From an uncultured Alphaproteobacteria bacterium (GTDB taxonomy: Bacteria; Pseudomonadota; Alphaproteobacteria; RF32; CAG-239): a stretch of 64,000 bases of DNA. The translations under genes were made by a program, and so were the position numbers. The notes beneath the pieces were generated by a model. The model had not been told where the DNA came from. It ran no database searches and was given only the letters and a program-made list of their open reading frames with translations. This document shows positions 1 through 64,000 of the stretch, piece by piece (position 1 is the first letter of the stretch; every line of letters begins with the position of its first letter). The stretch is taken from positions 5,972-69,971 of the forward strand of contig CASDOS010000034.1 in NCBI GenBank assembly GCA_949282205.1, read 5' to 3'.

Positions 1-111
1 ATCCGCAATGCAATGAATGTCCGATTTATGTATACTGTCATAGCAAGGATAAAAAACAAATAAATTAGAAAGTTTTTAACTATAACGCCATAAGATTAAT
101 ATAACAAAATT

Positions 112-1632
112 ATGTTAAAGCGAGGCAAAATGACGGCTGAAACAGAAAAAGGATATTTCGCAAAAATATTCGCTAAAGCAATAATGTGGTGTTTAGTAGC
201 ATATGGAATAGGTTTTGCGGTATGGACAATTTTTTTTACAGAAACAGGGAATGGCGATAATGTAGAACATATCCATGCAACATGGTTGATTGCAAACGGT
301 CAAGTACCTTACCGAGATTTTTTCCAACATCATAATCCCTTGCTGTGGTATCTTTTTGCCCCGTTTATGCTATTAATAAAAACACCTATAAACATATTAA
401 ACATACTGGATATAGCGCATGCTGTTGCATTAATTACCGGAATGGGAGCATTTTTTATTGTTTACAAAACAAGTAAGACTTTTTTTGCAACTAAATATGC
501 GTCTGTACTAAGTTTATTAATTTTGTGCCCGCCCTATTATTACATTTATTGTTTCAATTATAATCCGGATACATTTATGGTTTTATTTTTTGCGGTAGGT
601 ATGCATTTTCTTTTCACCTACTGGCGAGATAAAAAGAGTAAAGATTTAGTATTATCTTTTATAAGTTTTTTTATAGCGGTACTGTTCACGCAAAAGATTC
701 TGACTATTTTAGCGCCGTTAGGAGTAATCAGCATTTATGTTTTCTATAAAGAAAAAACGCCGTTAAAGGATATAGGATATGCGCTGATAATTCCGACATT
801 GGGGACGATATGTTTCTTGTCGTATTTATACTATGAAGATACTTTGAATTTGTATTGGCAATCAAATTTTGTATTTAATATAAGAATGCAAGAATATTAC
901 GGAAACAAAAAAATAGATATACTGGATTGCCAAGTTTTTTATACATCAGTTTTTTTTGCATTGGTAAGCATAATGACGCAATGGAAAAAAAGTGATATTT
1001 ACTATAAAACCACAGCTATTTTGTTTATTTTAGAATTATTACAACGGTGTTTTTATTTTTCAATAGCCCCGTATTATATGTTGCCGTTAATGATATTTAC
1101 GGTGTATTTAAACAGTGTTCTGATACAAAAGATGGCAGAAAGAAGCATGGTATTAATATACGCTTTATTAGTACTGTCATTATATTATGCTGGCATTTCT
1201 GAAACACGCTATTTATTATATAGAACCACGGATAGAAGTTTCGCAAGGTATTTAGCAGCAAATGTGACGCCATGTGACTATGTCATAAATGGCTTTTTAG
1301 GCAATCAATCAATATTAAACAAGGATCCACATTATTACTGGTCATTATTGGGACATGTAGATATTGCAGGCGACGAATTAAAAATATATCCCAAACCGAA
1401 TTTAAATGCGCTTGTTTTAAAGTACAAACCCAAATTAGTGAGCGGAGAAATATATTGGAATAATTACTATTTAAATCGAGGGACAAATGTTTATGTTCAA
1501 CAAATTTCACCTCAAATTTTAGATATGTATTATTTGCCAACACCATTTAAGGACGTGTATATTCTAAAATACGAATATCATGGAAAAAATTGTCATTATG
1601 ATAAAGAGAATAGAGATTGGATATATGACTGA
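112..1632 (+). CDS. polytopic membrane protein, paralog A (possible GT-C-fold glycosyltransferase; function unproven)
   Basis: 506-aa ORF with many hydrophobic segments. The N-terminal loop motif NGDNVEHIH..W..NGQVPYRDFFQHHNPLLWYLFAPF is shared with the next ORF. The C-terminal ~130 aa are soluble and carry TPCDYVINGF and NCHY motifs. Confidence 0.7.
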   Translation: MLKRGKMTAETEKGYFAKIFAKAIMWCLVAYGIGFAVWTIFFTETGNGDNVEHIHATWLIANGQVPYRDFFQHHNPLLWYLFAPFMLLIKTPINILNILDIAHAVALITGMGAFFIVYKTSKTFFATKYASVLSLLILCPPYYYIYCFNYNPDTFMVLFFAVGMHFLFTYWRDKKSKDLVLSFISFFIAVLFTQKILTILAPLGVISIYVFYKEKTPLKDIGYALIIPTLGTICFLSYLYYEDTLNLYWQSNFVFNIRMQEYYGNKKIDILDCQVFYTSVFFALVSIMTQWKKSDIYYKTTAILFILELLQRCFYFSIAPYYMLPLMIFTVYLNSVLIQKMAERSMVLIYALLVLSLYYAGISETRYLLYRTTDRSFARYLAANVTPCDYVINGFLGNQSILNKDPHYYWSLLGHVDIAGDELKIYPKPNLNALVLKYKPKLVSGEIYWNNYYLNRGTNVYVQQISPQILDMYYLPTPFKDVYILKYEYHGKNCHYDKENRDWIYD

Positions 1633-3103
1633 AAATAAAATACAAAAGTTGTTGTATATATATATGTTAGCAACGTTTCTGGTGTGCAGCTATATATATT
1701 GCTTCGTCGTCAAAGCGAATGGGGATAACGTTGAACACTTGCATTTTTCGTGGTTAGTTTGGCAAGGATATGTCCCGTACAAAGATTTTTTCCAACACCA
1801 CAATCCGTTAACATGGTATTTATTTGCGCCATTTGTGAATTTGCTGATAGATAATAAGATGATTTTTTCAATATTCAATCAAGTGAGTTATGTTGCTGTT
1901 TGCATAATGGCCTACTATCAATACCAAATAATGATTTATAACCAAAACAGTAGAACGGCAGGATTATTTCTGATAGCCACGATAATTTCATCATATTCAA
2001 TAGTGTGGGCGCTAAATTTCCGACCGGATACATTTGCATATATGAGTTTAGTTGCTGGTTTATTATATTTATTTAAATATATAAAAGATAGACAATTATG
2101 GCAGTTAGTTGTTTCCTTTTTATGCTTTTTTATAGCGTTTATGTTTACGCAAAAAGTTTTAATAAACCTAGTCATACCGGCAATGGGAATAATATATTGG
2201 CTATATAAAAAACAAATAGATTTTAAAGATTTTACTTTATCTTGCACACTACCCATTTTGCTCTTAGTTACGTGGGGTGCGTATTTATACAGTGAAGATA
2301 TACTGGAATTGTATTGGCGTTCAAATTTTCCATATAACACCAGTATACCAGAGATATTTGCAGACAATAGAATAATTTTCCCACCAAAAGAATTTTATGA
2401 ATTTTACATATTTATTCCCACAGGAGGTATGGCATCTATTTATTTTCTGCTAAAAGGTAATGCGATAGAAAAAATTATGAGTTTGATGTTTATTGAAGAG
2501 GGGATAGTACGTCTTTTTTACTTTTCGGCATTTTTGCATTACAGTATATTCTGGTTAATATTGGGGATAATGGTAACGATAATGTTGTTAGATAAATTTT
2601 CTTCCCCAAGAATTATCAAAATAGCATTAGGAACAGTTTTTTTACTTTTTTCGCTATGGTACAATTACGAAAAGACGTATAAAGTTGAAGCACCAAAGCA
2701 GAGTTATATAAATGGGCATGAATTGGCTTTTAATGAATTAACTCCTTGTGATACAGCTATAAATGGGTACTATGCTGTTTATAATTTAAAAGCCAAAGAT
2801 GCCGGATATTATGCTATTCTATTGGGGCAAATAGATGTTTTAGGAGAAAAAAAGGGAATTGCACCAAAAGCCGATTTGAATAATTTAATAAGGTCCAAGA
2901 AGCCTAAATTAATATCTGCTGGAATATATTGGGATACATATTGGGAACAAAGAGGAATAAAAGTTCCGGCCCATCAAATTGATGAGGCGTTAGTAAATAC
3001 CTACTATAATTACACAGGCGTCGGAGATATATTTATACTCAAGCCGGAGTACCAAAGGCAAGGATGTCACTATAATGGCAAGAGATGGGAGTATAAAGAT
3101 TAA
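1625..3103 (+). CDS. polytopic membrane protein, paralog B of the preceding ORF
   Basis: Same length class and same motifs (NGDNVEHLH..W..QGYVPYKDFFQHHNPLTWYLFAPF; TPCDTAINGY; GCHY). The ATG at 1625 (MTENKIQ...) overlaps the upstream stop by 8 nt. The track start at 1580 is probably too far upstream. Confidence 0.7.
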   Translation: MTENKIQKLLYIYMLATFLVCSYIYCFVVKANGDNVEHLHFSWLVWQGYVPYKDFFQHHNPLTWYLFAPFVNLLIDNKMIFSIFNQVSYVAVCIMAYYQYQIMIYNQNSRTAGLFLIATIISSYSIVWALNFRPDTFAYMSLVAGLLYLFKYIKDRQLWQLVVSFLCFFIAFMFTQKVLINLVIPAMGIIYWLYKKQIDFKDFTLSCTLPILLLVTWGAYLYSEDILELYWRSNFPYNTSIPEIFADNRIIFPPKEFYEFYIFIPTGGMASIYFLLKGNAIEKIMSLMFIEEGIVRLFYFSAFLHYSIFWLILGIMVTIMLLDKFSSPRIIKIALGTVFLLFSLWYNYEKTYKVEAPKQSYINGHELAFNELTPCDTAINGYYAVYNLKAKDAGYYAILLGQIDVLGEKKGIAPKADLNNLIRSKKPKLISAGIYWDTYWEQRGIKVPAHQIDEALVNTYYNYTGVGDIFILKPEYQRQGCHYNGKRWEYKD

Positions 3104-4909
3104 ATGTTTGATATAAAAAGAGGATTGGAAGTACTGCGCCAAAATGTAAAAATTGCGCCGGAAGCCCCCGGTGTATATAGAATGCTCAATGAAAAAGATG
3201 AAGTTTTATATGTCGGTAAAGCAAAAAACATCAAAAAAAGAATAGTGGCCTATACCCGAATAGAACAACTGACGACCAGACTACAAAGAATGGTTGCGGA
3301 GGTTGTCCGGATGGAATTTATAATTGTCGAAAACGAAAATAGAGCATTAGTAGTAGAAAATGAATTAATAAAAAAGTTGCATCCGAAATACAATATTTTA
3401 TTAAAAGACGATAAATCGTACCCCCACTTAATGTTAAATTTACAAGAAGAATATCCTGCGCTGAGAAAATTCAGAGGTCATCGAGGCGGAAACTGTCGAT
3501 ATTTTGGTCCATATGCCAGTGCGACGGCGGTCAACGAAGTAATGGATACAATCCAAAAGGTATTTATGCTGAGAAGTTGTCGCGATAATATGTTTTATAA
3601 TAGAGAACGCCCCTGTTTATTATATCAAATAAAAAGGTGCAGTGCGCCGTGCGTAGGTAAGATAAGTAAGGAAGATTATGATAAATTAGTGAAAGATGTG
3701 ATAGCCTTTTTAGAAGGAAAAAGTGCATCAATACAAGAAGAATTATCCGTAAGAATGCAACAAGCAAGTGAAGCGGAAAATTTTGAAGAAGCAATCATAT
3801 TGCGAGAAAAAATAAGGGCGTTAACTGGAATACAAACACACGCCAATTTGGAGTATTCAGGGTTAAAATCAGTAGATATCATAGGAGTAGCATATAAGGA
3901 TGAGTGGTACTGTATAGAAATATTTTTCATCCGAGGCGGTCAGAATTGTGGAAATGCGCCATACTTTATCAAAAGGACAGAAGAAGCGTCTTCGGCAGAA
4001 GTTTTGGAAGCATTTTTAAGTAGTTTTTACACCAATCATATAGCCCCCAAAGAAATATATGTATCTGAAAATTTGGAGAACAAAGAATTCCTAGAAGAAG
4101 CACTAGGCGCAAAGATTAGCAATTTCAGTAAAGGTAACAAATATAAACTTTTGGAAAACGCCAAGAAAAATGCCCTAGCGGCGATTGAACGCCATCAGGC
4201 AGAACACCAAAGTATTCATAAAAATTTAGAAGAAATGCAAAAATATTTTGATTTACCTCAAATACCAACCAGAATAGAAATATACGATAATTCTCATAAC
4301 CAAGGCAGCTATGCAGTCGGAGCAATGGTTGTAGCAACTCCGGAAGGATTTGATAAAAAATCATACAGAACATTTAATATAAAAGACAAATCTATTACAA
4401 ATGATGACTTTGCAATGATGAAAGAAGTTTTGCAACGTCGCTTTGAACGTATGAGTGAAGAAAACCGCCCGGATGTTATATTATTGGATGGGGGACTAGG
4501 ACAATTACACGCAGTTCACGAAAGTTTAGCCGACTACGATTTAAGCGGAATAAGTATTATAGCAATATCTAAAGGAGTTGATAGAAATGCGGGTAAAGAA
4601 TTTTATCATCAAAAAGGAAAAGAAAGTTTTGCTTTACCATATAGGTCGCCGATAGCATTTTATCTGCAAACTCTAAGAGATGAAGCTCATAGATTCGCAA
4701 TTGGAACACACCGGAAAAAACGAGCAAAATCTATGACAAAATCAAGTTTAGATGAAATAGAGGGAATAGGAGCAAAGCGTAAAAAGGATTTATTACATCA
4801 TTTCGGGTCAGTTGATGCAATTAAAGACGCCTCTGTGGAAGACATAAGCAAAGTAACTGGAATCAATAAAAAAACAGCTGAAAACATATATAATTACTTC
4901 CATAAATAA
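3104..4909 (+). CDS. uvrC: excinuclease ABC subunit C
   Basis: 601 aa. N-terminal GIY-YIG motif (GVYRMLNEKDEVLYVGKAKNIKKR), UvrBC-interaction region, and C-terminal helix-hairpin-helix (LDEIEGIGAKRKKDLLHHFGSVDAI). Confidence 0.97.
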   Translation: MFDIKRGLEVLRQNVKIAPEAPGVYRMLNEKDEVLYVGKAKNIKKRIVAYTRIEQLTTRLQRMVAEVVRMEFIIVENENRALVVENELIKKLHPKYNILLKDDKSYPHLMLNLQEEYPALRKFRGHRGGNCRYFGPYASATAVNEVMDTIQKVFMLRSCRDNMFYNRERPCLLYQIKRCSAPCVGKISKEDYDKLVKDVIAFLEGKSASIQEELSVRMQQASEAENFEEAIILREKIRALTGIQTHANLEYSGLKSVDIIGVAYKDEWYCIEIFFIRGGQNCGNAPYFIKRTEEASSAEVLEAFLSSFYTNHIAPKEIYVSENLENKEFLEEALGAKISNFSKGNKYKLLENAKKNALAAIERHQAEHQSIHKNLEEMQKYFDLPQIPTRIEIYDNSHNQGSYAVGAMVVATPEGFDKKSYRTFNIKDKSITNDDFAMMKEVLQRRFERMSEENRPDVILLDGGLGQLHAVHESLADYDLSGISIIAISKGVDRNAGKEFYHQKGKESFALPYRSPIAFYLQTLRDEAHRFAIGTHRKKRAKSMTKSSLDEIEGIGAKRKKDLLHHFGSVDAIKDASVEDISKVTGINKKTAENIYNYFHK

Positions 4910-4966
4910 AAAAAAAGATTATGATACATAAAAAATGGACGTAAATTAAGAGGAAAGGAATGTGTC

Positions 4967-5620
4967 GTGTATAGTCTACCGAATTTGCTGACAATTTCTA
5001 GAATTGTTGTCATACCACTAATTTTCTTATCAGTATATACCAAATGTATGTTCTTTAACTATGTGGCCGGAATACTGTTTATAGCCGCATCAATTACCGA
5101 TTATTACGATGGTAAATTGGCAAGAGATAGAGGAGAAGTGTCGGCATTTGGACGATTATTGGATCCTATTGCTGATAAATTACTGGTTGCCACAGCATTA
5201 GTCGTAATTTTGGCTAAACCCGGAATGATACACGAAATCAGTTATATTCCCGTATTTGTAATTTTATGTCGTGAGCTGTTGGTTTCAGGGCTGCGAGAGT
5301 TTTTACGCGAAGTAAATGTCGGATTGCCCGTAACTCGTCTTGCAAAATGGAAAACCGGTTTTCAAATGACAGCTTTAGCAATGATATTTTTTAAGGGGTG
5401 GTGGATATGGGCAAACATTGGAGAATGTTTATTATGGGTTGCCGGTGTTCTAACTTTTGTTACAGGATATCAATATTTTGAAAAGAGTTTGGAATATATA
5501 AGAAATGAATCAAAAGAAAAAGTATCTAAAACAGAGATAAAGAAAACAGAAACTCATCAAGAAAAGCTCCCCCCAAAAGTTACGAAAACTAAAAAAGCAG
5601 TAGCCAAAGCTAAAAAATAG
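4967..5620 (+). CDS. pgsA: CDP-diacylglycerol--glycerol-3-phosphate 3-phosphatidyltransferase
   Basis: GTG start. CDP-alcohol phosphatidyltransferase motif DYYDGKLAR...GRLLDPIADKL, multiple TM helices, and an unusual Lys-rich C-terminal tail. Confidence 0.88.
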   Translation: MYSLPNLLTISRIVVIPLIFLSVYTKCMFFNYVAGILFIAASITDYYDGKLARDRGEVSAFGRLLDPIADKLLVATALVVILAKPGMIHEISYIPVFVILCRELLVSGLREFLREVNVGLPVTRLAKWKTGFQMTALAMIFFKGWWIWANIGECLLWVAGVLTFVTGYQYFEKSLEYIRNESKEKVSKTEIKKTETHQEKLPPKVTKTKKAVAKAKK

Positions 5621-5628
5621 AGAAAACA

Positions 5629-6318
5629 ATGCAGGAAACGAAAAAACACATACTAGTCGTAGATGACGATACACGACTACGCAGTCTCCTGCAAAGATAT
5701 TTACGCGAGCAAGGCTTTCTGGTATCAGCAGCAAAAGATGCAGTGGAAGCAGAAGATTTTATACAAAATTATTTATTCGATTTGCTGATAGTTGATGTAA
5801 TGATGCCGAAAATAAGTGGTCTTGAATTTCTGCACAAATTAAGACAAAAGGGAAATAGTATTCCTGTTATTATGTTAACGGCAATGGGAGAAACGGCCGA
5901 TAGAATTTGCGGTTTAGAAACCGGAGCGGATGATTATATTCCAAAACCATTTGAACCAAAAGAATTAGTATTACGCATTAACAATATACTAAAAAGAACC
6001 ATAAAAGTTAAAGAGCAGTCTTCAAAATTGATTTTTCATGGATTAAGCTATGATATAGAAAAAAATGAGCTTAGAGATAATAATGGAAAAACAATACATA
6101 TAACACCGGTAGAAAAAACTCTGTTAAATTTATTCGGCAGAAACGTAGGCGAAGTATATACCCGAGAAGAGTTGGCGGAAATATTAGGTGTTATGGAAAA
6201 TCAAAGAACGGTAGATGTACAAATAACCAGATTGCGTAAAAAAATCGAAACAGATACAAAAAATCCTCGCTATTTGCAAACAGTAAGAGGAAAAGGCTAT
6301 ATGTTAATTTCAGACTAA
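5629..6318 (+). CDS. OmpR-family response regulator
   Basis: Receiver domain (ILVVDDD...DLLIVDVMMP...MLTA) followed by a winged-helix output domain (VDVQITRLRKKIE...YLQTVRGKGYML). Confidence 0.92.
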   Translation: MQETKKHILVVDDDTRLRSLLQRYLREQGFLVSAAKDAVEAEDFIQNYLFDLLIVDVMMPKISGLEFLHKLRQKGNSIPVIMLTAMGETADRICGLETGADDYIPKPFEPKELVLRINNILKRTIKVKEQSSKLIFHGLSYDIEKNELRDNNGKTIHITPVEKTLLNLFGRNVGEVYTREELAEILGVMENQRTVDVQITRLRKKIETDTKNPRYLQTVRGKGYMLISD

Positions 6319-6328
6319 GGAGAGCAAA

Positions 6329-7690
6329 ATGCATGTAAAGTTTCCTGATAAGATAGAAAGAGCACTACAATATTTAAAATTAAAAATATTTCCACAAACA
6401 TTATTCTTCAGAACAATGTTATTGATTTTTATACCTTTAATACTAGTGCAGGTTGTTTCTGTGGTTGCTTTTTTCAACGGAAACTGGGAAAAAGTAGGTC
6501 GCAGGCTGTCAGATAATCTATCAAATAATGTTGCGTTTGCCGTAGAAACAATATCTAAAAATGAGTATATGCTACCGGAAATTACGGATTTATATAAACA
6601 GAACTATGGCATAAAGGTAGAATTAATAACCGGAGATGAGCAACTAAAAGTAAAGGCAAATACCCACTATGATAAGGAATATAAAATCGTAACAGGATTT
6701 TTGGAAAAATCTTTACATCGAAAATTCCCCAATTCCATAACAAGTGTATATTTAGCCAATGATAAAGATGACGTGATAATTTTAATAGAAGCACCAGAGG
6801 GGCTATATCGATTTACCACATCAACAAAGAGTATATTTAGTACATCAATATTTGGTTTTGTGGCCTGGATGGTAGGAACATCGTTATTGCTGTTTGTAGT
6901 TGCTACACTATTTTTACGCATACAGGTACGTTCAATTGCAACATTAGCTCAAGTAGCGGAAGATTTTGGTAAAGGTATAAATACGCCGTTCAAACCATAT
7001 GGATCCTCGGAAGTACGAAAAGCCGGTATCGCATTTATTAAAATGAAAGAACGGATACAAAAACAAATTTCAGAAAGAACTCAAATGTTGGCCGGAGTGT
7101 CGCATGATTTACGAACACCGTTGACCAGAATGAGATTACAATTGGCAATGTTGCCGGAAAGTCCAGACAATAAAGAGTTTATCGATGACATCGGAGAGAT
7201 GGAAAAAATGCTGGATGGGTATTTAGCCTTTGTATCGGGAGAGGGTGGTGAAAAAAATACCTTTATTGATATGAACGAATTGATATTAAGCATCATCAAT
7301 AAATTCAGAAATACAAAAGCGATGATACGCTATTCTACAAATGATCAAGTAAGTGCTATTCAAGGACGAGAACAAGCATTGAAACGAGCGATAACCAATA
7401 TCATATCCAATGCATTTACCTATGGAAAAAATATAGCAGTAGCGCTTGAAAGTAACAATAATAAAATGGAAATAACCGTAGACGATGATGGTCCTGGAAT
7501 TCCTGCAGATAAGCGCGAAGATGTATTTAAGGCATTTTACCGTTTAGATGAATCACGGAACAAAGAAACCGGTGGTGTTGGCTTAGGATTGTCCATAGCA
7601 AGGGATATTATTACATCACACGGTGGAAAAATTGAGTTAAGCGACAGTGAATTAGGAGGCTTGAGGGTACTCATTTCCATTCCCTTATAA
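6329..7690 (+). CDS. EnvZ-like sensor histidine kinase
   Basis: Two TM segments flanking a periplasmic loop, H-box AGVSHDLRTPLTRMRL, N-box ITNIISNAFTYG, and G-boxes DDDGPGIP / GGVGLGLSI. It lies 10 nt downstream of the response regulator. Confidence 0.92.
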   Translation: MHVKFPDKIERALQYLKLKIFPQTLFFRTMLLIFIPLILVQVVSVVAFFNGNWEKVGRRLSDNLSNNVAFAVETISKNEYMLPEITDLYKQNYGIKVELITGDEQLKVKANTHYDKEYKIVTGFLEKSLHRKFPNSITSVYLANDKDDVIILIEAPEGLYRFTTSTKSIFSTSIFGFVAWMVGTSLLLFVVATLFLRIQVRSIATLAQVAEDFGKGINTPFKPYGSSEVRKAGIAFIKMKERIQKQISERTQMLAGVSHDLRTPLTRMRLQLAMLPESPDNKEFIDDIGEMEKMLDGYLAFVSGEGGEKNTFIDMNELILSIINKFRNTKAMIRYSTNDQVSAIQGREQALKRAITNIISNAFTYGKNIAVALESNNNKMEITVDDDGPGIPADKREDVFKAFYRLDESRNKETGGVGLGLSIARDIITSHGGKIELSDSELGGLRVLISIPL

Positions 7691-7744
7691 CTCTCACATA
7701 CGAAAATATGTGTTCCGCTGTGGTAACTAAAAAGCACGGAAAAG

Positions 7745-7776
7745 AAAAAGGAGGCTATATACAGTCTCCTTTTTTG
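7745..7776. terminator. bidirectional rho-independent terminator between convergent genes
   Basis: The arms aaaaaggaggc and gtctccttttt pair (one G:U wobble) around the loop tatataca. The stem has an A-run on one side and a T-run on the other. Confidence 0.55.
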
Positions 7777-7787
7777 AAAATAAGTTT

Positions 7788-8398
7788 TTATAAAAGAGCG
7801 GGAACAAAATTATAACCGACGCTATGGAAAACAGGCTCAGGCAATCCTAAATCATGAAATATATCAAAGGCAATATTTTGCCATAAAGATAAATTCGTAA
7901 TATTTTTAGGATTCGCATCTGCAGACAGAATTAGATTATCATTATCCAAATCAACAATACCGGTTGAAACATGTATTCCCGAAGAAATTTGATATTTCTT
8001 TGCAATTTTCTGCCAAGCACAACCAATCTCATACATATTTCCACCAACAGAAACCGTAAATCCAACGGAAGGCAAACCATAATCCCTAATAGGAACATTC
8101 AAAGTAACCTGACGCAAAGCAGTTCTAAGATACTCTGCTGTACCGAGAACATCTGAAATGCTACCGGATAACTGTAAAGCACCGACAGGTTCTCCCCCCC
8201 CAAAGGACAACCATGATCGTAAGGATAAACAGCAACCCCGCGGTAAACACAAGTATTTAATTCCCTTAAGGATAGTAAATCTTTGACAATTTTAGCAGCC
8301 AAGGAGGGCGTAAATTCTGAAACATTATGATAACCGGGTTGTACGCCACAAAATATAAACTTAGAGGTAATCATAGATCTAACAAAATAACAGAACAT
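7788..8398 (-). pseudogene. conserved-looking hypothetical protein split by a -1 frameshift at a G8 homopolymer (C8 on the plus strand at 8194-8201)
   Basis: ORFs 8099..8398 and 7788..8252 overlap in different frames. Inserting one G in the tract joins them into ...YPYDHGCPLGGGEPVGALQLSGS..., a single ~200-aa product. The family was not recognised. Confidence 0.6.
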
Positions 8399-8418
8399 TA
8401 ATAGATAGCAACAAATAT

Positions 8419-8442
8419 AAAAAGCGAGAAACCTCGCTTTTT
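8419..8442 (-). terminator. rho-independent terminator after trxA
   Basis: Perfect 6-bp stem agcgag/ctcgct with a 4-nt loop, flanked by A-run and T-run, about 25 nt downstream of the trxA stop. Confidence 0.6.
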
Positions 8443-8467
8443 ACAAAAAAGAATCAAGATAGAAATT

Positions 8468-8782
8468 CTACATATGAGAATTGAGCCAATCTTCAATAGT
8501 TGCCTGAGAATTGAAACCGACTTTTGAATCGATTTTCTCACCATCTTTGAATAAGAAAAGAGTCGGAATGCTTCTAATTTCAAAGCTAGCAGCAGTAGCC
8601 GGCGCCTCATCAACATTCATTTTACAAATTTTTACTTTATTACCCATTTCCTTAGAAACTTCTTCCAAAACAGGTCCCAACTGACGACAAGGTCCACACC
8701 ATTCGGCCCAAAAATCCACCAAAACCAATCCCTTAGATTGTAAAACTTCTTGTTCAAATTGGCTATCATTAATAGATATCAT
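8468..8782 (-). CDS. trxA: thioredoxin
   Basis: 104 aa with the canonical WAEWCGPCRQL active site and thioredoxin-fold length. Confidence 0.96.
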   Translation of the reverse strand: MISINDSQFEQEVLQSKGLVLVDFWAEWCGPCRQLGPVLEEVSKEMGNKVKICKMNVDEAPATAASFEIRSIPTLFLFKDGEKIDSKVGFNSQATIEDWLNSHM

Positions 8783-8874
8783 CGTTATCCCTTTCGCAAT
8801 AAATATTCACTAATATTAATATAGTTTATATCATTAAAATATTAAAGATTTATCTACATAATAATCCTAAAGTT

Positions 8875-11800
8875 TTATAGTTTCATCATATTACAAGTAT
8901 TAGTCCACAACAAGTAAGTTTCAACTGTTTTATCAGGATAGATATGTTGTATTAACTCCTTATAAGCACGAAGCTGAGAAAAGTAGACATCAGGAACATC
9001 GTTTAAAGATTTAGCAGCCGGACGATTCGTTTTATAATCAACAACAATGACCTTGTCTGGCAAAACCAGAAGTCTATCGATTTTAGCAGAAATAATTTTC
9101 CCGTTAATTTCGCCGATAATAGGAACTTCCGCTTGAGAATTTGCTGAAAAAAGTTCCGGAAAATGATTACATAAACTCAAGACTTCAGTAACAATTTGTC
9201 GATGTTCGGATTCGGAAAAATCGGATAGTTGTTTTCTGAGAAATTCAAAAGCAGCCTGTTCCCGTTGATTTTCTTTAAGCGCGCCAATATACTGCAACAA
9301 TTTATGAATAACTGTACCGCGTCTATAAAAGTTCCCCTGTTCAACCAAAGGCGACGCTACAATTTCTTCCTCATCTAAAATATCTTTAGAAGGGGTATAT
9401 GGTTTAGCGAGAGGATTTTCAACGGGAGCCGAAGACAGAATATCGGAATAATCAATAAAAGTCGGCTCTTCGTGTCTTATTTTTTCTTTTGCATCAACAA
9501 TATTCTGCTGAGGAACAGTATAGACGATACGCTTATCGTCACTTGATAATATCACATTAGATTTAAGGTTATTCGCCAAAAGTTTATACCAAGATTGTTC
9601 ATCAGCACCTTTTGTTTTAGTAAAACCGGCAATATAGAGTCTATCTTCCGCCCGAGTAAGTGCCACATATAATAGCCGACGATATTCATCAAAATCCGCA
9701 TCTAAATTTGCATTTTTTATTGAGTTGCAATTATTATCATAAGAACCGGCAGACAAAGGAAAATAGAACAAGTCATCTTTATCCCATAAAAATTGACTTT
9801 TTCTGGCTTTATTTTTTATTTTTGTTGTATCGGCTAAAATAACAATAGGCGCCTGCAAACCTTTAGAACCGTGAACAGTCATAATTTTAACGGTATCACT
9901 TTCTCCTTGTTCCATTTCTTTTTGAATAATAACTTCATCTTGCACTATCCACGAGATAAAAGCTTCAAGAGAAGGTGTATGAGTTTGTTCAAAGACGATA
10001 GCTAGATTTAAGAATTCATCTAAAACATCCTCTACTTCATTTCCCATTCGAGCGATAAAGTTAGAACGCCCTTTGAGTTGCACCAAAACTGTATTAAATA
10101 GTTCAAAAGGACGAACAAAACCGACTAAATTTAACAAAGATTTAAGTTGTTCAGCAATTGAATCATAATCAGAACATTTTAAAAGATTTTTGAATAAAGA
10201 GCCATCTCTGTTGAAGCACAATTTAAATAAATCATCATCATTGAGATTAAAAATAGGAGATTTAAGCACTTCGGCAAGTGATAAATCATCAGTTGGGAGC
10301 AAAAGAAATTTACCGAGAGAGATTAAATCTTGTACAGCAATCTGTTCTAAAAGTTTAAGTTTATCGACGCCGGCCACATTAACGCCGATATCTTTGCAAG
10401 CTCGTACGAATTCCTCAACAAAACTTTTACGTTGTTGAACAAGAAACATAAAATCGCCATATTGAATAGGCCGATTCTTTGATTCTAAAATTTCTTTATT
10501 TTCGACCATTTGTTTAATATTCAGAGCAATTTGTCGAGCAAGAATATTAGAAACGGAAGAATTTTGTTCGCGACTAATCGGAATAAACCAATTATATTTA
10601 TCTTTTGATGTATTTTCTTCCTGTTGCAGAAGTGGAAAGATTTCGACTTTACCGCCGTCGCCTAAGCGAAAAGGTTGGTGATTAATATGTTCGCCATCAG
10701 GAATAACGCCTTTTTTAGCATCATCGACTTCAAAGAGTAAGTTAACACAATCCATGATAGCCTTTGTAGAACGAAATGAAACATCAAGATGTACTTTTTT
10801 GAAATCATGGATTCGTTCATTAAAATAATGATACATTTTATCAAATTCGTTAGGGTCAGCTCCCTGAAAACTGTAAATGGATTGTTTTCTGTCTCCAACA
10901 ACAAACACCGTACGCGGCAAAGCATTTTGATAAGAACCTAATCCAGCAAAAAATTCCTGTGTCAAAGCGCGGACGATAGCCCATTGCGAAGGAGATGTAT
11001 CTTGCGCCTCATCAATTAAAATATGGTCGATACCGCCATCGAGTTTAAACAATACCCAATCGGCAACAGATTTATCCTCTAATAAACGTCGTGTAATAAC
11101 AATCAAATCTTCATAATCAAGAGCCGCGTAAAGATCTTTATACTCTCGATAGCGAGAAATAATGCATTGAGCGATATAAAGCACTGCGGCAGTTGATTTT
11201 AAAACATTTAAAGCGGCAATGCGTTGTTCGGCGACAAGAATTTTATCCGCTTCATTTGTCATAAAAGGTATAATTTCCGGAAATTTATTGGCAATAGCTT
11301 TTGTTGCCAAAGAATCTCGGACTTCTCCATCATTATTTAAGAAGATTTTTTTATATTTTTCATATAGGGAAGAAGAAAATTCTGTTGTAGCAATTTCCTC
11401 AAAAACTTGAGCACGTTTCAAATCTGTTTTGCTACCCTGATTAAAAGCATCAATAGCAAATTTTAACTTATCTTTATCAATAGAAGATAATACAGCGTAT
11501 TGAATATCCTCAATATTGAGAGAAATTTTGACATCAAGTTTCTCTTCCAATAATTGAATAATGCGAGAAATATCGTTATCAAACTTCTGTAGCAGATTAT
11601 CAATTTTGCTTCGATTCTCTGTAATTAAATTCATTATTTCTGGAAATTTATATTCACTTGTATTTTGCGTTAAATAAGTAATAGCCTGAGCCAAAGGCGC
11701 AGATGCGTCAATATCGGCTTGTCTTAGAAGTTCCACCTTTAGATTTTGCAAGATTTCTTTAGAACGTCTATCATCCATAACCTCAAAGTAAGGGGAAATA

Positions 11801-12249
11801 CCGGCTTCTAAAGGAAAACGCTTAAGAATATCCTGACAAAAGCTGTGTATAGTTTGAATCTTCATTCCTCCCGGAGTATCCAATAATGTCGCAAACAATG
11901 TTCTCGCAAAAATGAGCAAGTGCTTTTTATCTGTTGAGGAGTAGTCATTATTAAGAAGTTTATCTAATTCTTTAGATAAATCCGCATCACTTTCAACAGC
12001 CCAAATACTAAGTCTTTTAGCAATACGTTCGTTCATTTCAACAGCGGCTGCTTTTGTATAGGTCAAGCAAAGAATTTTAGCCGGATTAACATTTGAAAGT
12101 AACAAGCGTAAAACTCTATCGGACAACACTTTTGTTTTTCCGGTACCGGCAGAAGCCTCCACCCAAACGGAGTTAAGAGGATTCGACGCAGAAGATTGCT
12201 GGCGAGTGGCTAATTGTGACAAATTATCTCTTTCAATATCAGTCTTCAT
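8875..12249 (-). CDS. addA: double-strand break repair helicase-nuclease AddA
   Basis: UvrD-type helicase motifs (EASAGTGKTKVL, ILIDEAQDTSP, VGDRKQSIYSFQGA, TVHGSKGLQAP, YVALTRAEDRLY) plus a C-terminal PD-(D/E)xK nuclease (IDRLLVLPDKVIVVDYKTN). The start is taken at MKTDIERD (12249), which overlaps the addB stop by 11 nt. Confidence 0.92.
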   Translation of the reverse strand: MKTDIERDNLSQLATRQQSSASNPLNSVWVEASAGTGKTKVLSDRVLRLLLSNVNPAKILCLTYTKAAAVEMNERIAKRLSIWAVESDADLSKELDKLLNNDYSSTDKKHLLIFARTLFATLLDTPGGMKIQTIHSFCQDILKRFPLEAGISPYFEVMDDRRSKEILQNLKVELLRQADIDASAPLAQAITYLTQNTSEYKFPEIMNLITENRSKIDNLLQKFDNDISRIIQLLEEKLDVKISLNIEDIQYAVLSSIDKDKLKFAIDAFNQGSKTDLKRAQVFEEIATTEFSSSLYEKYKKIFLNNDGEVRDSLATKAIANKFPEIIPFMTNEADKILVAEQRIAALNVLKSTAAVLYIAQCIISRYREYKDLYAALDYEDLIVITRRLLEDKSVADWVLFKLDGGIDHILIDEAQDTSPSQWAIVRALTQEFFAGLGSYQNALPRTVFVVGDRKQSIYSFQGADPNEFDKMYHYFNERIHDFKKVHLDVSFRSTKAIMDCVNLLFEVDDAKKGVIPDGEHINHQPFRLGDGGKVEIFPLLQQEENTSKDKYNWFIPISREQNSSVSNILARQIALNIKQMVENKEILESKNRPIQYGDFMFLVQQRKSFVEEFVRACKDIGVNVAGVDKLKLLEQIAVQDLISLGKFLLLPTDDLSLAEVLKSPIFNLNDDDLFKLCFNRDGSLFKNLLKCSDYDSIAEQLKSLLNLVGFVRPFELFNTVLVQLKGRSNFIARMGNEVEDVLDEFLNLAIVFEQTHTPSLEAFISWIVQDEVIIQKEMEQGESDTVKIMTVHGSKGLQAPIVILADTTKIKNKARKSQFLWDKDDLFYFPLSAGSYDNNCNSIKNANLDADFDEYRRLLYVALTRAEDRLYIAGFTKTKGADEQSWYKLLANNLKSNVILSSDDKRIVYTVPQQNIVDAKEKIRHEEPTFIDYSDILSSAPVENPLAKPYTPSKDILDEEEIVASPLVEQGNFYRRGTVIHKLLQYIGALKENQREQAAFEFLRKQLSDFSESEHRQIVTEVLSLCNHFPELFSANSQAEVPIIGEINGKIISAKIDRLLVLPDKVIVVDYKTNRPAAKSLNDVPDVYFSQLRAYKELIQHIYPDKTVETYLLWTNTCNMMKL

Positions 12250-15148
12250 TGCTTTCTCCCTCTTCTTGAACCGACCACTCTCTGATACGAGCCAGATGTT
12301 CATAATCGCTATTTTTCGGAATAAACTTTGGAATAGGGCGAGAATGATAAGGAGTAGTTTCAAAATCAAAAGTTTCAATTAATTTTAAAAGGTACTCTTC
12401 TGTTTTTTGCAAAATATCATCATTTTGCGGTGTAATTTCCAAGACAGAACTCCCTAATTGCCAATAAATCATTTTTTTGACGTTCATATTGTCAATGGTT
12501 TCAAAATGTCCTTTAGAAGCGATAAGCCCCTCCAGAGGGAGTTGTAATGCATGTCCGCTCTTTACTTCGTTAGAAGAAGGGATTTTACCGGTTTTATAAT
12601 CAAGAATATTCAAATAACCGTCTTGTAATTCGTCAATACGGTCGGCTTTTGCCGTAAAGGTAAAAGGACCATTGGGAAGATTATAGGTAATTTCCCCTTT
12701 AATTTCATTATGAACAAGTTTAACCGAATGACGATAATCCGTTTCCTGCTGGACAATCCATTCAGCAGTTTTCAAAAATTTGGGCCACCAAAATGCCTCT
12801 AAGTCTGGAGAAATATCAAAATCAGCAAAATATTTTCTACCTAAAGCGATTAAAATTTCCAAAGGATTTTCCGGGAGTTCAGAAGGATATGTGTTATTAA
12901 ATTCCTCAATAATGGCATGAATAAGTGTACCATAATCTCGTTGGTCTTTCTCTTGATCCAAATCATCAAGCGGATAAAGTTTCAAGATATATTTCGCAAA
13001 AACGGAATAAGGATCTTGAACAAGCAAATCAACGCCGCTTGCGGATAAGCGCCGTGGGCGTGCAGAAAGCGGAGGACAAGGAGCCGGAGCTTTTATCGGG
13101 GTATAAGATGTCGGTTTATCTAATCGATCCGCAAATAAAGAGAAGCCGTCATCGGTAATTTTTAAAATATCCGATTGCATAGCTTTCAGCACAGTTTCAA
13201 ATCGAAGCAACCAACGAGATTTTTTCATCGGTACGCCATCAACCCGCTCAGCTCTGGTAATAACAACTTGCGGTGCAGCTAAAAAGCCACATAAATCAGC
13301 CCCCAAAATACCAATGGCTTTCTCGGGCAAACTAAAGCCGAAATCTTTTTTCATCGGGCGCGACATCCACATATCTGCCTGTGCCGGTTTAGGCCAAATA
13401 CCTTCATTAACCTCACCGAGAATAACGGTATCAAAATGATGTAATCTTGCTTCAATCGGCCCAAGAATACTCAAACGAGGATGTGTGCCATATCTGGCTC
13501 TGACACTTTCAAGCCCCATTAATTCGCATAATAGGGGTAAATAATCTTGTCCATTAATATTCCCCAATGTTTCGGAGGAAGATAATAATTGAGTGAAAAA
13601 TTTGGCAGCAGTTTTACCGGCATCACCTTTCCACAAAGTTGAATTTCCGGAAGAAGTATCCGAAGCAGCGCAAACTTCAGCCAAAGAAATATGTTTTATC
13701 AAAATTTCTTTAAAGGAAACCGAAGGATACGCCAAATATGAGGAAAAGTCGGCAAGTATTGATTTAATTTTATTAATAAAATCCATAATTTCATCAGAAA
13801 GACTTTGTATCTTAGACTGACGCAAAGCAGTTTCATATGTATAAATCATATTTCTAAATACAGCCGCATTAGAACCGACAAGCATAAAAGGATGTTTTAA
13901 TAAAGTAATAAAAGCAATATCCGATTCGCTGTTAGCGGCAGCTTCAGCCAATAAACGGAAAAAAATACCGATAGAGGTTAAGGAAAGAGGTAATCCTGCA
14001 GAGTCGTCAATTTTGATTTCAAACCTCTCTAACTCAGAAGCCACCCGACGAGCCAAATTTCGGTCATAAGTAATAAGAGCGGCTGTTTTTTCAGGAGTAT
14101 TAAGAACTTCACGCATTTTAAGAGCGATAGCCAAGGCTTCATCACGTTGTGAATGACAATTGATAACGGAAATATTTTTAATGGCATTATCCAAATCAAA
14201 GGTTCCGTAGATTTGGCGCCATTTATCAGAAACAGATGCTGGGCGCATAATTTCAGAAATAAGTTGTTCACGTTCAATCAGAGAAGGTGCAACAACATCA
14301 ACAACATCTGTTAAGGATATTTCCAACAATTCAAGAAGAGTTTTAATTTCAAACAGAGGATGAGTTTCGTCCACGGCGTTCCAATATGATTGATTGGCAA
14401 AACGATCAATACCGGAGAAATAAATTTCACCATTAGGTAAATTCATAATACTTTTTAAAAGAGCAATAATTGCCGGAAAACTAGCCGTTACACCGGCAAC
14501 AACAATATTTTGGGATACGGGATTTGTATTCCAAATTTGCGCTTGTTTGAATAATAGAGAATTTTTCATAGAACAAGCATCAACAGCATTTCTTTCTTTT
14601 AAAATCATAGGCCAAAATTCGGTAATGATTTTAAGTAATTTAAGAGTTTCCTGCCAATGTGTTGCATATTTTTCAGGCACTAAATCTTGTAATTTATCAA
14701 AAGACAATCCTTGATTAATGGCTGTATCAATTAATTTAGCCAAATCGACTGCCAGATTAAGAGCTTGAGCTAAGGAAATTTGTTTCAGTCCGAAATCAGA
14801 AGGTTTCGACATAATTAAGCGAGTGAAGAGAAACAACCGTTCATCGCGACTAATTGTCTGACATTCCGCGTTAAACATTTCATCAAGATTAAATCCGCTA
14901 AAAAACACTTCATCATCATCCATATCGGCAATAGGCAACATCTGAGGCAAGATGACCGGAGCTTTGCCGTGGATTCGCACAAAAGCGTTAGTCAAATCGA
15001 TACACGCCCGTCGATTGGGAAGTAAAAAGAGCACATTAGCCAGTTGTAAATAATCACCTTTGTATTTATCAATATAAATTCGGGCCAAAGTATCCCAAAA
15101 AGAGCGACTCAGCGGAATATTAAAAAGATGAGAAGAAGTGTTCATCAT
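12239..15148 (-). CDS. addB: double-strand break repair protein AddB (alphaproteobacterial type)
   Basis: 969 aa, immediately upstream of addA and overlapping it. C-terminal RecB-like nuclease motif (ADRIDELQDGYLNILDYKTGK). There is no intact Walker A at the N-terminus, as is usual for alphaproteobacterial AddB. Confidence 0.88.
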   Translation of the reverse strand: MMNTSSHLFNIPLSRSFWDTLARIYIDKYKGDYLQLANVLFLLPNRRACIDLTNAFVRIHGKAPVILPQMLPIADMDDDEVFFSGFNLDEMFNAECQTISRDERLFLFTRLIMSKPSDFGLKQISLAQALNLAVDLAKLIDTAINQGLSFDKLQDLVPEKYATHWQETLKLLKIITEFWPMILKERNAVDACSMKNSLLFKQAQIWNTNPVSQNIVVAGVTASFPAIIALLKSIMNLPNGEIYFSGIDRFANQSYWNAVDETHPLFEIKTLLELLEISLTDVVDVVAPSLIEREQLISEIMRPASVSDKWRQIYGTFDLDNAIKNISVINCHSQRDEALAIALKMREVLNTPEKTAALITYDRNLARRVASELERFEIKIDDSAGLPLSLTSIGIFFRLLAEAAANSESDIAFITLLKHPFMLVGSNAAVFRNMIYTYETALRQSKIQSLSDEIMDFINKIKSILADFSSYLAYPSVSFKEILIKHISLAEVCAASDTSSGNSTLWKGDAGKTAAKFFTQLLSSSETLGNINGQDYLPLLCELMGLESVRARYGTHPRLSILGPIEARLHHFDTVILGEVNEGIWPKPAQADMWMSRPMKKDFGFSLPEKAIGILGADLCGFLAAPQVVITRAERVDGVPMKKSRWLLRFETVLKAMQSDILKITDDGFSLFADRLDKPTSYTPIKAPAPCPPLSARPRRLSASGVDLLVQDPYSVFAKYILKLYPLDDLDQEKDQRDYGTLIHAIIEEFNNTYPSELPENPLEILIALGRKYFADFDISPDLEAFWWPKFLKTAEWIVQQETDYRHSVKLVHNEIKGEITYNLPNGPFTFTAKADRIDELQDGYLNILDYKTGKIPSSNEVKSGHALQLPLEGLIASKGHFETIDNMNVKKMIYWQLGSSVLEITPQNDDILQKTEEYLLKLIETFDFETTPYHSRPIPKFIPKNSDYEHLARIREWSVQEEGESNED

Positions 15149-15750
15149 TAATTTTCATGTTCTCCGATTAAATAAGCGACAAATTTCTGCAAAGCTCGTC
15201 CGCGGTGAGAGATTTTATTTTTTTCTTCACTGGTAAATTCGGCAAAAGAACGAGAAAAACCCGTCGGAATAAAAATCGGATCATATCCAAAGCCGGCAGA
15301 ACCGGTTTTGGATAGAGCGATATTTCCATCAACTCTGCCTTCAAAGGATTTGTAGGAACCGTCCGGTTGAGCAAAAACAATAACACAAGAAAAATGAGCA
15401 GCTCTATTTTTAGAATTTGTTTCATCCAATTCTTTTAATAACTTATCCATTCCAAGGTTAAAGTCACGATTCGGAGCGTAACGTGCCGTATACACCCCGG
15501 GTTTTCCGCCGATTGCATCTACACACAAACCGGAATCATCTGCAAAACAGGGAATATTCTGAGCTCTAGCTGCGGCAAGAGCTTTGATATAAGCATTTTC
15601 TTCAAAAGTTTTTCCGGTTTCTTCAACATCAGGTAGATTTAAATCCCGAGCAGATAAAACATTAACCCCGTAAGGAGCTAAAAGCTCACGAATTTCTGCA
15701 ATTTTCCCCTGATTATGACTGGCAAAAATAATTTCTTTATATTTCAACAT
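15148..15750 (-). CDS. rdgB: dITP/XTP pyrophosphatase (RdgB/HAM1 family)
   Basis: 200 aa with FASHNQGKIAEI, ETGKTFEENA, FADDSGLCVDALGG-like and GFGYDPIF motifs. Confidence 0.93.
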   Translation of the reverse strand: MLKYKEIIFASHNQGKIAEIRELLAPYGVNVLSARDLNLPDVEETGKTFEENAYIKALAAARAQNIPCFADDSGLCVDAIGGKPGVYTARYAPNRDFNLGMDKLLKELDETNSKNRAAHFSCVIVFAQPDGSYKSFEGRVDGNIALSKTGSAGFGYDPIFIPTGFSRSFAEFTSEEKNKISHRGRALQKFVAYLIGEHEN

Positions 15751-16456
15751 TTTTTAATGCCTCTTTTTGTTTTTGAATTAATAACGCAACACCTTTTTGA
15801 GCAAGATTCATCAAATGAGTATAATCGTCTTGAGTAAAGGGTTCACCCTCAGCTGTTCCTTGGATTTCGACAATTCTGCCGCTTTCCGTTAAAACAAAAT
15901 TTGCATCAACTTGAGCAGAAGAATCTTCGACATACTCTAAATCCAACAAAAACTCACCATGACAAATCCCCACCGAAATTGCAGCAACAAATTCTCTAAT
16001 AGGATTATGAGAAATTTTACCTTCTTTAACCATTTTTGCAAGAGCAATATAAAGAGCAACGAAACTGCCTGTAATAGAAGCTGTTCTGGTTCCGCCATCC
16101 GCTTGAATAACATCACAGTCAATCAAAATAGAAAAACCTCTCAAAACAGATAAATCAACGATAGAGCGCAAAGAACGTCCGATAAGACGTTGAATTTCAT
16201 GAGTGCGTCCGCCAACACCATGAGTTTCACGCGATACCCGAGTCGAAGTAGCTCTGGGCAAAAGGGCATACTCGGCAGTAATCCATCCTTTTTCTTCATT
16301 TTTAAGCCATAAAGGAACCTTATCATCAACAGAGGCCGTACAAATAACATGTGTATTACCGCATTTAATAAGACAAGAGCCCTCGGCATAAGGATTAAAA
16401 TTAGATATAATTTCAACAGTTCTGAGTTCATCAGAAAAACGATTCAATGTTCTCAT
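15737..16456 (-). CDS. rph: ribonuclease PH
   Basis: 239 aa with GSCLIKCGNTHV, the phosphate-binding GGRTHEIQRLIGR, and DCDVIQADGGTRTASITG. Confidence 0.96.
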   Translation of the reverse strand: MRTLNRFSDELRTVEIISNFNPYAEGSCLIKCGNTHVICTASVDDKVPLWLKNEEKGWITAEYALLPRATSTRVSRETHGVGGRTHEIQRLIGRSLRSIVDLSVLRGFSILIDCDVIQADGGTRTASITGSFVALYIALAKMVKEGKISHNPIREFVAAISVGICHGEFLLDLEYVEDSSAQVDANFVLTESGRIVEIQGTAEGEPFTQDDYTHLMNLAQKGVALLIQKQKEALKNVEI

Positions 16457-17010
16457 GAAATATCCCCATTGTCAGATTGATTATTTAAATAATTTTCAAT
16501 AGCTGTCAAAACCCGTCCGACGGTACAATCGACTGCTTCATTTTTTGTTTCAACCATAATATCAGCCTCAGAATAGTAAGGATATTCTTCATCAATATAG
16601 GTTTGCAATTTACTTTTAATTTTAGAGTCGCTACATTGTAAAAAAGGACGTCTTTTGCGTCCGGCAGTTCGACTGTATAAAACATCAATATCAGCTTTAA
16701 GCCAAATCGTTAAGGCATTTTTTTTAGCAAGTAATCTGGTTTGATTAGCTACAAAGGCCCCCCCGCCGGATGCTAAAACACAAGGAGCTCCGGACAAAAG
16801 TCGTTTCATTATTCTTTCTTCACCGGCTCTATATTCTTCAACCCCAAAACATTTAAAAACATCAATAACAGAAAGTCCCGCCGCTTTTTCAATTTCTTGA
16901 TCGCCATCAACAAACGGAAGTCCAAGTTTTTTGGCGAGTCTTTTCCCGACGCTTGTTTTTCCGCTACCGATAAGTCCTACCAGCAATATAATTTTATTAA
17001 TCGTTGTCAT
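16453..17010 (-). CDS. aroK: shikimate kinase
   Basis: P-loop GLIGSGKTSVGKRLAKKLGLPFVDGD and ASGGGAF. The start is taken at MTTINKI (17010) rather than the track start at 17040. Confidence 0.88.
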   Translation of the reverse strand: MTTINKIILLVGLIGSGKTSVGKRLAKKLGLPFVDGDQEIEKAAGLSVIDVFKCFGVEEYRAGEERIMKRLLSGAPCVLASGGGAFVANQTRLLAKKNALTIWLKADIDVLYSRTAGRKRRPFLQCSDSKIKSKLQTYIDEEYPYYSEADIMVETKNEAVDCTVGRVLTAIENYLNNQSDNGDIS

Positions 17011-17131
17011 ATTGGTCTTCGTAAAAAAAATATTATTCACACTTTACAATCAAGGATATATTGATAATAATAATAATCAACATCTATTTAACGAAATTGG
17101 AAAAGCTGAAATTTATGAAGGGAGAGAAAGA

Positions 17132-17272
17132 ATGAGAAACAAAAATAATAAGTATATATTATATTTAGTTTTAGGAATAATTGTATTGGGTATAGCATAT
17201 ACAGCATGCAAAGATATAACCCCCGAACAACAACGTATAGAAACGAAAGTAGAAATAAAGCTTAGCAAATGA
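17132..17272 (+). CDS. small membrane/lipoprotein-like protein (46 aa)
   Basis: ATG preceded by GGAGAG. The N-terminus MRNKNNKYILYLVLGIIVLGIAYTAC is hydrophobic and ends in Cys. Its stop overlaps the xerD start (ATGA). The longer track ORF from 16931 runs antisense into aroK and is rejected. Confidence 0.4.
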   Translation: MRNKNNKYILYLVLGIIVLGIAYTACKDITPEQQRIETKVEIKLSK

Positions 17273-18177
17273 GAGACTATATAAACGAATTTTTAGATGC
17301 AAAATCTGTAGAAAAGGGTGCCGCACTTAATACACTAAAAGCATACAGAAATGATGTAAGACAATTTTTGACCTCTATTCCGCAACAAGATATTAAAAGA
17401 ATAACCACAGAAGATATAGAACAATATCTAAAAGAATTAAAAGCAACCGGAAATACGGCAAAAACTTTATCCCGTAAAATATCATGCATAAGGGAGTTTT
17501 TTAAGTTTTTGCAAAGTGAGAATATAATAAAAGAAAGTCCGGCCAACAAGTTGAGCACTCCTAAAATTGGTAAAAGTTTACCATATTTTCTTACCGCAAA
17601 AGAAATAAAAAAGATTTGTACCGTGGCAAAATCGCAAAAAAGCTTTTCTTTTGTGAAGATGCATGTAATGGTAAAGCTGATGTACTCAGCAGGCTTAAGA
17701 GTTTCTGAGTTGGTATCTCTTCCTGAGAATGCGATTAATTATGATATGCGACAAATATTAATATGCGGCAAAGGAAGTAAAGAAAGAATAGTGCCGATAA
17801 CCAAAGAAGTGATAGAAGATATATTAGAGTACTTGAATGTCCGGAACAAAACTGGGAGAACTCAAAAGAGAGGTTGGTTATTTCCTTCAGAAAAATCACT
17901 ATCTGGCCATGTGACACGAAACGGATTCTTTAAAAGTCTAAAAAAATTAGCGGCGATGGCGGGCATTTCGCCGGAAAAGGTGCATCCGCACATTTTAAGA
18001 CATTCTTTTGCGACAAGGTTAGTAAATAATAATGCGGATTTACGTTCCATACAGAAAATGTTAGGTCATGAGAATATTGCAACAACGGAAATATATACTC
18101 ACATTACAACAGAAAGACTAATAGATGAAGTAAAGAAACGTCATCCGCTGACGCAACAACAGGAAGAAAACGAATAA
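17269..18177 (+). CDS. xerD: site-specific tyrosine recombinase XerD
   Basis: 302 aa with an N-terminal SAM-like domain and the catalytic signature GLRVSEL...HILRHSFATRLV...LGHENIATTEIYTH. Confidence 0.9.
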   Translation: MRDYINEFLDAKSVEKGAALNTLKAYRNDVRQFLTSIPQQDIKRITTEDIEQYLKELKATGNTAKTLSRKISCIREFFKFLQSENIIKESPANKLSTPKIGKSLPYFLTAKEIKKICTVAKSQKSFSFVKMHVMVKLMYSAGLRVSELVSLPENAINYDMRQILICGKGSKERIVPITKEVIEDILEYLNVRNKTGRTQKRGWLFPSEKSLSGHVTRNGFFKSLKKLAAMAGISPEKVHPHILRHSFATRLVNNNADLRSIQKMLGHENIATTEIYTHITTERLIDEVKKRHPLTQQQEENE

Positions 18178-18182
18178 AAGAT

Positions 18183-18710
18183 ATGAAAAAAATCCAAATA
18201 CACATTTCCGAAGAACCGCATTGTAAAGATTTAGAAAGTCTTGGTAGTATTTTTATGCCATTAGTAAGAGATATTATGTCTGCAGAAGATTTCGTGGAAG
18301 CAGATATTTTGTTGAATTGGAGAGAAATTGTAGGAGAAGATATAGCGGCCTATGCATATCCGATAAAAGTAAAATATAATCATAAAGAAAATATCAGAAC
18401 GCTATATATGGAGGTGCCGGTAGGAGGTTTTGCGCTGGAAATTCAACATAAAGAAGATTATTTGTTGGAAAAGTTAAATGCGTACTTTGGTTACAAGGCT
18501 GTCCATAAAATAAATATCAGCCAAAATATTAGGATAAGACCACAAATAAAGTCAACAAAAGGAACAAAAGAAAGAGTAAAATTAAGTGATACGGAAAAAA
18601 AGTATATAGAAAGTGTTGCTGATGGAATAAAAGACGATAAATTAAAGGAAATTTTAACAAAATTAGGTGAAAGTGTAGTATTATCAAATCGGGAGAGAAC
18701 AAAATGCTGA
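18183..18710 (+). CDS. DUF721 (DciA-like) protein
   Basis: 175 aa. The core W.EIVGEDIAAYAYPIKVKYN...LYMEV..GGFALEIQHKEDYLLEKLNAYFG matches the DUF721 pattern as I remember it. Confidence 0.6.
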   Translation: MKKIQIHISEEPHCKDLESLGSIFMPLVRDIMSAEDFVEADILLNWREIVGEDIAAYAYPIKVKYNHKENIRTLYMEVPVGGFALEIQHKEDYLLEKLNAYFGYKAVHKINISQNIRIRPQIKSTKGTKERVKLSDTEKKYIESVADGIKDDKLKEILTKLGESVVLSNRERTKC

Positions 18711-19417
18711 AAATAATTAAGCGAATAAGTCGAGCATTAGCCTTAGTAATTGTTTATATTATGTGTGCATACAGTTATTTGAGTGCAAAAGGATTTATTA
18801 TTAAAGACGGAATTCCTGTATTAAACAATACGGCACAAGCTGATACTGAATTTTCAGAAAAAGTAAGCGGAGATGTTCTTCTAAGTCCGTCACAAATGCG
18901 TGTAGAGGGAAAAGATAATGCCCCATTAACCATATATGCTTTTTCATCAATGGCGTGTTCACATTGCAGCGATTTTCATAATTACATATTGCCTAAAATA
19001 AGAAGAGATTTTATAGAAACGGGAAAACTTAAATACATATACGTTCATTTTCCGATAGATGCCGTATCAATGAGGGCAGCAAAGTTATCATACTGTCTAC
19101 CTCCTGAAAAATATGAAGGATTTATTTCCGCACTATATAAAAAGAAAGATTGGTTCTATTCAGGTAAGAAAGAAATTTTAAATAAGTATGCAAAAGAATT
19201 TGGAATGAGCGATGATGATATAAAAAAATGCGATGATGATAAAAAGCTAACCAGTGATATATTGATGACGTTTAATAATGCACTGAGGACATTTAACATA
19301 GAGGGGACGCCATCATTTATAATACAAGGCAAAGACGGAGAAGAATTGATAAAAGGATCCCGCAGTTATGATGATTTAAGAGATTATCTAAATAAGCGCC
19401 TATCGGGAGAAAAATAG
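18704..19417 (+). CDS. DsbA-family thiol:disulfide oxidoreductase
   Basis: N-terminal TM/signal anchor, CxxC active site (SMACSHCSDF), and a C-terminal GTPSFIIQG motif typical of DsbA-like thioredoxin folds. Confidence 0.8.
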   Translation: MLKIIKRISRALALVIVYIMCAYSYLSAKGFIIKDGIPVLNNTAQADTEFSEKVSGDVLLSPSQMRVEGKDNAPLTIYAFSSMACSHCSDFHNYILPKIRRDFIETGKLKYIYVHFPIDAVSMRAAKLSYCLPPEKYEGFISALYKKKDWFYSGKKEILNKYAKEFGMSDDDIKKCDDDKKLTSDILMTFNNALRTFNIEGTPSFIIQGKDGEELIKGSRSYDDLRDYLNKRLSGEK

Positions 19418-19726
19418 ATGCAAGTTCCCGAAGACATAAAAGCATTAGATGAAAAAATAGCTAAAGCAAAGTTATTAAAACAGCAAGAAGAGCCCCAGAC
19501 TAAACATTCGGATTTTTCCCATTTAACAATTGGGCTGCGATTAGGTGTGGAACTGGCGTCAGGAACGATTGTCGGAGCGGCAATCGGTTATACTTTAGAC
19601 GAAGTATTTGACTTTAAGTATATAATGCTGTTAATATTCACTATATTCGGAGGATGTGCCGGTATGTTAAATGCATATCGCTACATAAAAAGTATAAATA
19701 CAAAAGAGGAAAAAGAGGGAGAATAA
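19418..19726 (+). CDS. atpI: ATP synthase protein I (AtpI/AtpZ-like)
   Basis: 102 aa with two TM helices (LRLGVELASGTIVGAAIGYTLD / IMLLIFTIFGGCAGMLNAYRYI), directly upstream of atpB. Confidence 0.75.
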   Translation: MQVPEDIKALDEKIAKAKLLKQQEEPQTKHSDFSHLTIGLRLGVELASGTIVGAAIGYTLDEVFDFKYIMLLIFTIFGGCAGMLNAYRYIKSINTKEEKEGE

Positions 19727-19740
19727 TCGTGTCCGGGCCA

Positions 19741-20451
19741 ATGGAACAATTTGAAATCAAGAAACTAATACCGATAGAGATAGGCGGATATGATATTAGT
19801 TTCACTAATTCCTCGTTATGTATGGTTCTAGCAGCAACCTTAGTAGTTTCTATTTTCGCATTATGTCTGCGCAAAAGAACATTAGTTCCCGGAGTATATC
19901 AAAATATTCCAGAAAGTATTTACGAATTTATTTATAAAATAGTTTTGGATAATGTAGGGAAAGAAGGTGTAAAATATTTTTCTTTCATATTTACATTATC
20001 TCTTTTTATAGCATCAGGAAATATACTAGGCCTATTCCCATATAGTTTTACATTTACATCACATTTAGCAGCCGTAGGGGCATTATCAATATTTGCTTTA
20101 TTATTCAACATGATTGTTGGGATAAGAAAGAAAAAATGGGGATACTTAAGAACTTTTATGCCACGAGGGATACCATGGCCGCTAGCGCCGCTGATAATAC
20201 CGATAGAAACGATATCGTTATTATCAAAACCCTTTAGTCTAACGGTAAGATTAGTTGCAAATATGACGGTAGGACATATTATGTTAAAAATAATAGCCGG
20301 TTTTGTTGCAGCACTAGGTGTATGTGGTGTAGTTCCACTATTTTTTGATGGATGTATTATAGCGTTTGAGCTATTTATCGCAGTATTGCAGGCTTATATA
20401 TATACAATTTTATCTTGTATTTATTTGAGTGACGCGCTTCATTATCATTAA
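19741..20451 (+). CDS. atpB: F0F1 ATP synthase subunit a
   Basis: MEQFEIKKLIP N-terminus and the conserved Arg helix (FSLTVRLVANMTVGH). The start could also be GTG 19729. The track start at 19654 overlaps atpI and is rejected. Confidence 0.92.
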   Translation: MEQFEIKKLIPIEIGGYDISFTNSSLCMVLAATLVVSIFALCLRKRTLVPGVYQNIPESIYEFIYKIVLDNVGKEGVKYFSFIFTLSLFIASGNILGLFPYSFTFTSHLAAVGALSIFALLFNMIVGIRKKKWGYLRTFMPRGIPWPLAPLIIPIETISLLSKPFSLTVRLVANMTVGHIMLKIIAGFVAALGVCGVVPLFFDGCIIAFELFIAVLQAYIYTILSCIYLSDALHYH

Positions 20452-20473
20452 TTAATTTAGGAAAGGAAAAGAG

Positions 20474-20710
20474 ATGGAAAATATAATAGCATCAGATGCC
20501 GCAATGTATTTTGGGGCAGCATTGTGTACCATACCGATGGCCGCATCAGCCTGGGGGGTAGCAAAATTATGGATAACCATGATTGAAACAGTAGGACGTA
20601 ATCCTCAGGTAAAGAAAGATGTAGACACATACGGTTGGGCAGGATTCGCAGCCATTGAAGCGATTGCATTGTACTGCTTAGTAGTCGCATTAATAATGTT
20701 AAATAAATAA
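20474..20710 (+). CDS. atpE: F0F1 ATP synthase subunit c
   Basis: 78-aa hairpin protein with the RNPQ loop and the ion-binding Glu in FAAIEAIALYCLVVAL. In helix 1 the Gly motif reads AASAWGVA. Confidence 0.9.
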   Translation: MENIIASDAAMYFGAALCTIPMAASAWGVAKLWITMIETVGRNPQVKKDVDTYGWAGFAAIEAIALYCLVVALIMLNK

Positions 20711-20721
20711 AGGTAATAAAG

Positions 20722-21201
20722 ATGCCGCAGTTAGAGATATCGTCTTATATAACCCAGATATTTTGGGTAATAACAACATTTATCATATTTTGGATGATAA
20801 TGGATTATGTACTAATACCGAAAATATCCGAAACGATAGAGGCGAGAAAACGCAAATATGATGATTTCATAATGAAAGCCGAGGAAATAAATAAAAAAGC
20901 CTTAGCAACACTAGAGCGTTATGAAACCACTTTAGCTGCGGCAAAATTAAAAGCCTCAGAACAGATTAAGTCAAATGAAGACGCTCTTAAAATAATGATA
21001 GAAGAGCGTGAAGATGAAATAAACCAACAATTAAAAACCAAAATAGCGGAACATGAAGAAAAGTTGATAGCGGACAAAGCTGCAACACTATCAAAAATTG
21101 AAGAGTTATCAGAAATAGCCGCAGCAACAATAATTAAACAGTTAGATATTAAGACAATAACAGAAATAGATATTCAACAAGTTGCCAAACAGAAAGAGTA
21201 A
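20722..21201 (+). CDS. atpF2: F0F1 ATP synthase subunit b'
   Basis: 159 aa with one N-terminal TM followed by a long charged helix. It is the first of two b-type genes, which is the usual alphaproteobacterial arrangement. Confidence 0.85.
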   Translation: MPQLEISSYITQIFWVITTFIIFWMIMDYVLIPKISETIEARKRKYDDFIMKAEEINKKALATLERYETTLAAAKLKASEQIKSNEDALKIMIEEREDEINQQLKTKIAEHEEKLIADKAATLSKIEELSEIAAATIIKQLDIKTITEIDIQQVAKQKE

Positions 21202-21205
21202 GGTT

Positions 21206-21763
21206 ATGTCCCCCAGTATAAATCAGGAAGTATTAGCAACAATAAATATGCAAGAAATTCATACGGAAGTATTTTACCTAAGTGGAGAATTTTGGGTTGC
21301 CGTAGCATTTATTTTAGTAATGGCTGTTTTGCTAAAGCCTCTTATGAAAGCTGGAAAAAATCTCATAACCAAAAGGATTATAAGAATAAAAAGAGAACTT
21401 CAGGAAGCTGAAAATTTAAAACTTGAAGCTCAAAAATTATATGCGGAATATGAGCGAAAATTTTTAAATACGGACAAAGAAGTATCGGATATTATCAAAG
21501 AACAAGAAAATGCCATTGAGGAAACTAGAGAAAGAAAGATAAGAGAATTAAATTTATATTTGCAAAGAAAATCAAACGAAGTCGACAACAGAATAGAACA
21601 AGAGTTCGAGCAAGTTGGACAAGAAATAAATAATATGATTAGTAGCAGAACAGAAGAAATATTAATCTCCGTAATTAGCTCAAAATTAACCAAATCGGAT
21701 TATAATCACTTAATAGAAAGATCAATCACGCAAATAAAAAACGGTCTCTCAGCAAACAAATAA
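21206..21763 (+). CDS. atpF: F0F1 ATP synthase subunit b
   Basis: One N-terminal TM (FWVAVAFILVMAVLL) followed by a long charged helix. ATG 21206 lies just after the b' stop. Confidence 0.85.
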   Translation: MSPSINQEVLATINMQEIHTEVFYLSGEFWVAVAFILVMAVLLKPLMKAGKNLITKRIIRIKRELQEAENLKLEAQKLYAEYERKFLNTDKEVSDIIKEQENAIEETRERKIRELNLYLQRKSNEVDNRIEQEFEQVGQEINNMISSRTEEILISVISSKLTKSDYNHLIERSITQIKNGLSANK

Positions 21764-21779
21764 TACCTCGGAGATTTAA

Positions 21780-22727
21780 ATGGAGCTGTTACAATATAGT
21801 TTTTCTGATTTATATATAAATTCCAACAAAGATTTTTATATCTCGGATGAAAAATATGCAAATAGTTTAAAAAGAGTCGAACCAAGTGATAAAGAAGAAT
21901 TTTGTGAGCAACTTTTTTTAATAATGCATCAAACCAGCTCTTATTCAATGAATTACAAAGGAACATTTTTCCGCGTAGAAAATGTGCTGAGTGTAAATGG
22001 TGAGCTATATTGTTTAAGGCGAATGCCACTGACGATACCGAGCATACACAATTTAGGGTTTGATCATCGCTTTGTGCAATATATGCTTTCATTGTCAGCA
22101 CAAAGTGGGTTAATAATGTGGGGCGGAGCGACTGGATCAGGAAAGACAACATCAATATCAAGTTTATTAGCCGAATATTTAAATCTGGAAGGAGGATTTG
22201 CATATACGATTGAAGATCCTGCGGAAATGCCATTAGAAGGAGAATATCAATCTTTCAATGGTTCAATAGGTTTCTGCAAACAGACCGAAGTACAAAATGA
22301 TAACTGGAGGGATCCGTTAAAATCAGCACTTCGTTCAAAACCACGATATATATTGATTGGAGAGATTCGAACACCAGATGCCGCATGCGAGTGCTTACGA
22401 GCATCAATATCAGGCCACTTGGTTTTAACCACAATTCACGCCAGTTCAATAACAGATGCACTGAGTTCATTAGTGAAATATGCTAGTTTCAGTATGAGTG
22501 AAAGTTCCGCATTTGATATACTATCCAGAGGAATACTTTCAGTAGTTAAGCAAGATTTAGTCGGTACAGAAATACATAGAAAGCCAAAAATAGAAACATT
22601 ATTTGCTAATCCGGATTTAAATAAAGGTTGCTCAGTACGCTCCATTATTCGTAGCGGAAAACTAAATTTAGCAACATCAATAGAAATGCAAGCAGCAAGA
22701 ATGGCGCAATCACTTTCCATATTTTAA
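21780..22727 (+). CDS. PilT/DotB-like hexameric secretion ATPase
   Basis: 315 aa with Walker A GGATGSGKTT, Asp box TIEDPAE, Walker B YILIGEIR and His box GHLVLTTIHA. It has no N1 extension and no tetracysteine motif, which points to a PilT/DotB-type rather than a PilB/GspE-type enzyme. Confidence 0.85.
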   Translation: MELLQYSFSDLYINSNKDFYISDEKYANSLKRVEPSDKEEFCEQLFLIMHQTSSYSMNYKGTFFRVENVLSVNGELYCLRRMPLTIPSIHNLGFDHRFVQYMLSLSAQSGLIMWGGATGSGKTTSISSLLAEYLNLEGGFAYTIEDPAEMPLEGEYQSFNGSIGFCKQTEVQNDNWRDPLKSALRSKPRYILIGEIRTPDAACECLRASISGHLVLTTIHASSITDALSSLVKYASFSMSESSAFDILSRGILSVVKQDLVGTEIHRKPKIETLFANPDLNKGCSVRSIIRSGKLNLATSIEMQAARMAQSLSIF

Positions 22728-22752
22728 AAAGAAAAACGAAATATATTGACAG

Positions 22753-23421
22753 CTATTTTAACGACCAAATAAGAATATTATTACGTTGAGAACAAAAATT
22801 TTTGCTGGAGTATTTTTCAACCGGAAGACGATTTTCCCCTCCCCATGTATAAACAAAATCTCCATTAGCATTGTGAATAGTAATTTTATCTAAGACCAAC
22901 AATTGAGATTTAGTAAGTTGAGCTTCTGCATAGGACAAACATTGCGCTTTATTAAGATTAGGCATAACAATATCAAAAGTAACAGAGCGAGGAGAAACAG
23001 GAGCAGCCTCATAACCTTCACCTAAAAGAATATAAATATCATTTTTAAGTAAAATATTTTCATCTTTTACATATTGCAACGGAACAACGTTATCCTTTAA
23101 CAATGTATCAGTAGAAAGTTTCCAATAATCAGGCTTATCAGCATAATAACCCCTGGTATGTTCAGCAATTTGAAAAATAGCATCTATATTATATGAGAGA
23201 GCACGACGAGATGAAGCACAAGAATAAGCAAGAACAGTAATCAACAAAAAGGGAACAGAAAGTTTAATAATCACATTTTTGTTCTGAACAATAAAATCTA
23301 AGCCACAAAGAAAACAGTCACGCAAATCGGAAGAATGTACGTTTAAAAGCATTTCTTTATATGAAGTAAGTAAACTCCGCAATTTAAGATAAAAGGGTGA
23401 AAATTTTTCGAGCATACCCAT
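22753..23421 (-). CDS. hypothetical protein in the pilS (pilin) position of the type IVb pilus cluster
   Basis: 222 aa, translationally coupled to pilR (1-nt overlap). It has one hydrophobic helix (IIKLSVPFLLITVLAYS) after a ~45-aa leader and two C-terminal Cys residues. There is no canonical G/xxxxE prepilin site. Confidence 0.45.
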   Translation of the reverse strand: MGMLEKFSPFYLKLRSLLTSYKEMLLNVHSSDLRDCFLCGLDFIVQNKNVIIKLSVPFLLITVLAYSCASSRRALSYNIDAIFQIAEHTRGYYADKPDYWKLSTDTLLKDNVVPLQYVKDENILLKNDIYILLGEGYEAAPVSPRSVTFDIVMPNLNKAQCLSYAEAQLTKSQLLVLDKITIHNANGDFVYTWGGENRLPVEKYSSKNFCSQRNNILIWSLK

Positions 23422-24542
23422 TACCCCATCGCACTAGTAATCTGATCTTGCATTTCAAATACGCCGAACACAGCCCATGCGATAATACCGGAAATAGCAA
23501 ACATTGCAAACATGTTCAAAATAGAAGCTTTTTGTTCAACAGCTTCAGCAGACTCATCAAGCCAATCGTTAGCAAGCCGGTCGAGAGCTTCTTCAAAGTT
23601 ATCAAGTTCAGCGTAAATACGCAAATCAGCAACAATATCTTTATCAGGAAAATTCAATTTCGTTTTAGAAAGCGCCTCACCCAAGTTATCACCATTTTTA
23701 ATAAAATCCATAGCTCTATCGATACGCTCTTGTAAATATCTATTAGAATCTTTTCTCAAGGAGGTCAAAGCGACGGAAATAGGTACACCACCTTTTATCA
23801 AAGCGGACAAAGAAAGCAACCAAGTAATACCCATAAACATTTTATACAATGACCACGGCGGACAGTCATCAATAGCTTTTCTTGTAGGACCTGTCCAAAT
23901 ACCGATTGTAGCATAAATAAGCAAAAATAATGCTGGAAAAAAAGCAAAAGCAAGCAACCAGTTTTTCTGAATCCACAACGAAACAGCCACTAAGTCTTTT
24001 GCGGTACCAGACCAACGAGCATTAGGTGCAGCGTCCATCATAGGAGGCACCATATATGCACCAATAGCATAAATAACCAAAACAGACATTAAAAGCAAGA
24101 AAGACGGATAAGCAATAGCACCGATAATTGGTTTCAACATTTTATCAGTACCTTCTGCTACACGAATTAAGTTCATTAAAGCACTTTCCAAGTCAGACAT
24201 ATCACCAACAGAAAGCATCAGTCTTTCACGGCTGGGAGCCCAGCCTTTCAATGCATCAGAAAAAGCATAACCATTTTGCAGGGATTTTCCCCAAGAGGCA
24301 ATGGCAATAGCCATAGGCTCGCTCGGGTGTTTACCGTTATCTGTAATACTATCGTACATAATATCTAAAGCGTTCATCAACGAAAAACGGTTTCTTAGCA
24401 ATGAAGCTAATTTTTTATAAACCTTAAGGCGAGCCTTACCAGCCATTCCAATACGAAATTGGGCAAAAGAAACTTCCAATGAGCCTAAAGACTTCATTGC
24501 TTTATTAAAGGCACCGGTATTCGTCTCTTCTTTTTTGGCCAT
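23421..24542 (-). CDS. pilR: type IVb pilus platform protein (GspF/PilC family; R64 PilR-like)
   Basis: Two GspF-type repeats, each followed by TM helices. The start is taken at MAKKEE (24542), preceded by GGAGG. Confidence 0.85.
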   Translation of the reverse strand: MAKKEETNTGAFNKAMKSLGSLEVSFAQFRIGMAGKARLKVYKKLASLLRNRFSLMNALDIMYDSITDNGKHPSEPMAIAIASWGKSLQNGYAFSDALKGWAPSRERLMLSVGDMSDLESALMNLIRVAEGTDKMLKPIIGAIAYPSFLLLMSVLVIYAIGAYMVPPMMDAAPNARWSGTAKDLVAVSLWIQKNWLLAFAFFPALFLLIYATIGIWTGPTRKAIDDCPPWSLYKMFMGITWLLSLSALIKGGVPISVALTSLRKDSNRYLQERIDRAMDFIKNGDNLGEALSKTKLNFPDKDIVADLRIYAELDNFEEALDRLANDWLDESAEAVEQKASILNMFAMFAISGIIAWAVFGVFEMQDQITSAMG

Positions 24543-24557
24543 ACTAACCTCCAAGCA

Positions 24558-26222
24558 CTAGTATACAGGACGTTGGTCAATCAAACCGCACCAACGCTCA
24601 ACTTCGTCCATATCAATTTGCCCTTTAATCATACGCTCAATAGCAGCATCTTTTAACGGACGTCCATTTAATTCACTAACCCAATAGTCAATAGCTTTTG
24701 CTGTTTCGTTATCAATCATTAGACGCAAAAAGCGAGAATCAGGTAAAATAATTTCATCAACAGCCATTCTTCCCTTAAAACCTTTATATCCGCATGCTTT
24801 ACACCCCGGGCCGCTGACATAAACATTTTCAATGCCGTAATCACCCAACGCATTACGCAAACGATCAAATTCAGGGGAACCTTCCTTCGTTTTAATAGAC
24901 TGTCTGCAATTAGGGCATAATTTTCTAAACAGACGTTGAGAAACAAGTCCTTTAACTAATTCAGGGTCATTAAGCAAATAAGGTTGAATACCCATATCCC
25001 GCAAACGAGTAACAATAGCCGGCGCCGAGTTTGCGTGTAAAGTCGTCCAAACACCGTGACCGGACAAAGCACCTTTAAATGTCAATTCAGCAGTAGACAG
25101 CGAACGCGTTTCACCAACAAGAATAACATCAGGGTCAGAACGGAGTGCAGCTGACAATGCTTTAGTAAATTGTTCATTTTTTTCTTCTTCTGTATTAGCG
25201 TTAGTAACAGGCATTTGTCGAGCGCCGGGAATAGGATACTCCGGAGGGTCTTCCACGGTCAATAAGTTAATTTGATAATTTTTTTCTTGCAGTAATTTAA
25301 TCATATTACGTTGTAACGTTGTAGATTTACCCGAACCTGTAGGACCAGCAACAACGTTCAATCCAACGGCCATACTTCTCATTTTATAAAAAAGATCTTC
25401 TTCATATTTACCCAAGCCCAAAGAGCGCAAATCAGAGCTACCTTCTGGATTATCATCAGCATACAAAAGACGCATAACCAGATATTGGGAACCAAATGCG
25501 ATAGGGTTAAACTGAAGACGAATAGCCAAAACATTATGAGGAAGCATCAATTTACCTTTAGAACCACGCAAAGGCGTAGAGCCTAATTTCTGAGCCCCTT
25601 GAAATTCATTCTGAGAATAGTTCGAGTCTGAAATATCAGCGGACGCAAAAACTGAACGAACAAATGCTTCTCCCCATTCTCCGCCATATTCATTTTGTTT
25701 AACCATAATACCATTTTCGCGAAACAGTACGGTAGAAGACGAACCAACAATAATATGGACGTCGGAAACTTTTTTCTGCGAAGCACGTTGAATAATATTA
25801 ATAAAGTCGATTTGCATCTGCATATCTTCAGCTTCTTCGGCAGATACATCAACTGTACCGGCACCACGTTCGGCATAAGCATAAATAGCAGATATTTCAT
25901 TAAGTGTAACATAACGAGGTGCTTTAATAGGAATTTTTCTTCTTTTAACATTTGCCTCAAAGTTATAAACAGCGCCGTCAAATCTATTATCTTTAGAAAC
26001 GAGATACGTTCCATCTGAAAACAGAGCCAACAAGCGTCTTGTTTCATTAGAGATAGCAAAATCCGAGCCATTAACAGTCAACAACTTATTACCATTGGCA
26101 AAAAGCTGATCAAACAAATTGACTTTTTTAGGCTGTTCGCCACCAGCATCTTCATCTTCAAAATTAGAAGACGGATTAGCCTGTCCGTTAACTGTACTAT
26201 CTTTTTTTAACTCTTCAGCCAT
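24558..26222 (-). CDS. pilQ: type IVb pilus assembly ATPase (GspE/PilB family; R64 PilQ-like)
   Basis: Walker A GPTGSGKSTT, Asp box VEDPPEYP, Walker B ILVGETR, His box GHGVWTTLHANSA, and the tetracysteine CPNC...CKAC. Confidence 0.92.
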   Translation of the reverse strand: MAEELKKDSTVNGQANPSSNFEDEDAGGEQPKKVNLFDQLFANGNKLLTVNGSDFAISNETRRLLALFSDGTYLVSKDNRFDGAVYNFEANVKRRKIPIKAPRYVTLNEISAIYAYAERGAGTVDVSAEEAEDMQMQIDFINIIQRASQKKVSDVHIIVGSSSTVLFRENGIMVKQNEYGGEWGEAFVRSVFASADISDSNYSQNEFQGAQKLGSTPLRGSKGKLMLPHNVLAIRLQFNPIAFGSQYLVMRLLYADDNPEGSSDLRSLGLGKYEEDLFYKMRSMAVGLNVVAGPTGSGKSTTLQRNMIKLLQEKNYQINLLTVEDPPEYPIPGARQMPVTNANTEEEKNEQFTKALSAALRSDPDVILVGETRSLSTAELTFKGALSGHGVWTTLHANSAPAIVTRLRDMGIQPYLLNDPELVKGLVSQRLFRKLCPNCRQSIKTKEGSPEFDRLRNALGDYGIENVYVSGPGCKACGYKGFKGRMAVDEIILPDSRFLRLMIDNETAKAIDYWVSELNGRPLKDAAIERMIKGQIDMDEVERWCGLIDQRPVY

Positions 26223-26260
26223 ACTTTACACCCGTAAACAGCAATTAAAATAGAAATGAA

Positions 26261-27781
26261 TTATTTTTTCTTCTTCTCATCAAGAAGTCCAAGAGTAGGA
26301 ACGTAGCCATCAATAGATCTTCCTACATAAAGATAATCGTCACTACCATCCCTACTAAATTTAGCATAATCAGATCCAATTTCACTAAGAATGTGTCCGC
26401 TAGGCAAAGGAGAACCAACTTTCAAAGATAAAGGTTGTCCATTTATATCAATAACATCGACAGACATATTTCCGGCTCTTCCGGTAATACCCAAGATAGC
26501 ATATTGAGCACTCAATTTTTCAGGAACAACTTCTTCTTCAACTTCTTCAGCACTATCAATTTGTGCGGTAGCTATTTCATTCGTAGCGGATACTGCGGCA
26601 GCTGAAGCATTTTTACTCTTCAACTCTTCTATAGATTGAGAAGTCAAATACATATTATTTTTAGCATTTTTTATAATTTGAGCATCTGCCTCAACTCTTT
26701 TACGAAGTTGCTCATTTCTAGCCTTTAAGTTTTTGACAATTCTCTCAAAATTAGCACGAGCAGCTTCAGCCACTTGTATATTTTTAGCAGAGGCATCTAA
26801 GACTTTATTAATACGTTCTTTAAATAACTCAATAAGTTCTTTTTTCTCAATTTCGAGTGCGGAGATTTGCGCATAAAGATTTTCTTTTTCCTTCAACCAC
26901 TCTTGTTGATTAACAAGCATTTGGTTCATATAGGCATTAAGAAGTTTTCTTTGTTTTAGCACTTCAAAAATTTTCTCTTTATCTAGAAGTTCCTGCTTTT
27001 CCTGTAAAACCTGAGCCTCTATTTTCTTTTTACGTTCCAAATCTTGCAATTTCTGTTCTTCTTTCAATCTAGCCTGATCATCAATATTTTTTTGCCGAAT
27101 AGCTTTTTGAGCTTCTATTTCATTACGAATTTTTTCCCGACGCAATTCCAAAGTAAGCAAAGTTGTACTTTTTTCGATTTCAGACATTTGAGAAAACAAA
27201 TCACTATCCATCTGTGATAAAATACTATTTCCGAGAGCCTCGACAGGATTCGCTTTATATTGAATATCTTTAGGCAAATCTGCATCATTAATAGCTGAAG
27301 CAGTCGTAGTTGAAGAAGGCGCGTTAGTATTAGGCTGTTGAGATGCAGAGGAATTTAGATTTTTCATTTTTAAATCAAAATTAAAATCATCACCGGCTGA
27401 AGATTGAGGAAGTGGTGCTTTTTGTGCAGGATTCTGAACTTGTTGAGAATTAGAAGAAGGAAGTCCCACAGAATTATTTCCTTGAGCAACATTTGGAACA
27501 GAGGCATTAGAAAGCACTTGTCCTGTAGCATTCACATTTGCAGAGTTCTGCGCAGGAGCAACAGGAGCTACAGTTGGTGCGACAGCCTTAGCCTGAGATG
27601 GAGAAACTAAAGCATTAGCGTTTTGACTAACATTTGCAGCATTAGCAGGTTGAGAAGCAACATTTAGAGATAAGTTAGCTGCATTTGCTGAAGCATCAGC
27701 CACACTAACAGCATAAGCATTAGCAACATTAACAACAAACGCAGATATAATTAATCCATAAAATTTATTTCTACTGAACAT
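26261..27781 (-). CDS. pilP: PilP-like pilus biogenesis protein with a large coiled-coil insertion
   Basis: Signal peptide (MFSRNKFYGLIISAFVVNVANAYA), an A/N/Q/S-rich low-complexity region, about 250 aa of heptad-like charged sequence, and a C-terminal PilP-like beta domain (YAILGITGRAGNMSVDVIDINGQPLSLKVGSPLPSGHILSEI). It sits between pilO and pilQ. Confidence 0.6.
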   Translation of the reverse strand: MFSRNKFYGLIISAFVVNVANAYAVSVADASANAANLSLNVASQPANAANVSQNANALVSPSQAKAVAPTVAPVAPAQNSANVNATGQVLSNASVPNVAQGNNSVGLPSSNSQQVQNPAQKAPLPQSSAGDDFNFDLKMKNLNSSASQQPNTNAPSSTTTASAINDADLPKDIQYKANPVEALGNSILSQMDSDLFSQMSEIEKSTTLLTLELRREKIRNEIEAQKAIRQKNIDDQARLKEEQKLQDLERKKKIEAQVLQEKQELLDKEKIFEVLKQRKLLNAYMNQMLVNQQEWLKEKENLYAQISALEIEKKELIELFKERINKVLDASAKNIQVAEAARANFERIVKNLKARNEQLRKRVEADAQIIKNAKNNMYLTSQSIEELKSKNASAAAVSATNEIATAQIDSAEEVEEEVVPEKLSAQYAILGITGRAGNMSVDVIDINGQPLSLKVGSPLPSGHILSEIGSDYAKFSRDGSDDYLYVGRSIDGYVPTLGLLDEKKKK

Positions 27782-29048
27782 AAATTGTCCCCTCATAATT
27801 CCATACGCCACCATTATAACGTATATTATTAATCTTAAGTCCTGAAAATTTTGTTAACATTGGTTTCCAAATTTCAGGATCGTATCTTGAATTGATTTTA
27901 AAATTCAACGCCTCATAAACTTTATTTCCCGCTTTGACTTTACCATTAGACAAAGAGATAGACATATTAAGTGTCTGAAATAAATCATTAATCATATTTC
28001 GTAATTCAGACATTGTTTTAGTAGGAATAGAATTAACCTTTTTAACAGACTGAAACGGTATAGAAACAGTAACAGATATTCCCCGGTCATCAACAGTTTT
28101 ATTAGTAAAAGACATCCCCGAATAAGTCAAAGCCATTTCAATCCAAGACAAACGTCCGAACTCTCTTCTCCAAGAAGTAACAACCCCTGATGCAGAACAA
28201 GTTATACCGCCATTTTTCCAGCCAGGAGTAGTGATTGCCGCCAAAGATTGCATTGTCGTCCTACAATTATCAAGTAGCCAATTAGTTTCGACCATAGATT
28301 CCCACGGAGCGGGAACTATTTTTTCAACCTCTTTAACAACTTTCTTTTTAGCTCTACGAGTAACAACTTTATTTTCCTGCGTTTTAGTAGCAAAAAAAGT
28401 ATTAGCTATAAACATAACCATCCAAGCGCCGGCAGCAATAGAGAGAACCACAACGATAGCTAACTCAGCCCCACGAAGAGCATTAATTTTCTCTAATTGA
28501 ACATCAAGTCCCTGAGCAAAGATTTCCGAAATATCTTTTTGTTCAGTATCGTCAATCCCCCATTCTTGCGGAGCAATTTTTCTAGACCAATCCGGAACAG
28601 ACAGCATAGACATAAATTGTTCTCTAGCATCTTCTTCTCTAACAAAGAGAACATCACCATCAGATAAAATAACATCATTTCTGACACAAAGATACCAATA
28701 ACCCGCATCAACTTTAAAAACAGCCAACAACGAAGACGCATCACTCATTGCCGTTACAGCAGTAACCGCAGCGACATTCATACCTTTTTTAAAGCCCTGA
28801 GAAGAAACAGCCAGACCAAGCTGAGGAGATTTACCATGTTTTACACAAAATAAATCAGCTCCGACCAGAACGTTTTCAGCAGCTTCTTTCGCATCTAAAA
28901 ATGGGGCATCGACATTCTGCAAACTTTCCCAAAAGATACTTGCAGCATATTGCACCCCATCAACAGTAAAGCTAGAGGCCCATTCTTTACTGTTTTCGCG
29001 GGAAGGCTCATCTAAAACCTCTAAATCTTTGTCATCTTCTTCAGCCAC
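27771..29048 (-). CDS. pilO: PilO-like pilin accessory protein (R64/PAPI-1 PilO2 type)
   Basis: 425 aa, the R64 PilO size class. It has an N-terminal cytoplasmic domain, a single central TM (LAIVVVLSIAAGAWMVMFIANTFF) and a C-terminal periplasmic domain. It sits between the secretin and pilP. Confidence 0.6.
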   Translation of the reverse strand: MAEEDDKDLEVLDEPSRENSKEWASSFTVDGVQYAASIFWESLQNVDAPFLDAKEAAENVLVGADLFCVKHGKSPQLGLAVSSQGFKKGMNVAAVTAVTAMSDASSLLAVFKVDAGYWYLCVRNDVILSDGDVLFVREEDAREQFMSMLSVPDWSRKIAPQEWGIDDTEQKDISEIFAQGLDVQLEKINALRGAELAIVVVLSIAAGAWMVMFIANTFFATKTQENKVVTRRAKKKVVKEVEKIVPAPWESMVETNWLLDNCRTTMQSLAAITTPGWKNGGITCSASGVVTSWRREFGRLSWIEMALTYSGMSFTNKTVDDRGISVTVSIPFQSVKKVNSIPTKTMSELRNMINDLFQTLNMSISLSNGKVKAGNKVYEALNFKINSRYDPEIWKPMLTKFSGLKINNIRYNGGVWNYEGTIYVQ

Positions 29049-29057
29049 TGTCTACTC

Positions 29058-30662
29058 CTAAAACTTCATACGAGATTCCGGCATCAAAGGTGATTCTAAC
29101 ACAACAGGAGTTAATAAAATAACAACAATACTACGCGTTTTTTCAACTTTTTGATGCCCACCGAGAACATTATTATTAACAGCCCCTAACCCAGCCTTAT
29201 CACTTGATGTTTCGACACGTTCATAACCGGAAAGAACCAAAGTTTCGCCAGATTTTAAAGCAACTTCTTGTGAAAAACCTCTCTCTTCAATAATTGGATT
29301 TTGAATATAACCGGATTCTTCAGAACTATCCAAGTTAACATTTTCCAAATCCAATAAATCAGATAAGTTAAGACTGAAGAGCATCATTAGACGACCATGA
29401 TCCATAATTCTCGGCAAGACATCCAAAGTAAAGCCTGTTTCAATTTCTTCAGTTTCAACGGTAACATCATAACTGGCTTCCCCACCGACTGTTCCGTTAT
29501 TTGTTTTAGTATATTCAGAAATATAGTTTTGCGTTTTAACAACTTGGATAGGAGCAGGTTTATTATTCATTGTTGTAACAGTACCACTGGTAACCAAAGT
29601 TGTAACCCCCTGTGTGGAAAGCGCCTGAATAGCAGCATTAACGGTGACATCGCCACTTAAAATTTTCATAGACATACCGCTATTACCATCAACTAACCCT
29701 GTTGGGCCAAAGTTATTATTACCTAATGTAATATTTCCGCCGGAAGCTGTTCTATCTTTAAATGCTGCATTCAAATCAAAGCCAAAACCACGAGATTCAT
29801 CAACTTCAACCTGAAGAACTTTAACACTAATAGCCACTTGTCTAGACAATCTGATATTTTGCTCATTAACAAATTTTGAAACTTTTTTAATTTCTGTTGG
29901 AGTAGCCGTAATAGTTAAGGTTCCATTCATAGGATCAGTAACCAAGCTAGAACCAGTACCTAACATTGACTTAACGGCCGTAACGATATTAGCCCATAAA
30001 TCAATACTAGATATACCACTTGTAATACTTCCGCCACCGGAAGAACTACTGACGCTGGAAGTCATAGACGGTTTAGTCGGCAGGGTATACAAAGTAAATG
30101 TTTTTGTTGTATACTTATATATATAAATTTCTCCATTTTCATATTTCCACCATACGCCGAAATGAGAGCATACTTCATCTAACAAGCCGCTTAGAGAGCC
30201 TTTATACGAAACGAGCATACGAGAAGTATCCGACCATTTTGAACCGACTTTAGAAATAGTCGGGACATTTTTATCGGCAGCAGCCTTAGCAGCAGCCTCT
30301 AACTGGGGAGCAAAACGGACTTTAATTGATGTAATCTGACCAACCATATTACCAATTTCGTAAAGAGTAATCGGTCTATTACTAACTAAAATAACCCCGT
30401 CGGAAGTTTCAAGATAGTGAGGCAAAGGTTTATCACCTTCATATTCTATTTCACTTGTATCGCCAAGCCAGATATCATCTTTAATTCTTATAACATCTGT
30501 ATCAGCAACAGTCTGAGGCGCTTTAGCATCTTCTTTATGTTTAATTGTAGCGTCGACATCTCTCTCCAAAGCAGCATCATAGTCTGTTGGTAATGAACAA
30601 GAAGCAACACCCAAAAGTAAAACAGCAGCAAATCCGAGTAAATATTTTTTATTAGTATGCAT
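29058..30662 (-). CDS. pilN: type IVb pilus secretin lipoprotein (R64 PilN family)
   Basis: Lipobox LLGVASC. The C-terminal secretin domain reads TLVTSGTVTTMNNKPAPIQV...ETGFTLDVLPRI...ALKSGETLVLSGY...VVILLTPVVL. Confidence 0.9.
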   Translation of the reverse strand: MHTNKKYLLGFAAVLLLGVASCSLPTDYDAALERDVDATIKHKEDAKAPQTVADTDVIRIKDDIWLGDTSEIEYEGDKPLPHYLETSDGVILVSNRPITLYEIGNMVGQITSIKVRFAPQLEAAAKAAADKNVPTISKVGSKWSDTSRMLVSYKGSLSGLLDEVCSHFGVWWKYENGEIYIYKYTTKTFTLYTLPTKPSMTSSVSSSSGGGSITSGISSIDLWANIVTAVKSMLGTGSSLVTDPMNGTLTITATPTEIKKVSKFVNEQNIRLSRQVAISVKVLQVEVDESRGFGFDLNAAFKDRTASGGNITLGNNNFGPTGLVDGNSGMSMKILSGDVTVNAAIQALSTQGVTTLVTSGTVTTMNNKPAPIQVVKTQNYISEYTKTNNGTVGGEASYDVTVETEEIETGFTLDVLPRIMDHGRLMMLFSLNLSDLLDLENVNLDSSEESGYIQNPIIEERGFSQEVALKSGETLVLSGYERVETSSDKAGLGAVNNNVLGGHQKVEKTRSIVVILLTPVVLESPLMPESRMKF

Positions 30663-31716
30663 TCTCATTCTCCATTGTTTCAACAACTATAACACGATTC
30701 CCTTTGTAATATGTAGCAATAGGTGCAGGTCTTGCTCTTGCAAAAGCTCTAATTAAGGCTGAGCTTACATCAGCAAATTTACCTTTAAACATAACCCCCG
30801 CATTTAAGATATAATTTCTATTAGTATTCCACAAGAGTTTCCACCCGGACATTGCACTCCATTTCGTTAACAATTCGCGCAGATTTTCGCCTTCTTCGGC
30901 TTCCCAAGTTAGTATTGTATCGTCCCCAACTTGTATTTCGTTAATATCAACATCTGTAACTAATTGTTTATCTTTTCCAACTTCGGTAAACTCAATATTT
31001 TCATCATCAACATAATCAGCAATATCAAAAGATTCCTCAGTAAATTCGGATGTAATAACATCATCATCAATTATTTCATCACAATTTTCTTCACATACAA
31101 TTTCGTAAGAGGAACCATCTTCAGTAACACTTTTTTTAATTTGTCTTATTTCTTTAATTTCAGGTAACTTAACATTATCGGCGTGTCCGATTTTATTCTG
31201 TTGTTGCTTAGGAGAGGCTATAGGCGATACTAAAGGTTTCTGCTCATCCAAACTATAATTATTAGGTGCTTTATAAGCATCTTGAGGTGTTTCTATTTCC
31301 AACTTAGCAGTTTCGCTAAATACCCCATCATCAACAATATATTTAGGGTTTCTGTTTTTTCTGACAGTATCACTAACAGTTACAGTCTGAGTGACAATAT
31401 CATTTTCTATATCAGGTTGAATGGTGGCTGTAAGGTTATTACCGGCTGCTGACTGCGTATATAAATGATCTCTTTTGGTTCTTTCACCATAAGCTCTATA
31501 ATCCGCTTCAGTTTTAGTATAATTCACCAAAGCCGTATCATTGCAACTAATACCGTTAACGCCGCAACGGCTATTCGGATTAACCGTGGCATCAATAACA
31601 GGGGTATCCTTTTCGGGAGTAAAGGTGCTAGTTTGATTTTTATCAGAAAAACCGCTACATGCAGAAACACTGCATACACATAATACACAAAACGGTAATA
31701 AAAAACTTTTTTTCAT
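30652..31716 (-). CDS. pilL: PilL/TcpQ-family pilus lipoprotein
   Basis: Lipobox SVSAC after MKKSFLLPF. The C-terminal TcpQ/PilL domain reads WEAEEGENLRELLTKWSAMSGWKLLWNTNRNYILNAGVMFKGKFADVSSALIRAF...ATYYKGNRVIVV. Confidence 0.85.
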   Translation of the reverse strand: MKKSFLLPFCVLCVCSVSACSGFSDKNQTSTFTPEKDTPVIDATVNPNSRCGVNGISCNDTALVNYTKTEADYRAYGERTKRDHLYTQSAAGNNLTATIQPDIENDIVTQTVTVSDTVRKNRNPKYIVDDGVFSETAKLEIETPQDAYKAPNNYSLDEQKPLVSPIASPKQQQNKIGHADNVKLPEIKEIRQIKKSVTEDGSSYEIVCEENCDEIIDDDVITSEFTEESFDIADYVDDENIEFTEVGKDKQLVTDVDINEIQVGDDTILTWEAEEGENLRELLTKWSAMSGWKLLWNTNRNYILNAGVMFKGKFADVSSALIRAFARARPAPIATYYKGNRVIVVETMENENAY

Positions 31717-31823
31717 ATTTTGACCCATTTTTAAATCCAACCTAACTCTACAATAAATATTAAAAAATAATTAATCAAGCATAACACTTTATTTATAAAA
31801 CGTTTTGTTGATTAAATTTTTAG

Positions 31824-33281
31824 CTACTCCTGTATTTTTATTGTCCTAATAATAAAGGTATTTGGTTCTGTTAAAGAGAATACCGTATCAACCTTTTTGA
31901 AATCAACGCCGTTATTTGCAAAAATAGTATAAAGAAGATTTAAGCGTTTTCTTTGCAACTCAATGGAGGCTGTTGCATCCAAACGAATTTGAAGATAATA
32001 GCGTTTTTCTTTTGCTTTTTCGGAAAAGGCTTTAAGCCAGCGAAGTGTTTGTCCGGATATCTCGGCTCTGTCGGGCTGAAATGAAAGTTTGAGCTCTGAC
32101 GGAATTATTTTATTTTGAGCTTGTTCTTTCTGAGTTTCTTGAATTGTTTCATAAAAACTGACAAGAGCGTCATTTGACGACAAAGTAGCGGTGTTTGATT
32201 GTTCTCCTTGACTACTGTATGAAGGCTTGATCTTACTCTTTGGCTGTGCTGGTGTTGAAACTTCTTTTTTACTATCGGAAGGTGAAAACCAAGAGGAAAT
32301 GTTACTAAGGATACTCTTACTCTCTTTTGGAGTTGTAGACGTAGGTTTGGTATCTGGTATTTTCTTTGAAATGATTTTTAAAGATGAATTATCTTCTTGA
32401 GGAACGGCTAGGGGTTCTGGTGAAGACTTTTTCTTGCTTGTTTGAGATTTTTCTTTCTTTATTGTAGTGGTTTGAGGCTTGTTGGCAATAAAGGTTGGCG
32501 TTAAATTCTCATCATTTAATATTTCATCTGGGATAGGGAAAATGATGCTTTGTTTAATCCGCTCAGCTACTTTGTAAGATAAATCTTCCGTGTTGTTGGC
32601 TAATTGCTCTGGAGTGTCGTCAAAAAGAGAGTTTGTGTTATCGGAAGCGTACTGCTCCAATAACTTTTTGTTTTTTATGTGCTTACTTCCCTGAGCAACA
32701 ACCCAAGGTGAATCAAACGAATTGTCAATATTATCTACAGAGGTATCCGTTGGTAAAAGCGCAATTTGATTGTCTGTGTCACCGCTATAAGAAACTTCGG
32801 CATCATAAGAATAATTTTGCTGTTTTTCAAAATCTATAGGGATTGAGTTGTCAATATTAACACTAAGAATTTCATCATCTTCAGGACCGTCAATTTCTTG
32901 CGGAGAATAGATAATATCTGAATTCTCAGAGCTAATCTCGTTTTTTGTAGAAGGTAATTCGGCTAATTTTATTTCAGAGGATTGTGATGAAGATGACATG
33001 TTATCTTGCGATGGATGAATATCAAGCAAAGAATTTTTCTGAATTTCTGCAAAAGAAATATTTTTGAAAGCTGTATTATCGCTTTTAAAAAGTTCTATTT
33101 GAATACTGGAATGACTTGGGTAAACATGTGATATATGTGCAGAAGAGGCTAACAAATGACTGGTTAATGATACACCAACCAGAGATAATCCAAAGCCAAA
33201 AATAAAATTTTTAAATTCCCACATAAAGCACTTTCCGGACATAAATACTAAAATCAAAAGTATTAACCATATTTTAAACAT
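31824..33281 (-). CDS. membrane-anchored Ser/Thr/Pro-rich hypothetical protein, first gene of the minus-strand pilus operon
   Basis: 485 aa with N-terminal hydrophobic segment(s), a long low-complexity S/T/P/K region, and a structured C-terminal ~110 aa (LSFQPDRAEISGQTLRWLKAFSEKAKEKRYYLQIRLDATAS...). Confidence 0.6.
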   Translation of the reverse strand: MFKIWLILLILVFMSGKCFMWEFKNFIFGFGLSLVGVSLTSHLLASSAHISHVYPSHSSIQIELFKSDNTAFKNISFAEIQKNSLLDIHPSQDNMSSSSQSSEIKLAELPSTKNEISSENSDIIYSPQEIDGPEDDEILSVNIDNSIPIDFEKQQNYSYDAEVSYSGDTDNQIALLPTDTSVDNIDNSFDSPWVVAQGSKHIKNKKLLEQYASDNTNSLFDDTPEQLANNTEDLSYKVAERIKQSIIFPIPDEILNDENLTPTFIANKPQTTTIKKEKSQTSKKKSSPEPLAVPQEDNSSLKIISKKIPDTKPTSTTPKESKSILSNISSWFSPSDSKKEVSTPAQPKSKIKPSYSSQGEQSNTATLSSNDALVSFYETIQETQKEQAQNKIIPSELKLSFQPDRAEISGQTLRWLKAFSEKAKEKRYYLQIRLDATASIELQRKRLNLLYTIFANNGVDFKKVDTVFSLTEPNTFIIRTIKIQE

Positions 33282-33373
33282 TAAATAAAAACATTAGCAA
33301 GTATATTTGCAAACTAATAACAACAAAATCACTTCCGTTTTATAAGAAAAAATGAAAAATAAGAGGATGAGTA

Positions 33374-33392
33374 GTGTGAAGTTTTTGTTACA
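33374..33392 (+). promoter_or_regulatory. conserved 19-mer GTGTGAAGTTTTTGTTACA, copy 1, 138 nt upstream of the virB2-1 ATG
   Basis: Exact repeat of 34048-34066. It is followed by ~50 nt of partly conserved leader that includes a G6AG4 tract at 33429-33439. Confidence 0.5.
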
Positions 33393-33511
33393 AGGGTAAA
33401 AAATGAATTAAATCAATATGATATTCAAGGGGGGAGGGGCGTCAAAAGACTTGAAATTTTTTTAAATTTGCTGTAAAGTAAATAATGTATAATGAATTTA
33501 GGAGAACTGAT

Positions 33512-33862
33512 ATGAAAAACTTAAAAAAGATGTTTACACTCTGCTCATTAGCGCTAGTGTTTACAGTATTGCTTGCAGATGCGTCATTTGCAGAAGATAG
33601 CGTTATGCAAACAGGTATGAATAAAGCATTACAATTATTTGTACACATTAAAACAATTATTTTCGTAGTTGGTGCATTTGGTTTAATTGGTATTGCATTC
33701 CAAGCTATTTTCGGAAAAGTAAAATGGACATGGTTTGCTGGCTTAGCAGTTGGTTTGGCAATTTTGGCCGCTGCCGGTGCTATCGTTAACTACGCAACTG
33801 GTGGTAACATTACTTCTGGTCAAACAGGTGATACATTTGTTAACTCTGGTACTGGTGTATAA
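33512..33862 (+). CDS. virB2: VirB2/TrbC-family pilin, paralog 1
   Basis: RBS AGGAGA, signal peptide ending ADASFA, and two hydrophobic helices separated by a short basic loop (FGKVKW). Confidence 0.8.
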   Translation: MKNLKKMFTLCSLALVFTVLLADASFAEDSVMQTGMNKALQLFVHIKTIIFVVGAFGLIGIAFQAIFGKVKWTWFAGLAVGLAILAAAGAIVNYATGGNITSGQTGDTFVNSGTGV

Positions 33863-33884
33863 TAACCAACAATCAAATAAAAAA

Positions 33885-33910
33885 AGGAGTGTTTCGACAC
33901 TCCTTTTTTT
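33885..33910 (+). terminator. strong rho-independent terminator after virB2 paralog 1
   Basis: Perfect 8-bp stem aggagtgt/acactcct with loop ttcg, followed by T7. Confidence 0.85.
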
Positions 33911-34047
33911 ATGTTCGTCTTATAAAAGAGCCCAATATATCTGAGGGATATTTACATAAAATATCAGGAGTATTGGCAAATAAAAAATATCAAAAGAAGT
34001 GGGTATAATATAAACAAAAAGAACATACTCTGCAAAAACGGTATAAT

Positions 34048-34066
34048 GTGTGAAGTTTTTGTTACA
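34048..34066 (+). promoter_or_regulatory. conserved 19-mer GTGTGAAGTTTTTGTTACA, copy 2, 132 nt upstream of the virB2-2 ATG
   Basis: Exact repeat of 33374-33392. TATAAT lies immediately 5' of it (34042-34047), and an extended -10 TGATATAAT lies at 34145-34153. Confidence 0.5.
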
Positions 34067-34179
34067 GGTAAATAAAATGCATAAAAACAATGGGATAACG
34101 TAAGGGGTGAAGCGTATTTTTTTCTAGCTATTTGTTTGAATTTGTGATATAATAAAAACAATTATAGGGGAGATTGAAA

Positions 34180-34500
34180 ATGCAAAGAGATAAGAAAACT
34201 TTCTACGCATTGATGATACTAATTTTACTAACGCCTTCAGGAGCATATGCTGGAGCGTTTGATGGTTTAATATCGTCAGGGCAAGAGATTTTTTCGGGGT
34301 TGCGCGAAATTATTTATCCTGCTTCAGCTGTTGGTATAATTGCGGTTTGTATTGGTGGTTTTTTTGGAAACATTAACTGGAAATGGCTAACTGCAATTAT
34401 ATTGGGTTTGGTGGTAATCAGTTTGTGTGCAGGTTTCGTAGCTATGTTTGCACCGGATGGAGCATCATCAATAGCTTCCGACATAGCTTTGGGAACATAG
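34180..34500 (+). CDS. virB2: VirB2/TrbC-family pilin, paralog 2
   Basis: Signal peptide ending GAYA, two hydrophobic helices and the loop motif FGNINWKW. Confidence 0.75.
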   Translation: MQRDKKTFYALMILILLTPSGAYAGAFDGLISSGQEIFSGLREIIYPASAVGIIAVCIGGFFGNINWKWLTAIILGLVVISLCAGFVAMFAPDGASSIASDIALGT

Positions 34501-34511
34501 GAGAGAATGAG

Positions 34512-34868
34512 ATGACAAAAAAAAGTATATTTCTCTGTATTGTAAGTGTTTTAGTAGTTCTATTAGTGAGTAGTGATGCAATGGCTGCTGGTGTTTTTGC
34601 CTCATTACGAACAAAAACAATATCATTTGCATCACAGCTGCGAGTTTTCGCTTATGCGATATCTTGTTTTGGTATTGTAATGTTTACGTTTTTGGCAATA
34701 AGTGGAAAGATAAATTTTAAGCATTTAGGATATATTTTTATCAGTCTGTTTATGCTTTCTGCAACAGGAGCAATTATTGACTATTTCACGGGAAGCCATG
34801 CACAATTAAAATCAGAATTTAATGATACATATATGAATACGGTATCACATAGTAGTCTGGGAAGTTAG
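34512..34868 (+). CDS. virB2: VirB2/TrbC-family pilin, paralog 3
   Basis: MTKKSIF start 11 nt after paralog 2. Signal peptide ending DAMA, two hydrophobic helices and the loop SGKINFKH. Confidence 0.75.
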   Translation: MTKKSIFLCIVSVLVVLLVSSDAMAAGVFASLRTKTISFASQLRVFAYAISCFGIVMFTFLAISGKINFKHLGYIFISLFMLSATGAIIDYFTGSHAQLKSEFNDTYMNTVSHSSLGS

Positions 34869-34944
34869 AAAAAATAATTACAAATTTAATAATTTTTAAG
34901 ATTTTCGGGCTTAATATGGAATATAGAAAAAGAGGGGTTAAGCC

Positions 34945-35235
34945 ATGAAGGATATAATATTAAAAGCAGTAGCAAATCCGCCCAAATTATTTTGGGGACC
35001 TGTATTGCCGACAGCGTTGAACGCAGGCTTACAAATACCTTTTATGTTTATGGCAATAGGAATGGCGGATGTGAACCCTCTGGTATTTATTATAAGTATT
35101 GTTACAGGGCATTTAATAGTTGTTGCATTAGGAGCCAAAGATCCGCATCTGTCAGGAATGATACAAGCCTTTGGGCAGACTAATATAGTGCCGCAAAATT
35201 TATACAAAGTGAAAGGGCACAAATTTGAACCTTAA
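34945..35235 (+). CDS. virB3: type IV secretion protein VirB3
   Basis: 96 aa with two TM helices and a KDPHLS motif, directly upstream of virB4 and overlapping it. Confidence 0.8.
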   Translation: MKDIILKAVANPPKLFWGPVLPTALNAGLQIPFMFMAIGMADVNPLVFIISIVTGHLIVVALGAKDPHLSGMIQAFGQTNIVPQNLYKVKGHKFEP

Positions 35236-37678
35236 TTTTGACTTTTATACTTTATTTATGGCGGGTCTGCAAAGTGCGGACGCGATTGTTGCGACTTTAG
35301 GAATTATATCTGCCGCCGCAATAGCAATTTCGTTGGTATCCAAAATAGGCACATGGGTTTTGCCGCAACCAAGTGAATCAAGAGTTGCGGATTTTTTACC
35401 ATTTGATAGTTTATTATCAGATGGTTCAACATTAAGATGCAGCAATGGCACCTATGTGCGAGTATTTAAGGTTGAGGGAGTGGATTTAACATCCGCGCGC
35501 GATGAAACGGTTTTATCCATGTTTGAAGCCAGAAAATCATGGCTTGATAACATGGCGGATTTACAAGTAACATGTCGCGTTATAACAATACGCGACCGCG
35601 TTCCGATGGAAAAAAACAAGGCGGATTTTGGGAACAAATGGCTAAAAATAGTAGATGACACATGGCGAGAGAATTTAAGTCGTGTATACAAGAATGACCA
35701 TTACATTATTTTATCAATAGAAGACAGAAAAGATGCGGTTAAAGATTTGAATTATGCATCACAATCCGTAATGGCGAATTTAAATGATTATGGGATAAAA
35801 GTTTTATATGAGGACGATGAGAGTTCGGCAGAAATGAGTCCGGTATATCCGTTTGTAAGAATTTTAAATCCGATAAGTAAGCCGATGCCCAAAGTAAGAG
35901 GCGCACAAGGTTTTCAACTAAAGGAAATGCTTAGTTCTGACGGTGTCCACTTTACAGGAGAGGAAGGGATAATAAAGTTTTTTTCTGGAGGGAAAGAAAA
36001 ATTTGCATTAACCATGGGAATACGCAATTCTGGTGATTACATGGATGAAGGAATGATATCATCGCTATTGGCAATAGATTGCGAGTTGACGGTTTTACAT
36101 CACATACATCCATTATTTAAGCCCAAAGCCAGAATGATATTAATTCAACAACAGAAAATGGCGGAAGTAACAAGTTTCTCCTCGGATGTGGTCGAACAAT
36201 ATAGTGAAGCACTGGCCGCAATAGAGGATAGTGATGCAGATCACCAGTCATTAGTAGAATATTCAATGAGTTTTATATTAAAGGGAGATTCGATAAAAGA
36301 GATAGAATTCGGAGAAAGTGAAGTTCAAAGAATATGCCGTTTATTTAGTGTGACGCCTGTGCGAGAAAATTGGATAGCGCAAGCGACATTTTTCAATCAA
36401 TTTCCGGGATATGATACATGTGGCAGAACATATTTTTACCTATCAAGAATAGTTTCATTGGCAGTATCATTTGAGCAACTATCGACAGGTTTACCGCGAA
36501 GTGACTGGGGCGAAGGAGCGATTACGGTATTTAGGACAATGAGTGGCTCACCATACAGATTCCAATTTCACATATCTGCAGCAGAATCAGCGGTGGCGCA
36601 CTGTTGCATCGTAGGACCAACCGGACAAGGTAAAACAACATTATTAACATTTTTAGCCGGTCAAGCGATGCGTCACGGCGATTTAAAAGTATACTTTTTC
36701 GACAGACACCGTGGTGCAGAAATATTCACCCACATGGTTCAAGGTGCATACGTTGGTTTTAGCGGAGATAGAAAGAATGTATCTTTAAATCCGTTTGATT
36801 CTCGAGATACAATGAGTAACAGAGCCTTTTTAAGAAATTGGCTAAAAGCGATAACCATGGCAAATGATGCGCTATCAGAAAGAGAAGCTGCACGAGCAGT
36901 GACGACAGCTTTTGATTATTTACGTCCTGAAGAGCGAGTGCTAAAGAATTTATATAAAAGTTGTTTTTCACCGACAGGTACGATGCGTCGAGAATTATAT
37001 AGGTGGGTCAATCCGGATCAATACGGAAATATATTCAATGCGGAACATGATAGCTTAGATTTAAGTGCGAACAGATTTGTTGCATTTGATTTTACGGAAA
37101 TTTTCGATGATGATGTGTTGGCAGCTGCATCAATTAGTTATATCATGCACAGAATACAATCAGAAAGTACCGAAACAGGTACGCCGGCCTTAATTATGAT
37201 AGATGAAACAGCGCCAATGTTAAAGCATGAAATGTTTAGAGATAATTTTATCAAAGGGTTGCAAGAAGGGCGTAAAAAGCGCCAAGCCTATTTATGCGCT
37301 TTTCAACAACCAAATATTGTGGATTCACTAGGTGTAGGCGATGCTGTAAGAGGGCAATGCAAGACGATGATATTTTTCAGAAACACCCAAGCGACACTGG
37401 AATCTTATGCAAAATGGAATTTAACGGATAGTGAATATGATTTTATAAGCGGCAAATCATATAGAGATTGTCCCTATGCAATATTATTAAAGCGTCCCGA
37501 TGCGGGAGAAAACGGCGAAGGCGAGTCAGTAATTTTGGATGTAAACCTAAGTGGATTAGGGCCATATCTAAAATTGTATAACTCGGGCATCAAAAATGTA
37601 TTGTTAGTAGAGAGTTTAGTAAAAGAGTTTGGTGAGGATGGATTCGTCACAAAATATCTCAATGGAGTTGGTACATAA
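35225..37678 (+). CDS. virB4: type IV secretion ATPase VirB4
   Basis: 817 aa with Walker A GPTGQGKTT and Walker B-like ALIMIDETAPM. The start is uncertain: TTG 35225 or ATG 35258. Confidence 0.92.
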   Translation: MNLNFDFYTLFMAGLQSADAIVATLGIISAAAIAISLVSKIGTWVLPQPSESRVADFLPFDSLLSDGSTLRCSNGTYVRVFKVEGVDLTSARDETVLSMFEARKSWLDNMADLQVTCRVITIRDRVPMEKNKADFGNKWLKIVDDTWRENLSRVYKNDHYIILSIEDRKDAVKDLNYASQSVMANLNDYGIKVLYEDDESSAEMSPVYPFVRILNPISKPMPKVRGAQGFQLKEMLSSDGVHFTGEEGIIKFFSGGKEKFALTMGIRNSGDYMDEGMISSLLAIDCELTVLHHIHPLFKPKARMILIQQQKMAEVTSFSSDVVEQYSEALAAIEDSDADHQSLVEYSMSFILKGDSIKEIEFGESEVQRICRLFSVTPVRENWIAQATFFNQFPGYDTCGRTYFYLSRIVSLAVSFEQLSTGLPRSDWGEGAITVFRTMSGSPYRFQFHISAAESAVAHCCIVGPTGQGKTTLLTFLAGQAMRHGDLKVYFFDRHRGAEIFTHMVQGAYVGFSGDRKNVSLNPFDSRDTMSNRAFLRNWLKAITMANDALSEREAARAVTTAFDYLRPEERVLKNLYKSCFSPTGTMRRELYRWVNPDQYGNIFNAEHDSLDLSANRFVAFDFTEIFDDDVLAAASISYIMHRIQSESTETGTPALIMIDETAPMLKHEMFRDNFIKGLQEGRKKRQAYLCAFQQPNIVDSLGVGDAVRGQCKTMIFFRNTQATLESYAKWNLTDSEYDFISGKSYRDCPYAILLKRPDAGENGEGESVILDVNLSGLGPYLKLYNSGIKNVLLVESLVKEFGEDGFVTKYLNGVGT

Positions 37679-37683
37679 TTTTG

Positions 37684-37712
37684 TTGACAAAAAAAAGAAA
37701 ATGTGTTACAAT
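37684..37712 (+). promoter_or_regulatory. near-consensus sigma70-type promoter (TTGACA-N17-TACAAT) upstream of the VirB5-like array
   Basis: TTGACA at 37684-37689, a 17-nt spacer, and TACAAT at 37707-37712, all within the 67-nt virB4/next-gene gap. Confidence 0.45.
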
Positions 37713-37745
37713 TTTAACGTTGAAATTATTTAAGCGGGGGGAATT

Positions 37746-38897
37746 ATGGTTAGAACAAAAGTTTTGGGTTTGATTATATTAAGTTGTGCCATAATGACAT
37801 GTAAACCCGCAAAAGCGTTTTGGCCTGTAATGGATTTTAGCGAAGTTCCGGTAATTATATCTAAAGTAACGACAGCACTTGATGCATTGGCAGAAAATAA
37901 AGAGCAATTAATGAAGATGAATGGCGCATTAGAAGCTATGGGAAAAAGTATAGATAATATTGCGCAATTTGGTCAAGATTTAAGGGGGCTTACAAAAGAT
38001 ATACAAGATGTCGCCAATAATACTGTTGATGGGGTGAATGAAAATTTGGGAACAGACATTGAAATTCCCGAAAGTGTAAATAACGGATTTACAGTAACAA
38101 ATGAGGCTTTGGGAGATGGATTAGGAGATATAGTTAATCAAACTCAAGATACGTTAAAATTCGGAGAAGATATAATAGATGAGAGCGCATCGGGAATTGA
38201 TACCGCCCAAAAAGGAGCAAATCAGGCCAACGAAGGACTGAAGAAGTTAGAAGAAAAGAATGAAGAAGAAAAAGCCAAGAGGGAAGAAAAACAAAGTCAG
38301 ACGGAAGAACCCGTAGAAGAGGAGGAAGAAGAGGAGGAAATTGCAGAGGATACAAACGACATCATGAAAGAAGAAATTATGGTAAACATTGATGCGTTTG
38401 AAAGTGAAAGTAAACAATTAATAGCACAAATGAACGATGTTTTAGATACGGCAATTAATACGCTGAATAAGTCAGCACAAAATACCCAAAAATTATTAGA
38501 TAATTTGGGAAAAACCGTAAGAGCAACAGAACAACTGGAAGAAAGCGATAAAGAAGCATTGCTCCAGAGAATAGAAAAATTAAAAACACAACATCGAAAT
38601 ATATCGGATAAAACAATAGCTATTGTTGAAAATGCAAAAGAAACTTATAACCAAGAGTATGAGGATAAACTCATAGATGGATTAGTAAATTATAGAAATA
38701 CGGTTGAGATGTATCTCAGAGGAGATATAAGTAAGGAGATTGTAATAAAAAAAGGCGAGGAACTGAAATTAGCCGTTAAGCAAATTGATACAACCATAGA
38801 TAAAGAAACATTAGAAATGCAAAATCAAGAAACAGAAAATATAAAAAAAGAAATAAAAGCAATAGCAGCAGAAATAGGCACAAAGAAAAAAAGGTAG
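37746..38897 (+). CDS. secreted acidic coiled-coil protein with VirB5/TrbJ-like N-terminus (array member 1)
   Basis: Signal peptide ...KPAKA, then FWPVMDFSEVPVIISKV. The protein is highly charged and helical and includes an E8 run. Confidence 0.6.
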   Translation: MVRTKVLGLIILSCAIMTCKPAKAFWPVMDFSEVPVIISKVTTALDALAENKEQLMKMNGALEAMGKSIDNIAQFGQDLRGLTKDIQDVANNTVDGVNENLGTDIEIPESVNNGFTVTNEALGDGLGDIVNQTQDTLKFGEDIIDESASGIDTAQKGANQANEGLKKLEEKNEEEKAKREEKQSQTEEPVEEEEEEEEIAEDTNDIMKEEIMVNIDAFESESKQLIAQMNDVLDTAINTLNKSAQNTQKLLDNLGKTVRATEQLEESDKEALLQRIEKLKTQHRNISDKTIAIVENAKETYNQEYEDKLIDGLVNYRNTVEMYLRGDISKEIVIKKGEELKLAVKQIDTTIDKETLEMQNQETENIKKEIKAIAAEIGTKKKR

Positions 38898-38969
38898 TTT
38901 ATTAACGCATTATCAATAAGTTTAGGATAATTAGTAAATAATGATATAGATTATTAGGGAGGGCGCGAT

Positions 38970-41153
38970 ATGATAACACGGATAATATCCAAAGCAGTAA
39001 AAGGGACAATGATAATAAGTCTTTGTCTGATTTTAAGTGTGCGCTCGGCAAAAGCCTTTGTTTGGCCTGTAATAGACTTAACGGAAATAGTTTCTTTTGT
39101 AAACAGTATTACGACGGGGCTAAACCAAGTAACAAATGCAAAGAGTCAATTAGATAATATAACGAACGTTGTAAAAACGATAGGAGATCAAGTTTCCTCC
39201 GTAAGAAAATATATGGCAGATTTAAAAGGCACAATAAAGAACATCAAGGACAATGTTGAAAGAATAACGACAAATATTAAAGATACGACAAATAATCTTG
39301 ATGACATAGCCTCAGACGTTAATAAGACTTTAGATGATGATTTAAATAAAGAGGAAGAGAATGCTGCAAATACAACAGAAGCGATAGAGGATCAGGTAGA
39401 TTCGGGAGCAACCGAGGAAGAAGTACAAGAAACATTAGATGAAGCAAAAGAAGAATCAGCAGCAAACAAAGAAGAAACAGATAAAGTGCTAGACAAAGCG
39501 GAAGAAACAATAAACGATTCTATGGAAAAAGCACAGACTGCTTTAGATATGTTAATGGATACAATAAATAAAAACGGTGATTTGAATGAAACCGATAAAA
39601 CAAGATTGAATGAAGAGGCAAATAGTATCAAAGAGGATATAGAAGACTTAAAAGAAACCGCCTCAAATGCAATAAGTAGTGTGAAAGAAGAATTTGATGC
39701 GCTTTATAGTGAAGAGATTTCAGCCGCATTTGATACATATAGTCAAGCAATAAGTGATTACTATGCTGGAAAAATAGATAGAGAAGGTCTAAGCAAAGCA
39801 GGCGAAACTTTCAAAACTGATATGTCGGGGTTAGAAGTAGGTATAGATACCAACATAATAGACAATATAGTAAAAAGCGCACAAGACATAGCAGGTAAAA
39901 TAGATGCATTTGAAGAAGATTTAATGAATAGCATAAGCAATTCAAAAGGATATTCAGATGGCAGTGAAGAAGCAAATTGCGAAAGACTAATAACAAGAAA
40001 ATATGCATTTAACTATGTTTCGGATTATGAGCATCAATTATTAAAAGGAGTATACGCCGATGATGCCGATAAAAGTTTTTTGCTATCAAAAGAATTGGCC
40101 TGTGACAATTTAGATGTTTCTAAAATAGAAGAAGATCCGAGTGATTTTAGAGAATGCGTAGTAAAGGCAAAAGCGGAAGTAGAATTATATCCGGATATAT
40201 ATGAAGAATCCCTCTACAAGGACTATCAAAAAGATGGTATATATAAGCATTTGCGTGAAGATTACAGTATAGCAAACATAGTAAGTGTCAGCAAAGCAAA
40301 ACAATTTTCAGCGACATGGGGTTCATTAGAACCGGACAATGATACCAATAAAGGAACATTGTATGTTTTAAGAAAGACATTAAAGGATGTAGATAATACC
40401 CGCGCCGGATATCAATTAATGGGAATGACGGATATAGAATCCCCTAAATTATGGAGTGAAATACGGAGAGTAGATGCTTTGAAACGCGCTAAAGGGGTAA
40501 TTCAAGATTTCGAAACAGGAATAACATTATATCTAGATGGTAGAGATGAAGATTTTGTAGAAGCAACAAATAAAAATTGGGGAACGATGCAAGCTGACGA
40601 CAGAGATAATGATGAGAGTGAAGCGGTAATAGACAAAGCTATTTTTTCGAATGTAATAATGTATAAATGTGGCTTAAGAGCAAAAGACATTTCGGTATCA
40701 GAAAAGAAAAAAGCAGATATGTCAGCGATAGCGGAAAAAGAAAAAAACATAGCAGATTGCTTATATAAATATGCATTAGAAGCCAGTAGAGGCTCAGAGA
40801 TAGAAAAGAAGGTCGGACGTGAAAATCAAAGAAAAGCCTATAATGACTCTGCATTTAACAATTTAACATTAGCGACAATAAATAATTACAAATCGAGTTT
40901 AGATTATGTAGATCCTGAGAAGTTACCAGATCCAAGCAAAGACAAGAACATAGTAAGTTTGCAAGACGGCTTAAAAGAAAGTACGACAACAAAAGATGAC
41001 TACTCTATTGGCGCGCAAATTAATTATTATACAACGCAGCAAATATTAAGTGTTGTTGATGCTGATGCACAAAATCAGCAAACAGAGATTTTAAAAGATA
41101 TAGAAACATTTAACTATAACTACTTTGGTCAACAAGAGGAAGGAGAAGTATAA
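38970..41153 (+). CDS. secreted acidic coiled-coil protein with VirB5/TrbJ-like N-terminus (array member 2)
   Basis: Signal peptide ...RSAKA, then FVWPVIDLTEIVSFVNSI, clearly paralogous to member 1. 727 aa with no internal TM. Confidence 0.6.
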   Translation: MITRIISKAVKGTMIISLCLILSVRSAKAFVWPVIDLTEIVSFVNSITTGLNQVTNAKSQLDNITNVVKTIGDQVSSVRKYMADLKGTIKNIKDNVERITTNIKDTTNNLDDIASDVNKTLDDDLNKEEENAANTTEAIEDQVDSGATEEEVQETLDEAKEESAANKEETDKVLDKAEETINDSMEKAQTALDMLMDTINKNGDLNETDKTRLNEEANSIKEDIEDLKETASNAISSVKEEFDALYSEEISAAFDTYSQAISDYYAGKIDREGLSKAGETFKTDMSGLEVGIDTNIIDNIVKSAQDIAGKIDAFEEDLMNSISNSKGYSDGSEEANCERLITRKYAFNYVSDYEHQLLKGVYADDADKSFLLSKELACDNLDVSKIEEDPSDFRECVVKAKAEVELYPDIYEESLYKDYQKDGIYKHLREDYSIANIVSVSKAKQFSATWGSLEPDNDTNKGTLYVLRKTLKDVDNTRAGYQLMGMTDIESPKLWSEIRRVDALKRAKGVIQDFETGITLYLDGRDEDFVEATNKNWGTMQADDRDNDESEAVIDKAIFSNVIMYKCGLRAKDISVSEKKKADMSAIAEKEKNIADCLYKYALEASRGSEIEKKVGRENQRKAYNDSAFNNLTLATINNYKSSLDYVDPEKLPDPSKDKNIVSLQDGLKESTTTKDDYSIGAQINYYTTQQILSVVDADAQNQQTEILKDIETFNYNYFGQQEEGEV

Positions 41154-41851
41154 TGAAAAAGAAGGTATGGGTAATTCTCTTTCTCTCAATGTTTGTATAT
41201 ACACGAGAAGCGTATGCAATATTTGATATTATGGCAACAGTTCAATCCATTCTGGAGCGTTACAAAGATGTCGAAAACAAGGTTCAGGAATATCAGAAAA
41301 AACTAAGAGATGTTGAAAAAAGAGCAAGGCAAGGGTTTGATTTAGCAAGCAATTGTTATAAAAATCCGACCAAATGTGATGCCAAAGCGATAGAGGCATT
41401 TAGCAAAGATTCTGAAAGCTACGTTAAAAGTTTAAAAGAAATAAAAGTAATGCCCGGCGCAGAAGAATTAAAAGAAGGCGATTTAAAGAAAAAGAGTGAC
41501 AGCAGCTTAGCGCAAACAGTAGAGAACGCGTACATATATAAGAGAGGTCAAGGACAAGATATAGAAAAGACAGCAGAAAATCGTCGATATTTAAATGCGA
41601 TAGTCGCGGATGATACGGCATTATTATTTGCAAAAGGGGTATCTGCGCGTCAAAGTATTTTAGTAGAAGATGGTTCACTTTATCAGTCAGAATTTAAGAA
41701 TGAGAATATGGATGAAATATTGAATGCGCAAAATATAGTAGCGATAGCTACGGAACAAAGATTAAATAGGATACTGGAAATGCGAGCATACATGACGAGT
41801 GCAGGATCGACAGCCGAATTAACACAACAAACCAGAGAAGCGGATGAATAG
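41153..41851 (+). CDS. VirB5/TrbJ-like protein (array member 3, canonical VirB5 size)
   Basis: 232 aa. Signal peptide ...REAYA, then IFDIMATVQSILERY, an all-helical charged body, and a TAATG overlap with member 2. Confidence 0.55.
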   Translation: MKKKVWVILFLSMFVYTREAYAIFDIMATVQSILERYKDVENKVQEYQKKLRDVEKRARQGFDLASNCYKNPTKCDAKAIEAFSKDSESYVKSLKEIKVMPGAEELKEGDLKKKSDSSLAQTVENAYIYKRGQGQDIEKTAENRRYLNAIVADDTALLFAKGVSARQSILVEDGSLYQSEFKNENMDEILNAQNIVAIATEQRLNRILEMRAYMTSAGSTAELTQQTREADE

Positions 41852-43208
41852 GAGAAGAACAATGAAGAAAGCGATATTAATCATCTGCATGACATTAGGT
41901 ATATATATAAGTAGCATACATCCAGCGCAAGCGTTAATAATAGATGCGTCGGCATTAGCAGCTAAGATTAGTGAATGGGTAGGCCGAATAGCTGATGCAA
42001 CAACAAAGATTTCCCAACAAGTATCACAAGTCAAGCAAATGAGTTCACAAGGATTTAACAAAGAAGAATTATACAATATAGCCGAAGAATACGCAACGGA
42101 ATATGGTAAAAACTTACTTCAAACTAAAATGAAAAAGGTTGTAGAAGGAACTAAAAAGAAGAATAAAGACAAGTTGGAAACAGATAAAGAAGCCTATGTA
42201 ACATCCAAAAATTTATACTACGATGAAAAGATAGCGATAATGGATGAAAGTATAAAAGAAACAGAAACGACCAAGACGCAAAAACAAAGTGAATTGATGT
42301 TAAAGAAAGCCGAGGTAAATCAGAAAAAAGACTATTATGAAAGTGTAAGAGGTCAGTTATCAATAGAAGCGCAAGCATATGATGAGTATATAAAAGCCGA
42401 GATGGAATATCAGGAATTAGAAACGGCATGCAAGGAATTAGATGAATTATTGCTGTCATTGGAAGCGCAGAAGAGTAAATTAGAAGAAGAAAAGGCGAAA
42501 GTAGGTACATCGGACGATCCGGAATATGTTTTATACGAAAAACGACTGGAAGAGATGGAACAAGAGATTGAAGAAGCCGATGGAGAAGGTGGAGCGGAAG
42601 ACATAGTAAATAAATCAGGCGGCAATGATGCTGAATGGGATGATGAAAACATTGTAAACAGTTTTTCGCCAACGGAAAAGGATTATACGGACTTTATAAA
42701 AAGATATTTTTACAATCCCGAAGATTTGTCAGCAAGCGGAAGCAATGCGCGAGTTGAAAATCAAACTAAAATAGATGCGGCAACACGAGAGCGTCGTTTC
42801 TTACTAGTAAACAGTGCTGCGCATTTATTACAAGTTTCCGCATCGTTAAGACGAGAAATTCCTGTTCGCAGTGAAATAATAGATGAGATGTTTCAAAATA
42901 CGCCTAAAGCGCCCGGAGAATTAGAAGCGATATCTTCATATTCGGCAACAAGAATAGAAAGTATGAAAGCTCTATTAATGTACGCAAAATTACAAAGTGC
43001 GAGATTACAATATATGGCAGCAAAGCAATTGCTAAAAACCAATGTTTCAAAAGTTCCGAACGGAGAATATTTGAAATTTGATTTAGAAAAATACATTCTG
43101 ACAAAAGAAGATGTTGATAATGCGATAGAAGAAGCAAATAAAACCAGTAAAAATATAGATGATACATTTAAAGTAAATGTGGGAGACTACCAATGGTTAA
43201 AGTATTAA
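41844..43208 (+). CDS. secreted coiled-coil protein with VirB5/TrbJ-like N-terminus (array member 4)
   Basis: Signal peptide ...HPAQA, then LIIDASALAAKISEWV. 454 aa, charged and helical. It overlaps member 3 by 8 nt. Confidence 0.55.
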   Translation: MNRRRTMKKAILIICMTLGIYISSIHPAQALIIDASALAAKISEWVGRIADATTKISQQVSQVKQMSSQGFNKEELYNIAEEYATEYGKNLLQTKMKKVVEGTKKKNKDKLETDKEAYVTSKNLYYDEKIAIMDESIKETETTKTQKQSELMLKKAEVNQKKDYYESVRGQLSIEAQAYDEYIKAEMEYQELETACKELDELLLSLEAQKSKLEEEKAKVGTSDDPEYVLYEKRLEEMEQEIEEADGEGGAEDIVNKSGGNDAEWDDENIVNSFSPTEKDYTDFIKRYFYNPEDLSASGSNARVENQTKIDAATRERRFLLVNSAAHLLQVSASLRREIPVRSEIIDEMFQNTPKAPGELEAISSYSATRIESMKALLMYAKLQSARLQYMAAKQLLKTNVSKVPNGEYLKFDLEKYILTKEDVDNAIEEANKTSKNIDDTFKVNVGDYQWLKY

Positions 43209-46200
43209 GAATGCTACAAAATCTGATCTTAGGTGTACTTATCTTAGGTTCAGGAATTCAAGAGGCCAAAGCATTTTTCTTATTGCCACCGATGCCATGG
43301 GATATAGAAGTGGATGTACCGGCCAATGCCAATAAGATAGTGTCCAATGCAAAAACACTATATCGTCAAGCTCAAACCATAAAGTCTGAATTAAACAGTC
43401 AGAAATTGGAAATTCTGAAAAAAGGACAAGCCTTTTTAAATACAAAATTTAAAAAACAAGAAGAAGGTGGAAAAAACAAAGCCCCGGGGAGAGGGGAGCT
43501 TCGCAATAGTAGTCTGCTGAAAATAACGGAACACGGATTGAATGAAGAGGAAAACTTCAACGCATTTCATACATTATTTTTGGTATATCCGCCCAAGAGT
43601 TCATATCCTGACAACTATCCGGCAGCCAAAGTTGCTTATATGCGTAAAGCTGATGAGTACAAGCAAGATGTGATTATGGAAACATACTTAACCGGTCGAG
43701 TAACAGAAAATTACCTAGCCTTAGTAGAAAAAACAATTGAGCGCTTAGATCACTGCCAAAAAGGCTTATACACCGAGGCGGAGATGGCTGAACATTGTGT
43801 GTTTTTCGGTTTACAAATGGCCTATGTGGAGCCGAAGAAAGAAAACCTAGACAATGAAGGAAGTCCGGAAGAGAGTACAAATCCCGGACAATATGGAGAA
43901 GTTCTGAATGCTTACATTGTAACAACCGTTTACGATAGGCTAATGCGTATCGTAGAGGATTTAACAGGTACGGAGGCTCAATTCATATCAGCGATACAAA
44001 TTGATAGTGTAGATCCGCTAGAGCCGGAGGAACAGAGTTCTGCGGAGGAATATATTGAAAAAGGATATAAGTTTGCATATAACGAGAGCAAGACATACGC
44101 TTTAGCGACAGGACAGATGTTGGGCGGAAATTATATTCGTAGTCAAGAGTGTGCAAACGGTGGAAAAAATTGTCCTGACGAGAACGAAGATGTAGCCGAG
44201 ATTAAAAATACGGATGACACGGCGATATTAGGTAAATTACTACCGATTGATGAGCAATTAAGAAATGCAATGAATTTGCACAATTTAAAATCAAAATTAG
44301 ACGAATATAAGACTCAATACAGAAAATACCTTAAATCAAAAGAAATACATGAAAGAATGATGAAGGTACTAAAGAAGAGTGAGGAAAGTGTAGTTAGTTT
44401 CTTAGATAGATACAGTGGCGGCAAGGGAGAAACGATTTGGTATAACGGAAATAAGCCGGCAAAAGTAAACGAGCACGAAAATCGCGGAGGTCTATCGAAA
44501 GAAGTAATTTTAGAATACCAAGAAGACACGACAGACAAGTTAATAGGTACGGATACTGGTGAGTGTGACGGATTTTATGAATCATGTCCGGATGGATATG
44601 AATTAGATAGTGGCAATCCATGCGTATATACAGATAATAATGGAAACAGCGTAACGAGCGCAACAATGTTTGCTTGTGTATTAAAAACCGTAACATCAGA
44701 CACCGATCCGGAGGGAGATCCGAAAGTTTCTTTTGAACCAAAATTAGAAGAAAACTACAGTATAGCGGGAGCGAACAATCAACGCGACTACAATGATACG
44801 GACTACTTTGAAGAAGGTAACCAAGCAGAAATCGTAGAAGTAGATAATCGTGTCAAAGCCGAGAAGAATTGGCGTATCGGCTATGATAAAATTATGAAAT
44901 TAACGGAAGATGGCACATTGAAATTTGAGCCGTGGAATGACCAGAAAAACCTACAAACAGAATATTTGCGCAACAAATATCGCAATATGAGAATGATAGT
45001 CAAAACAGCGGATCAAGGTCTATTATCGCAACGAGTAGCCAAAGTATTAGCTAATGAGAGCAAAAATATCGGCCCGATAGAAGAAGTATTACCAGCGGTA
45101 TCTGTCTGCAAATTAACGACAGACGCAACGGAAGATGCATTTAATCAAGACTGCTCAGACTATAGTGGTTCGTGCTCACAAGGAGGAGACACCGCATCGT
45201 GCTCTGGTACTAAGGTCCAACAATGCTATACATATGATTCGGAAGGAAATATAAGTTACTATTATGTGACATTATGGTGTAAAGTAGATGGTGATAACAA
45301 CACCGGAAAGATTAATGGTTACAAAGAAGTCGGATGCAGCAAGAGTACTGTCGGTATAAGTTACAGTCAGACGATTAAGAGTTTATCGGGAGGCTGCGAT
45401 TTCACAAAAGCCGGAAGTGATTATCACGCCGTCGAGGATACAAGTGAAACATGCCCGAGCAAATGGGATTTAACCACAAAATTCTTAGTACGCAGATACA
45501 TACCGGGTGTAACGGCAAGTTGGATAAATGGTGGCAGTTATGAATCCCAATGTCAGATGGATTTAGGAACAGAAACATTGGATAAAGAAAACACGCACTT
45601 ATATACAAATACCAACACAGCCGGAAGGGTTGTTGCCTCAGATCATTTCCAAGAGCTTATAGAAATGCGTAAAGAGCTTGAGAAAAAATTAAAAGCGATG
45701 GTTGATGAATATGAGAAGAGCATGCAAAGTCTAAAAGCAACGCTACGCGCAACAATTGCAAGCAGAAGTGAGTATGGTCAAAAACTAAGTGACAAGACGG
45801 ATGAAAAGAATGAGCTTGTGCAACAGCGCCAACGTTCATTAAAACGAGCAACGGCAATTATAGCGCAAATAGAAGAACTAAATACACGCGTCGAAGAATT
45901 GCAAGCACGTCTGGATGAAAGAAAGCCAACTCCCAAAAGTTTACAAAAGGAGATTGAATCACTAACAATTGGTGCCGGTGAAGATATGGATAAATTTGAA
46001 AATCCGACCTTAGCGCAGCGGATAGGACAGATTCCAGCCTTAAAAGAAGAGTTAGCTTTTATCTGTTACAAAGCACCGACAAACGACGATGATTATAAGG
46101 TATGCAAAGAATATAGTGGTACAGCTAATAAAGAAGAACCGTATGATGAAAATACGCGAGAAGAAGATAAATTCGAAAACGTAGCCGATTTACATACAAA

Positions 46201-48628
46201 AATTACTGCTAAAAACACGGAAATTGACAGTATATCCTCAATGATGCAAGTTCTTCAAGACAGGATAGATTCGTTAAATGAGCAAATAGAACAAAAGGCT
46301 CTCGCATTTGCGGATAATTATGTAAAAACATCAGAAGAAGGACAAAGAGCCCTTGAAGCTGCCAACCGAATATTTGAGAATAAATTGGAAATTAAAGAAG
46401 ATGGAGTTTCTGAACCGGACAGAATGGTCAGCAATAGCAGGGAATGGTGCAAAGGATATGGTCCTTTGGGAGTTATATGTCGAGATGGATACAGCCATGA
46501 ATATAAATATGACAATCTGAGTTGGACAATAGCCCGAGTAATGTATGGCAATGGCTCGGAGAATAGCGAAAGTGCCGTTGCCGGAGAATTACCGGAATTA
46601 GTCAAAAAAGGTATTGAAGACAGATGGTTTGCTGATGGTTCATGGTTAAGCTACGCGGCAAATAAACTGAGTAACGAAGGAAAAGTAGTCAGAAAATTTG
46701 TTGTAGAAGGAGGCTGCTTGGCACCATATGGTGTAGCAGATGGGCTATATACACCAACAACGCTGGCAAAAGCCATAAAAGAGAAATCCGTAGAAGAAGC
46801 GGTTGCTGATTTATCCATCGGAAGTGAAGCCTACATCAACAAAGCAGACAAGATCATTAAAGATGAAATAGACGCTGCGGTAGAAGAGATTACGGATGTG
46901 ATGGAATTATGGGGCGTAACCGGAGAAGAAGGCACAGAAGCCAATCCAGCCATTTTTGAGCATAGCAATTATGCTGACGATGGAGCGACAGAAGGGACGC
47001 AATCAGTAACGAAAACACACTATGAGTTGTTGGAGGACTTAAAGAAAGCCGAAAATCAAAGCATACTGGATGCAGCCAGCATTGAGTTAAAAGAAATCTT
47101 TGGTATGCCGGATTCTATTACGACGGACGTTGATTACTTTGCAGCTTTACCAGCAAGAGGATACTTTGCAGGCAAAGATACCTATGTACAATTTGGTCGT
47201 GATAATGAAAAATTTGTCTTTGACGAGAACGATGGTCGAGACTATCGAGCTCCGAGAAAACCATTAATGAACCTTGCGCCGATAAGAGAAGTATTTTACT
47301 TTAGCGCTCTTGATTATGATGACGTACCGCAAAAAGACGGAAAACCATCATTATCGGCATTAGTTGATGTAAAATACAAAAATGTAGACATAGCGAGTGC
47401 GAAAGAAGTAGAATATCTGCCGGAAGCATGGAGATATTTATTGGCGACACCAAATTTAAGAAAGGGACCGGAAAAATATCAACATACATTTGTTGAGCGT
47501 GACTATGGTTTGGATAAGTTGAAGAAATATCTAAACAATGAAAACATAGATGGAGCCAAAGAATGGCATTACCGCGCTATTATCGGAAGAGGCGGAGTAT
47601 ATCCGTGTAACTTAGGCGGCCGCGTCATAGATGTCGGAGGAGGCGATGGTGTTGGAGATATCCAATTTAAGCAAAGAAGCAATTTACCTTTCGATATATT
47701 GAAAGCGGAGGAGTGTCAGGAAGTTGAATCTTACAAAGGAGGCGTTCGGCAGTTATTGGCCGACCATGATACCAAAGATGACAGCAAGTCAAAAGCGCTT
47801 CAAGGAAGCCTGGGAGGTACAACAGAGCCGATGTACTTGAAGTATAGTGAATTAGGTCAATTCTTGAACGGAGACTTACAGTATCGTCCGATATTAAAGA
47901 ACATTTACGATTATTTACTAAGTGAAGATAATCAAGAAAATAACATAGAACGTCAACGTGCGGAAACAGCAGTGTTCAAACGTAATGTTATAGGTTCGTT
48001 TTTAGAGTCGGTAAATGCCGAGCATACGGCACTGAAGTCGCTGGAAAAGAATGAACAAGAAGCAAAAGATTCTCTGAAAAACTTGTGTATGCAACTTCAT
48101 AATTTCGATACAAGTGTCAATGGCGAGAGTTGTGAAGACAAAGAAGACAGCGAATGCATGGAAAGTATTGCGGAAGATTGTGCTGAATTCATAATGAAGA
48201 ACGGAGGTCTTGCAAAAGATTCGTTTGATGATAAATATGATGTGGACTGTGCACAATCGGGCTCAGGATCATATTATGAAACAATATTCTGCAAACTGAA
48301 TGATTTGAAGGATGAAGCAGTAAAGAAAGCAGAAGAAGGATACAGTGATGGAGAAAATGAATATGAGGGCTACAACGAAGTAAAAGGTATGGAAGGAAGC
48401 GAAAAGATAGAAGAACGTAAGAAGTTGATTGAGAACTATCTTGAAATCTTTAAGAAAACGGATGCCGATGAATTATCGTATGTACAGCCTGATGCGACAC
48501 CGGAAGAAGTAGCGGATGCCGTAGAAGAGGCCAAAGCAAACCGGGAAGCATCTCTTGATGCAACAGAAGAAGGTCTGACATCAATGGATAACCAAAGCCA
48601 AGCCGTACCATACGCGCCTGTATATTAA
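43193..48628 (+). CDS. giant (1811 aa) secreted protein with VirB5-like N-terminus, Cys-rich modules and coiled coils (array member 5)
   Basis: RBS GGGAGA. Signal peptide ...QEAKA, then FFLLPPMPWDIEVDV. Cys-rich clusters lie around nt 44550-45480, with a long coiled coil around 45650-46300. There is no TM apart from the signal peptide. Confidence 0.7.
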   Translation: MVKVLRMLQNLILGVLILGSGIQEAKAFFLLPPMPWDIEVDVPANANKIVSNAKTLYRQAQTIKSELNSQKLEILKKGQAFLNTKFKKQEEGGKNKAPGRGELRNSSLLKITEHGLNEEENFNAFHTLFLVYPPKSSYPDNYPAAKVAYMRKADEYKQDVIMETYLTGRVTENYLALVEKTIERLDHCQKGLYTEAEMAEHCVFFGLQMAYVEPKKENLDNEGSPEESTNPGQYGEVLNAYIVTTVYDRLMRIVEDLTGTEAQFISAIQIDSVDPLEPEEQSSAEEYIEKGYKFAYNESKTYALATGQMLGGNYIRSQECANGGKNCPDENEDVAEIKNTDDTAILGKLLPIDEQLRNAMNLHNLKSKLDEYKTQYRKYLKSKEIHERMMKVLKKSEESVVSFLDRYSGGKGETIWYNGNKPAKVNEHENRGGLSKEVILEYQEDTTDKLIGTDTGECDGFYESCPDGYELDSGNPCVYTDNNGNSVTSATMFACVLKTVTSDTDPEGDPKVSFEPKLEENYSIAGANNQRDYNDTDYFEEGNQAEIVEVDNRVKAEKNWRIGYDKIMKLTEDGTLKFEPWNDQKNLQTEYLRNKYRNMRMIVKTADQGLLSQRVAKVLANESKNIGPIEEVLPAVSVCKLTTDATEDAFNQDCSDYSGSCSQGGDTASCSGTKVQQCYTYDSEGNISYYYVTLWCKVDGDNNTGKINGYKEVGCSKSTVGISYSQTIKSLSGGCDFTKAGSDYHAVEDTSETCPSKWDLTTKFLVRRYIPGVTASWINGGSYESQCQMDLGTETLDKENTHLYTNTNTAGRVVASDHFQELIEMRKELEKKLKAMVDEYEKSMQSLKATLRATIASRSEYGQKLSDKTDEKNELVQQRQRSLKRATAIIAQIEELNTRVEELQARLDERKPTPKSLQKEIESLTIGAGEDMDKFENPTLAQRIGQIPALKEELAFICYKAPTNDDDYKVCKEYSGTANKEEPYDENTREEDKFENVADLHTKITAKNTEIDSISSMMQVLQDRIDSLNEQIEQKALAFADNYVKTSEEGQRALEAANRIFENKLEIKEDGVSEPDRMVSNSREWCKGYGPLGVICRDGYSHEYKYDNLSWTIARVMYGNGSENSESAVAGELPELVKKGIEDRWFADGSWLSYAANKLSNEGKVVRKFVVEGGCLAPYGVADGLYTPTTLAKAIKEKSVEEAVADLSIGSEAYINKADKIIKDEIDAAVEEITDVMELWGVTGEEGTEANPAIFEHSNYADDGATEGTQSVTKTHYELLEDLKKAENQSILDAASIELKEIFGMPDSITTDVDYFAALPARGYFAGKDTYVQFGRDNEKFVFDENDGRDYRAPRKPLMNLAPIREVFYFSALDYDDVPQKDGKPSLSALVDVKYKNVDIASAKEVEYLPEAWRYLLATPNLRKGPEKYQHTFVERDYGLDKLKKYLNNENIDGAKEWHYRAIIGRGGVYPCNLGGRVIDVGGGDGVGDIQFKQRSNLPFDILKAEECQEVESYKGGVRQLLADHDTKDDSKSKALQGSLGGTTEPMYLKYSELGQFLNGDLQYRPILKNIYDYLLSEDNQENNIERQRAETAVFKRNVIGSFLESVNAEHTALKSLEKNEQEAKDSLKNLCMQLHNFDTSVNGESCEDKEDSECMESIAEDCAEFIMKNGGLAKDSFDDKYDVDCAQSGSGSYYETIFCKLNDLKDEAVKKAEEGYSDGENEYEGYNEVKGMEGSEKIEERKKLIENYLEIFKKTDADELSYVQPDATPEEVADAVEEAKANREASLDATEEGLTSMDNQSQAVPYAPVY

Positions 48629-48646
48629 GAGGAACAATAGCAAAGA

Positions 48647-49405
48647 ATGGTCAATTTAATAAATCAAAAAATATTGCGTTTAACCGATAAAGCTCGGACG
48701 AAAGACGCGCCAGCTTTTATAACAGAAGATGTCATAGAAGTAAAAAGAGCAAAATTGATTTATTACAAATGGATAAGCAGGCTAATGGCCATATTAGCGA
48801 CAATATCTTTGCTATATGGGGTATGCACGACGCTTTCAATTTTAAAGTTAGCTCCTGAAATCGTAATAGATCCACAGTTATTTGTAGAATTATCAGATTC
48901 TCAATCAATGGTAAAACGCGAAAGAGTCGATCGCTGGATGGAATCTCGAGAAAAGATAATGATTAATTTTATGAAACAATATGTAGAGCTTCGCAACACA
49001 TACATAAAAGATGAAAAAGAAATGAACAATCGCTGGTTATGGGGTGGTTTAGTTTCATATTTATCAACATATCCTGTTTATAAGGAGTTTGAGAAAGTTT
49101 TTCCGAAATTAAAAGAAGAGATGGTAGAGAAAGAAAGTAGCCGCTCGGTAGAAATACTTTCGGTAGAGAGAACCGGAGGGGAGAACAGTAATACATGGAA
49201 GATAGAATTTAAGACATATGATTTTACCTTCAAGCAAAATAGGCTAAGCCGTCGAGCCAGTATTACCCCAACAATAGAAGAAAAATATTGGACAGCGAAC
49301 ATTCGCGGCTATGTAGATCCCAACAGGAGAACGGCATATCGTCGTCTATTAAATCCATTAGGATTTGTAATATACAGTTATTTTCAAAGTGAAATAGAGA
49401 TTTAA
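48647..49405 (+). CDS. virB8: type IV secretion protein VirB8, paralog 1
   Basis: 252 aa with a cytoplasmic N-terminus, a single TM (LMAILATISLLYGVCTTLSIL), then an NTF2-like region beginning NFMKQYVELRNTY. Confidence 0.8.
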   Translation: MVNLINQKILRLTDKARTKDAPAFITEDVIEVKRAKLIYYKWISRLMAILATISLLYGVCTTLSILKLAPEIVIDPQLFVELSDSQSMVKRERVDRWMESREKIMINFMKQYVELRNTYIKDEKEMNNRWLWGGLVSYLSTYPVYKEFEKVFPKLKEEMVEKESSRSVEILSVERTGGENSNTWKIEFKTYDFTFKQNRLSRRASITPTIEEKYWTANIRGYVDPNRRTAYRRLLNPLGFVIYSYFQSEIEI

Positions 49406-49547
49406 AAAAATTTTAAGTATTAAGATGCTACAATTTGCATAAACGATTTAGCCTGTTGATAAGTCGAGGCAATTTATTTTCTCGTTAGACTTTTAAAAAT
49501 AAAAGTTTTAGAAATAAATAAACAGGAAATTATTTAGAGGAGTAATC

Positions 49548-49736
49548 ATGTATAAAGCATTAGTTATAGGTTTTGGCATATTAATATTAGCTGCTTGTAA
49601 TTTAGTGGGAAGTTATTATGAGCCGGAACCCGTAGGTATAGGTAAAGATGTCTACGAATTAAAATTATCACCGTGTGCATGCATAGAAGTTGAATTACCC
49701 AAGACATTACCTGATTGGTTTAAGGCAATGAGTTAA
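49548..49736 (+). CDS. VirB7-like small lipoprotein
   Basis: 62 aa with RBS GAGGAG and lipobox ILAAC. It sits between two virB8 genes, upstream of virB9. Confidence 0.6.
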   Translation: MYKALVIGFGILILAACNLVGSYYEPEPVGIGKDVYELKLSPCACIEVELPKTLPDWFKAMS

Positions 49737-49756
49737 ATAAGTTAGGGTGAGATGCG

Positions 49757-50515
49757 ATGGTTGAGCAGATATCCTCAGAAAACACTAAAAAACTTTTATT
49801 GGAAGGGCAAGGAGCAGAAAAGCCCCATCCCAGGGTAGTACGCCCACAAAAAAGAGGTAATGCGGATATTATAGTAGAAAATGCAACAGAAAAAAGGTAT
49901 TTGTGGACAGCTCGAGCGTTTGCTATAATTTTTGCAGTAAGTTTATGTTGCAATTTAATTTTAACGTATGTGGTAATTGCAATTATGCCATTGTATCGGA
50001 TAGAACCGTATTTATTTAGTTTTGCAGAAAAAAAAGACCAAATATATACAATACATCCTGTGAAAAATATTTATGAGTACAAATATTTAACAGAGATTTT
50101 TGTGCGGGAATATGTATTGTTGCGAAACACATTTGTAAACAATATTGAAGAGATGGAGCAGCGTTGGGGGGCAGGTGGAACGTTACAAGAAATGTCCTCC
50201 CCGGGAGTATATAATCAGTTTCGAGAAAATTTTGCAGATAAAGCAATTGATTTAATAAGAAACCACAATATAACCAGAAACATAAAGATATCCTCAGTAA
50301 CGGAAGTAGGCGGGAAGAATGGAGAGATGTGGTGGCAAGTAGAATTCAGGGTAGAAGATATGATGCCGGAATATGAAACACCACGATTAAGTGTGTGGTT
50401 GGCGTCAATAAAAATACAATATAGAGCCAAAAGGGTAACTTTTGGAGAGAGATTAAAAAATCCTTTAGGGTTTACGGTACTCGATTATAAACAGGTTGAG
50501 CGAAAAACAAATTAA
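49757..50515 (+). CDS. virB8: type IV secretion protein VirB8, paralog 2
   Basis: 252 aa with the same architecture as paralog 1 (TM AFAIIFAVSLCCNLILTYVVIAI; FVREYVLLRNTF). Confidence 0.8.
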   Translation: MVEQISSENTKKLLLEGQGAEKPHPRVVRPQKRGNADIIVENATEKRYLWTARAFAIIFAVSLCCNLILTYVVIAIMPLYRIEPYLFSFAEKKDQIYTIHPVKNIYEYKYLTEIFVREYVLLRNTFVNNIEEMEQRWGAGGTLQEMSSPGVYNQFRENFADKAIDLIRNHNITRNIKISSVTEVGGKNGEMWWQVEFRVEDMMPEYETPRLSVWLASIKIQYRAKRVTFGERLKNPLGFTVLDYKQVERKTN

Positions 50516-50532
50516 ATAGGTGTAGGAATTTG

Positions 50533-52518
50533 ATGATGAAAGTAGCAAAGATTTTATCTATAGTAATAATATCAATAGGAATAATAGTTCCCACCGTATA
50601 CGCGCAGGTAACAAAAGATAATTTGGATCAAAATGCTGACCAGAGCCAAGGGAATTACGCGGCAACCAATTTAAATTATTTAGGCGGAGGCGGATCATTA
50701 GGTATGATGCAGAGTGCATGGAAAGATCCGTTGCAACACATGGGAGAAGGACAAACGCGTCCAGGCTATACAAAGTACTATTGGACACCTGAATTAGTTT
50801 TACCTGTAAGAGTAAGAGAAGGTATGTACACATTAATAAATTTTCCGAATTGGGAAGTTATAGAGAATGTGTATATCGGCGATGGACAATCATTCAATGC
50901 GGAAATACAAGGTCCGTCAAGTTTAATGGTATATCCGGATTCTTCACAATTTGTTGGAGTAGATACCAATATGATTGTTTTTGGTCGGTCTGGGAATAAA
51001 TACGTTTTTTATGTACAAAGTGAAACTGTCAATACCGATAGGATAACCAATGCGATAATAGATATAGAGGTTGTTAAAAGACGTCAAAATGCAACAGGTT
51101 CTGCCGTAATAGGAAGTAACAATGGTGGAGGACATATAAATGCGAACGCGTATGGGCAAAATGGTAGCAGCGCGGATGCAACTTTTACAAGGGATTTGCA
51201 AAAAGAGGACTGGATTGAAAAAATTCCGGTAGATCCAACAAAGTTTCGATTTGATATAGAAGTATATGTTCCTAATCCAGATGATATAGTAATAGCACCG
51301 GAGCGTGTATGGCGCGACAATATTTTCACTTATATAGATTTAGGGGACAAGGCCTTAACAGCAAATCAAAGACCGATAGTAACACTAATTGTAGAGAGGT
51401 CGGAAACCCCGGTAGGTTTTAGAACGGCGGGACCGAATAATCGCCTGATAATAGTGGAAGGTATGGGCGATATGGTTCTTCGCAGTGGTAAGAGAATAGT
51501 CTGCTTAAAATTAAGACGTTCAGATTCGGATGGCTTAGAAAATACAGTTTATGCTAAAACGAATGAATGGGATTTGCAGGCTAAGAATTATCAAAGAGCA
51601 ACAGAAGGAAAAGAAAGTAATACAGAATCATATGAGAATGTATACACAGGTGATGTTCAAAAAGAAAATAATCAAAAGAAATCATTCTTTGGAATCAGCT
51701 CGTTCTTTGGTGGCTCACAAAATACGGATAGTTCAACAACAGATACCAATGGCCTAAGCTACGAAGATATGATAAGCGGTAAAAAGAAAGCGTCCGGTCA
51801 ACAATCCGAGAAAGCCTCAAATGTGGAAAACACAACACCGCAAGATAAGATTAAGCCGCAAACAAATATAGAAAGCAAAACCGAAGAAACAGCTTTGTTA
51901 AATTCAATACCTAAGGCAAAAACATATGTTGCATCTCCAACTCCGCAAGAAAGTGGAATAGAATTAACAGGGCAGTATGATACAAAAGCAGATGGAGCCG
52001 AATTAGTGACGCCACAATATGAGAATAAGGCGGATATATCAGTAAGTTACCAGAAAGATGTTCAGCAAAATACAACAATTCCGGAAAGTGTTAAGCAAAA
52101 TGCTTCAACTCAAGTCGGCGTCTCAAGCAACAATTCAAGTCCTGTCCTGATTACGCCTAAAGATGAAAGTCTAGAAAAACAAAATTCATTAGTTAATGCT
52201 GAAACAGAGGCATTACTCAAAGAGTTTAGAGATGGAAGAGCCTTTTCCAATGCTGATGAGAGCAACATTTCCATAGAATTGGGAACGGATAAAGATGTAA
52301 ACAATTTGGAAAAATTATGGAATGACATATCCAAAAATTACTCAGCGACGTTAGGTAAATATCAGCCATTTTATTCAGTAGACACACCAGCAGACGGACA
52401 GGGAAAAGAAGTGTTTCATCTTCGTGTAGGTCCTGTAAAATCATTAGATGAAGGCGATAATATATGCAGCCAATTAGGTCGTAACGGAATATTTTGCAGT
52501 GTGGTCAGAATACAATGA
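50533..52518 (+). CDS. virB9: VirB9/TrbG-family outer-membrane core protein fused to a C-terminal SPOR domain
   Basis: Signal peptide ...VYAQV. The VirB9-like core runs from about 50700 to 51540 (YTKYYWTPELVLPVRVREGMYTLINFP...MIVFGRSGNKYVFYV...RIVCLKLRR). A ~240-aa Q/S/T/N/E-rich linker follows, and the last ~85 aa are SPOR-like (FHLRVGPVKSLDEGDNICSQLGRNGIFCSVVR). Confidence 0.8.
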   Translation: MMKVAKILSIVIISIGIIVPTVYAQVTKDNLDQNADQSQGNYAATNLNYLGGGGSLGMMQSAWKDPLQHMGEGQTRPGYTKYYWTPELVLPVRVREGMYTLINFPNWEVIENVYIGDGQSFNAEIQGPSSLMVYPDSSQFVGVDTNMIVFGRSGNKYVFYVQSETVNTDRITNAIIDIEVVKRRQNATGSAVIGSNNGGGHINANAYGQNGSSADATFTRDLQKEDWIEKIPVDPTKFRFDIEVYVPNPDDIVIAPERVWRDNIFTYIDLGDKALTANQRPIVTLIVERSETPVGFRTAGPNNRLIIVEGMGDMVLRSGKRIVCLKLRRSDSDGLENTVYAKTNEWDLQAKNYQRATEGKESNTESYENVYTGDVQKENNQKKSFFGISSFFGGSQNTDSSTTDTNGLSYEDMISGKKKASGQQSEKASNVENTTPQDKIKPQTNIESKTEETALLNSIPKAKTYVASPTPQESGIELTGQYDTKADGAELVTPQYENKADISVSYQKDVQQNTTIPESVKQNASTQVGVSSNNSSPVLITPKDESLEKQNSLVNAETEALLKEFRDGRAFSNADESNISIELGTDKDVNNLEKLWNDISKNYSATLGKYQPFYSVDTPADGQGKEVFHLRVGPVKSLDEGDNICSQLGRNGIFCSVVRIQ

Positions 52519-55500
52519 ACGAGAATACGCGATTTGAAGAATATGAAAGAAAGACACGAAAGATAATTTTCACCATAGGAATTATCGCATTCTGTTTTTT
52601 CTTGTTTGGATTATTGATATTATCATCAGATACAGAAGTCTATAATCCGGAAGAAGCAACTCCGGACTTTGTCGAGAACCAAAATATATTGCCAGAAATA
52701 ACAGCGGATACCGGACCGATATTTATTGATACGGAAGCAACAACAGGGGATACAAAAAATAAGCCGATAAAAGTCACGCCAGCACAAATTAACATGAACA
52801 AATTTATTCTAGGAGTTGATGTTCAAAATCAAAGCGTTTTAACAATAGGAACGGATGGCAGTGAGAGCATACATATAGAAAGAGTAGAGTTAGTAGAAGA
52901 AACCGAAGATGGATTTGAATTTAGAGATAAATGCAGAAACCGAGATTTACGAGGAGATGAAACATGCAATATTTTAATAAGTTGGGCACCCCATTTACCG
53001 GGTAATGTTCAAAACAATTTTAAGATAATATGGTATGAAACACGTTTAGATAAATCGAGTGCCAAATCAGAAGAAGTAAGTATTAAGGGCAGTGCGGTGT
53101 ATCCTGAAGATAATCAACAGAATTGTGCTGCGGGAGGAGGGTGCACAATAAGTGAAGATGGAGGCATAGGTGCGCACCGCTTAGCAATAGGTCCAAACGG
53201 GGAGATAATAGGTTATATAGATGAAGCCGGAAATGTCCATGACAAAGATGGTAATATAATCGGTCGTGTAAATGAAGATGGGTTAATAATCGATTCAGAC
53301 GGAAACATAATAGGTGTTGCTCAGAATATGAAATTAGCCTATGACAAAGATGGGAATATTATAGGTTATGTCAAGACAGATGGAACAGTAGTCGATTTAC
53401 AAGGGGAGGTAATAGGGAAAGCTCTTCCGGATGGAACAATAGTCAACAGTAAAGGCGAGATAATAGGGAAAGCGGTTGAAGCAGGTTTTGTATATGATAA
53501 AAACGGAAAAATAATAGGCCGCGTTTTACCAGATGGAACAGTTGTCGATATAAATGATCCCAAAAAGATTATAGGGCGTTTGAATGAAAATGGAGAAGTC
53601 GTTGATGAAAATGGCAATATTATAGGGAAAGTAACATCTGCCGGCAATATTGTTGTAGATGAGAATGGAAATGTTCTAGGCGTTGTAATGCCGGATAACA
53701 GTGTTGTAGACCAAGATGGAAATATTGTAGGTTATGTGGATGAAAATGGCAATGTTTACAAATTAGCAAAAGAAAAGATAGGAACAAATGGAGATAGTAG
53801 AAAAATTGTTTATGATAAGAATGGTAAAGCAATAGGCTACATAGATGAAAATGGCAAAGTAGTTAAGTTTGCACAAGACAAAGATAAACCGGAAATAATA
53901 GGAAAGGTAGGCGTAAGTCGCAGATTAGCATACGATAAAGACGGTAATGTTATCGGTTATGTAGATAAAGATGGAACTGTAAAAGATTTTAAGGGAAATA
54001 TAATCGGGAAGATAGATAAGGACGGTAATATAGTAGATAAGAATGGTAATATTATAGGTAAAGCAGGAGCTTATGCGAAATTAGCGCTAGATAAAGACGG
54101 TAAAGTAATAGGGTATGTGGACGAACAAGGAAGAGTGTTTGACCATAATGGCAAACATATCGGAAATGTAGATAAAAATGGTAATATCATCGGAATAAAA
54201 AAAGCCGAAACCAATGGAGATAAAAAAAGAATAGCTTTAGGTTTGGATGGTAAGCCGATAGGGTATATTGACGATGATGGTAATGTAATAGACTTTGAGG
54301 GTAATATTATCGGCAAGGTAAATGAAAAAGGAGAAATAATCGGCAAGAATGGGAAAAAAATTGGTACTGCCGGCGGATATGGTACGGTAGCCTATGATAA
54401 GAATGGAAAGATTATAGGTTTTGTGGACGATAAAGGGCGAGTAATCGGGAAGGATGGAAAACTCCTGGGATATGTAGATGAAAAAGGACAAATTATAGGT
54501 ACGACGGGAAAAATAATAGGGCGAGCCGGAACAACAAGAGAAGTAGCCTATGATAAAAATGGGAAATTCATAGGTTACGTCGACACGGATGGAACCGTAA
54601 AAGGATGCGGCGGAGTAGTTATCGGTAAGAAAGACGCCTCAGGAAATGTAATTGATAAAGAAGGAAAAGTGATAGGAAAGGTTAAAGGTGTAAAAGAGTT
54701 AGCCTTTAATTCACAAGGAGTATTTATCGGATATATTGATGAAAAAAAGCGGGTAATAGACTGCGATGGAAAGATAATAGGTGTTGTTGATAAAAAAGGA
54801 AACATCATCGCATCAAGTGGAGAAAAACTGGGAACAGCCGGTAATTATAAAAGATTAGCATATGACAAAAACGGGAAAGTAATCGGATATGTAACACCCG
54901 ATGGGACGGTAAAAGATTTCAAAGGTAACTTAATAGGTCGAATGACTGAAGACGGAACAATTCTTGATAAAAAAGGAAGAGTTATCGGAAAAGCCGGAGA
55001 ATATAGGCAAGTGGCCACAGACAAAGACGGCAATATAATAGGCTATGTAGATGAAAATGGCCGCGTGGTAGATGAAAACGGAAAACTAATAGGTTTCATA
55101 GATAAAGACGGTAATGTGATTAAAGCCGGTACAACCGTAATCGGTAAAACATGTATTAGAAAAAAGGTTGTAAAAAACAAGACCGGAAACATCATCGGTT
55201 ATTTAGATAAAAACAATATTGTAAAAAATTTCAGTAATAAGGTTATTGGGACGAATAAAAATGGAGATATCGTTGATAACAAAGAATTATTGATAGGAAC
55301 GGTCGGGGAAATAATGAATATAGCACAAAAAGGCAATGGTGAAATTGTTGGCTATTTAGATGCTAGAAACTACGTTCGAGGAGATGAAAATAAAGTTATA
55401 GGTATTGTTGATATAAAGGGAAATGTCCTTGGAGCAAAAGAAAATATAGTAGGGATCCTTGATGCAGATAAAAAAACGGTTAAGGATAAAGGGAATAATG

Positions 55501-58500
55501 AAATAGGCTATGTGAAAGAGAATAACTTTGTGTTCGATAAAGGGAATAAATTAATAGGTTATGTAACAGAAGACAAAGAGGTAAAAGCCGTTGGAGAGGT
55601 AATATGTACAGCATGTAAGAGTGTAAAGTTGGCATATGACAAGGAAGGTAATATTATTGGTTATGTTGACGAGAATGGCAACGTGATAGATGAAAACGGC
55701 AACATTATTGGTAGAGTAGATGAACAAGGTAATGTTATAGATAAAGATGGTAAAATAATAGGGAAAGTTGGCGAAGCCAGAAACTTAGCCTATGACAAAG
55801 ATGGAAAAGTCATTGGCTATGTAGACAAAGATGGATCAGTCAAAGATTTTAAAGGCAATGTAATCGGATATGTTGATGAAAATGGTAACATTCTGAAAAA
55901 CACCAATGAAATCATCGGTAGTGTTGGAAAAAAAGGTAAATTAGCGTATGATAAGAACGGTAAAGTTATCGGTTATGTTGACAAAGATGGTAATGTCTAT
56001 GACTTCAAAGGAAATTTGATAGGTAAAGCAACAAAAGATGGCAAAATAATAGATCAATACGGACGAGAGATAGGAAGAGTCGGCGAAATAAAAAATCTCG
56101 CTGTGGATAAAGATGGTAAAGTTATCGGATATGTTGGCGAAGATGGAAAAGTCTACGGAGAAAATGGAGAACTCATAGGGTTTATGGATGAAGACGGCAA
56201 CATCATAGGCGTAACAGGCGAAGTTATCGGAAAAGCAGATACAAATCGTCGACTAGCGTATGACAATGACGGCAATGTAATAGGCTACATAGACGAAGAT
56301 GGTACGGTACGAGATTTCAATGGCAATTTGATAGGCTATTTAGGAGAAGATGGAAGCATTAATGACATAAACGGGAATATTATAGGTAAAGCCGGTGATT
56401 ATGCGAAAGTCGTACTAGATAAAGATGGCAATGTAATAGGTTATGTAGATGAAAAAGGCAGAGTAATAGGAAACGATGGGAAAGTCATAGGATTCGTTGC
56501 AGAAGATGGGACTGTTTATGAAAGTAGCGGAGAAGTTATAGGTAGATTAGCGGAAAAGGGCGAAGGTAATTTAAAAGTGATATCCCGAAAAGCCGTATTA
56601 GATAAAGATGGAAATATAATCGGATACATTGACGAAAACGGGATTGCAAGAGATTTAGATGGGAATATATTGGGAACCGTACAAGAAGACGGAAGTATAA
56701 AAGACAGCAAAGGAAACATTATCGGTCATGTAGGCGGAAATGTAGAATTTACGGTGGATGAAAGTGGGAAGATAATAGGTCAAGTAGGAGATTACTCAAA
56801 TCTAGCAATAGATGAAAATGGTAATGTAATAGGATATATAGGGAGTGATGGAAAAGTATACAATGCCAACGGTATAGTCATCGGATATATTGATGAAAAT
56901 GGCAATGTTATAAGCACCCATGGCGTAAGAATAGGAACAGTTATAAAAAAAGACATGGTAGCCATTTCCCCGGCAGGATATAGCTTAGGTATAATTAACA
57001 ACAAGGGAGAGGTAATCAATAACAAAGCCGAAGTTATAGGGAAAGTATTGCCTAATTCGCTGATAAAATCCACAGAAGGAGATAAGATAATAGGAAAAAC
57101 AGTCATGGGAGGCATGGCCATAGGCTGGGGGTGTCAACATCTGGGGATGGTAGAGAAAGATGCAAAAGTAAGAAAAGATGGAAAAGAAACCGATTATCGA
57201 ATGCTTTTTGACAGAAGTATTGTAGATAAAGACGGGCAATATGCCGGCGACATAGCCAAAACAGGAACAGTTAGAGATGAGAAATGCAATGTTATAGGTA
57301 AAGCTGGATACGATGGATTTGTGCGTAATGAAGAAGGCGGATACGTTGGTTGTGTAAATCCGGACGGAGGTGTTTTGAATCAAGACGGACAATTGATAGG
57401 AAAAGTTTTTGAACCCGGATATGCATTATATTACAGCGGAGAGATGATGGGAAGCATGAATCAAGACGGAAAGATTATGGTAGGTTCACAAGCAATTGGG
57501 TGCACAAACTTTGATGGCGAAGTATTAAATAAAGATGGTTTTATCATCGGTCAAATTATGGATAAAACACAAGCATTCGGAGTAGAAGGAGATTTCATAA
57601 ATAATCTATCTGTCTTTAAGTATGATAATACGCAAGTAATACCAAACACAAAAATATTATTTAATAAATATCTGGTAAATCCGAAATTAGAAATAAAAGG
57701 TGTTTTGCTACCTGAGAAGAATATTGTAGTGGATTCAAATGGAGAAATGATAGGACACCTATTTGCAGATGGATATGTGTATAATCAAAAAGGAATAGCA
57801 ATAGATAAAATTGCGTATGAAGGAAATTCTTTTTACTCCAATAAACCTGGGAAAATAATGCAAAAAGGAAACGTGGTTGATTTTAATGGCAACTACATAG
57901 GATTTGTGAATGATTCCGGAAAAGTAATAGATGCACTGGGAACAGAATTAGGGTACATAGATGGAAAAGGACGAATGTTTGATAAGCAAGGAGAATATAA
58001 AGGAGGAATAGTCAAGACCGGTGTAGGAATAGGATATGATGGTTCGTACTTAGGCTATGTAAGTAAGAGTGGGAAAGTAATAGATATAGATGGCAATATA
58101 AGCGGAAACGTTGGTTCTGAAGGTCACATATTAGATAAAAATAAACAAATAATAGGGGAAGTTATTCAAGAGGATTTTATAATTGATATACAGGGAAAAG
58201 TCAGAGGATATTTGAATGCCTTGGGTGATATTATAGATAATGAGGATAACATAGTGACAACCATACTACCCGGAGGAACATCAAATAAAAATTATAACGT
58301 ATTAAAAAGAGGCGTAATACTAAATTATTCAGGAAGAGTAATAGGTCAAGTTGTAGCGGATGGAAGTGTAATATCCAACGATAATGTAAAAATTGGTCAT
58401 ATATTAAATTCTGGTCAAGCCGTTAATGACAAAGGAATACTAATAGGAGAAGTTGTCGAAGATGACATAGTGATTAATGAAAATGACCAAGTTGTAGGTT

Positions 58501-58796
58501 TTATAAATGCGGAAGGCAAGGTATTAGATAAGGAGAAATCCACAATAGGAAAAATCATATCATCAAATTTAGTTGTAGATAACAATGGAAAAATATTGGG
58601 ACATAGTTATAAAATAGGTGCTAATATACTAGGCAATGACGGAAAATTTTTGGGCAGATTATCACCAAACGGAACGATATATAGTCTGACAAATGGAAAA
58701 ATCGGATATTTAAAGAGTAATGGATCATATGTAAATATTCGAAACAAGGTTTCCGGATATGTATTAGATGAAGTGGCGCAAAACCGGAGGAACTAA
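52515..58796 (+). CDS. giant membrane-anchored repeat protein (about 2090 aa) of unknown function within the T4SS operon
   Basis: ATG 52515 overlaps the virB9 stop (ATGA). It has a short basic N-terminus, one TM (IIFTIGIIAFCFFLFGLLILS) and a ~150-aa beta-rich domain with two Cys residues. From about 53180 onward it is an uninterrupted run of DxDGxxIG-type repeats to the C-terminus. Confidence 0.85.
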   Translation: MNENTRFEEYERKTRKIIFTIGIIAFCFFLFGLLILSSDTEVYNPEEATPDFVENQNILPEITADTGPIFIDTEATTGDTKNKPIKVTPAQINMNKFILGVDVQNQSVLTIGTDGSESIHIERVELVEETEDGFEFRDKCRNRDLRGDETCNILISWAPHLPGNVQNNFKIIWYETRLDKSSAKSEEVSIKGSAVYPEDNQQNCAAGGGCTISEDGGIGAHRLAIGPNGEIIGYIDEAGNVHDKDGNIIGRVNEDGLIIDSDGNIIGVAQNMKLAYDKDGNIIGYVKTDGTVVDLQGEVIGKALPDGTIVNSKGEIIGKAVEAGFVYDKNGKIIGRVLPDGTVVDINDPKKIIGRLNENGEVVDENGNIIGKVTSAGNIVVDENGNVLGVVMPDNSVVDQDGNIVGYVDENGNVYKLAKEKIGTNGDSRKIVYDKNGKAIGYIDENGKVVKFAQDKDKPEIIGKVGVSRRLAYDKDGNVIGYVDKDGTVKDFKGNIIGKIDKDGNIVDKNGNIIGKAGAYAKLALDKDGKVIGYVDEQGRVFDHNGKHIGNVDKNGNIIGIKKAETNGDKKRIALGLDGKPIGYIDDDGNVIDFEGNIIGKVNEKGEIIGKNGKKIGTAGGYGTVAYDKNGKIIGFVDDKGRVIGKDGKLLGYVDEKGQIIGTTGKIIGRAGTTREVAYDKNGKFIGYVDTDGTVKGCGGVVIGKKDASGNVIDKEGKVIGKVKGVKELAFNSQGVFIGYIDEKKRVIDCDGKIIGVVDKKGNIIASSGEKLGTAGNYKRLAYDKNGKVIGYVTPDGTVKDFKGNLIGRMTEDGTILDKKGRVIGKAGEYRQVATDKDGNIIGYVDENGRVVDENGKLIGFIDKDGNVIKAGTTVIGKTCIRKKVVKNKTGNIIGYLDKNNIVKNFSNKVIGTNKNGDIVDNKELLIGTVGEIMNIAQKGNGEIVGYLDARNYVRGDENKVIGIVDIKGNVLGAKENIVGILDADKKTVKDKGNNEIGYVKENNFVFDKGNKLIGYVTEDKEVKAVGEVICTACKSVKLAYDKEGNIIGYVDENGNVIDENGNIIGRVDEQGNVIDKDGKIIGKVGEARNLAYDKDGKVIGYVDKDGSVKDFKGNVIGYVDENGNILKNTNEIIGSVGKKGKLAYDKNGKVIGYVDKDGNVYDFKGNLIGKATKDGKIIDQYGREIGRVGEIKNLAVDKDGKVIGYVGEDGKVYGENGELIGFMDEDGNIIGVTGEVIGKADTNRRLAYDNDGNVIGYIDEDGTVRDFNGNLIGYLGEDGSINDINGNIIGKAGDYAKVVLDKDGNVIGYVDEKGRVIGNDGKVIGFVAEDGTVYESSGEVIGRLAEKGEGNLKVISRKAVLDKDGNIIGYIDENGIARDLDGNILGTVQEDGSIKDSKGNIIGHVGGNVEFTVDESGKIIGQVGDYSNLAIDENGNVIGYIGSDGKVYNANGIVIGYIDENGNVISTHGVRIGTVIKKDMVAISPAGYSLGIINNKGEVINNKAEVIGKVLPNSLIKSTEGDKIIGKTVMGGMAIGWGCQHLGMVEKDAKVRKDGKETDYRMLFDRSIVDKDGQYAGDIAKTGTVRDEKCNVIGKAGYDGFVRNEEGGYVGCVNPDGGVLNQDGQLIGKVFEPGYALYYSGEMMGSMNQDGKIMVGSQAIGCTNFDGEVLNKDGFIIGQIMDKTQAFGVEGDFINNLSVFKYDNTQVIPNTKILFNKYLVNPKLEIKGVLLPEKNIVVDSNGEMIGHLFADGYVYNQKGIAIDKIAYEGNSFYSNKPGKIMQKGNVVDFNGNYIGFVNDSGKVIDALGTELGYIDGKGRMFDKQGEYKGGIVKTGVGIGYDGSYLGYVSKSGKVIDIDGNISGNVGSEGHILDKNKQIIGEVIQEDFIIDIQGKVRGYLNALGDIIDNEDNIVTTILPGGTSNKNYNVLKRGVILNYSGRVIGQVVADGSVISNDNVKIGHILNSGQAVNDKGILIGEVVEDDIVINENDQVVGFINAEGKVLDKEKSTIGKIISSNLVVDNNGKILGHSYKIGANILGNDGKFLGRLSPNGTIYSLTNGKIGYLKSNGSYVNIRNKVSGYVLDEVAQNRRN
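53180..58790 (+). repeat. in-frame coding tandem repeat array (unit about 10-17 aa, super-repeat about 50 aa)
   Basis: The block LAYDKDGNVIGYVDKDGTVKDFKGNIIGKIDKDGNIVDKNGNIIGKAG recurs. More than a dozen anchors of the form [LV][AV][YLVT]D[KNE][DN]G[NK][VI]IGY[VI][DG] are visible by eye, and the repeats become more degenerate after about 57000. Confidence 0.9.
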
Positions 58797-61700
58797 GTTG
58801 CATAGAAACATAATAAGATTAAGCAAAATATTAAAGCTGACGTTTTTATGTGTAGTTATTGGCTTGAAAGCAATGGCAGCAGATATCAGTGCGCTTAATT
58901 TTAATGGCGACTTGATTGGAAAAGTAATTCCCGACGGAGCGATAATAAACAGCAATAATGAAGTAGTAGGATATATAACGGCAGATGGCTTTGCATATGA
59001 CAATGAGAATAATTTAATAGGAGGAGTTGTACCGCAAGGAATAGCCATATCATATAATAACAGCATATTAGGAAAAATTAATAATGATGGTTCGGTAACA
59101 TCTATAAATGATAATTTAATCGGTAAAGTACTCCCCAATGGGTTAGTTGTAAATGACAATTACGATATTTTAGGAGCCTCAATATCACCGAATTTAGTAT
59201 ATAATGATTTAGGGGAAGTAGTAGGAAGAGTATCCGGAGATGGTAAATTTTACAATTTGTCAGGAGAAAATACTGGGTTTGTTACGGCAAGTGGATATGT
59301 TTATTCAAATTCAGGAAATGAGAATAAAATCAATTTAATAGGCAAATTAATCACATCAAAAATAGTAATATCCACAACGGGAAAATATCTTGGAAGTATT
59401 GCGCCCGACGGAAAGGTTATGGATTTAAAAAAGAATATTATAGGAAATATTCATGCCAATGGTTTCGTTTATAATAAGGAAGGACAAGCGATTGGTCATG
59501 TAGTTGATAATGGGTATGCCTTTAATAATAACGGTCAATATATAGGAGTAGTCAGCTATAATGGGGAGGTTGTAAACAAAGGTACGGTAGTAGCACATTC
59601 GGTTAATGGAAATAGAGTAATAAATAAAGAAGGGAAGACAATAGGTTTTACCGTAAGTATGTTAGCAACAGCTAATACGTTAGAAGGCGAATATCTGGGG
59701 CGGATTACAGCAGAAGGGAAGATATTAAATAAAAGAAACATAGTAGGAACAATAGGCGCATCAGGAAAAGTCATAGATGAAAAAGGTGAAGTCATTGGAA
59801 TTATAAATTCAGAAGGTCCTATTTTTGATTATTTAGGAAATTTGCGCGCCAATGCATCCATAGGTGGAAAAGTAGTATCATTAGAAGGGGTGGATTTAGG
59901 GAAGATTTTTCAAGGAGAAGCGATTGACAATAATGGTAAAGTAATAGGTCGGACGCTAGAAAATAACTTATGTTTTAACAACAATAACGAATTTTTAGGA
60001 ATAAGCGGAATAAATACGACATTAAGAGCAAACGGTCAAACGTATAAAATTTCACCATACGGCTATATTTTTGACGAGAATGGAGAAATAAACGGTATAA
60101 ATATTAAGCAAGGCGGCATATATACAGAAGACGGAACAACATTATCTTTTACATCAAATGATGGCAAAACAGAAAATGTATCATTAAACGAGATAGCAAA
60201 ATTTACAGGGAATGGAATTTTTCTGGATAAAAATAATAAACTACTGGGAAAAATGATAGCAAGCAAGTTTATTACGAATTTTGCGGGAGAAATGGAAGGA
60301 GTAGTGAACTCAGGAAATTTGGTTGTAAATTCCCAAAATAAAATATTTGCAAAGATTTTGCCTGATGACAATGTTGTAGGTATATCGGAGCGTTTTTCAC
60401 AAAATCACGGAAGATCCAATAATGCCCCCATAAGCATAAGTATAAATGGTGATTACTTGGGTTCCAATAGTTTAACAGGGCAAGTAATAAACGGATCAGA
60501 GATAATAGGCAAGGTAAGCTCCAGTGGGTATGTAATAGACAATATGGGAGCATTATATGGAAAATCAATAAAAATGGGCACCATTATCACGCCAGAGTGT
60601 AAAGCAGTAGGTGTTGTATCAAGTAATGGCGAAGCGAGAACCTCAAAAGATGCATATTTAGGTATGATATTGGCAAATAAACAAGTATTGAATGAAACAG
60701 AGGAAGTTATAGGATATATTACTGAGCCACAAGCAATAAACGGAAAAGGCGGAGAAATAATAGGTGTAAGCAATACAACCGGAAGTGTATTAAACTACAA
60801 CAACCAGAATTTAGGATGCGTTGATAAAAACGGAAAAGTTAGGAACTCTCAACAAGAAATAATCGGCCAGATAATTCCATATATGTCAATAATGGGATTT
60901 GATAATAAGATTATAGGTTATACAAATTTTCACGGAAGTGTAATAGATAATTCCGGAATACAAATTGCAACAATAGAACTGGATGGAAGCATTTTATCCA
61001 AAGAAGGAAAAAACATAGGAGTACCGTTTCAATATACGGTAGCATTTGATGCCAATAATATATACTTAGGTCGAGTAAATCCTGATGGAAATGTTGTATC
61101 AGACACAGGAGAGAATCTAGGTACGGTACTACATACCGGAGAAGTAAAGACCAAAAACGGAGATGATGGGTACGCATTATATGATTTGTACATATATGAT
61201 AATGAAGGTCAAACGATTGGATATATTGCTAAAAATGGTCGTATATACAGTATAATGGGAGAATTAAAAGGCTCCATATATCATGGATTTGTCCTTGATA
61301 AAAAACAGAATTTAATAGGTCGAGGTCTAAGAGATTACGAAATAAGGGATAAGAACAATCAAATACTTGGACATTTAAATTTAGATGGTAGTGTTGTAAA
61401 TATTAAAAATATAGAAATCGGCAAGATAGATAGAGAAGGAAAAGTAATTTCTCCATCAGGAGAAATAATCGGTCAGGCCGGAAAACTACAATATTATCAT
61501 CGTCCATCAGAACCCCAAGATGAAGAAATAAATGAAGAAACAACAAATAGTGCATCGGCAGTAGAAGACACTGAAAGCCAAGAAAAAGAAGAAAGTCAAG
61601 AAAATAAACCATTAGAAGATTCGGATGAAAATAGTCCGATTAAACCTGAGGAAAATATTGAAGAAACTTTAACACCAGAAGAACAGGCAGCTCAAGAAAC

Positions 61701-63138
61701 AAAAGAGAATTATCAAGTTATAGGCATAGCTGTAACCCCAGGAGGGCGTTACATAGGGGACGTATATAGCAATAATAAAGTAATTGATGAATCAGGCATG
61801 GAAGTTGGAAGCACCAATGAAAATGGTGATATATTTGACAATGAAGGAAATAAGGTCGGAAACTTCGAAAAGCGGAGAGGAAATAATGAAAGACATGGAA
61901 ATACAAATTGGTATGAACAGATAGCTAAAGGAGCAACAATAAATCCATACAGTAGCGGCAATGAAATAACAAATGTAGGACCTGGTGGTGGCATTGGACC
62001 TGGAGGTCGATATAATCCAAGAAGAGCAGCTATATTATCACAGCTACAAGACGAGAGGCGGAGAACGTTAGTTGCAGCTAAAATAGAGCCAGGATATGAT
62101 GCGGCATCATATACGGGGTGGCAAGACGATTGGGGATTAAAAAGGTCAATATCAACATTAAGAGTCAATATGGATAATATGATAACCGGAGATAAACCAA
62201 TACCGGCCGTATTAGCTCGTTCATTAATATCATTGGGTTCCGCACCTGTAACGGCGATTGTTGAAAGAAATATATATGGCGATACAGGTCGTAATGTAAT
62301 AATTCCTGCAGGAAGTCGTATAATAGGAGGATTACAAACAACAGAAACAGAAGCGAGATTTGATAATACAAGTGGAGGTGTGAAATTAGAAATATCGTGG
62401 GAGAGAATTATACGTCCGGATGGAATAGCCTTTTTATTATCACCAGGAAAGACACAAACGGGGGACGCACAAGGTCGGGGCGGTGGCGCACTAGGATATG
62501 TTGATGAACAACTGGTTAAAAAATATACATTACCGATTGTAGGAACGATGGTCACATCAGCAATAACATATATGATGGCAGCGGACGAAGATAGTACGGG
62601 TGAAGTAGAAAACTCGAAACAGCAAGCTGCATCAGATGCAAGACAAGAGTTTATGGATAAGATGGATCAAATTCTACAAGAAATCATCGACAGTAAATCA
62701 CAAATTGAACCAGTGACATATGTACCGGCCGGAACGAGAGTAATCATTTATCCGATGCAAGATTTATGGTTAAGAAGCACAAAAGATATACAAAGAGGAA
62801 TGACAACAGCAATACCGGGAGGCGGTGAAGGCGGGCTGGTTAATGATACATTCTATGATGGGCAAGGCGGTGGAACATATACATCGACAGTCGAAGGGAA
62901 TAATTCCAAAGGCAGTCAAAAGGTTATTTTGGGAAATCAAGCACAAACAAGTAATTCAAATAACACAAGTAATAACGGAGGAACGCCATTACTTGACGGA
63001 GGAGCAAACAATCAGCAACAGCCACAACAACGAAAAGATGTAGGCGCAATACCACCACCTGCAGCAGATGGCTCAGTAGTAGATGTTCCTGAAAGCGATG
63101 AAGATGAGGATTTTGACAATATGGATTTGTCATTTTAG
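58768..63138 (+). CDS. virB10: VirB10/TrbI-family protein with a ~1000-aa N-terminal repeat extension
   Basis: Basic N-terminus plus TM (LKLTFLCVVIGLKAMA), with a possible alternative TTG start at 58798. Degenerate Gx[VI]xxxxGxx[IL]G repeats run from about 58900 to 61480, followed by an acidic P/E-rich linker (61500-61710). The TrbI/VirB10 core is at about 62130-62800 (IPAVLARSLIS...IPAGSRIIGG...ISWERIIRPDG...GALGYVDEQL). The tail is N/Q/G-rich and acidic. Confidence 0.88.
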   Translation: MKWRKTGGTKLHRNIIRLSKILKLTFLCVVIGLKAMAADISALNFNGDLIGKVIPDGAIINSNNEVVGYITADGFAYDNENNLIGGVVPQGIAISYNNSILGKINNDGSVTSINDNLIGKVLPNGLVVNDNYDILGASISPNLVYNDLGEVVGRVSGDGKFYNLSGENTGFVTASGYVYSNSGNENKINLIGKLITSKIVISTTGKYLGSIAPDGKVMDLKKNIIGNIHANGFVYNKEGQAIGHVVDNGYAFNNNGQYIGVVSYNGEVVNKGTVVAHSVNGNRVINKEGKTIGFTVSMLATANTLEGEYLGRITAEGKILNKRNIVGTIGASGKVIDEKGEVIGIINSEGPIFDYLGNLRANASIGGKVVSLEGVDLGKIFQGEAIDNNGKVIGRTLENNLCFNNNNEFLGISGINTTLRANGQTYKISPYGYIFDENGEINGINIKQGGIYTEDGTTLSFTSNDGKTENVSLNEIAKFTGNGIFLDKNNKLLGKMIASKFITNFAGEMEGVVNSGNLVVNSQNKIFAKILPDDNVVGISERFSQNHGRSNNAPISISINGDYLGSNSLTGQVINGSEIIGKVSSSGYVIDNMGALYGKSIKMGTIITPECKAVGVVSSNGEARTSKDAYLGMILANKQVLNETEEVIGYITEPQAINGKGGEIIGVSNTTGSVLNYNNQNLGCVDKNGKVRNSQQEIIGQIIPYMSIMGFDNKIIGYTNFHGSVIDNSGIQIATIELDGSILSKEGKNIGVPFQYTVAFDANNIYLGRVNPDGNVVSDTGENLGTVLHTGEVKTKNGDDGYALYDLYIYDNEGQTIGYIAKNGRIYSIMGELKGSIYHGFVLDKKQNLIGRGLRDYEIRDKNNQILGHLNLDGSVVNIKNIEIGKIDREGKVISPSGEIIGQAGKLQYYHRPSEPQDEEINEETTNSASAVEDTESQEKEESQENKPLEDSDENSPIKPEENIEETLTPEEQAAQETKENYQVIGIAVTPGGRYIGDVYSNNKVIDESGMEVGSTNENGDIFDNEGNKVGNFEKRRGNNERHGNTNWYEQIAKGATINPYSSGNEITNVGPGGGIGPGGRYNPRRAAILSQLQDERRRTLVAAKIEPGYDAASYTGWQDDWGLKRSISTLRVNMDNMITGDKPIPAVLARSLISLGSAPVTAIVERNIYGDTGRNVIIPAGSRIIGGLQTTETEARFDNTSGGVKLEISWERIIRPDGIAFLLSPGKTQTGDAQGRGGGALGYVDEQLVKKYTLPIVGTMVTSAITYMMAADEDSTGEVENSKQQAASDARQEFMDKMDQILQEIIDSKSQIEPVTYVPAGTRVIIYPMQDLWLRSTKDIQRGMTTAIPGGGEGGLVNDTFYDGQGGGTYTSTVEGNNSKGSQKVILGNQAQTSNSNNTSNNGGTPLLDGGANNQQQPQQRKDVGAIPPPAADGSVVDVPESDEDEDFDNMDLSF
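58900..61480 (+). repeat. in-frame degenerate repeat array inside virB10, same family as 53180-58790
   Basis: Examples are GDLIGKVIPDGAIINSNNEVVGYITADGFAYDNENNLIGGVVPQG and GKVIDEKGEVIGIINSEG. Additional copies lie at about 61720-61860. Confidence 0.8.
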
Positions 63139-63157
63139 GGCAAATACAGATATAGTA

Positions 63158-63186
63158 TTGACGAAATATAGAATATTTGCTAAAAT
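63158..63186 (+). promoter_or_regulatory. candidate sigma70-type promoter (TTGACG-N17-TAAAAT) upstream of virB11
   Basis: TTGACG at 63158-63163, a 17-nt spacer and TAAAAT at 63181-63186. The RBS AGGGAG precedes ATG 63215. Confidence 0.35.
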
Positions 63187-63214
63187 AAACGCTACTGAAA
63201 AAGGGAGTGTATAA

Positions 63215-64000: not shown

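Follow-up and report, generated by a model that had tools for sequence, protein, structure and literature searches.

A chromosomal pilus operon of the R64 variant of type IVb pili, adjoining a VirB-type secretion locus in uncultured gut Alphaproteobacteria

The pil operon and its products

The window, i.e. the whole stretch of 64,000 nucleotides that was analysed, derives from the chromosome of an alphaproteobacterium whose order consists of uncultured gut bacteria with genomes of 1.2-2 Mb. On its minus strand, between 22753 and 31740, lie seven tightly packed pilus ORFs, each where the original prediction had placed it and in the order it gave; an eighth, co-directional gene (31824-33281), which that prediction had left out, also belongs to the operon and is the first in it. 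The genes overlap or are closely spaced: pilL overlaps the downstream secretin gene pilN by 35 nt, pilN and pilO are 9 nt apart, pilO and pilP overlap by 44 nt (11 nt when counted from Met12 of pilP), 38 nt separate pilP from pilQ and 3 nt pilQ from pilR, and the last gene, in the pilin slot, overlaps pilR by 1 nt and is read as translationally coupled to it. The intergenic region between the operon and a divergent virB2 gene (33282-33484) presumably holds the promoters of both; a sigma-70-like site (minus strand, 33445-33418) was called by consensus alone, with a site count not above that of shuffles, and the promoter and terminator scans of the locus also gave counts not above shuffles.

Three of the products speak to the identity of the machine. 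The PilL-like lipoprotein (30652-31740) carries a TcpQ domain (PF10671, E 6.6e-17 in the Pfam profile search), and its C-terminal ~110 aa are 27-33% identical to IncI PilL and to a TcpQ protein of Thalassospira; the likely start is at 31716, the Met of MKKSF..., which gives the lipobox VSAC. The secretin PilN (29058-30686), also a lipoprotein (lipobox VASC), finds its best NCBIfam match in TIGR02520 (E 2.8e-77), with a score of 260 bits that is below the equivalog cut-off of 287.65, and its membership, as far as the profile allows it to be judged, is at the level of the family and not of the equivalog. The next-best families are MshL (1.7e-34), GspD (5e-13) and PilQ (1.3e-12), so that the lead over the secretins of T2SS and T4aP (GspD and PilQ, respectively) exceeds 40 orders of magnitude. 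PilN is 30% identical to IncI PilN and 29% to that of Thalassospira, and BfpB, a type IVb secretin (PDB 9u5s, E 1e-47), is the sole protein of solved structure to which it is related by sequence. The third product, PilO2 (27771-29048, 425 aa), matches PF06864 (E 4.7e-14) with 52.5 bits against a cut-off of 26.7; NCBI annotates its close homologs as 'type 4b pilus protein PilO2'. The family is specific to the R64 variant and comprises bitopic proteins with an actin-like N-terminal domain in the cytoplasm (PMC3984277), and the topology found here, with a cytoplasmic N-terminal domain, one transmembrane helix (~aa 195-220) and a C-terminal domain in the periplasm, agrees with that of PilO2Bp (PMC3984277). 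When the single PilO sequence was compared with the PDB, only spurious matches to TAL-effector repeats were returned, with no qualifying stretch.

The ATPase PilQ (24558-26222) is of the GspE/PilB class (PF00437, T2SSE, E 5.8e-62; TIGR02533, 6e-65), with the Walker A motif GPTGSGKST and a tetracysteine motif (CPNC...CKAC), and is 29% identical to IncI PilQ; the GspF-type inner-membrane platform PilR (23421-24554; T2SSF, PF00482, E 9e-27) is 24-26% identical to IncI PilR and to the Thalassospira protein. Both components occur in type IV filament systems generally and do not discriminate between variants. PilL, PilN, PilO, PilQ and PilR all align pairwise with their IncI and Thalassospira-plasmid counterparts at 19-33% identity. 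An R64-type identity, as originally proposed, is thus borne out by the TIGR02520, PF06864 and TcpQ assignments and by the pairwise matches, and the profile searches gave no reassignment to another system, no T2SS-, Tad- or T4aP-specific family being reported for any operon protein in Pfam or NCBIfam. By profile, pairwise and fold comparison, the cluster is classified as an R64 thin-pilus variant of the type IVb pili.

The families assigned to the seven ORFs in the original prediction stand, except that the assignment of the PilP-like protein (26261-27814) is tentative: it is 517 aa long and resembles PilP in its last ~90 aa only. It consists of a signal peptide, a low-complexity region, a coiled coil of ~250 aa and the C-terminal PilP-like beta domain, which was aligned by hhalign (24 orthologs) with IncI PilP at a probability of 54% (E 1.3e-4). 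No Pfam or NCBIfam match was obtained, even with the C-terminal piece alone, and the family profile yielded only coiled-coil noise against the PDB. The gene does lie between pilO and the ATPase gene, as expected of pilP, and a length of 460-570 aa, about three times that of IncI PilP, is kept across the order.

The leader gene, syntenic in 23/23 loci, encodes a membrane-anchored protein of 485 aa, in which a long disordered linker rich in Ser, Thr and Pro precedes an OmpA/MotB-like domain (~aa 390-485). Searches of Pfam, NCBIfam and the PDB by sequence, family profile included, found no match, and the fold search alone was successful: the C-terminal domain was predicted by AF2 with a pLDDT of ~90, and Foldseek returned Pal, MotB, OprF and SiiA as best hits (E 7e-5 to 1e-3). 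In the ortholog alignment Asp435 is nearly invariant and Arg446 invariant. According to the model, this lineage-specific protein has an OmpA-like, peptidoglycan-binding fold at its C-terminus.

Pilins, peptidase and small ATPases

The 222-aa protein in the pilin slot (22753-23421) is pilin-like, as had been suggested, but it is not a prepilin. Indeed, alignment with its orthologs and with canonical prepilins reveals an ordinary N-terminal transmembrane helix that lacks the Gly(-1)/Glu5 prepilin signal, a feature conserved across family f1. The pilin resemblance is in the fold: the protein reaches 22.4 bits against a cut-off of 22.3 for Bundlin (PF05307), its family profile matches BfpA (1zwt, E 2.9e-11) and, by hhalign, IncI PilS (83%), and the AF2 model (pLDDT 94.8) has type IVb pilins as all of its top six Foldseek hits. 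A reading as PilM was rejected, hhalign with IncI PilM giving a probability of 0.2%. The sequence comparisons thus point to a pilin-fold protein that is not a functional prepilin. It also diverges far more than the machine does, with identities of 24-46% versus 60-96% for PilQ and PilR. Of 19 other family-f1 loci, at least 10 have one to four canonical prepilin genes in tandem after the slot gene, and in families f2 and f40 a canonical prepilin gene occupies the place behind pilR, the family-f2 slot protein matching PilS (PF08805).

The genome under study has seven or more canonical prepilin genes of the PilS family (G|RSMIEM...), none of them linked to the operon. Two of them, on contigs C54 (16187-16840; PF08805, 9.3e-14; matched by IncI PilS) and C9 (34435-35067; PF08805, 3e-6), carry G|RSMIEM. 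A further unlinked gene (C14:38731-42975) encodes a protein of 1414 aa with a prepilin N-terminus and no match in single-sequence NCBIfam and Pfam scans, which could fill the role of the adhesin. A single prepilin peptidase is present (Peptidase_A24, C58:17381-18082, E 3.2e-16), with a weak match to IncI PilU. Across the order, the peptidase is single-copy in 61/61 genomes and prepilins were found in all 61, and in three genera the prepilin genes have multiplied to between 24 and at least 49 copies, which points to variation of the cell surface.

The absence of a peptidase, PilM, PilV and a shufflon, noted at the outset, therefore applies within the window, while the genome at large supplies both the peptidase and canonical prepilins; the genome search that had been suggested recovered the former and, by tblastn, no homolog of PilV. 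More generally, whole-genome tblastn with the IncI proteins detected no homolog of R64 PilM, PilT lytic transglycosylase, PilV or PilI, and a search for shufflon-like repeats was negative. PilM, the PilT lytic transglycosylase and PilV with its shufflon are considered accessory rather than core, and the shufflon, PilI/J/K and PilU are already missing from some accepted members of the variant (PMC3984277). When the window's own PilQ, PilR and PilN were used as tblastn queries, no genome paralog emerged beyond small PilT-like ATPases; PilQ is the sole PilB-class ATPase and PilR the sole platform and, judged by these queries, there is no second machine for the peptidase and prepilins to serve.

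One such small, hexameric ATPase of the PilT/DotB/TraJ type is encoded on the plus strand at 21780-22727, convergent with the operon, and a paralog lies at C50:2991-4130. The protein matches T2SSE (2.7e-29) and, as its best NCBIfam family, pilT_fam (106 bits, below the cut-off of 319), although it also resembles DotB/TraJ; Walker A, Asp box, Walker B and His box are intact, and the stretch SVRSIIRSGK is similar to AIRNLIRE. It is 33% identical to the small ATPase beside the T4bP cluster of a Thalassospira plasmid, and its gene is near the pil cluster in most genera. On these sequence grounds it is a candidate retraction motor; however, it may not serve the pilus, because two copies persist in genomes without the pil operon.

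Inheritance, the neighbouring secretion system and possible functions

The comparative analysis that had been proposed indicates that the cluster is conserved across the order and not strain-specific. PilO without internal stops is encoded in 196 of the 201 species sampled, representing 22/22 genera, and the eight-gene order is identical in all of the 23 loci examined, from 20+ genera and two families. Within the class as a whole, PilO was counted in 33 of 254 genera, an underestimate because the PF06864 model overlooks genuine orthologs even within the same family (it is negative for G002 and G003, which the PilO survey scored as positive). The G+C content of the cluster is like that of its flanks, which are formed by housekeeping genes (the atp F0 operon, dsbA, xerD and addAB); no tRNA is found in the window, nor any integrase in the locus apart from a XerC/D-type gene syntenic with the housekeeping genes, and neither of the two relaxase families searched in the genome, PF03432 and PF08751 (MOBP/Q and MOBF, respectively), was detected. 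Given the order-wide synteny and the lack of these relaxases and of any other integrase, the operon is best regarded, on genomic evidence, as a chromosomally fixed and vertically inherited machine, not the mating pilus of a mobile element.

In 19 of the 23 loci, virB2 and virB4 of a VirB-type type IV secretion system (T4SS) adjoin the pil operon divergently, and a VirD4-like coupling protein is also encoded in the genome. Outside the order, the layout recurs in family f20, where locus L078 has virB4, virB2 and a homolog of the leader gene; it is partial in family f108 (virB2 only in L073, leader homolog only in L075) and in family f40 (leader homolog only, L074). Among the four genomes that lack PilO/PilN, three also lack VirB4, and since the two loci are adjacent these joint absences may be binning gaps; the fourth, G182, keeps VirB4. 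Adjacency to a T4SS does not, by itself, prove cooperation with the pilus.

By sequence, profile and fold comparison, the machine comprises the outer-membrane lipoprotein secretin PilN with its TcpQ partner PilL, and an inner-membrane alignment set of PilO2 and the long coiled-coil PilP-like protein. The following mode of action may be envisaged. The OmpA-like leader protein may tie the machine to peptidoglycan. The peptidase encoded on C58 would cleave the dispersed prepilins, which PilQ and PilR would then polymerise through the PilN channel; the uncleavable pilin paralog would stay in the inner membrane as a machine component and not as a subunit of the fibre, which the PilT-like ATPase would retract. 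Since the divergent adjacency of pil and T4SS genes is kept across genera and families, the pilus probably brings the T4SS to its target cell. As a whole, the reading of the locus as the core operon of a vertically inherited R64-variant pilus, that is, an adhesive and retractile filament probably working with the T4SS, is given a probability of about 60%.

A bolder version of this reading, which must be considered speculative, is that the pilus and a remodelled VirB-type T4SS form one co-inherited organelle for contact and delivery throughout a clade of small-genome gut Alphaproteobacteria: the pilus would catch the target and retract to dock the T4SS, the uncleavable pilin at the base would act as primer, anchor or gatekeeper, and the identity of the fibre would be varied through the dispersed prepilins, in up to ~50 copies. 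If this were true, the uncleavable slot pilin would add a new type of component to such machines.

A possible, though not favoured, alternative is a pilus for colonisation or aggregation on mucus, epithelium or sister cells (such as TCP, BFP, CFA/III or S. Typhi PilS), independent of the T4SS, whose adjacency would be historical. The pilin globular domain, which is of the bundlin/PilS/TcpA/CofA type, is consistent with this, as are the fast divergence of the slot protein and the multiplication of the prepilins, both typical of exposed, host-facing proteins, the 4/23 loci that have no T4SS neighbour, and G182, with VirB4 and no pil genes. On the other hand, the divergent pil-virB arrangement spans two families within the order, is complete in at least one further family of the class, and has outlasted the usual span of neutral adjacency in genomes with otherwise rearranged flanks, which speaks against this alternative.

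Uptake of DNA, with retraction pulling it to the surface and ComEC importing it, appears improbable. A ComEC is indeed encoded (C59:90449-91300; PF03772, E 1.3e-65), PilT-like ATPases are present and, by tblastn with the window components, this is the sole type IV filament machine of the genome, but the ComEC profile also matches 11 of 14 control genomes, many of which are not naturally competent, and we know of no R64-variant pilus that takes up DNA. Mating-pair stabilisation on behalf of an integrated conjugative element, the role that the original prediction cites for the R64 and PAPI-1/ICEclc-type clusters, is very unlikely here: the locus matches the R64/PAPI-1 clusters in gene order and families, a T4SS is adjacent, a coupling protein is encoded in the genome, and of 2830 plasmid records in which PilN found a match 2443 are conjugative, but the constant chromosomal position, the flank-like G+C content, the lack of a tRNA in the window and of PF03432 and PF08751 relaxases in the genome, an integrase-family gene that is only of the XerC/D type and syntenic with housekeeping genes, and the lack of PilV or a shufflon speak against it. 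Equally hard to credit is a device mainly for the export of a soluble protein (TCP exports TcpF and CFA/III exports CofJ) or a decaying relic, as might be suspected from the non-canonical protein in the pilin slot and the several missing R64 components, since nearly every species keeps the eight genes intact and free of internal stops, canonical prepilins and peptidase are universally kept and the operon holds no conserved gene for a secreted partner.

Thin pili of the R64 type have been known chiefly from conjugative plasmids and islands, which they serve as accessories. Throughout this order of uncultured gut bacteria, such a machine is fixed in the chromosome and kept beside a T4SS, which suggests that the pairing of pilus and T4SS was turned from DNA transfer into a tool for cell contact, or originated as one, and gives a concrete hypothesis on the interaction of these little-known bacteria with hosts or neighbours. 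The slot protein, in turn, offers a natural test of the behaviour of a pilin that can be neither cleaved nor polymerised. The basic annotation is not new, because the NCBI pipeline already names the PilO2 homologs; what is new is the eighth, leader gene, the signal-less slot pilin, the unlinked prepilins and peptidase, the PilT-like neighbour and the order-wide synteny, with the divergent T4SS in most loci, and no publication on a chromosomal, order-wide R64-type pilus of these bacteria was found in the literature that could be searched.

Comparison with known systems

Among the closest parallels are the thin pili of R64/IncI and of the IncI2 plasmid TP114, which have in common the order PilL-N-O-P-Q-R followed by the pilin gene. 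As in R64/IncI, PilL and PilN are lipoproteins and PilO belongs to PF06864, with pairwise identities of 22-30%; PF08805 pilins are shared by this genome and TP114, the PilS of which belongs to that family (PMC9045228). The differences are several: R64/IncI pili are plasmid-borne whereas the present operon is chromosomal and conserved across the order; PilI/J/K, PilM, the PilT lytic transglycosylase, PilV and the shufflon are missing and the peptidase is unlinked; PilP is ~3x longer; and an OmpA-like leader, an uncleavable pilin paralog and PilT-like ATPases are found in addition. The combination of a pilus with a T4SS parallels the logic of R64, here in a non-mobile setting and without two common relaxase families, and the neighbouring T4SS is VirB-type (T4ASS) while that of R64 is I-type (Dot/Icm-like).

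Chromosomal R64-variant operons without a peptidase of their own have precedents in pilL2-pilM2 of PAPI-1 (P. aeruginosa), which uses the unlinked PilD, and in Tfp7 of Burkholderia pseudomallei, conserved in all Burkholderia strains (PMC3984277). Both are alike in PilO2, with its cytoplasmic domain, transmembrane helix near residue 195 and periplasmic domain. However, PAPI-1 is a mobile island with a conjugative role, unlike the locus studied here, both systems keep the PilM2, PilV2 and PilT2 that this machine lacks, and descriptions of the two mention no uncleavable pilin paralog, no OmpA-like leader, no long coiled-coil PilP and no dispersed, multi-copy pilins.

The best plasmid match of PilN (29% over 88%) is on the 192-kb plasmid of Thalassospira xiamenensis M-5 (NZ_CP004389.1), where the order is alike, from a TcpQ protein through PilN, PilO2, a 232-aa coiled-coil protein with a PilP-like end, ATPase and platform to the pilin, and where the small ATPase, of 345 aa, is the one that is 33% identical to the PilT-like protein of the window. 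That cluster differs in being plasmid-borne, in its neighbouring T4SS of the DotD/TraH type (I-type), in having a peptidase within the cluster and in the lack of an OmpA-like leader. Finally, the bundle-forming pilus of EPEC differs in gene order and accessory set and is plasmid-encoded and limited to one pathotype, but it is related through BfpB to the secretin and through BfpA to the pilin-domain profile. It also has a PilT-like retraction ATPase, BfpF. Furthermore, its BfpC shares the PilO2 fold (PMC3984277).

The pil operon and its R64-type identity

The window carries on its minus strand seven pil genes at 22753-31740, neighbouring members of which overlap or lie no more than 38 nt apart, and an eighth co-directional, leader gene at 31824-33281, 83 nt upstream of the seven. 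The cluster of the original prediction is, therefore, real, its ORFs being reproduced by ORF listing and translation and its members finding family matches in Pfam and NCBIfam. PilL, with a VSAC lipobox, contains a TcpQ domain (PF10671, E = 6.6e-17); PilN, with a VASC lipobox, matches TIGR02520, ‘PilN family type IVB pilus formation outer membrane protein’ (E = 2.8e-77; 260 bits, slightly below the equivalog cut-off of 287.65), the runner-up NCBIfam families for this secretin being MshL (1.7e-34), GspD (5e-13) and PilQ (1.3e-12). PilO exceeds the cut-off of PF06864 (E = 4.7e-14), the ATPase, PilQ, matches T2SSE (E = 5.8e-62) and contains the CPNC...CKAC motif, the platform protein, PilR, matches T2SSF (E = 9e-27), and the 222-aa protein encoded behind pilR (22753-23421), in the pilin slot, gives a borderline Bundlin match (22.4 bits versus a cut-off of 22.3). 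No Pfam or NCBIfam family is matched by either the 485-aa leader protein or the product of the PilP slot, which is 517 aa long.

The R64 thin-pilus variant of type IVb pili is defined by the PilO2 family, PF06864 (PMC3984277), and the transmembrane segment of the window's PilO lies at approximately residue 195, as in PilO2Bp (PMC3984277). The operons of an IncI plasmid (L037) and of a Thalassospira xiamenensis plasmid (L036), the best plasmid match, served as yardsticks, and PilL, PilN, PilO, PilQ and PilR are 19-33% identical to their counterparts in pairwise alignments. Among solved structures, sequence relates PilN only to BfpB, a type IVb secretin (E = 1e-47), and a profile of 24 orthologs aligns the last approximately 90 residues of the 517-aa protein with IncI PilP, weakly and in register (54% probability, E = 1.3e-4). 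No operon protein matched a T2SS-, Tad- or T4aP-specific family in Pfam or NCBIfam, and the window's own genome, searched by tblastn with its PilQ, PilR and PilN, yielded no other assembly ATPase, platform protein or secretin. Therefore, the profile searches do not move these genes to any of those systems, and the R64-type assignment stands; as judged by tblastn with the window's components, the genome has no other type IV filament machine that would use its prepilins and peptidase.

The leader protein is composed of an N-terminal anchor, a long disordered linker and a C-terminal domain confidently modelled (pLDDT approx. 90) with the beta-alpha-beta-alpha-beta-beta topology of OmpA-like domains and with fold matches to Pal, MotB, OprF and SiiA. 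Arg446 is invariant and Asp435 nearly so, and the protein is a likely peptidoglycan tether. On the plus strand, after the atp F0 operon and convergent on the pil operon, a PilT/DotB/TraJ-like ATPase of 315 aa is encoded at 21780-22727, with intact Walker A, Asp box, Walker B and His box and an AIRNLIRE-like stretch. With the small ATPase adjoining the Thalassospira plasmid cluster it shares 33% identity, and with a paralog at C50:2991-4130 (locus L064), which is isolated beside a gene for a 1035-aa low-complexity protein, 48%. Because the score of the window's ATPase is far under the pilT_fam cut-off, the label ‘retraction ATPase’ is one that we infer.

The pilin-slot protein, the dispersed prepilins and their peptidase

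In an alignment that combines the 222-aa protein, its orthologs at 22 loci and canonical prepilins, the globular part of the protein proves to be conserved (IR..Y..KPDYWGLS, VMPG..SFDI, a Cys pair and WGG..LP). Its N-terminus, however, has an unremarkable basic stretch and then a transmembrane helix, with neither a conserved Gly(-1) nor Glu5. The family profile matches BfpA (1zwt; E = 2.9e-11) and also TcpA, and hhalign against IncI PilS gives 83%. In the AF2 model (pLDDT 94.8) a single continuous 45-residue helix carries a beta-sheet head, and the six best Foldseek matches are all type IVb pilins, namely the CFA/III filament (9iuf), S. Typhi PilS (3fhu and 1q5f), CofA and TcpA. Taken together, the profile, hhalign and fold matches and the motif-less N-terminus make the protein a type IVb pilin by predicted fold without the signal required for cleavage and polymerisation. 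A PilM identity was also tried and was rejected, hhalign giving only 0.2%.

A canonical prepilin occupies the slot in L056, from the order's second family (MKKFTYKNDQAG/RSMIEMLGVLAIVGVLSVGG, the slash marking the predicted cleavage site; PF08805, 1.6e-15), and in L074, from a different family of the class; thus, the uncleavable paralog appears to be specific to the window's own family, f1. The longest ORF of the slot gene often starts within pilR (L039, L040, L041, L044, L047, L052, L053 and L022), and automatic calls may over-extend the gene, because the seemingly conserved extension (..CKTKLPALWE.KM) is the conserved pilR 3' end read in another frame. The Thalassospira plasmid pilin (L036:18773-19348, annotated ‘type 4 pilus major pilin’) reads ...RRAG/WGIGSFLL..., keeping the R64-like Gly-Trp site with Ser in place of Glu at +5.

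Motif scan and tblastn of the window's own genome (contigs denoted by C) yielded canonical prepilins at C54:16187-16840 and C9:34435-35067, both with PF08805 (PilS) and Bundlin matches, and at C54:50376-51011, C51:10662-11303, C53:21028-21702, C43:2150-2791 and C53:35644-36288 (G/YTMIE), besides a probable fragment of a pilin-related gene on C52. The first of these is the best major-pilin candidate, since it is matched by both IncI PilS and the Thalassospira pilin. At C14:38731-42975 (L058:2731-6975) a 1414-aa protein has a prepilin N-terminus with a class III signal peptide (MSKLFNKSEQRG/TLLVEAL..., with a predicted cut after G) and matches nothing in Pfam or NCBIfam; it is a giant modular pilin and possibly the adhesin substituting for PilV. 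Close to it, a second non-canonical pilin-like gene (C14:46070-46687) is without the prepilin motif.

Prepilin genes are dispersed in the window's genus; in at least 10 of the 19 other f1 loci one to four canonical prepilin genes follow the slot gene in tandem, in most cases with a PilT-like gene further downstream. Genomes mostly contain 1-10 copies, and in three genera with genomes of 1.3-1.5 Mb (G006, G036, G049, G008 and G050-G054) 24 to at least 49 full-length PilS-type copies are found, possibly a surface-variation repertoire; in the majority of the remaining genera there are 1-4. The prepilin peptidase, absent from the window, was located at C58:17381-18082 (Peptidase_A24, GGGD motif), beside a LuxR-type regulator. 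This peptidase is the only one in the genome, and in each of 61 genomes of the order (61/61) there is one copy, unlinked to the operon; an unlinked peptidase is already known for PAPI-1 and B. pseudomallei Tfp7 (PMC3984277). The genome yielded no homolog of IncI PilV, PilM, PilT transglycosylase or PilI, and shufflon-like repeats were not seen.

Conservation of the locus and its type IV secretion neighbour

Among the genomes compared, all MAGs, the cluster proved to be conserved rather than strain-specific, PilO being found in 196 of the 201 sampled species of the order and in 22/22 genera, with internal stops never seen. The order leader gene-pilL-N-O-P-Q-R is identical in 23 loci from 20 or more genera and two families, all of which retain a long PilP (460-570 aa) and 22 of which have a detectable pilin-slot gene. 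Cross-genus identity to the window is approximately 69% for PilQ, 64% for PilR, 54% for PilN, 46% for PilO, 31% for PilP and 30% for the pilin-slot protein. Outside the order, PF06864 detects members in at least 33 of the class's 254 genera, a figure that is too low, since some known orthologs escape the model.

The remaining part of the window contains a T4SS (three VirB2, VirB4, two VirB8, VirB9, a giant split VirB10 and VirB11), and divergent virB2/virB4 adjoin the leader gene in 19 of the 23 loci. Its VirB9 bears a SPOR domain, and large beta-flower repeat proteins (PF21785/PF21784; 52494-63138) are fused to or lie beside VirB10 (TrbI). A 50-nt direct repeat (33374-33423 and 34048-34097; 80% identical, the first 19 nt fully so) precedes the first and the second virB2, in and just past the pil/virB divergent region, and may be a shared regulatory site. 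Of sixteen loci sampled outside the order, L078 (genome G218, family f20) has the full layout, with virB4 and virB2 divergent from a leader homolog and the pil operon, and partial layouts occur in families f108 and f40, with virB2 only in L073 (G466) and the leader homolog only in L074 (G238) and L075 (G306); PilQ of these four is 53-58% identical to the window's, and their genomes are small (1.1-2.0 Mb). The pil-virB pairing seems, therefore, to predate the order. Others of the sampled loci resemble clusters of the mobile type, in which a transglycosylase and an additional TraJ/DotB-like ATPase are encoded.

Probable role and known systems

The R64-variant core gene set is complete, intact and long conserved, and is accompanied by the prepilins and the peptidase that it needs. 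Its most likely role is that of an adhesive, retractile pilus cooperating with the neighbouring T4SS, a statement to which, as a whole, we give a probability of about 0.6; the identity it contains is held far more firmly, and the coupling of pilus and T4SS is about evenly balanced. A colonisation pilus working independently of the T4SS would be the less probable reading. The genome's close relatives are MAGs from gut and rumen. Of four genomes without PilO and PilN, all retaining two PilT-like genes, one keeps VirB4 and three are also without VirB4 and PilQ, a joint absence that may be a binning gap because the two loci adjoin. A ComEC-type channel gene is present at C59:90449-91300 (PF03772, E = 1.3e-65), unlinked to the window, and a DNA-uptake pilus is improbable. 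The mating pilus of an ICE is more doubtful still; a VirD4-like coupling protein is encoded, unlinked, at C50:59626-61218 (PF02534, E = 1.8e-38), neither of the two relaxase classes searched (PF03432, MOBP/Q; PF08751, MOBF) was found in the genome, the locus is flanked by housekeeping genes (atp F0, dsbA, xerD, addAB), the G+C content equals that of the surroundings and no tRNA lies within the 64-kb window. That these intact genes form a secretion device or a relic is just as hard to credit.

For the adhesive, retractile pilus, the C58 peptidase would cleave the dispersed prepilins, which PilQ and PilR would polymerise through PilN, and the PilT-like ATPase would retract the fibre. The OmpA-like leader protein would anchor the machine to the cell wall, and the uncleavable paralog of the pilins, whose gene shows translational coupling to pilR, would be a membrane-retained part of the machine.

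In the literature searched, no description was found of the order-wide fixation of an R64-variant pilus, of its lasting link with a VirB-type T4SS without two common relaxase families, of a pilin-fold protein without prepilin signal, of an OmpA-like leader gene and an elongated PilP or of dispersed, multiplied prepilin genes. The kind of system is already known: PilO2 homologs have been named by NCBI's pipeline, and conserved chromosomal R64-variant operons are also found in Burkholderia (PMC3984277).

Follow-up and report, generated by a model that had tools for sequence, protein, structure and literature searches.

The window, by which we mean the whole 64,000 nt stretch that was analysed, comes from an uncultured gut alphaproteobacterium and contains a VirB-type type IV secretion system (T4SS) operon, and all of its genes described here are on the + strand. 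Three VirB2/TrbC pilin paralogues (33485–33862, 34174–34500 and 34509–34868; Pfam TrbC E 1.6e-10, 1.9e-9 and 1.4e-4) are followed by a 96 aa VirB3-like membrane protein (34945–35235), which has two hydrophobic segments and overlaps virB4 from directly upstream. It has no match in Pfam and is 78–99% conserved among relatives. The VirB4 ATPase (35225–37678; Pfam CagE_TrbE_VirB E 1.5e-10) has an N-terminal hydrophobic extension, with the segment at residues 10–45. At the other end of the operon there are two VirB8 copies (copy a, 48647–49405, Pfam VirB8 E 4.6e-12; copy b, 49757–50515, E 1.1e-17) and, between them, a 62 aa VirB7-like lipoprotein (49548–49736; lipobox LAAC, motif GIG...LK.SPCACI). 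Then come VirB9 with a C-terminal SPOR domain (50530–52518; Pfam CagX E 2.3e-14, SPOR E 5e-4), an N-terminally anchored repeat protein of 2100 aa (52494–58796), whose repeats are common to the VirB10 N-terminal region (phmmer E 6e-131 against VirB10), VirB10 itself with a beta-flower repeat extension of ~1000 aa (58768–63138; Pfam TrbI E 3.8e-28, Bflower_2 E 1.9e-52) and VirB11 (63215–64000). The last exceeds the window end; in locus L001 it is 326 aa long and matches Pfam T2SSE. The genes 3' of virB11 are housekeeping genes, and there is no VirD4 gene after virB11 or upstream on the 79 kb scaffold.

The coordinates confirm that the virB4–virB8 interval, which in other systems usually houses VirB5 and VirB6, is filled by five tightly coupled ORFs on one strand, as the earlier note had it: A383 (37746–38897), B727 (38970–41153), C232 (41153–41851), D454 (41844–43208) and E1811 (43193–48628), each named by its length in aa. 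The spacing from virB4 through A to E and on to virB8 is +67, +72, -1, -8, -16 and +18 nt. In all five proteins the N-terminal hydrophobic segment ends in AxA (AKA, AKA, AYA, AQA and AKA for A to E), which bears out the claim of cleavable signal peptides ending in A, and the mature N-termini are also as then quoted. C232 begins with IFD, then a helix and then QGF...C-x2-NP-x2-C; D454 with LIID, a helix and QGF; and E1811 with FFLLPPMPWDIEVD.

The bodies had been described as acidic and heptad-rich, which proved to be true in part. D+E makes up 16–21% of the residues and K+R 12–15.5%, but C232 is balanced rather than acidic. AF2 models of B727 and C232 are nearly all helix, B727 having a helical bundle at residues ~100–325 and a helical C-terminal domain at ~355–720 with four invariant Cys. 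A383 has an acidic helical body after its N-terminal module, and D454 is also helical. In E1811, however, the coiled coil is confined to a central stretch and the protein has 31 Cys, so that calling it a coiled-coil protein says too little. After residue 40, the peak Kyte–Doolittle mean over 19 residues is 0.27–1.04 in A to E, in comparison with 2.3–2.5 in two control VirB6 proteins (TrwI and that of Paracaedimonas). This shows that there are no internal transmembrane (TM) helices, in agreement with the first description, whereas VirB6/TrbL proteins are polytopic, with four or more hydrophobic helices; nor did Pfam TrbL/VirB6 (PF04610) match any of them.

The same description had VirB6 missing from the interval. 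There is no VirB6-like gene on the 79 kb scaffold: apart from the VirB2 pilins, no ORF in the T4SS operon has at least three hydrophobic segments, and tblastn with the same two VirB6 proteins as queries gave no match, whether in the window, in the flanks of the scaffold or in the related loci. On this coverage, the replacement of VirB6 that the earlier note considered is no more than a possibility. The Rickettsiales rvh systems lack VirB5 and have four or five large virB6 paralogues 3' of virB3–virB4. The window resembles rvh in being an alphaproteobacterial chromosomal T4SS with a duplicated VirB8, multiple VirB2 and five large genes after virB4. The rvh genes, however, encode polytopic extended VirB6 proteins, whereas the run in the window encodes TM-less proteins with VirB5-type N-termini, so that the two are opposites in this respect. 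An rvh-type run of extended VirB6 proteins is ruled out because none of the five genes after virB4 has TM helices.

Canonical VirB5/TrwJ/TraC proteins are pilus-tip proteins of ~220–250 aa. The window proteins resemble them (PF07996; R388 stalk, PDB 7O3V) in following virB4 and in having a Sec signal peptide, but there are five unlike proteins of 232–1811 aa instead of one, with no adjacent VirB6 partner. C232 alone has the canonical size and A383 alone lies immediately 3' of virB4. The mature proteins A to D all start with the pattern hydrophobic-hydrophobic-D-x23-[QK]-x11/12-G, which just 2 of the 116 other window ORFs with 70 aa or more contain. Around 20 orthologues per family keep the signal peptide together with its cleavage site and the N-terminal motif, so the pattern in the five proteins is beyond chance. 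A and B are like VirB5 in having hydrophobic-P-V-x-D at the mature N-terminus, helix 1 (~35 residues), a conserved Gln at position +24 and a turn with Gly at +36/37. By direct count, the Asp to Gln spacing is 24 in A, B, D and TrwJ, and the Asp to Gly spacing is 36 in A to D and 37 in TrwJ. The Asp of all five families aligns on VirB5 D29 in the best alignment to VirB5.

Profiles were compared with hhalign against 41 bona fide (PF07996) VirB5 proteins, with signal peptides removed. A383 scored 90% (E 1.6e-6) and B727 86.5% (E 4.6e-6), in each case over the first ~40 mature residues, and A and B against bona fide VirB5, again without signal peptides, gave 92.5% (E 4.9e-7); reversed-profile controls gave E 0.05–0.3. 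The matched segment consists of PVxD plus helix 1, and a VirB5-type N-terminal module is thus supported by the sequences at residues 25–66 of A383 (about nt 37818–37943) and 30–72 of B727 (about nt 39057–39185). D454 was in register but scored 17% (E 1.4e-3); with signal peptides included it scored 78–86% against the VirB5s of related plasmids, and it probably starts with a VirB5-type module after cleavage. C232 fell from 81% with the signal peptide to 0.6% without it, and there was no significant match of C232 or E1811 to VirB5 profiles without signal peptides, only the motif. The VirB5-like N-termini that had been proposed for all five therefore stand for A and B and moderately for D, while C and E fail the profile tests. 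In the reciprocal search of 316 window ORFs with a VirB5 HMM, B727 came first, D454 second (E 1.7e-4) and C232 third. The A+B N-terminal profile with the signal peptide found TrwJ/VirB5 as its top PDB match (E 1.8e-5), but the mature part found TrwJ at just E 0.036, among coiled-coil noise. For calibration, even Agrobacterium VirB5 reaches just 19.9% (E 1e-3) with the TrwJ-type VirB5 profile used here.

The similarity stops there. Past helix 1 the bodies of A to E match the VirB5 body, a three-helix bundle with a globular appendage, at no more than 7.8% probability by profile comparison, and the VirB5 C-terminal DPKAIAELQARI..EQ..IQNE segment has no counterpart in them. A Foldseek search with the AF2 models, which are of moderate or low confidence (low in the N-terminal module), gave no significant match and did not retrieve TraC, TrwJ or CagL. 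Additionally, the curated Pfam and NCBIfam VirB5/TrbJ models miss all five proteins (no match at E<=1). The lack of curated matches would be expected if A to E were lineage-specific secreted coiled-coil proteins that have no mechanistic link to VirB5 and resemble it by convergence or through a generic post-cleavage helix, with canonical virB5 and virB6 elsewhere; coiled coils do yield many spurious profile matches and the similarity is limited to 40 residues. We regard this as very unlikely. The match survives removal of the signal peptides, lies clearly above the reversed controls and, in the A and B families alike, falls precisely where the mature protein begins; the genes are in the virB5 position and, as described below, plasmids bridge canonical VirB5 and A to E. 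The VirB5-position proteins that were scanned from Microvirga and Paracaedimonas plasmids have no PF07996 match either, so these models are narrow.

The five proteins had been taken as one diversified family. Pairwise comparison does not uphold this: A383 and B727 are paralogues (23% identity, E about 1e-20) and there is no other detectable relatedness among A to E. The set is stable. The five genes come in the same order in each of the 17 related gut-MAG loci, 16 of them distinct, that cover the whole interval, and a deeper lineage likewise has five genes in the virB4–virB8 slot, although its B' is without the N-terminal motif altogether. A to E fall to 27–45% identity where VirB4 holds 83–90%, and A383 is the fastest-evolving. 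This fast divergence is the one support for the putative surface or adhesin role put forward in the earlier note.

Bartonella Trw has amplified trwL and trwJ-trwI-trwH, lacks a coupling protein and functions in erythrocyte adhesion. Like Trw, the window has several VirB2 and VirB5-like genes per locus, no VirD4 alongside and fast-evolving components that are presumed to be surface-exposed. The Trw copies, however, are recent tandem virB5-virB6-virB7 units, clearly alike and variable in number, whereas the five in the window are ancient, do not resemble one another and keep a constant number and order, with VirB6 missing rather than co-amplified. Tandem amplification of the Trw type is ruled out, given that just A and B are similar and that there is one VirB7-like gene and no VirB6.

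The nearest plasmid VirB4s are 30–36% identical to that of the window, and those of the plasmids of Erythrobacter aureus YH-07, Sphingosinicella BN140058 and Microvirga VF16 are the closest, at 33–36%. The operons of these three are arranged as VirB4, VirB5, a TM-less VirB5 paralogue (X), VirB7 and VirB8. X occupies the VirB6 slot, is secreted, is 420–490 aa long and is a VirB5 paralogue (96.4%, E 1.4e-9). There is no polytopic protein in the Erythrobacter and Sphingosinicella operons, and the Microvirga operon has one unrelated 3-TM protein. The related plasmids form a graded series from a canonical GIPVID VirB5 to the proteins of the window. The plasmid systems belong to the same T4SS clade as the window system and share with it the gene order, a TM-less VirB5 paralogue in the VirB6 slot and the PCACI motif of the VirB7 lipoprotein, which is encoded 5' of virB8 in the Microvirga and Erythrobacter plasmids. 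They differ in having two VirB5-type proteins rather than five, whose bodies have no detectable similarity to A to E, and in carrying a relaxase and VirD4 (a conjugative context). Because the plasmid operons combine VirB5 with a TM-less paralogue of it and lack a polytopic VirB6, the gene set of the window looks like an enlarged form of the plasmid arrangement.

Taken together, the data lead us to favour, with somewhat better than even confidence, the reading that the five genes arose as VirB5 expanded and diverged, and that their products are Sec-exported accessory subunits of this chromosomal VirB-type T4SS. A to E are most likely subunits of the stalk or pilus tip that carry divergent display domains. 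The N-terminal module would dock A, B and probably D into a five-fold stalk in the manner of VirB5, the VirB2 pilus would be nucleated on this stalk, and the docked proteins would reach the pilus tip or cell surface. There the long, fast-evolving bodies (coiled coils and domains with Cys, up to 1800 aa) would act as modules for display or for contact with the surface of a host or prey cell. C and E have the cleavage site, Asp and helix architecture in common with the others and probably use the same route; for these two, the resemblance to VirB5 is at the level of the motif. With a VirB5 docking helix on at least three proteins of the interval, the tip or stalk of this secretion machine is probably unusually elaborate. 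Against a VirB5 origin is the fact that the similarity covers just ~40 residues and the bodies are unlike VirB5. Additionally, in R388 docking of VirB5 requires VirB6 (PMC9259494) and no VirB6 was seen here, which counts against VirB5-like docking.

The five proteins might instead be Sec-dependent cargo and not machine parts, loaded on a growing pilus-like stalk through a VirB5-mimicking N-terminus and pushed out. A VirB5-analogue scheme of this kind, for proteins exported to the periplasm, has already been published for the Ptl T4SS and its pertussis toxin (PMC12857230), and the signal peptide on all five, the effector-like fast divergence and the lack of VirD4 on either side of the operon, which fits a system with no nearby coupling protein, are consistent with it. 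We consider it unlikely. The fixed number and order of the five within the operon resemble those of stoichiometric machine parts, and conjugative plasmids with VirD4 and relaxase place X identically; also, the VirD4 gene may simply be at another genome site.

There are exactly five genes per locus, in the deeper lineage too, and the VirB5 and VirB6 layers of the stalk are pentamers (PMC9259494). This would suit a VirB6-independent stalk in which A to E form a 1:1:1:1:1 hetero-pentamer, with one or more of the large ones (D and E) as a VirB6-like periplasmic platform; we think this distinctly unlikely. The membrane anchor would come from other subunits, such as VirB3, VirB4 with its N-terminal extension, or VirB8, which is present in two copies. 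The hydrophobic extension of VirB4 is in keeping with such a stalk, as is the lack of a polytopic protein in the window operon and in the Erythrobacter and Sphingosinicella operons. Against it, VirB6 is regarded as conserved across all T4SSs (PMC12857230), there is no profile support for a VirB5 module in C and E, B' of the deeper lineage is motif-less and the related plasmids encode two proteins of this type instead of five. It is correspondingly improbable that there is a T4SS clade without polytopic VirB6 in which stalk and tip are built from soluble VirB5-derived proteins, as a hetero-pentamer of five in the gut lineage and from two paralogues in the plasmids. If it were so, each of the five once-per-pentamer subunits would display a different domain.

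Finally, CagL, CagI and CagH of the Helicobacter Cag system, which are co-encoded, have a common C-terminal motif. By eye, A to E end in ...GTKKKR, ...QQEEGEV, ...TREADE, ...YQWLKY and ...YAPVY, with no common C-terminal motif. No sequence relationship was found between A to E and CagL, CagI, CagH or F-plasmid TraH, and Cag and the F plasmid keep a VirB6 homologue (CagW and TraG, respectively), unlike the window operon. Cag is like the window in that several VirB5-like proteins are encoded together, and the Cag proteins and TraH are a precedent for VirB5-like function without overall similarity to VirB5.

The five secreted-protein ORFs lie in a VirB-type T4SS operon on the + strand, which was examined on a longer record, the ENA metagenome scaffold ERZ16268063 scaffold_146 (79,394 bp; record position minus 5924 gives window position). 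The operon opens with three VirB2/TrbC pilins (from 33.5 kb), a 96-aa VirB3-like protein and VirB4. The run of ORFs A383, B727, C232, D454 and E1811 (A to E; 37746-48628) comes next, followed by VirB8, a 62-aa lipoprotein and a second VirB8 (48647-50515), VirB9 with a SPOR domain (50530-52518), a 2100-aa repeat protein (52494-58796), VirB10 with an extension of about 1000 aa (58768-63138) and, as the last T4SS gene, VirB11; all are on the + strand. No relaxase, VirD4, VirB1 or VirB6 was found on the 79,394-bp scaffold. Housekeeping genes lie upstream of the window, and engB, yidC, rnpA, rpmH, recF, dnaN and dnaA lie downstream of the T4SS. This T4SS is therefore chromosomal and near the replication origin; its end is approximately 8-10 kb from dnaA/dnaN/recF (15432-24252 on L001, the window's own scaffold, downstream of the window). 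The location fits the GC skew, which is strongly positive over the T4SS region (window 32-64 kb; GC about 35%).

The five ORFs are exactly as the earlier note described them and are tightly coupled, with spacings of -16 to +72 nt. All have a basic n-region, a hydrophobic core and an AxA cleavage site, and the mature N-termini carry FWPVMD (A), FVWPVID (B), IFD (C), LIID (D) and FFLLPPMPWDIEVD (E). The absence of internal TM helices was borne out: the maximum 19-residue hydropathy after residue 40 is at most 1.04 in A to E, compared with 2.3-2.5 in the positive controls, R388 TrwI and a Paracaedimonas VirB6. In a hydrophobic-segment screen, the only ORFs inside the operon with at least three such segments were the pilins, and tblastn with two VirB6 queries against 727 kb (the window, scaffold flanks and related loci) matched the controls and nothing else. 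Pfam and NCBIfam scans of A to E gave only low-scoring coiled-coil noise. Single-sequence PDB searches gave no match, and when full-length family profiles were compared with the PDB, most of what came up was coiled-coil and haemagglutinin noise.

The earlier note had also read all five as VirB5-like. Profile comparison upholds this for A and B; the case for D is moderate, and for C and E the likeness is at the level of the motif only. Curated VirB5 models (Pfam and NCBIfam) match none of the five, but they likewise fail to detect the proteins at the VirB5 position in related plasmids. The curated models are therefore narrow, and we built our own reference alignment of 41 proteins, all with PF07996, seeded from R388 TrwJ. 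Signal peptides were removed from both sides in the main profile-profile tests. Using hhalign, the A383 family matches VirB5 residues 25-64 (90%, E 1.6e-6), the B727 family also matches VirB5 (86.5%, E 4.6e-6) and a joint A+B profile does slightly better (92.5%, E 4.9e-7), whereas reversed-profile controls gave E values of 0.05-0.3. With the signal peptide included, the best match of the A+B N-terminal profile in the whole PDB is TrwJ (7O3V; E 1.8e-5); without it, the TrwJ match is still in register, amid coiled-coil noise (E 0.036). Against the same TrwJ-type profile, the archetypal VirB5 of Agrobacterium reaches just 19.9% (E 1e-3). The VirB5 family is so divergent that the scores of A and B are respectable.

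In the reciprocal search, a VirB5 HMM run over all 316 window ORFs put B727 at the top, followed by D454 and then C232. D454 aligns in register with PF07996 at 17% and with the VirB5s of related plasmids at 78-86%, signal peptides included. C232 falls from 81% with its signal peptide to 0.6% without it. E1811 passed no profile test against VirB5, and an enlarged E family was also not significant. The best alignment sets the N-terminal Asp of each of A to E on VirB5 D29; Asp+24 is Gln in A, B, D and TrwJ, and a Gly lies at Asp+36 in A to D and at +37 in TrwJ. Beyond helix 1, profile comparison found no similarity between the bodies and the VirB5 body. A rival explanation is that the N-terminal resemblance is coincidental. 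The AF2 model of B727 has a pLDDT of 72.9 (below 50 in the N-terminal module) and that of C232 only 59.7, and Foldseek found no PDB match to either below E 0.01, only weak ClyA-like and designed-bundle matches. The predicted structures therefore speak neither for nor against a VirB5 fold. When the C232 profile was run in a sensitive search of 1.84 billion proteins, all the relatives recovered were unannotated; none had a Pfam family or formed a link to PF07996.

The five are not detectably the single family that had been proposed: only A and B are related by BLASTP, phmmer and hhalign (E about 1e-20; 99%). Apparent relatedness among all five N-termini (hhalign, 77-95%) was rejected because it is lost on removal of the signal peptides, A-B excepted. 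A weak, ungapped, in-register C-D alignment is left after removal (18%).

Full-length homologues of B727 number 34, every one unnamed. In a scan covering one genome per GTDB species, 21 loci were found, all in MAGs of uncultured gut Alphaproteobacteria from human, mouse, buffalo and deer. The order A-B-C-D-E is exactly preserved in all 17 of the fetched loci that span the interval (16 distinct), and each family has kept its signal peptide, cleavage site and N-terminal motif. The proteins evolve much faster than the T4SS machine: A to E are 27-45% identical where VirB4 is 83-90% identical, and A383 is already at 57% where VirB4 is at 98%. The sensitive C232-profile search also turned up a lineage that has diverged further, GCA_964408115.1 (GC 41%), in which the interval from virB4 to virB8 again holds five genes (230, 439, 246, 406 and 1345 aa). 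Here the first protein (A', 230 aa) has hardly anything beyond the N-terminal module, and the second (B', 439 aa; L036, the deeper-lineage locus, 8649-9968) is without a VirB5-like N-terminus and has weak likeness to the C-terminal domain of B727 only. B727 may accordingly have arisen by fusion, or A' and B' by a split. In one buffalo-gut MAG only, an ORF of 601 aa that has nine hydrophobic segments is inserted between the virB2 paralogues (L018, a related gut locus, 4318-6123, - strand).

Among plasmid VirB4s, the nearest (33-36% identity) come from plasmids of Microvirga, Sphingosinicella and Erythrobacter, which also encode a MobA/MobL relaxase and VirD4. Their operon order is VirB2-VirB3-VirB4-VirB5-X-VirB7 lipoprotein-VirB8...VirD4. 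VirB5 has 251-273 aa and a canonical GIPVID/QVPVLD motif, and X, in the VirB6 slot, is a secreted protein of 420-490 aa with no TM helix. X and the VirB5 next to it are paralogues (96.4%, E 1.4e-9 over 179 columns), and X scores 92.9% against PF07996 proteins. The regions concerned are at 14418-17117 in Erythrobacter aureus (L033), 11538-13683 in Sphingosinicella (L034) and 16378-19245 in Microvirga (L027); annotated starts of X are too short in two of the three plasmids. The motif GIG...LK.SPCACI, common to VirB7 of the Microvirga and Erythrobacter plasmids and the 62-aa lipoprotein of the window, ties the plasmid and window T4SSs together. There is no polytopic ORF besides the pilin in the Erythrobacter and Sphingosinicella operons. 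The possibility that a 228-aa Microvirga protein with three TM helices is a cryptic VirB6 particular to this clade was examined and rejected. The protein belongs to an unrelated plasmid family; its homologues are on unrelated Pseudomonas and Ralstonia plasmids, with none on the Erythrobacter or Sphingosinicella plasmids. On a more distant plasmid, from Paracaedimonas (VirB4 30% identical), VirB5 is still followed by a TrbL/VirB6 with six TM helices. The operon in the window thus resembles an older arrangement, VirB5 plus a soluble VirB5-derived protein with no operon VirB6, that has grown from two such proteins to five.

VirB6 is held in reviews to be universally conserved (PMC12857230) and forms with VirB5 the central stalk that nucleates the T4SS pilus; in R388 a VirB5 pentamer on a VirB6 pentamer is pushed out on the growing VirB2 pilus tip (PMC9259494). 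In the best-supported reading, A, B and D would enter the stalk or tip by their N-terminal module, C and E likewise by their architecture, and the large, fast-evolving bodies would be displayed for target contact. Alternatively, the five may be Ptl-like, Sec-dependent cargo mimicking VirB5. A third rival is a VirB6-independent hetero-pentameric stalk, in which five different subunits, constant in number, would correspond to the five-fold symmetry of the stalk. This reading, more radical than the partly supported VirB5 likeness, is credible but unproven. The adhesive Trw system of Bartonella (PMC2610397) is comparable, since here too there are three VirB2 paralogues, giant repeat proteins and no nearby VirD4. 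In contrast with Trw, the five are an ancient set whose members differ from one another and whose number does not vary, and VirB6, far from being amplified with them, is missing from the operon and scaffold. Nothing relevant was found in the literature on the T4SS of this gut lineage.

A whole clade, comprising relaxase/VirD4 plasmids and chromosomal systems of gut alphaproteobacteria widespread in humans, mice and ruminants, has VirB5-derived secreted proteins at the operon site expected for VirB6. If VirB6 is encoded elsewhere, the tip is unusually elaborate and offers a ready-made model for T4SS tip diversification in target recognition; if no polytopic VirB6 is needed to build a stalk, the current assembly model would change. 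The N-terminal signature could be of use in recognising cryptic analogues of VirB5 in systems annotated without it.

Other components of the locus have features of their own. VirB4 has an N-terminal hydrophobic extension (residues ~10-45, window 35225-35360; hydropathy 2.45), also present in the Erythrobacter, Microvirga and deeper-lineage VirB4s, which could serve as a membrane anchor in a system without VirB6. VirB8 is duplicated, and the VirB7-like lipoprotein between the copies has a LAAC lipobox and the motif SPCACI. The SPOR domain of VirB9 is C-terminal and peptidoglycan-binding, and there is no VirB1-type transglycosylase in the locus. The N-terminal extension of VirB10 matches Pfam Bflower_2 (E 1.9e-52), and its beta-flower repeats are common to the N-terminally anchored 2100-aa protein (phmmer E 6e-131); it is most unusual for the T4SS core to be decorated with repeats in this way.

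Finally, a type IVb-pilus/T2SS-like cluster lies divergently beside the T4SS (window 21780-33281, mostly - strand). It includes a PilT-like ATPase (21780-22727), a PilC-like platform protein (23421-24554), an ATPase (24558-26222), a lipoprotein secretin (29058-30686) and a TcpQ-like protein (30652-31740). The adjacency is kept in all related lineages examined (also 1-3265 in L003 and 1-3820 in L004, related gut loci, and 1-3133 in L036), including the same divergently oriented secretin/TcpQ cluster in GCA_964408115.1, and the pilus cluster and the T4SS may work together. At the start of the window (112-3103) there are two tandem, paralogous polytopic glycosyltransferases of the PMT_2 type (ArnT-like).

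What the first reader, a model, noticed from the sequence alone, without database searches (positions are those of the whole stretch)
43193..48628. 1811-aa secreted giant with Cys-rich modules: candidate T4SS-associated adhesin
Seen in sequence: after the VirB5-like N-terminus, the protein contains dense Cys clusters, for example GECDGFYESCPDGYELDSGNPCVY and DCSDYSGSCSQGGDTASCSGTKVQQCYTYDSEGNISYYYVTLWCKVDG. It also has a ~200-aa coiled coil (ELIEMRKELEKKLKAMVDEYEKSMQSLKATLRA...) and a further Cys-containing acidic C-terminal region. Cys-rich extracytoplasmic modules are unusual in small AT-rich genomes and point to a disulfide-stabilised surface-exposed domain. A DsbA-like gene is present at 18704-19417.
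Basis: partly seen in the sequence, partly recalled or inferred. Interest (0 to 1): 0.6.

Follow-up and report, generated by a model that had tools for sequence, protein, structure and literature searches.

The report
Giant secreted T4SS subunit with swappable modules
This 1811-residue exported, disulfide-bonded protein founds an unannotated family that is a fixed part of a type IV secretion machine in uncultured gut Alphaproteobacteria, and two of its modules are exchanged between otherwise identical strains, so it may be the part that touches the target.

Summary
The ORF at 43193-48628 is real. It has a Shine-Dalgarno site, a Sec signal peptide and no other hydrophobic segment. It overlaps the upstream gene and ends 18 nt before virB8. 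Overall dN/dS is 0.06.

It has no Pfam, NCBIfam, PDB-sequence or Foldseek relative. Its family occurs only in gut and rumen Alphaproteobacteria MAGs, and always in the slot directly upstream of virB8-lipoprotein-virB8-virB9.

The "VirB5-like N-terminus" is not supported by any test. Total Cys content is ordinary (1.7% against 1.4% genome-wide). However, about 14 Cys positions are (nearly) invariant, and several pairs are lost or gained together, which fits disulfides. AlphaFold2 gives a confident beta-sheet module in the Cys-rich stretch and a folded C-terminal 780 residues with no detectable structural relative.

Two strains whose T4SS loci are 99-100% identical over about 15 kb differ sharply at aa 650-700 (Cys-rich beta module) and aa 945-1014 (loop between two heptad segments).

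Best reading: a T4SS accessory subunit docked through conserved N- and C-terminal parts, displaying recombination-swapped contact modules. This is an adhesin-like role by analogy with TraN or CagY, not by homology. Exposure and binding are inferred, not shown.

The parts
43181..43186 (+). Shine-Dalgarno GGGAGA, 6 nt upstream of the ATG. It lies inside the 3' end of the upstream gene (41844-43208), which overlaps the giant ORF by 16 nt.
   Evidence: Sequence read; ORF table.
43193..43273 (+). Sec signal peptide, aa 1-27 (MVKVLRMLQNLILGVLILGSGIQEAKA|FF). It has an AxA-type cleavage site and no lipobox.
   Evidence: A27 and F28 are nearly invariant in 40 homologues.
43274..44557 (+). Conserved, mostly helical N-terminal region, aa 28-455. 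It contains the invariant PPxP motif (P32, P33, P35), the Cys pairs 188/202 and 320/327, and long helices at aa 142-189, 233-269 and 343-408.
   Evidence: Alignments. AF2 model: pLDDT is 65-85 for the helices and below 40 for aa 28-100.
44558..44683 (+). Conserved four-Cys module, aa 456-497 (C458, C465, C477, C495), predicted as a beta-hairpin.
   Evidence: Cys conserved in 93-100% of 40 sequences. Strands at aa 469-480 and 486-497 with pLDDT 62-73.
44810..45112 (+). Highly conserved helical block, aa 540-640 (WRIG...PWNDQK..Q.EYLRNKYRNIRMI).
   Evidence: Highest conservation of the N-terminal half (identity 0.67 over aa 561-600) and many invariant residues.
45107..45553 (+). Cys-rich module, aa 639-787, with 10 Cys. 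Its core is a five-strand beta-sheet at aa 658-725. The hypervariable cassette at aa 650-716 corresponds to 45140-45340.
   Evidence: - AF2 pLDDT is 86-94.
- C654, C696 and C754 are conserved; C639 and C735 are lost together; C661, C670, C678 and C715 are clade-specific.
- Nucleotide identity is 49% here between loci that are otherwise 100% identical.
- 10 of the 54 amino-acid differences from a 97%-identical strain fall in aa 676-710, P = 8e-8.
45629..45979 (+). First heptad (coiled-coil) segment, aa 813-929.
   Evidence: Heptad scan. Coiled-coil-type PDB noise hits over profile positions 816-1015. Helices at aa 793-829 in the AF2 model.
45980..46150 (+). Variable break between the heptad segments, aa 930-986. 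It carries the C958...C971 loop and an acidic linker, and is the least conserved stretch of the protein.
   Evidence: - Identity is 0.21 over aa 961-1000.
- Nucleotide identity is 40-56%, with indels, between otherwise identical loci.
- Amino-acid identity is 17-60% in P0005/P0006 and 43-50% in P0009/P0018.
- In the one close relative that has no Cys at 958 (P0021), the column of C971 is a gap.
46151..46387 (+). Second heptad segment, aa 987-1065.
   Evidence: Heptad scan gives aa 987-1046. AF2 gives a helix at aa 1031-1065.
46388..48625 (+). Folded alpha/beta C-terminal region, aa 1066-1811. The most conserved core is aa 1278-1640 (47024-48112), with motifs LPARG, PLxNLxPxREVFYFS, EYLPExWRYLLAxPN and GVYPC. 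Cys pairs are 1086/1096, 1472/1508, 1632/1663, 1647/1655 and 1686/1700.
   Evidence: - AF2 mean pLDDT 77.9, pTM 0.54.
- No Foldseek hit in PDB or BFVD.
- Invariant residues listed; Cys covariation.
- A profile of this core finds only fragments of the same family.
48584..48625 (+). Conserved C-terminal tail, aa 1798-1811 (SMDNQSQAVPYAPVY). Y1807, P1809 are invariant and Y1811 nearly so. The tail is kept even in the 1410-aa distant subfamily (..APYCAVY).
41844..43208 (+). Upstream secreted 454-aa gene, the last of four secreted helical ORFs between virB4 and the giant. Its end overlaps the giant's start.
   Evidence: The same gene order is seen in L001-L003, L048 and L049.
48647..49405 (+). virB8 paralogue 1, starting 18 nt after the giant's stop. 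It is followed by a small lipoprotein gene, virB8 paralogue 2, virB9-SPOR, a beta-flower repeat giant, virB10 and virB11.
   Evidence: Pfam hits. Intergenic lipoprotein ORF. No + strand terminator-like site between 42522 and 51304.
18704..19417 (+). DsbA-like thiol-disulfide oxidoreductase. It is context: the genome has periplasmic disulfide-forming capacity.
   Evidence: PF13462, E 2.8e-29; PF01323, E 2.1e-6.

Best explanation
The gene encodes an exported, disulfide-bonded accessory subunit of a chromosomal, rvh-like (P-type) type IV secretion system.

Shown:
- It is co-encoded with the machine and is translationally coupled to the gene upstream.
- It is conserved in position across the whole bacterial family.
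- It is under strong purifying selection.
- It carries a Sec signal peptide and no membrane anchor.
- Its conserved Cys behave as disulfide pairs.
- It contains confidently predicted folded modules.

Inferred:
- The N-terminal third (aa 28-640) and the C-terminal third (aa 1280-1811) are conserved, and are 100% identical between close strains. They probably form the base that docks on the T4SS.
- The middle third probably projects outward. It consists of the Cys-rich beta module (aa 650-716), two heptad segments, and the disulfide-closed variable loop between them (aa 930-986).
- Recombination replaces this middle third in blocks. That is the behaviour expected of a part that contacts a variable partner, such as a target-cell receptor, host factors, antibodies or phages.

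Functionally it would then be the target-contact or adhesion element of the machine.
For: Gene reality and operon membership:
- Shine-Dalgarno site, a 16-nt overlap with the upstream gene, and an 18-nt gap to virB8.
- No + strand terminator-like site between 42522 and 51304.
- dN/dS is 0.06 against a 97%-identical strain.

Fixed T4SS component:
- The gene order is identical in L001 (a 23%-identical, 1410-aa relative), L002/L003, L048 and L049.
- 37 genome loci were found, all in gut or rumen Alphaproteobacteria MAGs.
- 19 of 19 genomes of the genus carry a single copy, and 100 of 151 genomes of the order have a match.
- 216 clusters at 50% identity were found, and all members are large proteins or fragments.

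Export and disulfides:
- Signal peptide and no TM segment.
- Cys 188/202, 458/465/477/495, 696, 1472/1508 and 1632/1663 are invariant or nearly so.
- C639 and C735 are absent from exactly the same sequences. C1686 and C1700 are lost largely together, and C1647 and C1655 largely occur together.
- A DsbA-like gene is present.

Folded modules:
- pLDDT of about 90 for the beta-sheet at aa 658-725.
- The C-terminal 782 aa have pLDDT 77.9 and pTM 0.54.

Swappable modules:
- L048 and L049 are 99-100% identical in nucleotides over about 15 kb, apart from the first VirB5-like gene (89-97%) and giant aa ~550-1300 (85-96%). That tract includes 49% at aa 650-700 and 40-56% with indels at aa 945-1014.
- Identity in the cassette is decoupled from identity in the backbone, for example 51% against 97%.
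- A second strain pair shows the same pattern.
- 10 of the 54 substitutions between the window and L006 fall in aa 676-710, P = 8e-8. There dN/dS is 0.42 against 0.04-0.05 elsewhere.
Against:
- Location beyond the periplasm is not shown. There is no outer-membrane anchor, lipobox or known surface-display domain.
- dN/dS never exceeds 1. The raised dS in the cassette (0.68 against 0.23) points to imported alleles, not to demonstrated positive selection.
- Variability alone could also reflect relaxed constraint or co-variation with another machine part.
- The AF2 model of the N-terminal part is of low overall confidence (pLDDT 63.6, pTM 0.30).
- Residues 831-1029 were not modelled, so the helical-hairpin geometry is a guess.
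- No multimer prediction could be run, so the docking partners are unknown.
Confidence: 0.5

Rival explanations
1. It is a purely periplasmic scaffold of an oversized T4SS. In this reading it forms a stalk, cylinder or ring component that helps span or widen the envelope in a machine whose VirB10 and VirB9 are also greatly enlarged. It has no role in target contact.
For: - Sec export without any outer-membrane targeting feature.
- The gene lies directly beside virB8, virB7-like and virB9 genes.
- The same machine has a 2100-aa plus 1456-aa beta-flower VirB10 and a VirB9-SPOR fusion.
- Some orthologues carry weak beta-flower-like inserts, as VirB10 does.
- Expanded systems such as Cag and Dot/Icm have system-specific periplasmic or outer-membrane-complex proteins (established knowledge; review PMC12857230).
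Against: Block replacement of two modules between strains whose neighbouring T4SS genes are 100% identical is hard to explain for a buried scaffold, because its partners did not change. The hot spots are a beta-hairpin region and a loop between heptad segments, which look like solvent-exposed tips.
Confidence: 0.22
2. It is a true but hugely enlarged VirB5 homologue. In this reading it assembles with the four upstream secreted proteins on the VirB6 platform and ends up at the pilus tip.
For: - It lies in the virB4-virB8 interval, downstream of ORFs of which one (727 aa) gives a weak, in-register PF07996 match (E 0.07; hhalign probability 5%).
- It has a signal peptide followed by a conserved Pro/Asp-containing N-terminal motif.
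- Three long helices are predicted in aa 142-408.
- A tandem array of five or six VirB6-like polytopic ORFs lies elsewhere in the genome. VirB5 and VirB6 form pentamers in R388 (PMC9259494).
Against: - No PF07996 signal at E<=10.
- hhalign of the family's N-terminal profile against a VirB5 alignment gives probability 0.1%.
- No BLAST similarity to the four upstream ORFs.
- No Foldseek hit to TraC, CagL or TrwJ.
- An exhaustive HMM search with the N-terminal profile listed no proteins of VirB5 size among the best 150 hits, apart from what look like fragments of this family.
- The distant relative's locus has only three ORFs before the giant, not four.
Confidence: 0.1
3. It is a Sec-exported cargo, a toxin or effector, that the T4SS releases from the periplasm in two steps. 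Pertussis toxin is exported this way by the Ptl system.
For: - A signal peptide combined with T4SS linkage.
- A highly conserved C-terminal domain with many invariant polar residues (H1276, R1322, R1365, E1366, E1435, R1466, D1480) and no detectable structural relative. That domain could be catalytic.
- An invariant C-terminal tail that could be a recognition signal.
Against: - The gene sits in the middle of the structural operon and is translationally coupled on the upstream side.
- It is single-copy and universal in the lineage, with strict synteny, unlike typical cargo genes.
- A VirD4 coupling protein exists in the genome, so a cytoplasmic route for substrates is available.
- No toxin or enzyme family matches.
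Confidence: 0.1

Closest known systems
TraN of F-like conjugative systems (mating-pair stabilisation protein, Pfam PF06986)
   Same: - It is a Sec-exported accessory protein encoded within T4SS genes.
- It has many conserved Cys presumed to form disulfides.
- It has conserved flanks around a variable central region, which in TraN decides which recipient surface protein is bound (established knowledge).

The giant shows the same logic: conserved ends and a swappable Cys-rich beta module.
   Different: - There is no sequence match to PF06986.
- The giant is three times longer.
- It belongs to a P-type/rvh-like operon, not an F-type operon.
- It contains long heptad segments and a 780-aa C-terminal region with no detectable structural relative.
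- Outer-membrane location is unproven.
VirB5 / TraC / TrwJ / CagL pilus-tip proteins (Pfam PF07996)
   Same: It is secreted through Sec, encoded after virB4, largely helical, and proposed to mediate contact with the target.
   Different: - No HMM, profile-profile or fold match was found.
- It is 1811 aa, against about 220-260 aa for VirB5 proteins.
- Only the neighbouring 727-aa ORF shows even a weak VirB5 signal; the 383-aa ORF is its paralogue.
CagY (VirB10 homologue of the Helicobacter pylori Cag T4SS)
   Same: It is a very large T4SS component whose internal region is remodelled by recombination between strains while the rest is conserved (established knowledge). Here the middle third is replaced in blocks.
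   Different: - CagY is a VirB10 homologue with tandem repeats and membrane anchoring.
- The giant has no TrbI/VirB10 domain, no TM segment and no tandem repeats.
- Its variation comes from allelic cassette replacement, not from changes in repeat number.
Bartonella Trw T4SS variable TrwJ/TrwL copies
   Same: In both, sequence-variable exposed T4SS parts are thought to adapt binding to different targets (review PMC12857230).
   Different: In Trw the variation comes from tandem gene amplification of small VirB5 and VirB2 genes. Here a single giant gene carries internal cassettes.

Membership tests
VirB5/TraC/TrwJ (PF07996) | Significant match to the family HMM | tested here: not met
   No hit for the whole protein at E<=0.01. 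No hit for aa 1-460 of this protein or of two distant orthologues at E<=10.
VirB5/TraC/TrwJ (PF07996) | Profile-profile similarity to bona fide VirB5 proteins | tested here: not met
   hhalign of the N-terminal family profile A4 against VirB5 alignment A6 gives probability 0.1%. The single sequence gave no in-register alignment. Caveat: A6 is a narrow profile (11 Roseobacter-type sequences plus 1 other), and the positive-control ORF (727 aa) reached only probability 5%.
VirB5/TraC/TrwJ (PF07996) | Three-helix-bundle fold with a globular appendage (TraC 1R8I, CagL 3ZCI, TrwJ in the R388 structure) | tested here: inconclusive
   Foldseek against PDB gave no hit with E<0.1. However, the N-terminal model has pTM 0.30, so helix packing is unreliable.
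VirB5/TraC/TrwJ (PF07996) | Sec signal peptide and a gene position after virB4 in a P-type operon | tested here: met
TraN (PF06986) | Match to the TraN HMM | tested here: not met
   No Pfam hit at E<=0.01.
TraN (PF06986) | Encoded in an F-type (TraC/TraU/TraH/TraG) transfer region | tested here: not met
   The operon is VirB2-3-4 ... VirB8-7-8-9-10-11.
TraN (PF06986) | Conserved Cys framework with a variable central specificity region | tested here: met
   Conserved and covarying Cys. Hypervariable cassette at aa 650-716. Receptor specificity itself is not testable here.
Core component of the rvh-like T4SS of gut Alphaproteobacteria (the family defined here) | Full-length homology and a position directly upstream of virB8-lipoprotein-virB8-virB9 | tested here: met
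   52 homologues, most matching over the full length, at 30-77% identity. Synteny confirmed. 37 genome loci found.
Disulfide-bonded extracytoplasmic protein | Export signal plus an even set of conserved Cys that covary in pairs | tested here: met
   The chemical state of the Cys cannot be tested with these tools.
Surface-exposed adhesin | Demonstrated location on the cell surface or pilus, and binding to a target | not testable with these tools
   There is only indirect support from cassette hypervariability.

The most novel reading that the evidence does not exclude
The giant, the four upstream secreted helical proteins and the separately encoded array of VirB6-like paralogues together form a heteromeric stalk or tip assembly not seen in any solved T4SS. 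In this reading the giant supplies a rigid helical arm, and its disulfide-closed tip loop and Cys-rich beta module are exchangeable receptor-binding cassettes. Target specificity of a core, chromosomal secretion machine in small-genome gut Alphaproteobacteria would then be re-programmed by homologous recombination within a single gene.
Probability: 0.2. Interest if true: 0.8.

Novelty: new variant of a known kind. Interest (0 to 1): 0.58.

Why it matters
These uncultured Alphaproteobacteria have genomes of 1.3-1.9 Mb and are found in human, rodent and ruminant guts. They keep this elaborate T4SS as a chromosomal, origin-proximal, lineage-wide feature, yet nothing is known about what it targets.

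This protein is the largest unexplained part of the machine and the one that varies between near-identical strains. That makes it the most direct handle on the system's specificity: host cell, other bacteria or DNA uptake.

It also supplies two confidently folded regions with no detectable structural relative, and a natural set of swapped cassettes that can be tested for binding. For T4SS biology it would add a third way of diversifying the contact surface. The known ways are gene amplification (Trw) and repeat recombination (CagY).

Tried and rejected
- Pfam and NCBIfam scans of the whole protein gave nothing except a coiled-coil artefact, TrlF, at E 0.0015.
- An hmmsearch of PDB sequences with the family profile gave only tropomyosin/Rad50-type coiled-coil noise.
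- Foldseek of both AF2 models against PDB, and of the C-terminal model against BFVD, gave no hit with E<0.1.
- VirB5 homology was rejected.
- Paralogy with the four upstream ORFs was rejected. BLAST shows only the 383-aa and 727-aa ORFs related to each other.
- There is no paralogue elsewhere in the genome (tblastn).
- A VirB6 role was rejected because the protein has no TM segments. VirB6-like polytopic ORFs lie on contig C17.
- A search for the C-terminal core as a stand-alone small protein found only fragments of the same family.
- Region-level positive selection was not found.
- A search of the own genome with PF07996 gave one weak, partial, unrelated hit.
- Literature searches found no description of a T4SS in these bacteria. 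The terms 'RF32' and 'type IV secretion' together returned 0 papers.

Full report
**Observation.** The + strand ORF at 43193-48628 encodes 1811 residues. A GGGAGA Shine-Dalgarno site lies 6 nt before the ATG. The start overlaps the end of the upstream gene (41844-43208) by 16 nt, and virB8 begins 18 nt after the stop. No + strand terminator-like site lies between 42522 and 51304. The first 27 residues form a typical Sec signal peptide (..QEAKA|FF), and no other segment is hydrophobic enough for a membrane helix.

The protein has 31 Cys, or 1.7%. That is unremarkable for this genome: long ORFs average 1.4%, which places the protein at the 69th percentile. The densest cluster, 10 Cys within aa 638-787, is only moderately unusual, since 52 of 5000 shuffles reach it. 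The "~200-aa coiled coil" is really two heptad segments, aa 813-929 and 987-1046. A Pro/Gly-containing, acidic stretch carrying C958 and C971 separates them. The DsbA-like gene at 18704-19417 is confirmed.

**Context.** The gene lies in a P-type T4SS operon with this order:
- three VirB2-like pilins, VirB3 and VirB4;
- four secreted helical ORFs of 383, 727, 232 and 454 aa;
- the giant;
- VirB8, a 62-aa lipoprotein and a second VirB8;
- a VirB9-SPOR fusion, a 2100-aa beta-flower repeat protein, a VirB10 with the same repeats, and VirB11.

The operon ends after virB11. It is followed by yihA, yidC, rnpA, recF, dnaN and dnaA, so it is chromosomal and near the origin. VirB6 is not missing from the genome. 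A tandem array of five or six polytopic ORFs with weak TrbL/VirB6 matches lies on another contig (C17:1765-10499), and a VirD4 lies on C50. The virB8-lipoprotein-virB8-virB9-virB10-virB11 order and the array of VirB6 paralogues recall the Rickettsiales rvh system (my knowledge of PMC2653234, which appeared but which I did not read).

**Family and distribution.** The protein has no Pfam or NCBIfam family. A word-indexed search found 52 homologues, most of them full-length (about 1650-2030 aa) at 30-77% identity, plus a 1410-aa relative at 23%. Only two carry any name, 'hypothetical protein' from Alphaproteobacteria MAGs. An exhaustive HMM search with the N-terminal profile found 216 clusters at 50% identity. 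All the listed hits are large proteins or short sequences that look like fragments, and a second tier of 1250-1460-aa proteins is visible.

In species-representative genomes the gene occurs only in uncultured Alphaproteobacteria from human, mouse, deer, buffalo and rumen samples. Within the order, 100 of 151 genomes match a profile of the C-terminal core. These include 19 of 19 genomes of the same genus, each with a single gene of about 1700-1990 aa (one is truncated at 872 aa). In every locus I opened, including the most distant one, the gene sits directly upstream of virB8-lipoprotein-virB8-virB9. It is therefore a fixed component of this machine and not a passenger.

**Is it a real, constrained protein?** Against a 97%-identical strain (L006), dN/dS is 0.06 overall and at most 0.13 for any region of 50-250 codons.

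**Cysteines.** In a 40-sequence alignment, C188, C202, C465, C495, C696, C1472, C1508, C1632 and C1663 are invariant. C320, C327, C458, C477, C654 and C754 are present in at least 93%. More telling is that Cys come and go in pairs:
- C639 and C735 are replaced in exactly the same eight sequences.
- C1686 and C1700 are lost largely together.
- C1647 and C1655 are present largely together.
- C661, C670, C678 and C715 form a clade-specific extra set.
- C958 and C971 are both present in the close relatives; in P0021, which has no Cys at 958, the column of C971 is a gap.
- The one Cys unique to this sequence (C1175) explains the odd total.

Paired gain and loss is what disulfide partners do. Together with Sec export and a DsbA-like gene, it supports an oxidised extracytoplasmic protein.

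**Structure.** AlphaFold2 with a 43-sequence alignment gave a mixed result for aa 28-830, with mean pLDDT 63.6 and pTM 0.30:
- The first ~75 residues of the mature protein are unconfident.
- Three long helices (aa 142-189, 233-269, 343-408) reach pLDDT 65-85.
- The four-Cys module forms a beta-hairpin at aa 469-497.
- The Cys-rich stretch forms a five-strand beta-sheet at aa 658-725 with pLDDT 86-94.

The C-terminal part, aa 1030-1811, is predicted better, with mean pLDDT 77.9 and pTM 0.54. It is a mixed alpha/beta structure. Foldseek found no hit with E<0.1 in PDB for either model, or in BFVD for the C-terminal model. The PDB sequence profile search gave only coiled-coil noise. A profile of the most conserved core (aa 1278-1640) finds only fragments of the same family.

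**VirB5 claim.** The giant gives no PF07996 signal even at E<=10, and neither do two distant orthologues. I built a VirB5 alignment from two genomic VirB5 genes and ten database homologues. hhalign against the giant's N-terminal family profile gave probability 0.1%. The single sequence gave no in-register match. BLAST shows no similarity to the four upstream ORFs; only the 383-aa and 727-aa ORFs are related to each other. The 727-aa ORF does give a weak, in-register VirB5 signal (E 0.07; probability 5%). Any VirB5 ancestry in this interval therefore belongs to the neighbours and not to the giant. The VirB5 profile was narrow, so this test is not exhaustive.

**Variation.** This is the most informative result.
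- P0005 and P0006 are 100% identical over aa 1-390 and aa 1293-1811. They are only 40-63% identical over aa 634-700 and 17-60% over aa 935-1020.
- At the DNA level their loci (L048, L049) are 99-100% identical across about 15 kb of T4SS genes, with two exceptions. One is the first VirB5-like gene, at 89-97%. The other is a tract covering giant aa ~550-1300, at 85-96%, which contains two hot spots: 49% identity at aa 650-700, and 40-56% with indels at aa 945-1014.
- A second pair (P0009, P0018) is identical except at aa 31-60, aa 837-900 and aa 955-1000.
- Cassette identity is decoupled from backbone identity. For example, the window's cassette is as close to P0014 (57%, backbone 54%) as to its nearest relatives (46%, backbone 78%).
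- Between the window and L006, 10 of 54 amino-acid differences fall in aa 676-710 (binomial P = 8e-8). There dN/dS is 0.42 against 0.04-0.05 elsewhere, and dS is also raised (0.68 against 0.23). This points to imported sequence and not to in-situ positive selection.

The answer to the proposed diversifying-selection test is therefore that no region has omega above 1, but localised, recombination-driven replacement of two modules is clear.

**Interpretation.** The conserved N-terminal and C-terminal thirds, which are identical between close strains, most likely form the part that docks on the conserved machine. The middle third is the variable, probably projecting part. It consists of the Cys-rich beta module, two heptad segments, and the disulfide-closed acidic loop between them. 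If the two heptad segments pair as a hairpin, the loop would be the most distal point. That geometry is a guess, because aa 831-1029 were not modelled. Block exchange of solvent-exposed modules while every neighbouring gene stays identical is what one expects of a surface that meets a variable outside partner.

My preferred explanation (confidence about 0.5) is an exposed contact or adhesion subunit of the T4SS. It would work like TraN, VirB5/CagL or the variable region of CagY, but it is homologous to none of them. The rivals are:
- a buried periplasmic scaffold of this oversized machine (0.22);
- a truly VirB5-derived tip protein (0.10);
- a Sec-exported cargo released in two steps, as pertussis toxin is by Ptl (0.10).

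**Novelty and verdict.** The kind of thing, a T4SS-encoded secreted accessory or adhesin with a variable specificity region, is known. This family, its size, its folds and its mode of variation are not described in the libraries or papers I could search. Earlier notes of this scan on orthologues in other genomes reached similar conclusions. I re-derived the block-swap claim independently on different strain pairs. I rate it a new variant of a known kind, of moderate to good interest. It is a concrete, testable handle on what a core secretion machine of uncultured gut Alphaproteobacteria recognises. Location and binding remain unproven.

Noticed in passing
genome contig C17:1765-10499 (outside the window): A tandem array of five or six polytopic membrane ORFs (461, 473, 455, 188/348 and 1033 aa). 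Two of them give weak TrbL/VirB6 matches (E 1e-4 and 1e-3). This is a VirB6 paralogue array encoded away from the main operon, reminiscent of the Rickettsiales rvhB6a-e genes. It shows that VirB6 is not absent from this system.
   Followed up: partly
window 37746-38897 (383-aa ORF); L048:319-1548 vs L049:4502-5695: The first secreted VirB5-like gene after virB4 is the only other part of the ~15-kb T4SS locus that differs (89-97% nucleotide identity) between two strains that are otherwise 99-100% identical. It may be a second variable, exposed component.
   Followed up: partly
window 38970-41153 (727-aa ORF): Its N-terminus gives a weak PF07996 (VirB5) match that starts right after the signal peptide (E 0.07; hhalign aligns AFVWPVID with AQGVPTFD). 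The 383-aa ORF is its paralogue (BLAST E 5e-20). These two ORFs, and not the giant, are the VirB5 candidates of this operon.
   Followed up: partly
orthologues P0028 aa 1300-1397, P0038 aa 1216-1260, P0049 aa 1329-1379; also P0085, P0113: Some orthologues of the giant carry inserts with sub-threshold matches to the beta-flower repeat (PF21785). This is the repeat that fills the 2100-aa protein and the VirB10 of this operon, which suggests the repeat moves between components of the same machine.
   Followed up: partly
genome contig C34:69186-79000 (just beyond the window's 3' end): The T4SS operon ends with virB11 and abuts yihA, yidC, rnpA, gpsA, recF, dnaN and dnaA. The machine is therefore chromosomal and lies next to the replication origin region. 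No relaxase or virD4 is adjacent; a VirD4 lies on contig C50:59626-61218.
   Followed up: partly
window 49548-49736: A small lipoprotein ORF (MYKALVIGFGILILAAC...) lies between the two virB8 paralogues, in the position of virB7. It is conserved at 59-62 aa in L001, L002, L048 and L049.
   Followed up: no
window 43283-43372 (aa 31-60 of the giant): In one strain pair (P0009/P0018) the segment just after the signal peptide is also replaced (67% identity against 100% on both sides), although the PPMPWD motif before it is invariant. This may be a third small variable patch.
   Followed up: no
window 31824-33281 (- strand): A 485-aa ORF with an N-terminal hydrophobic segment and a long Ser/Thr/Pro/Lys-rich low-complexity middle lies immediately upstream of the pilin genes and is divergently oriented. 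It has no Pfam hit.
   Followed up: no
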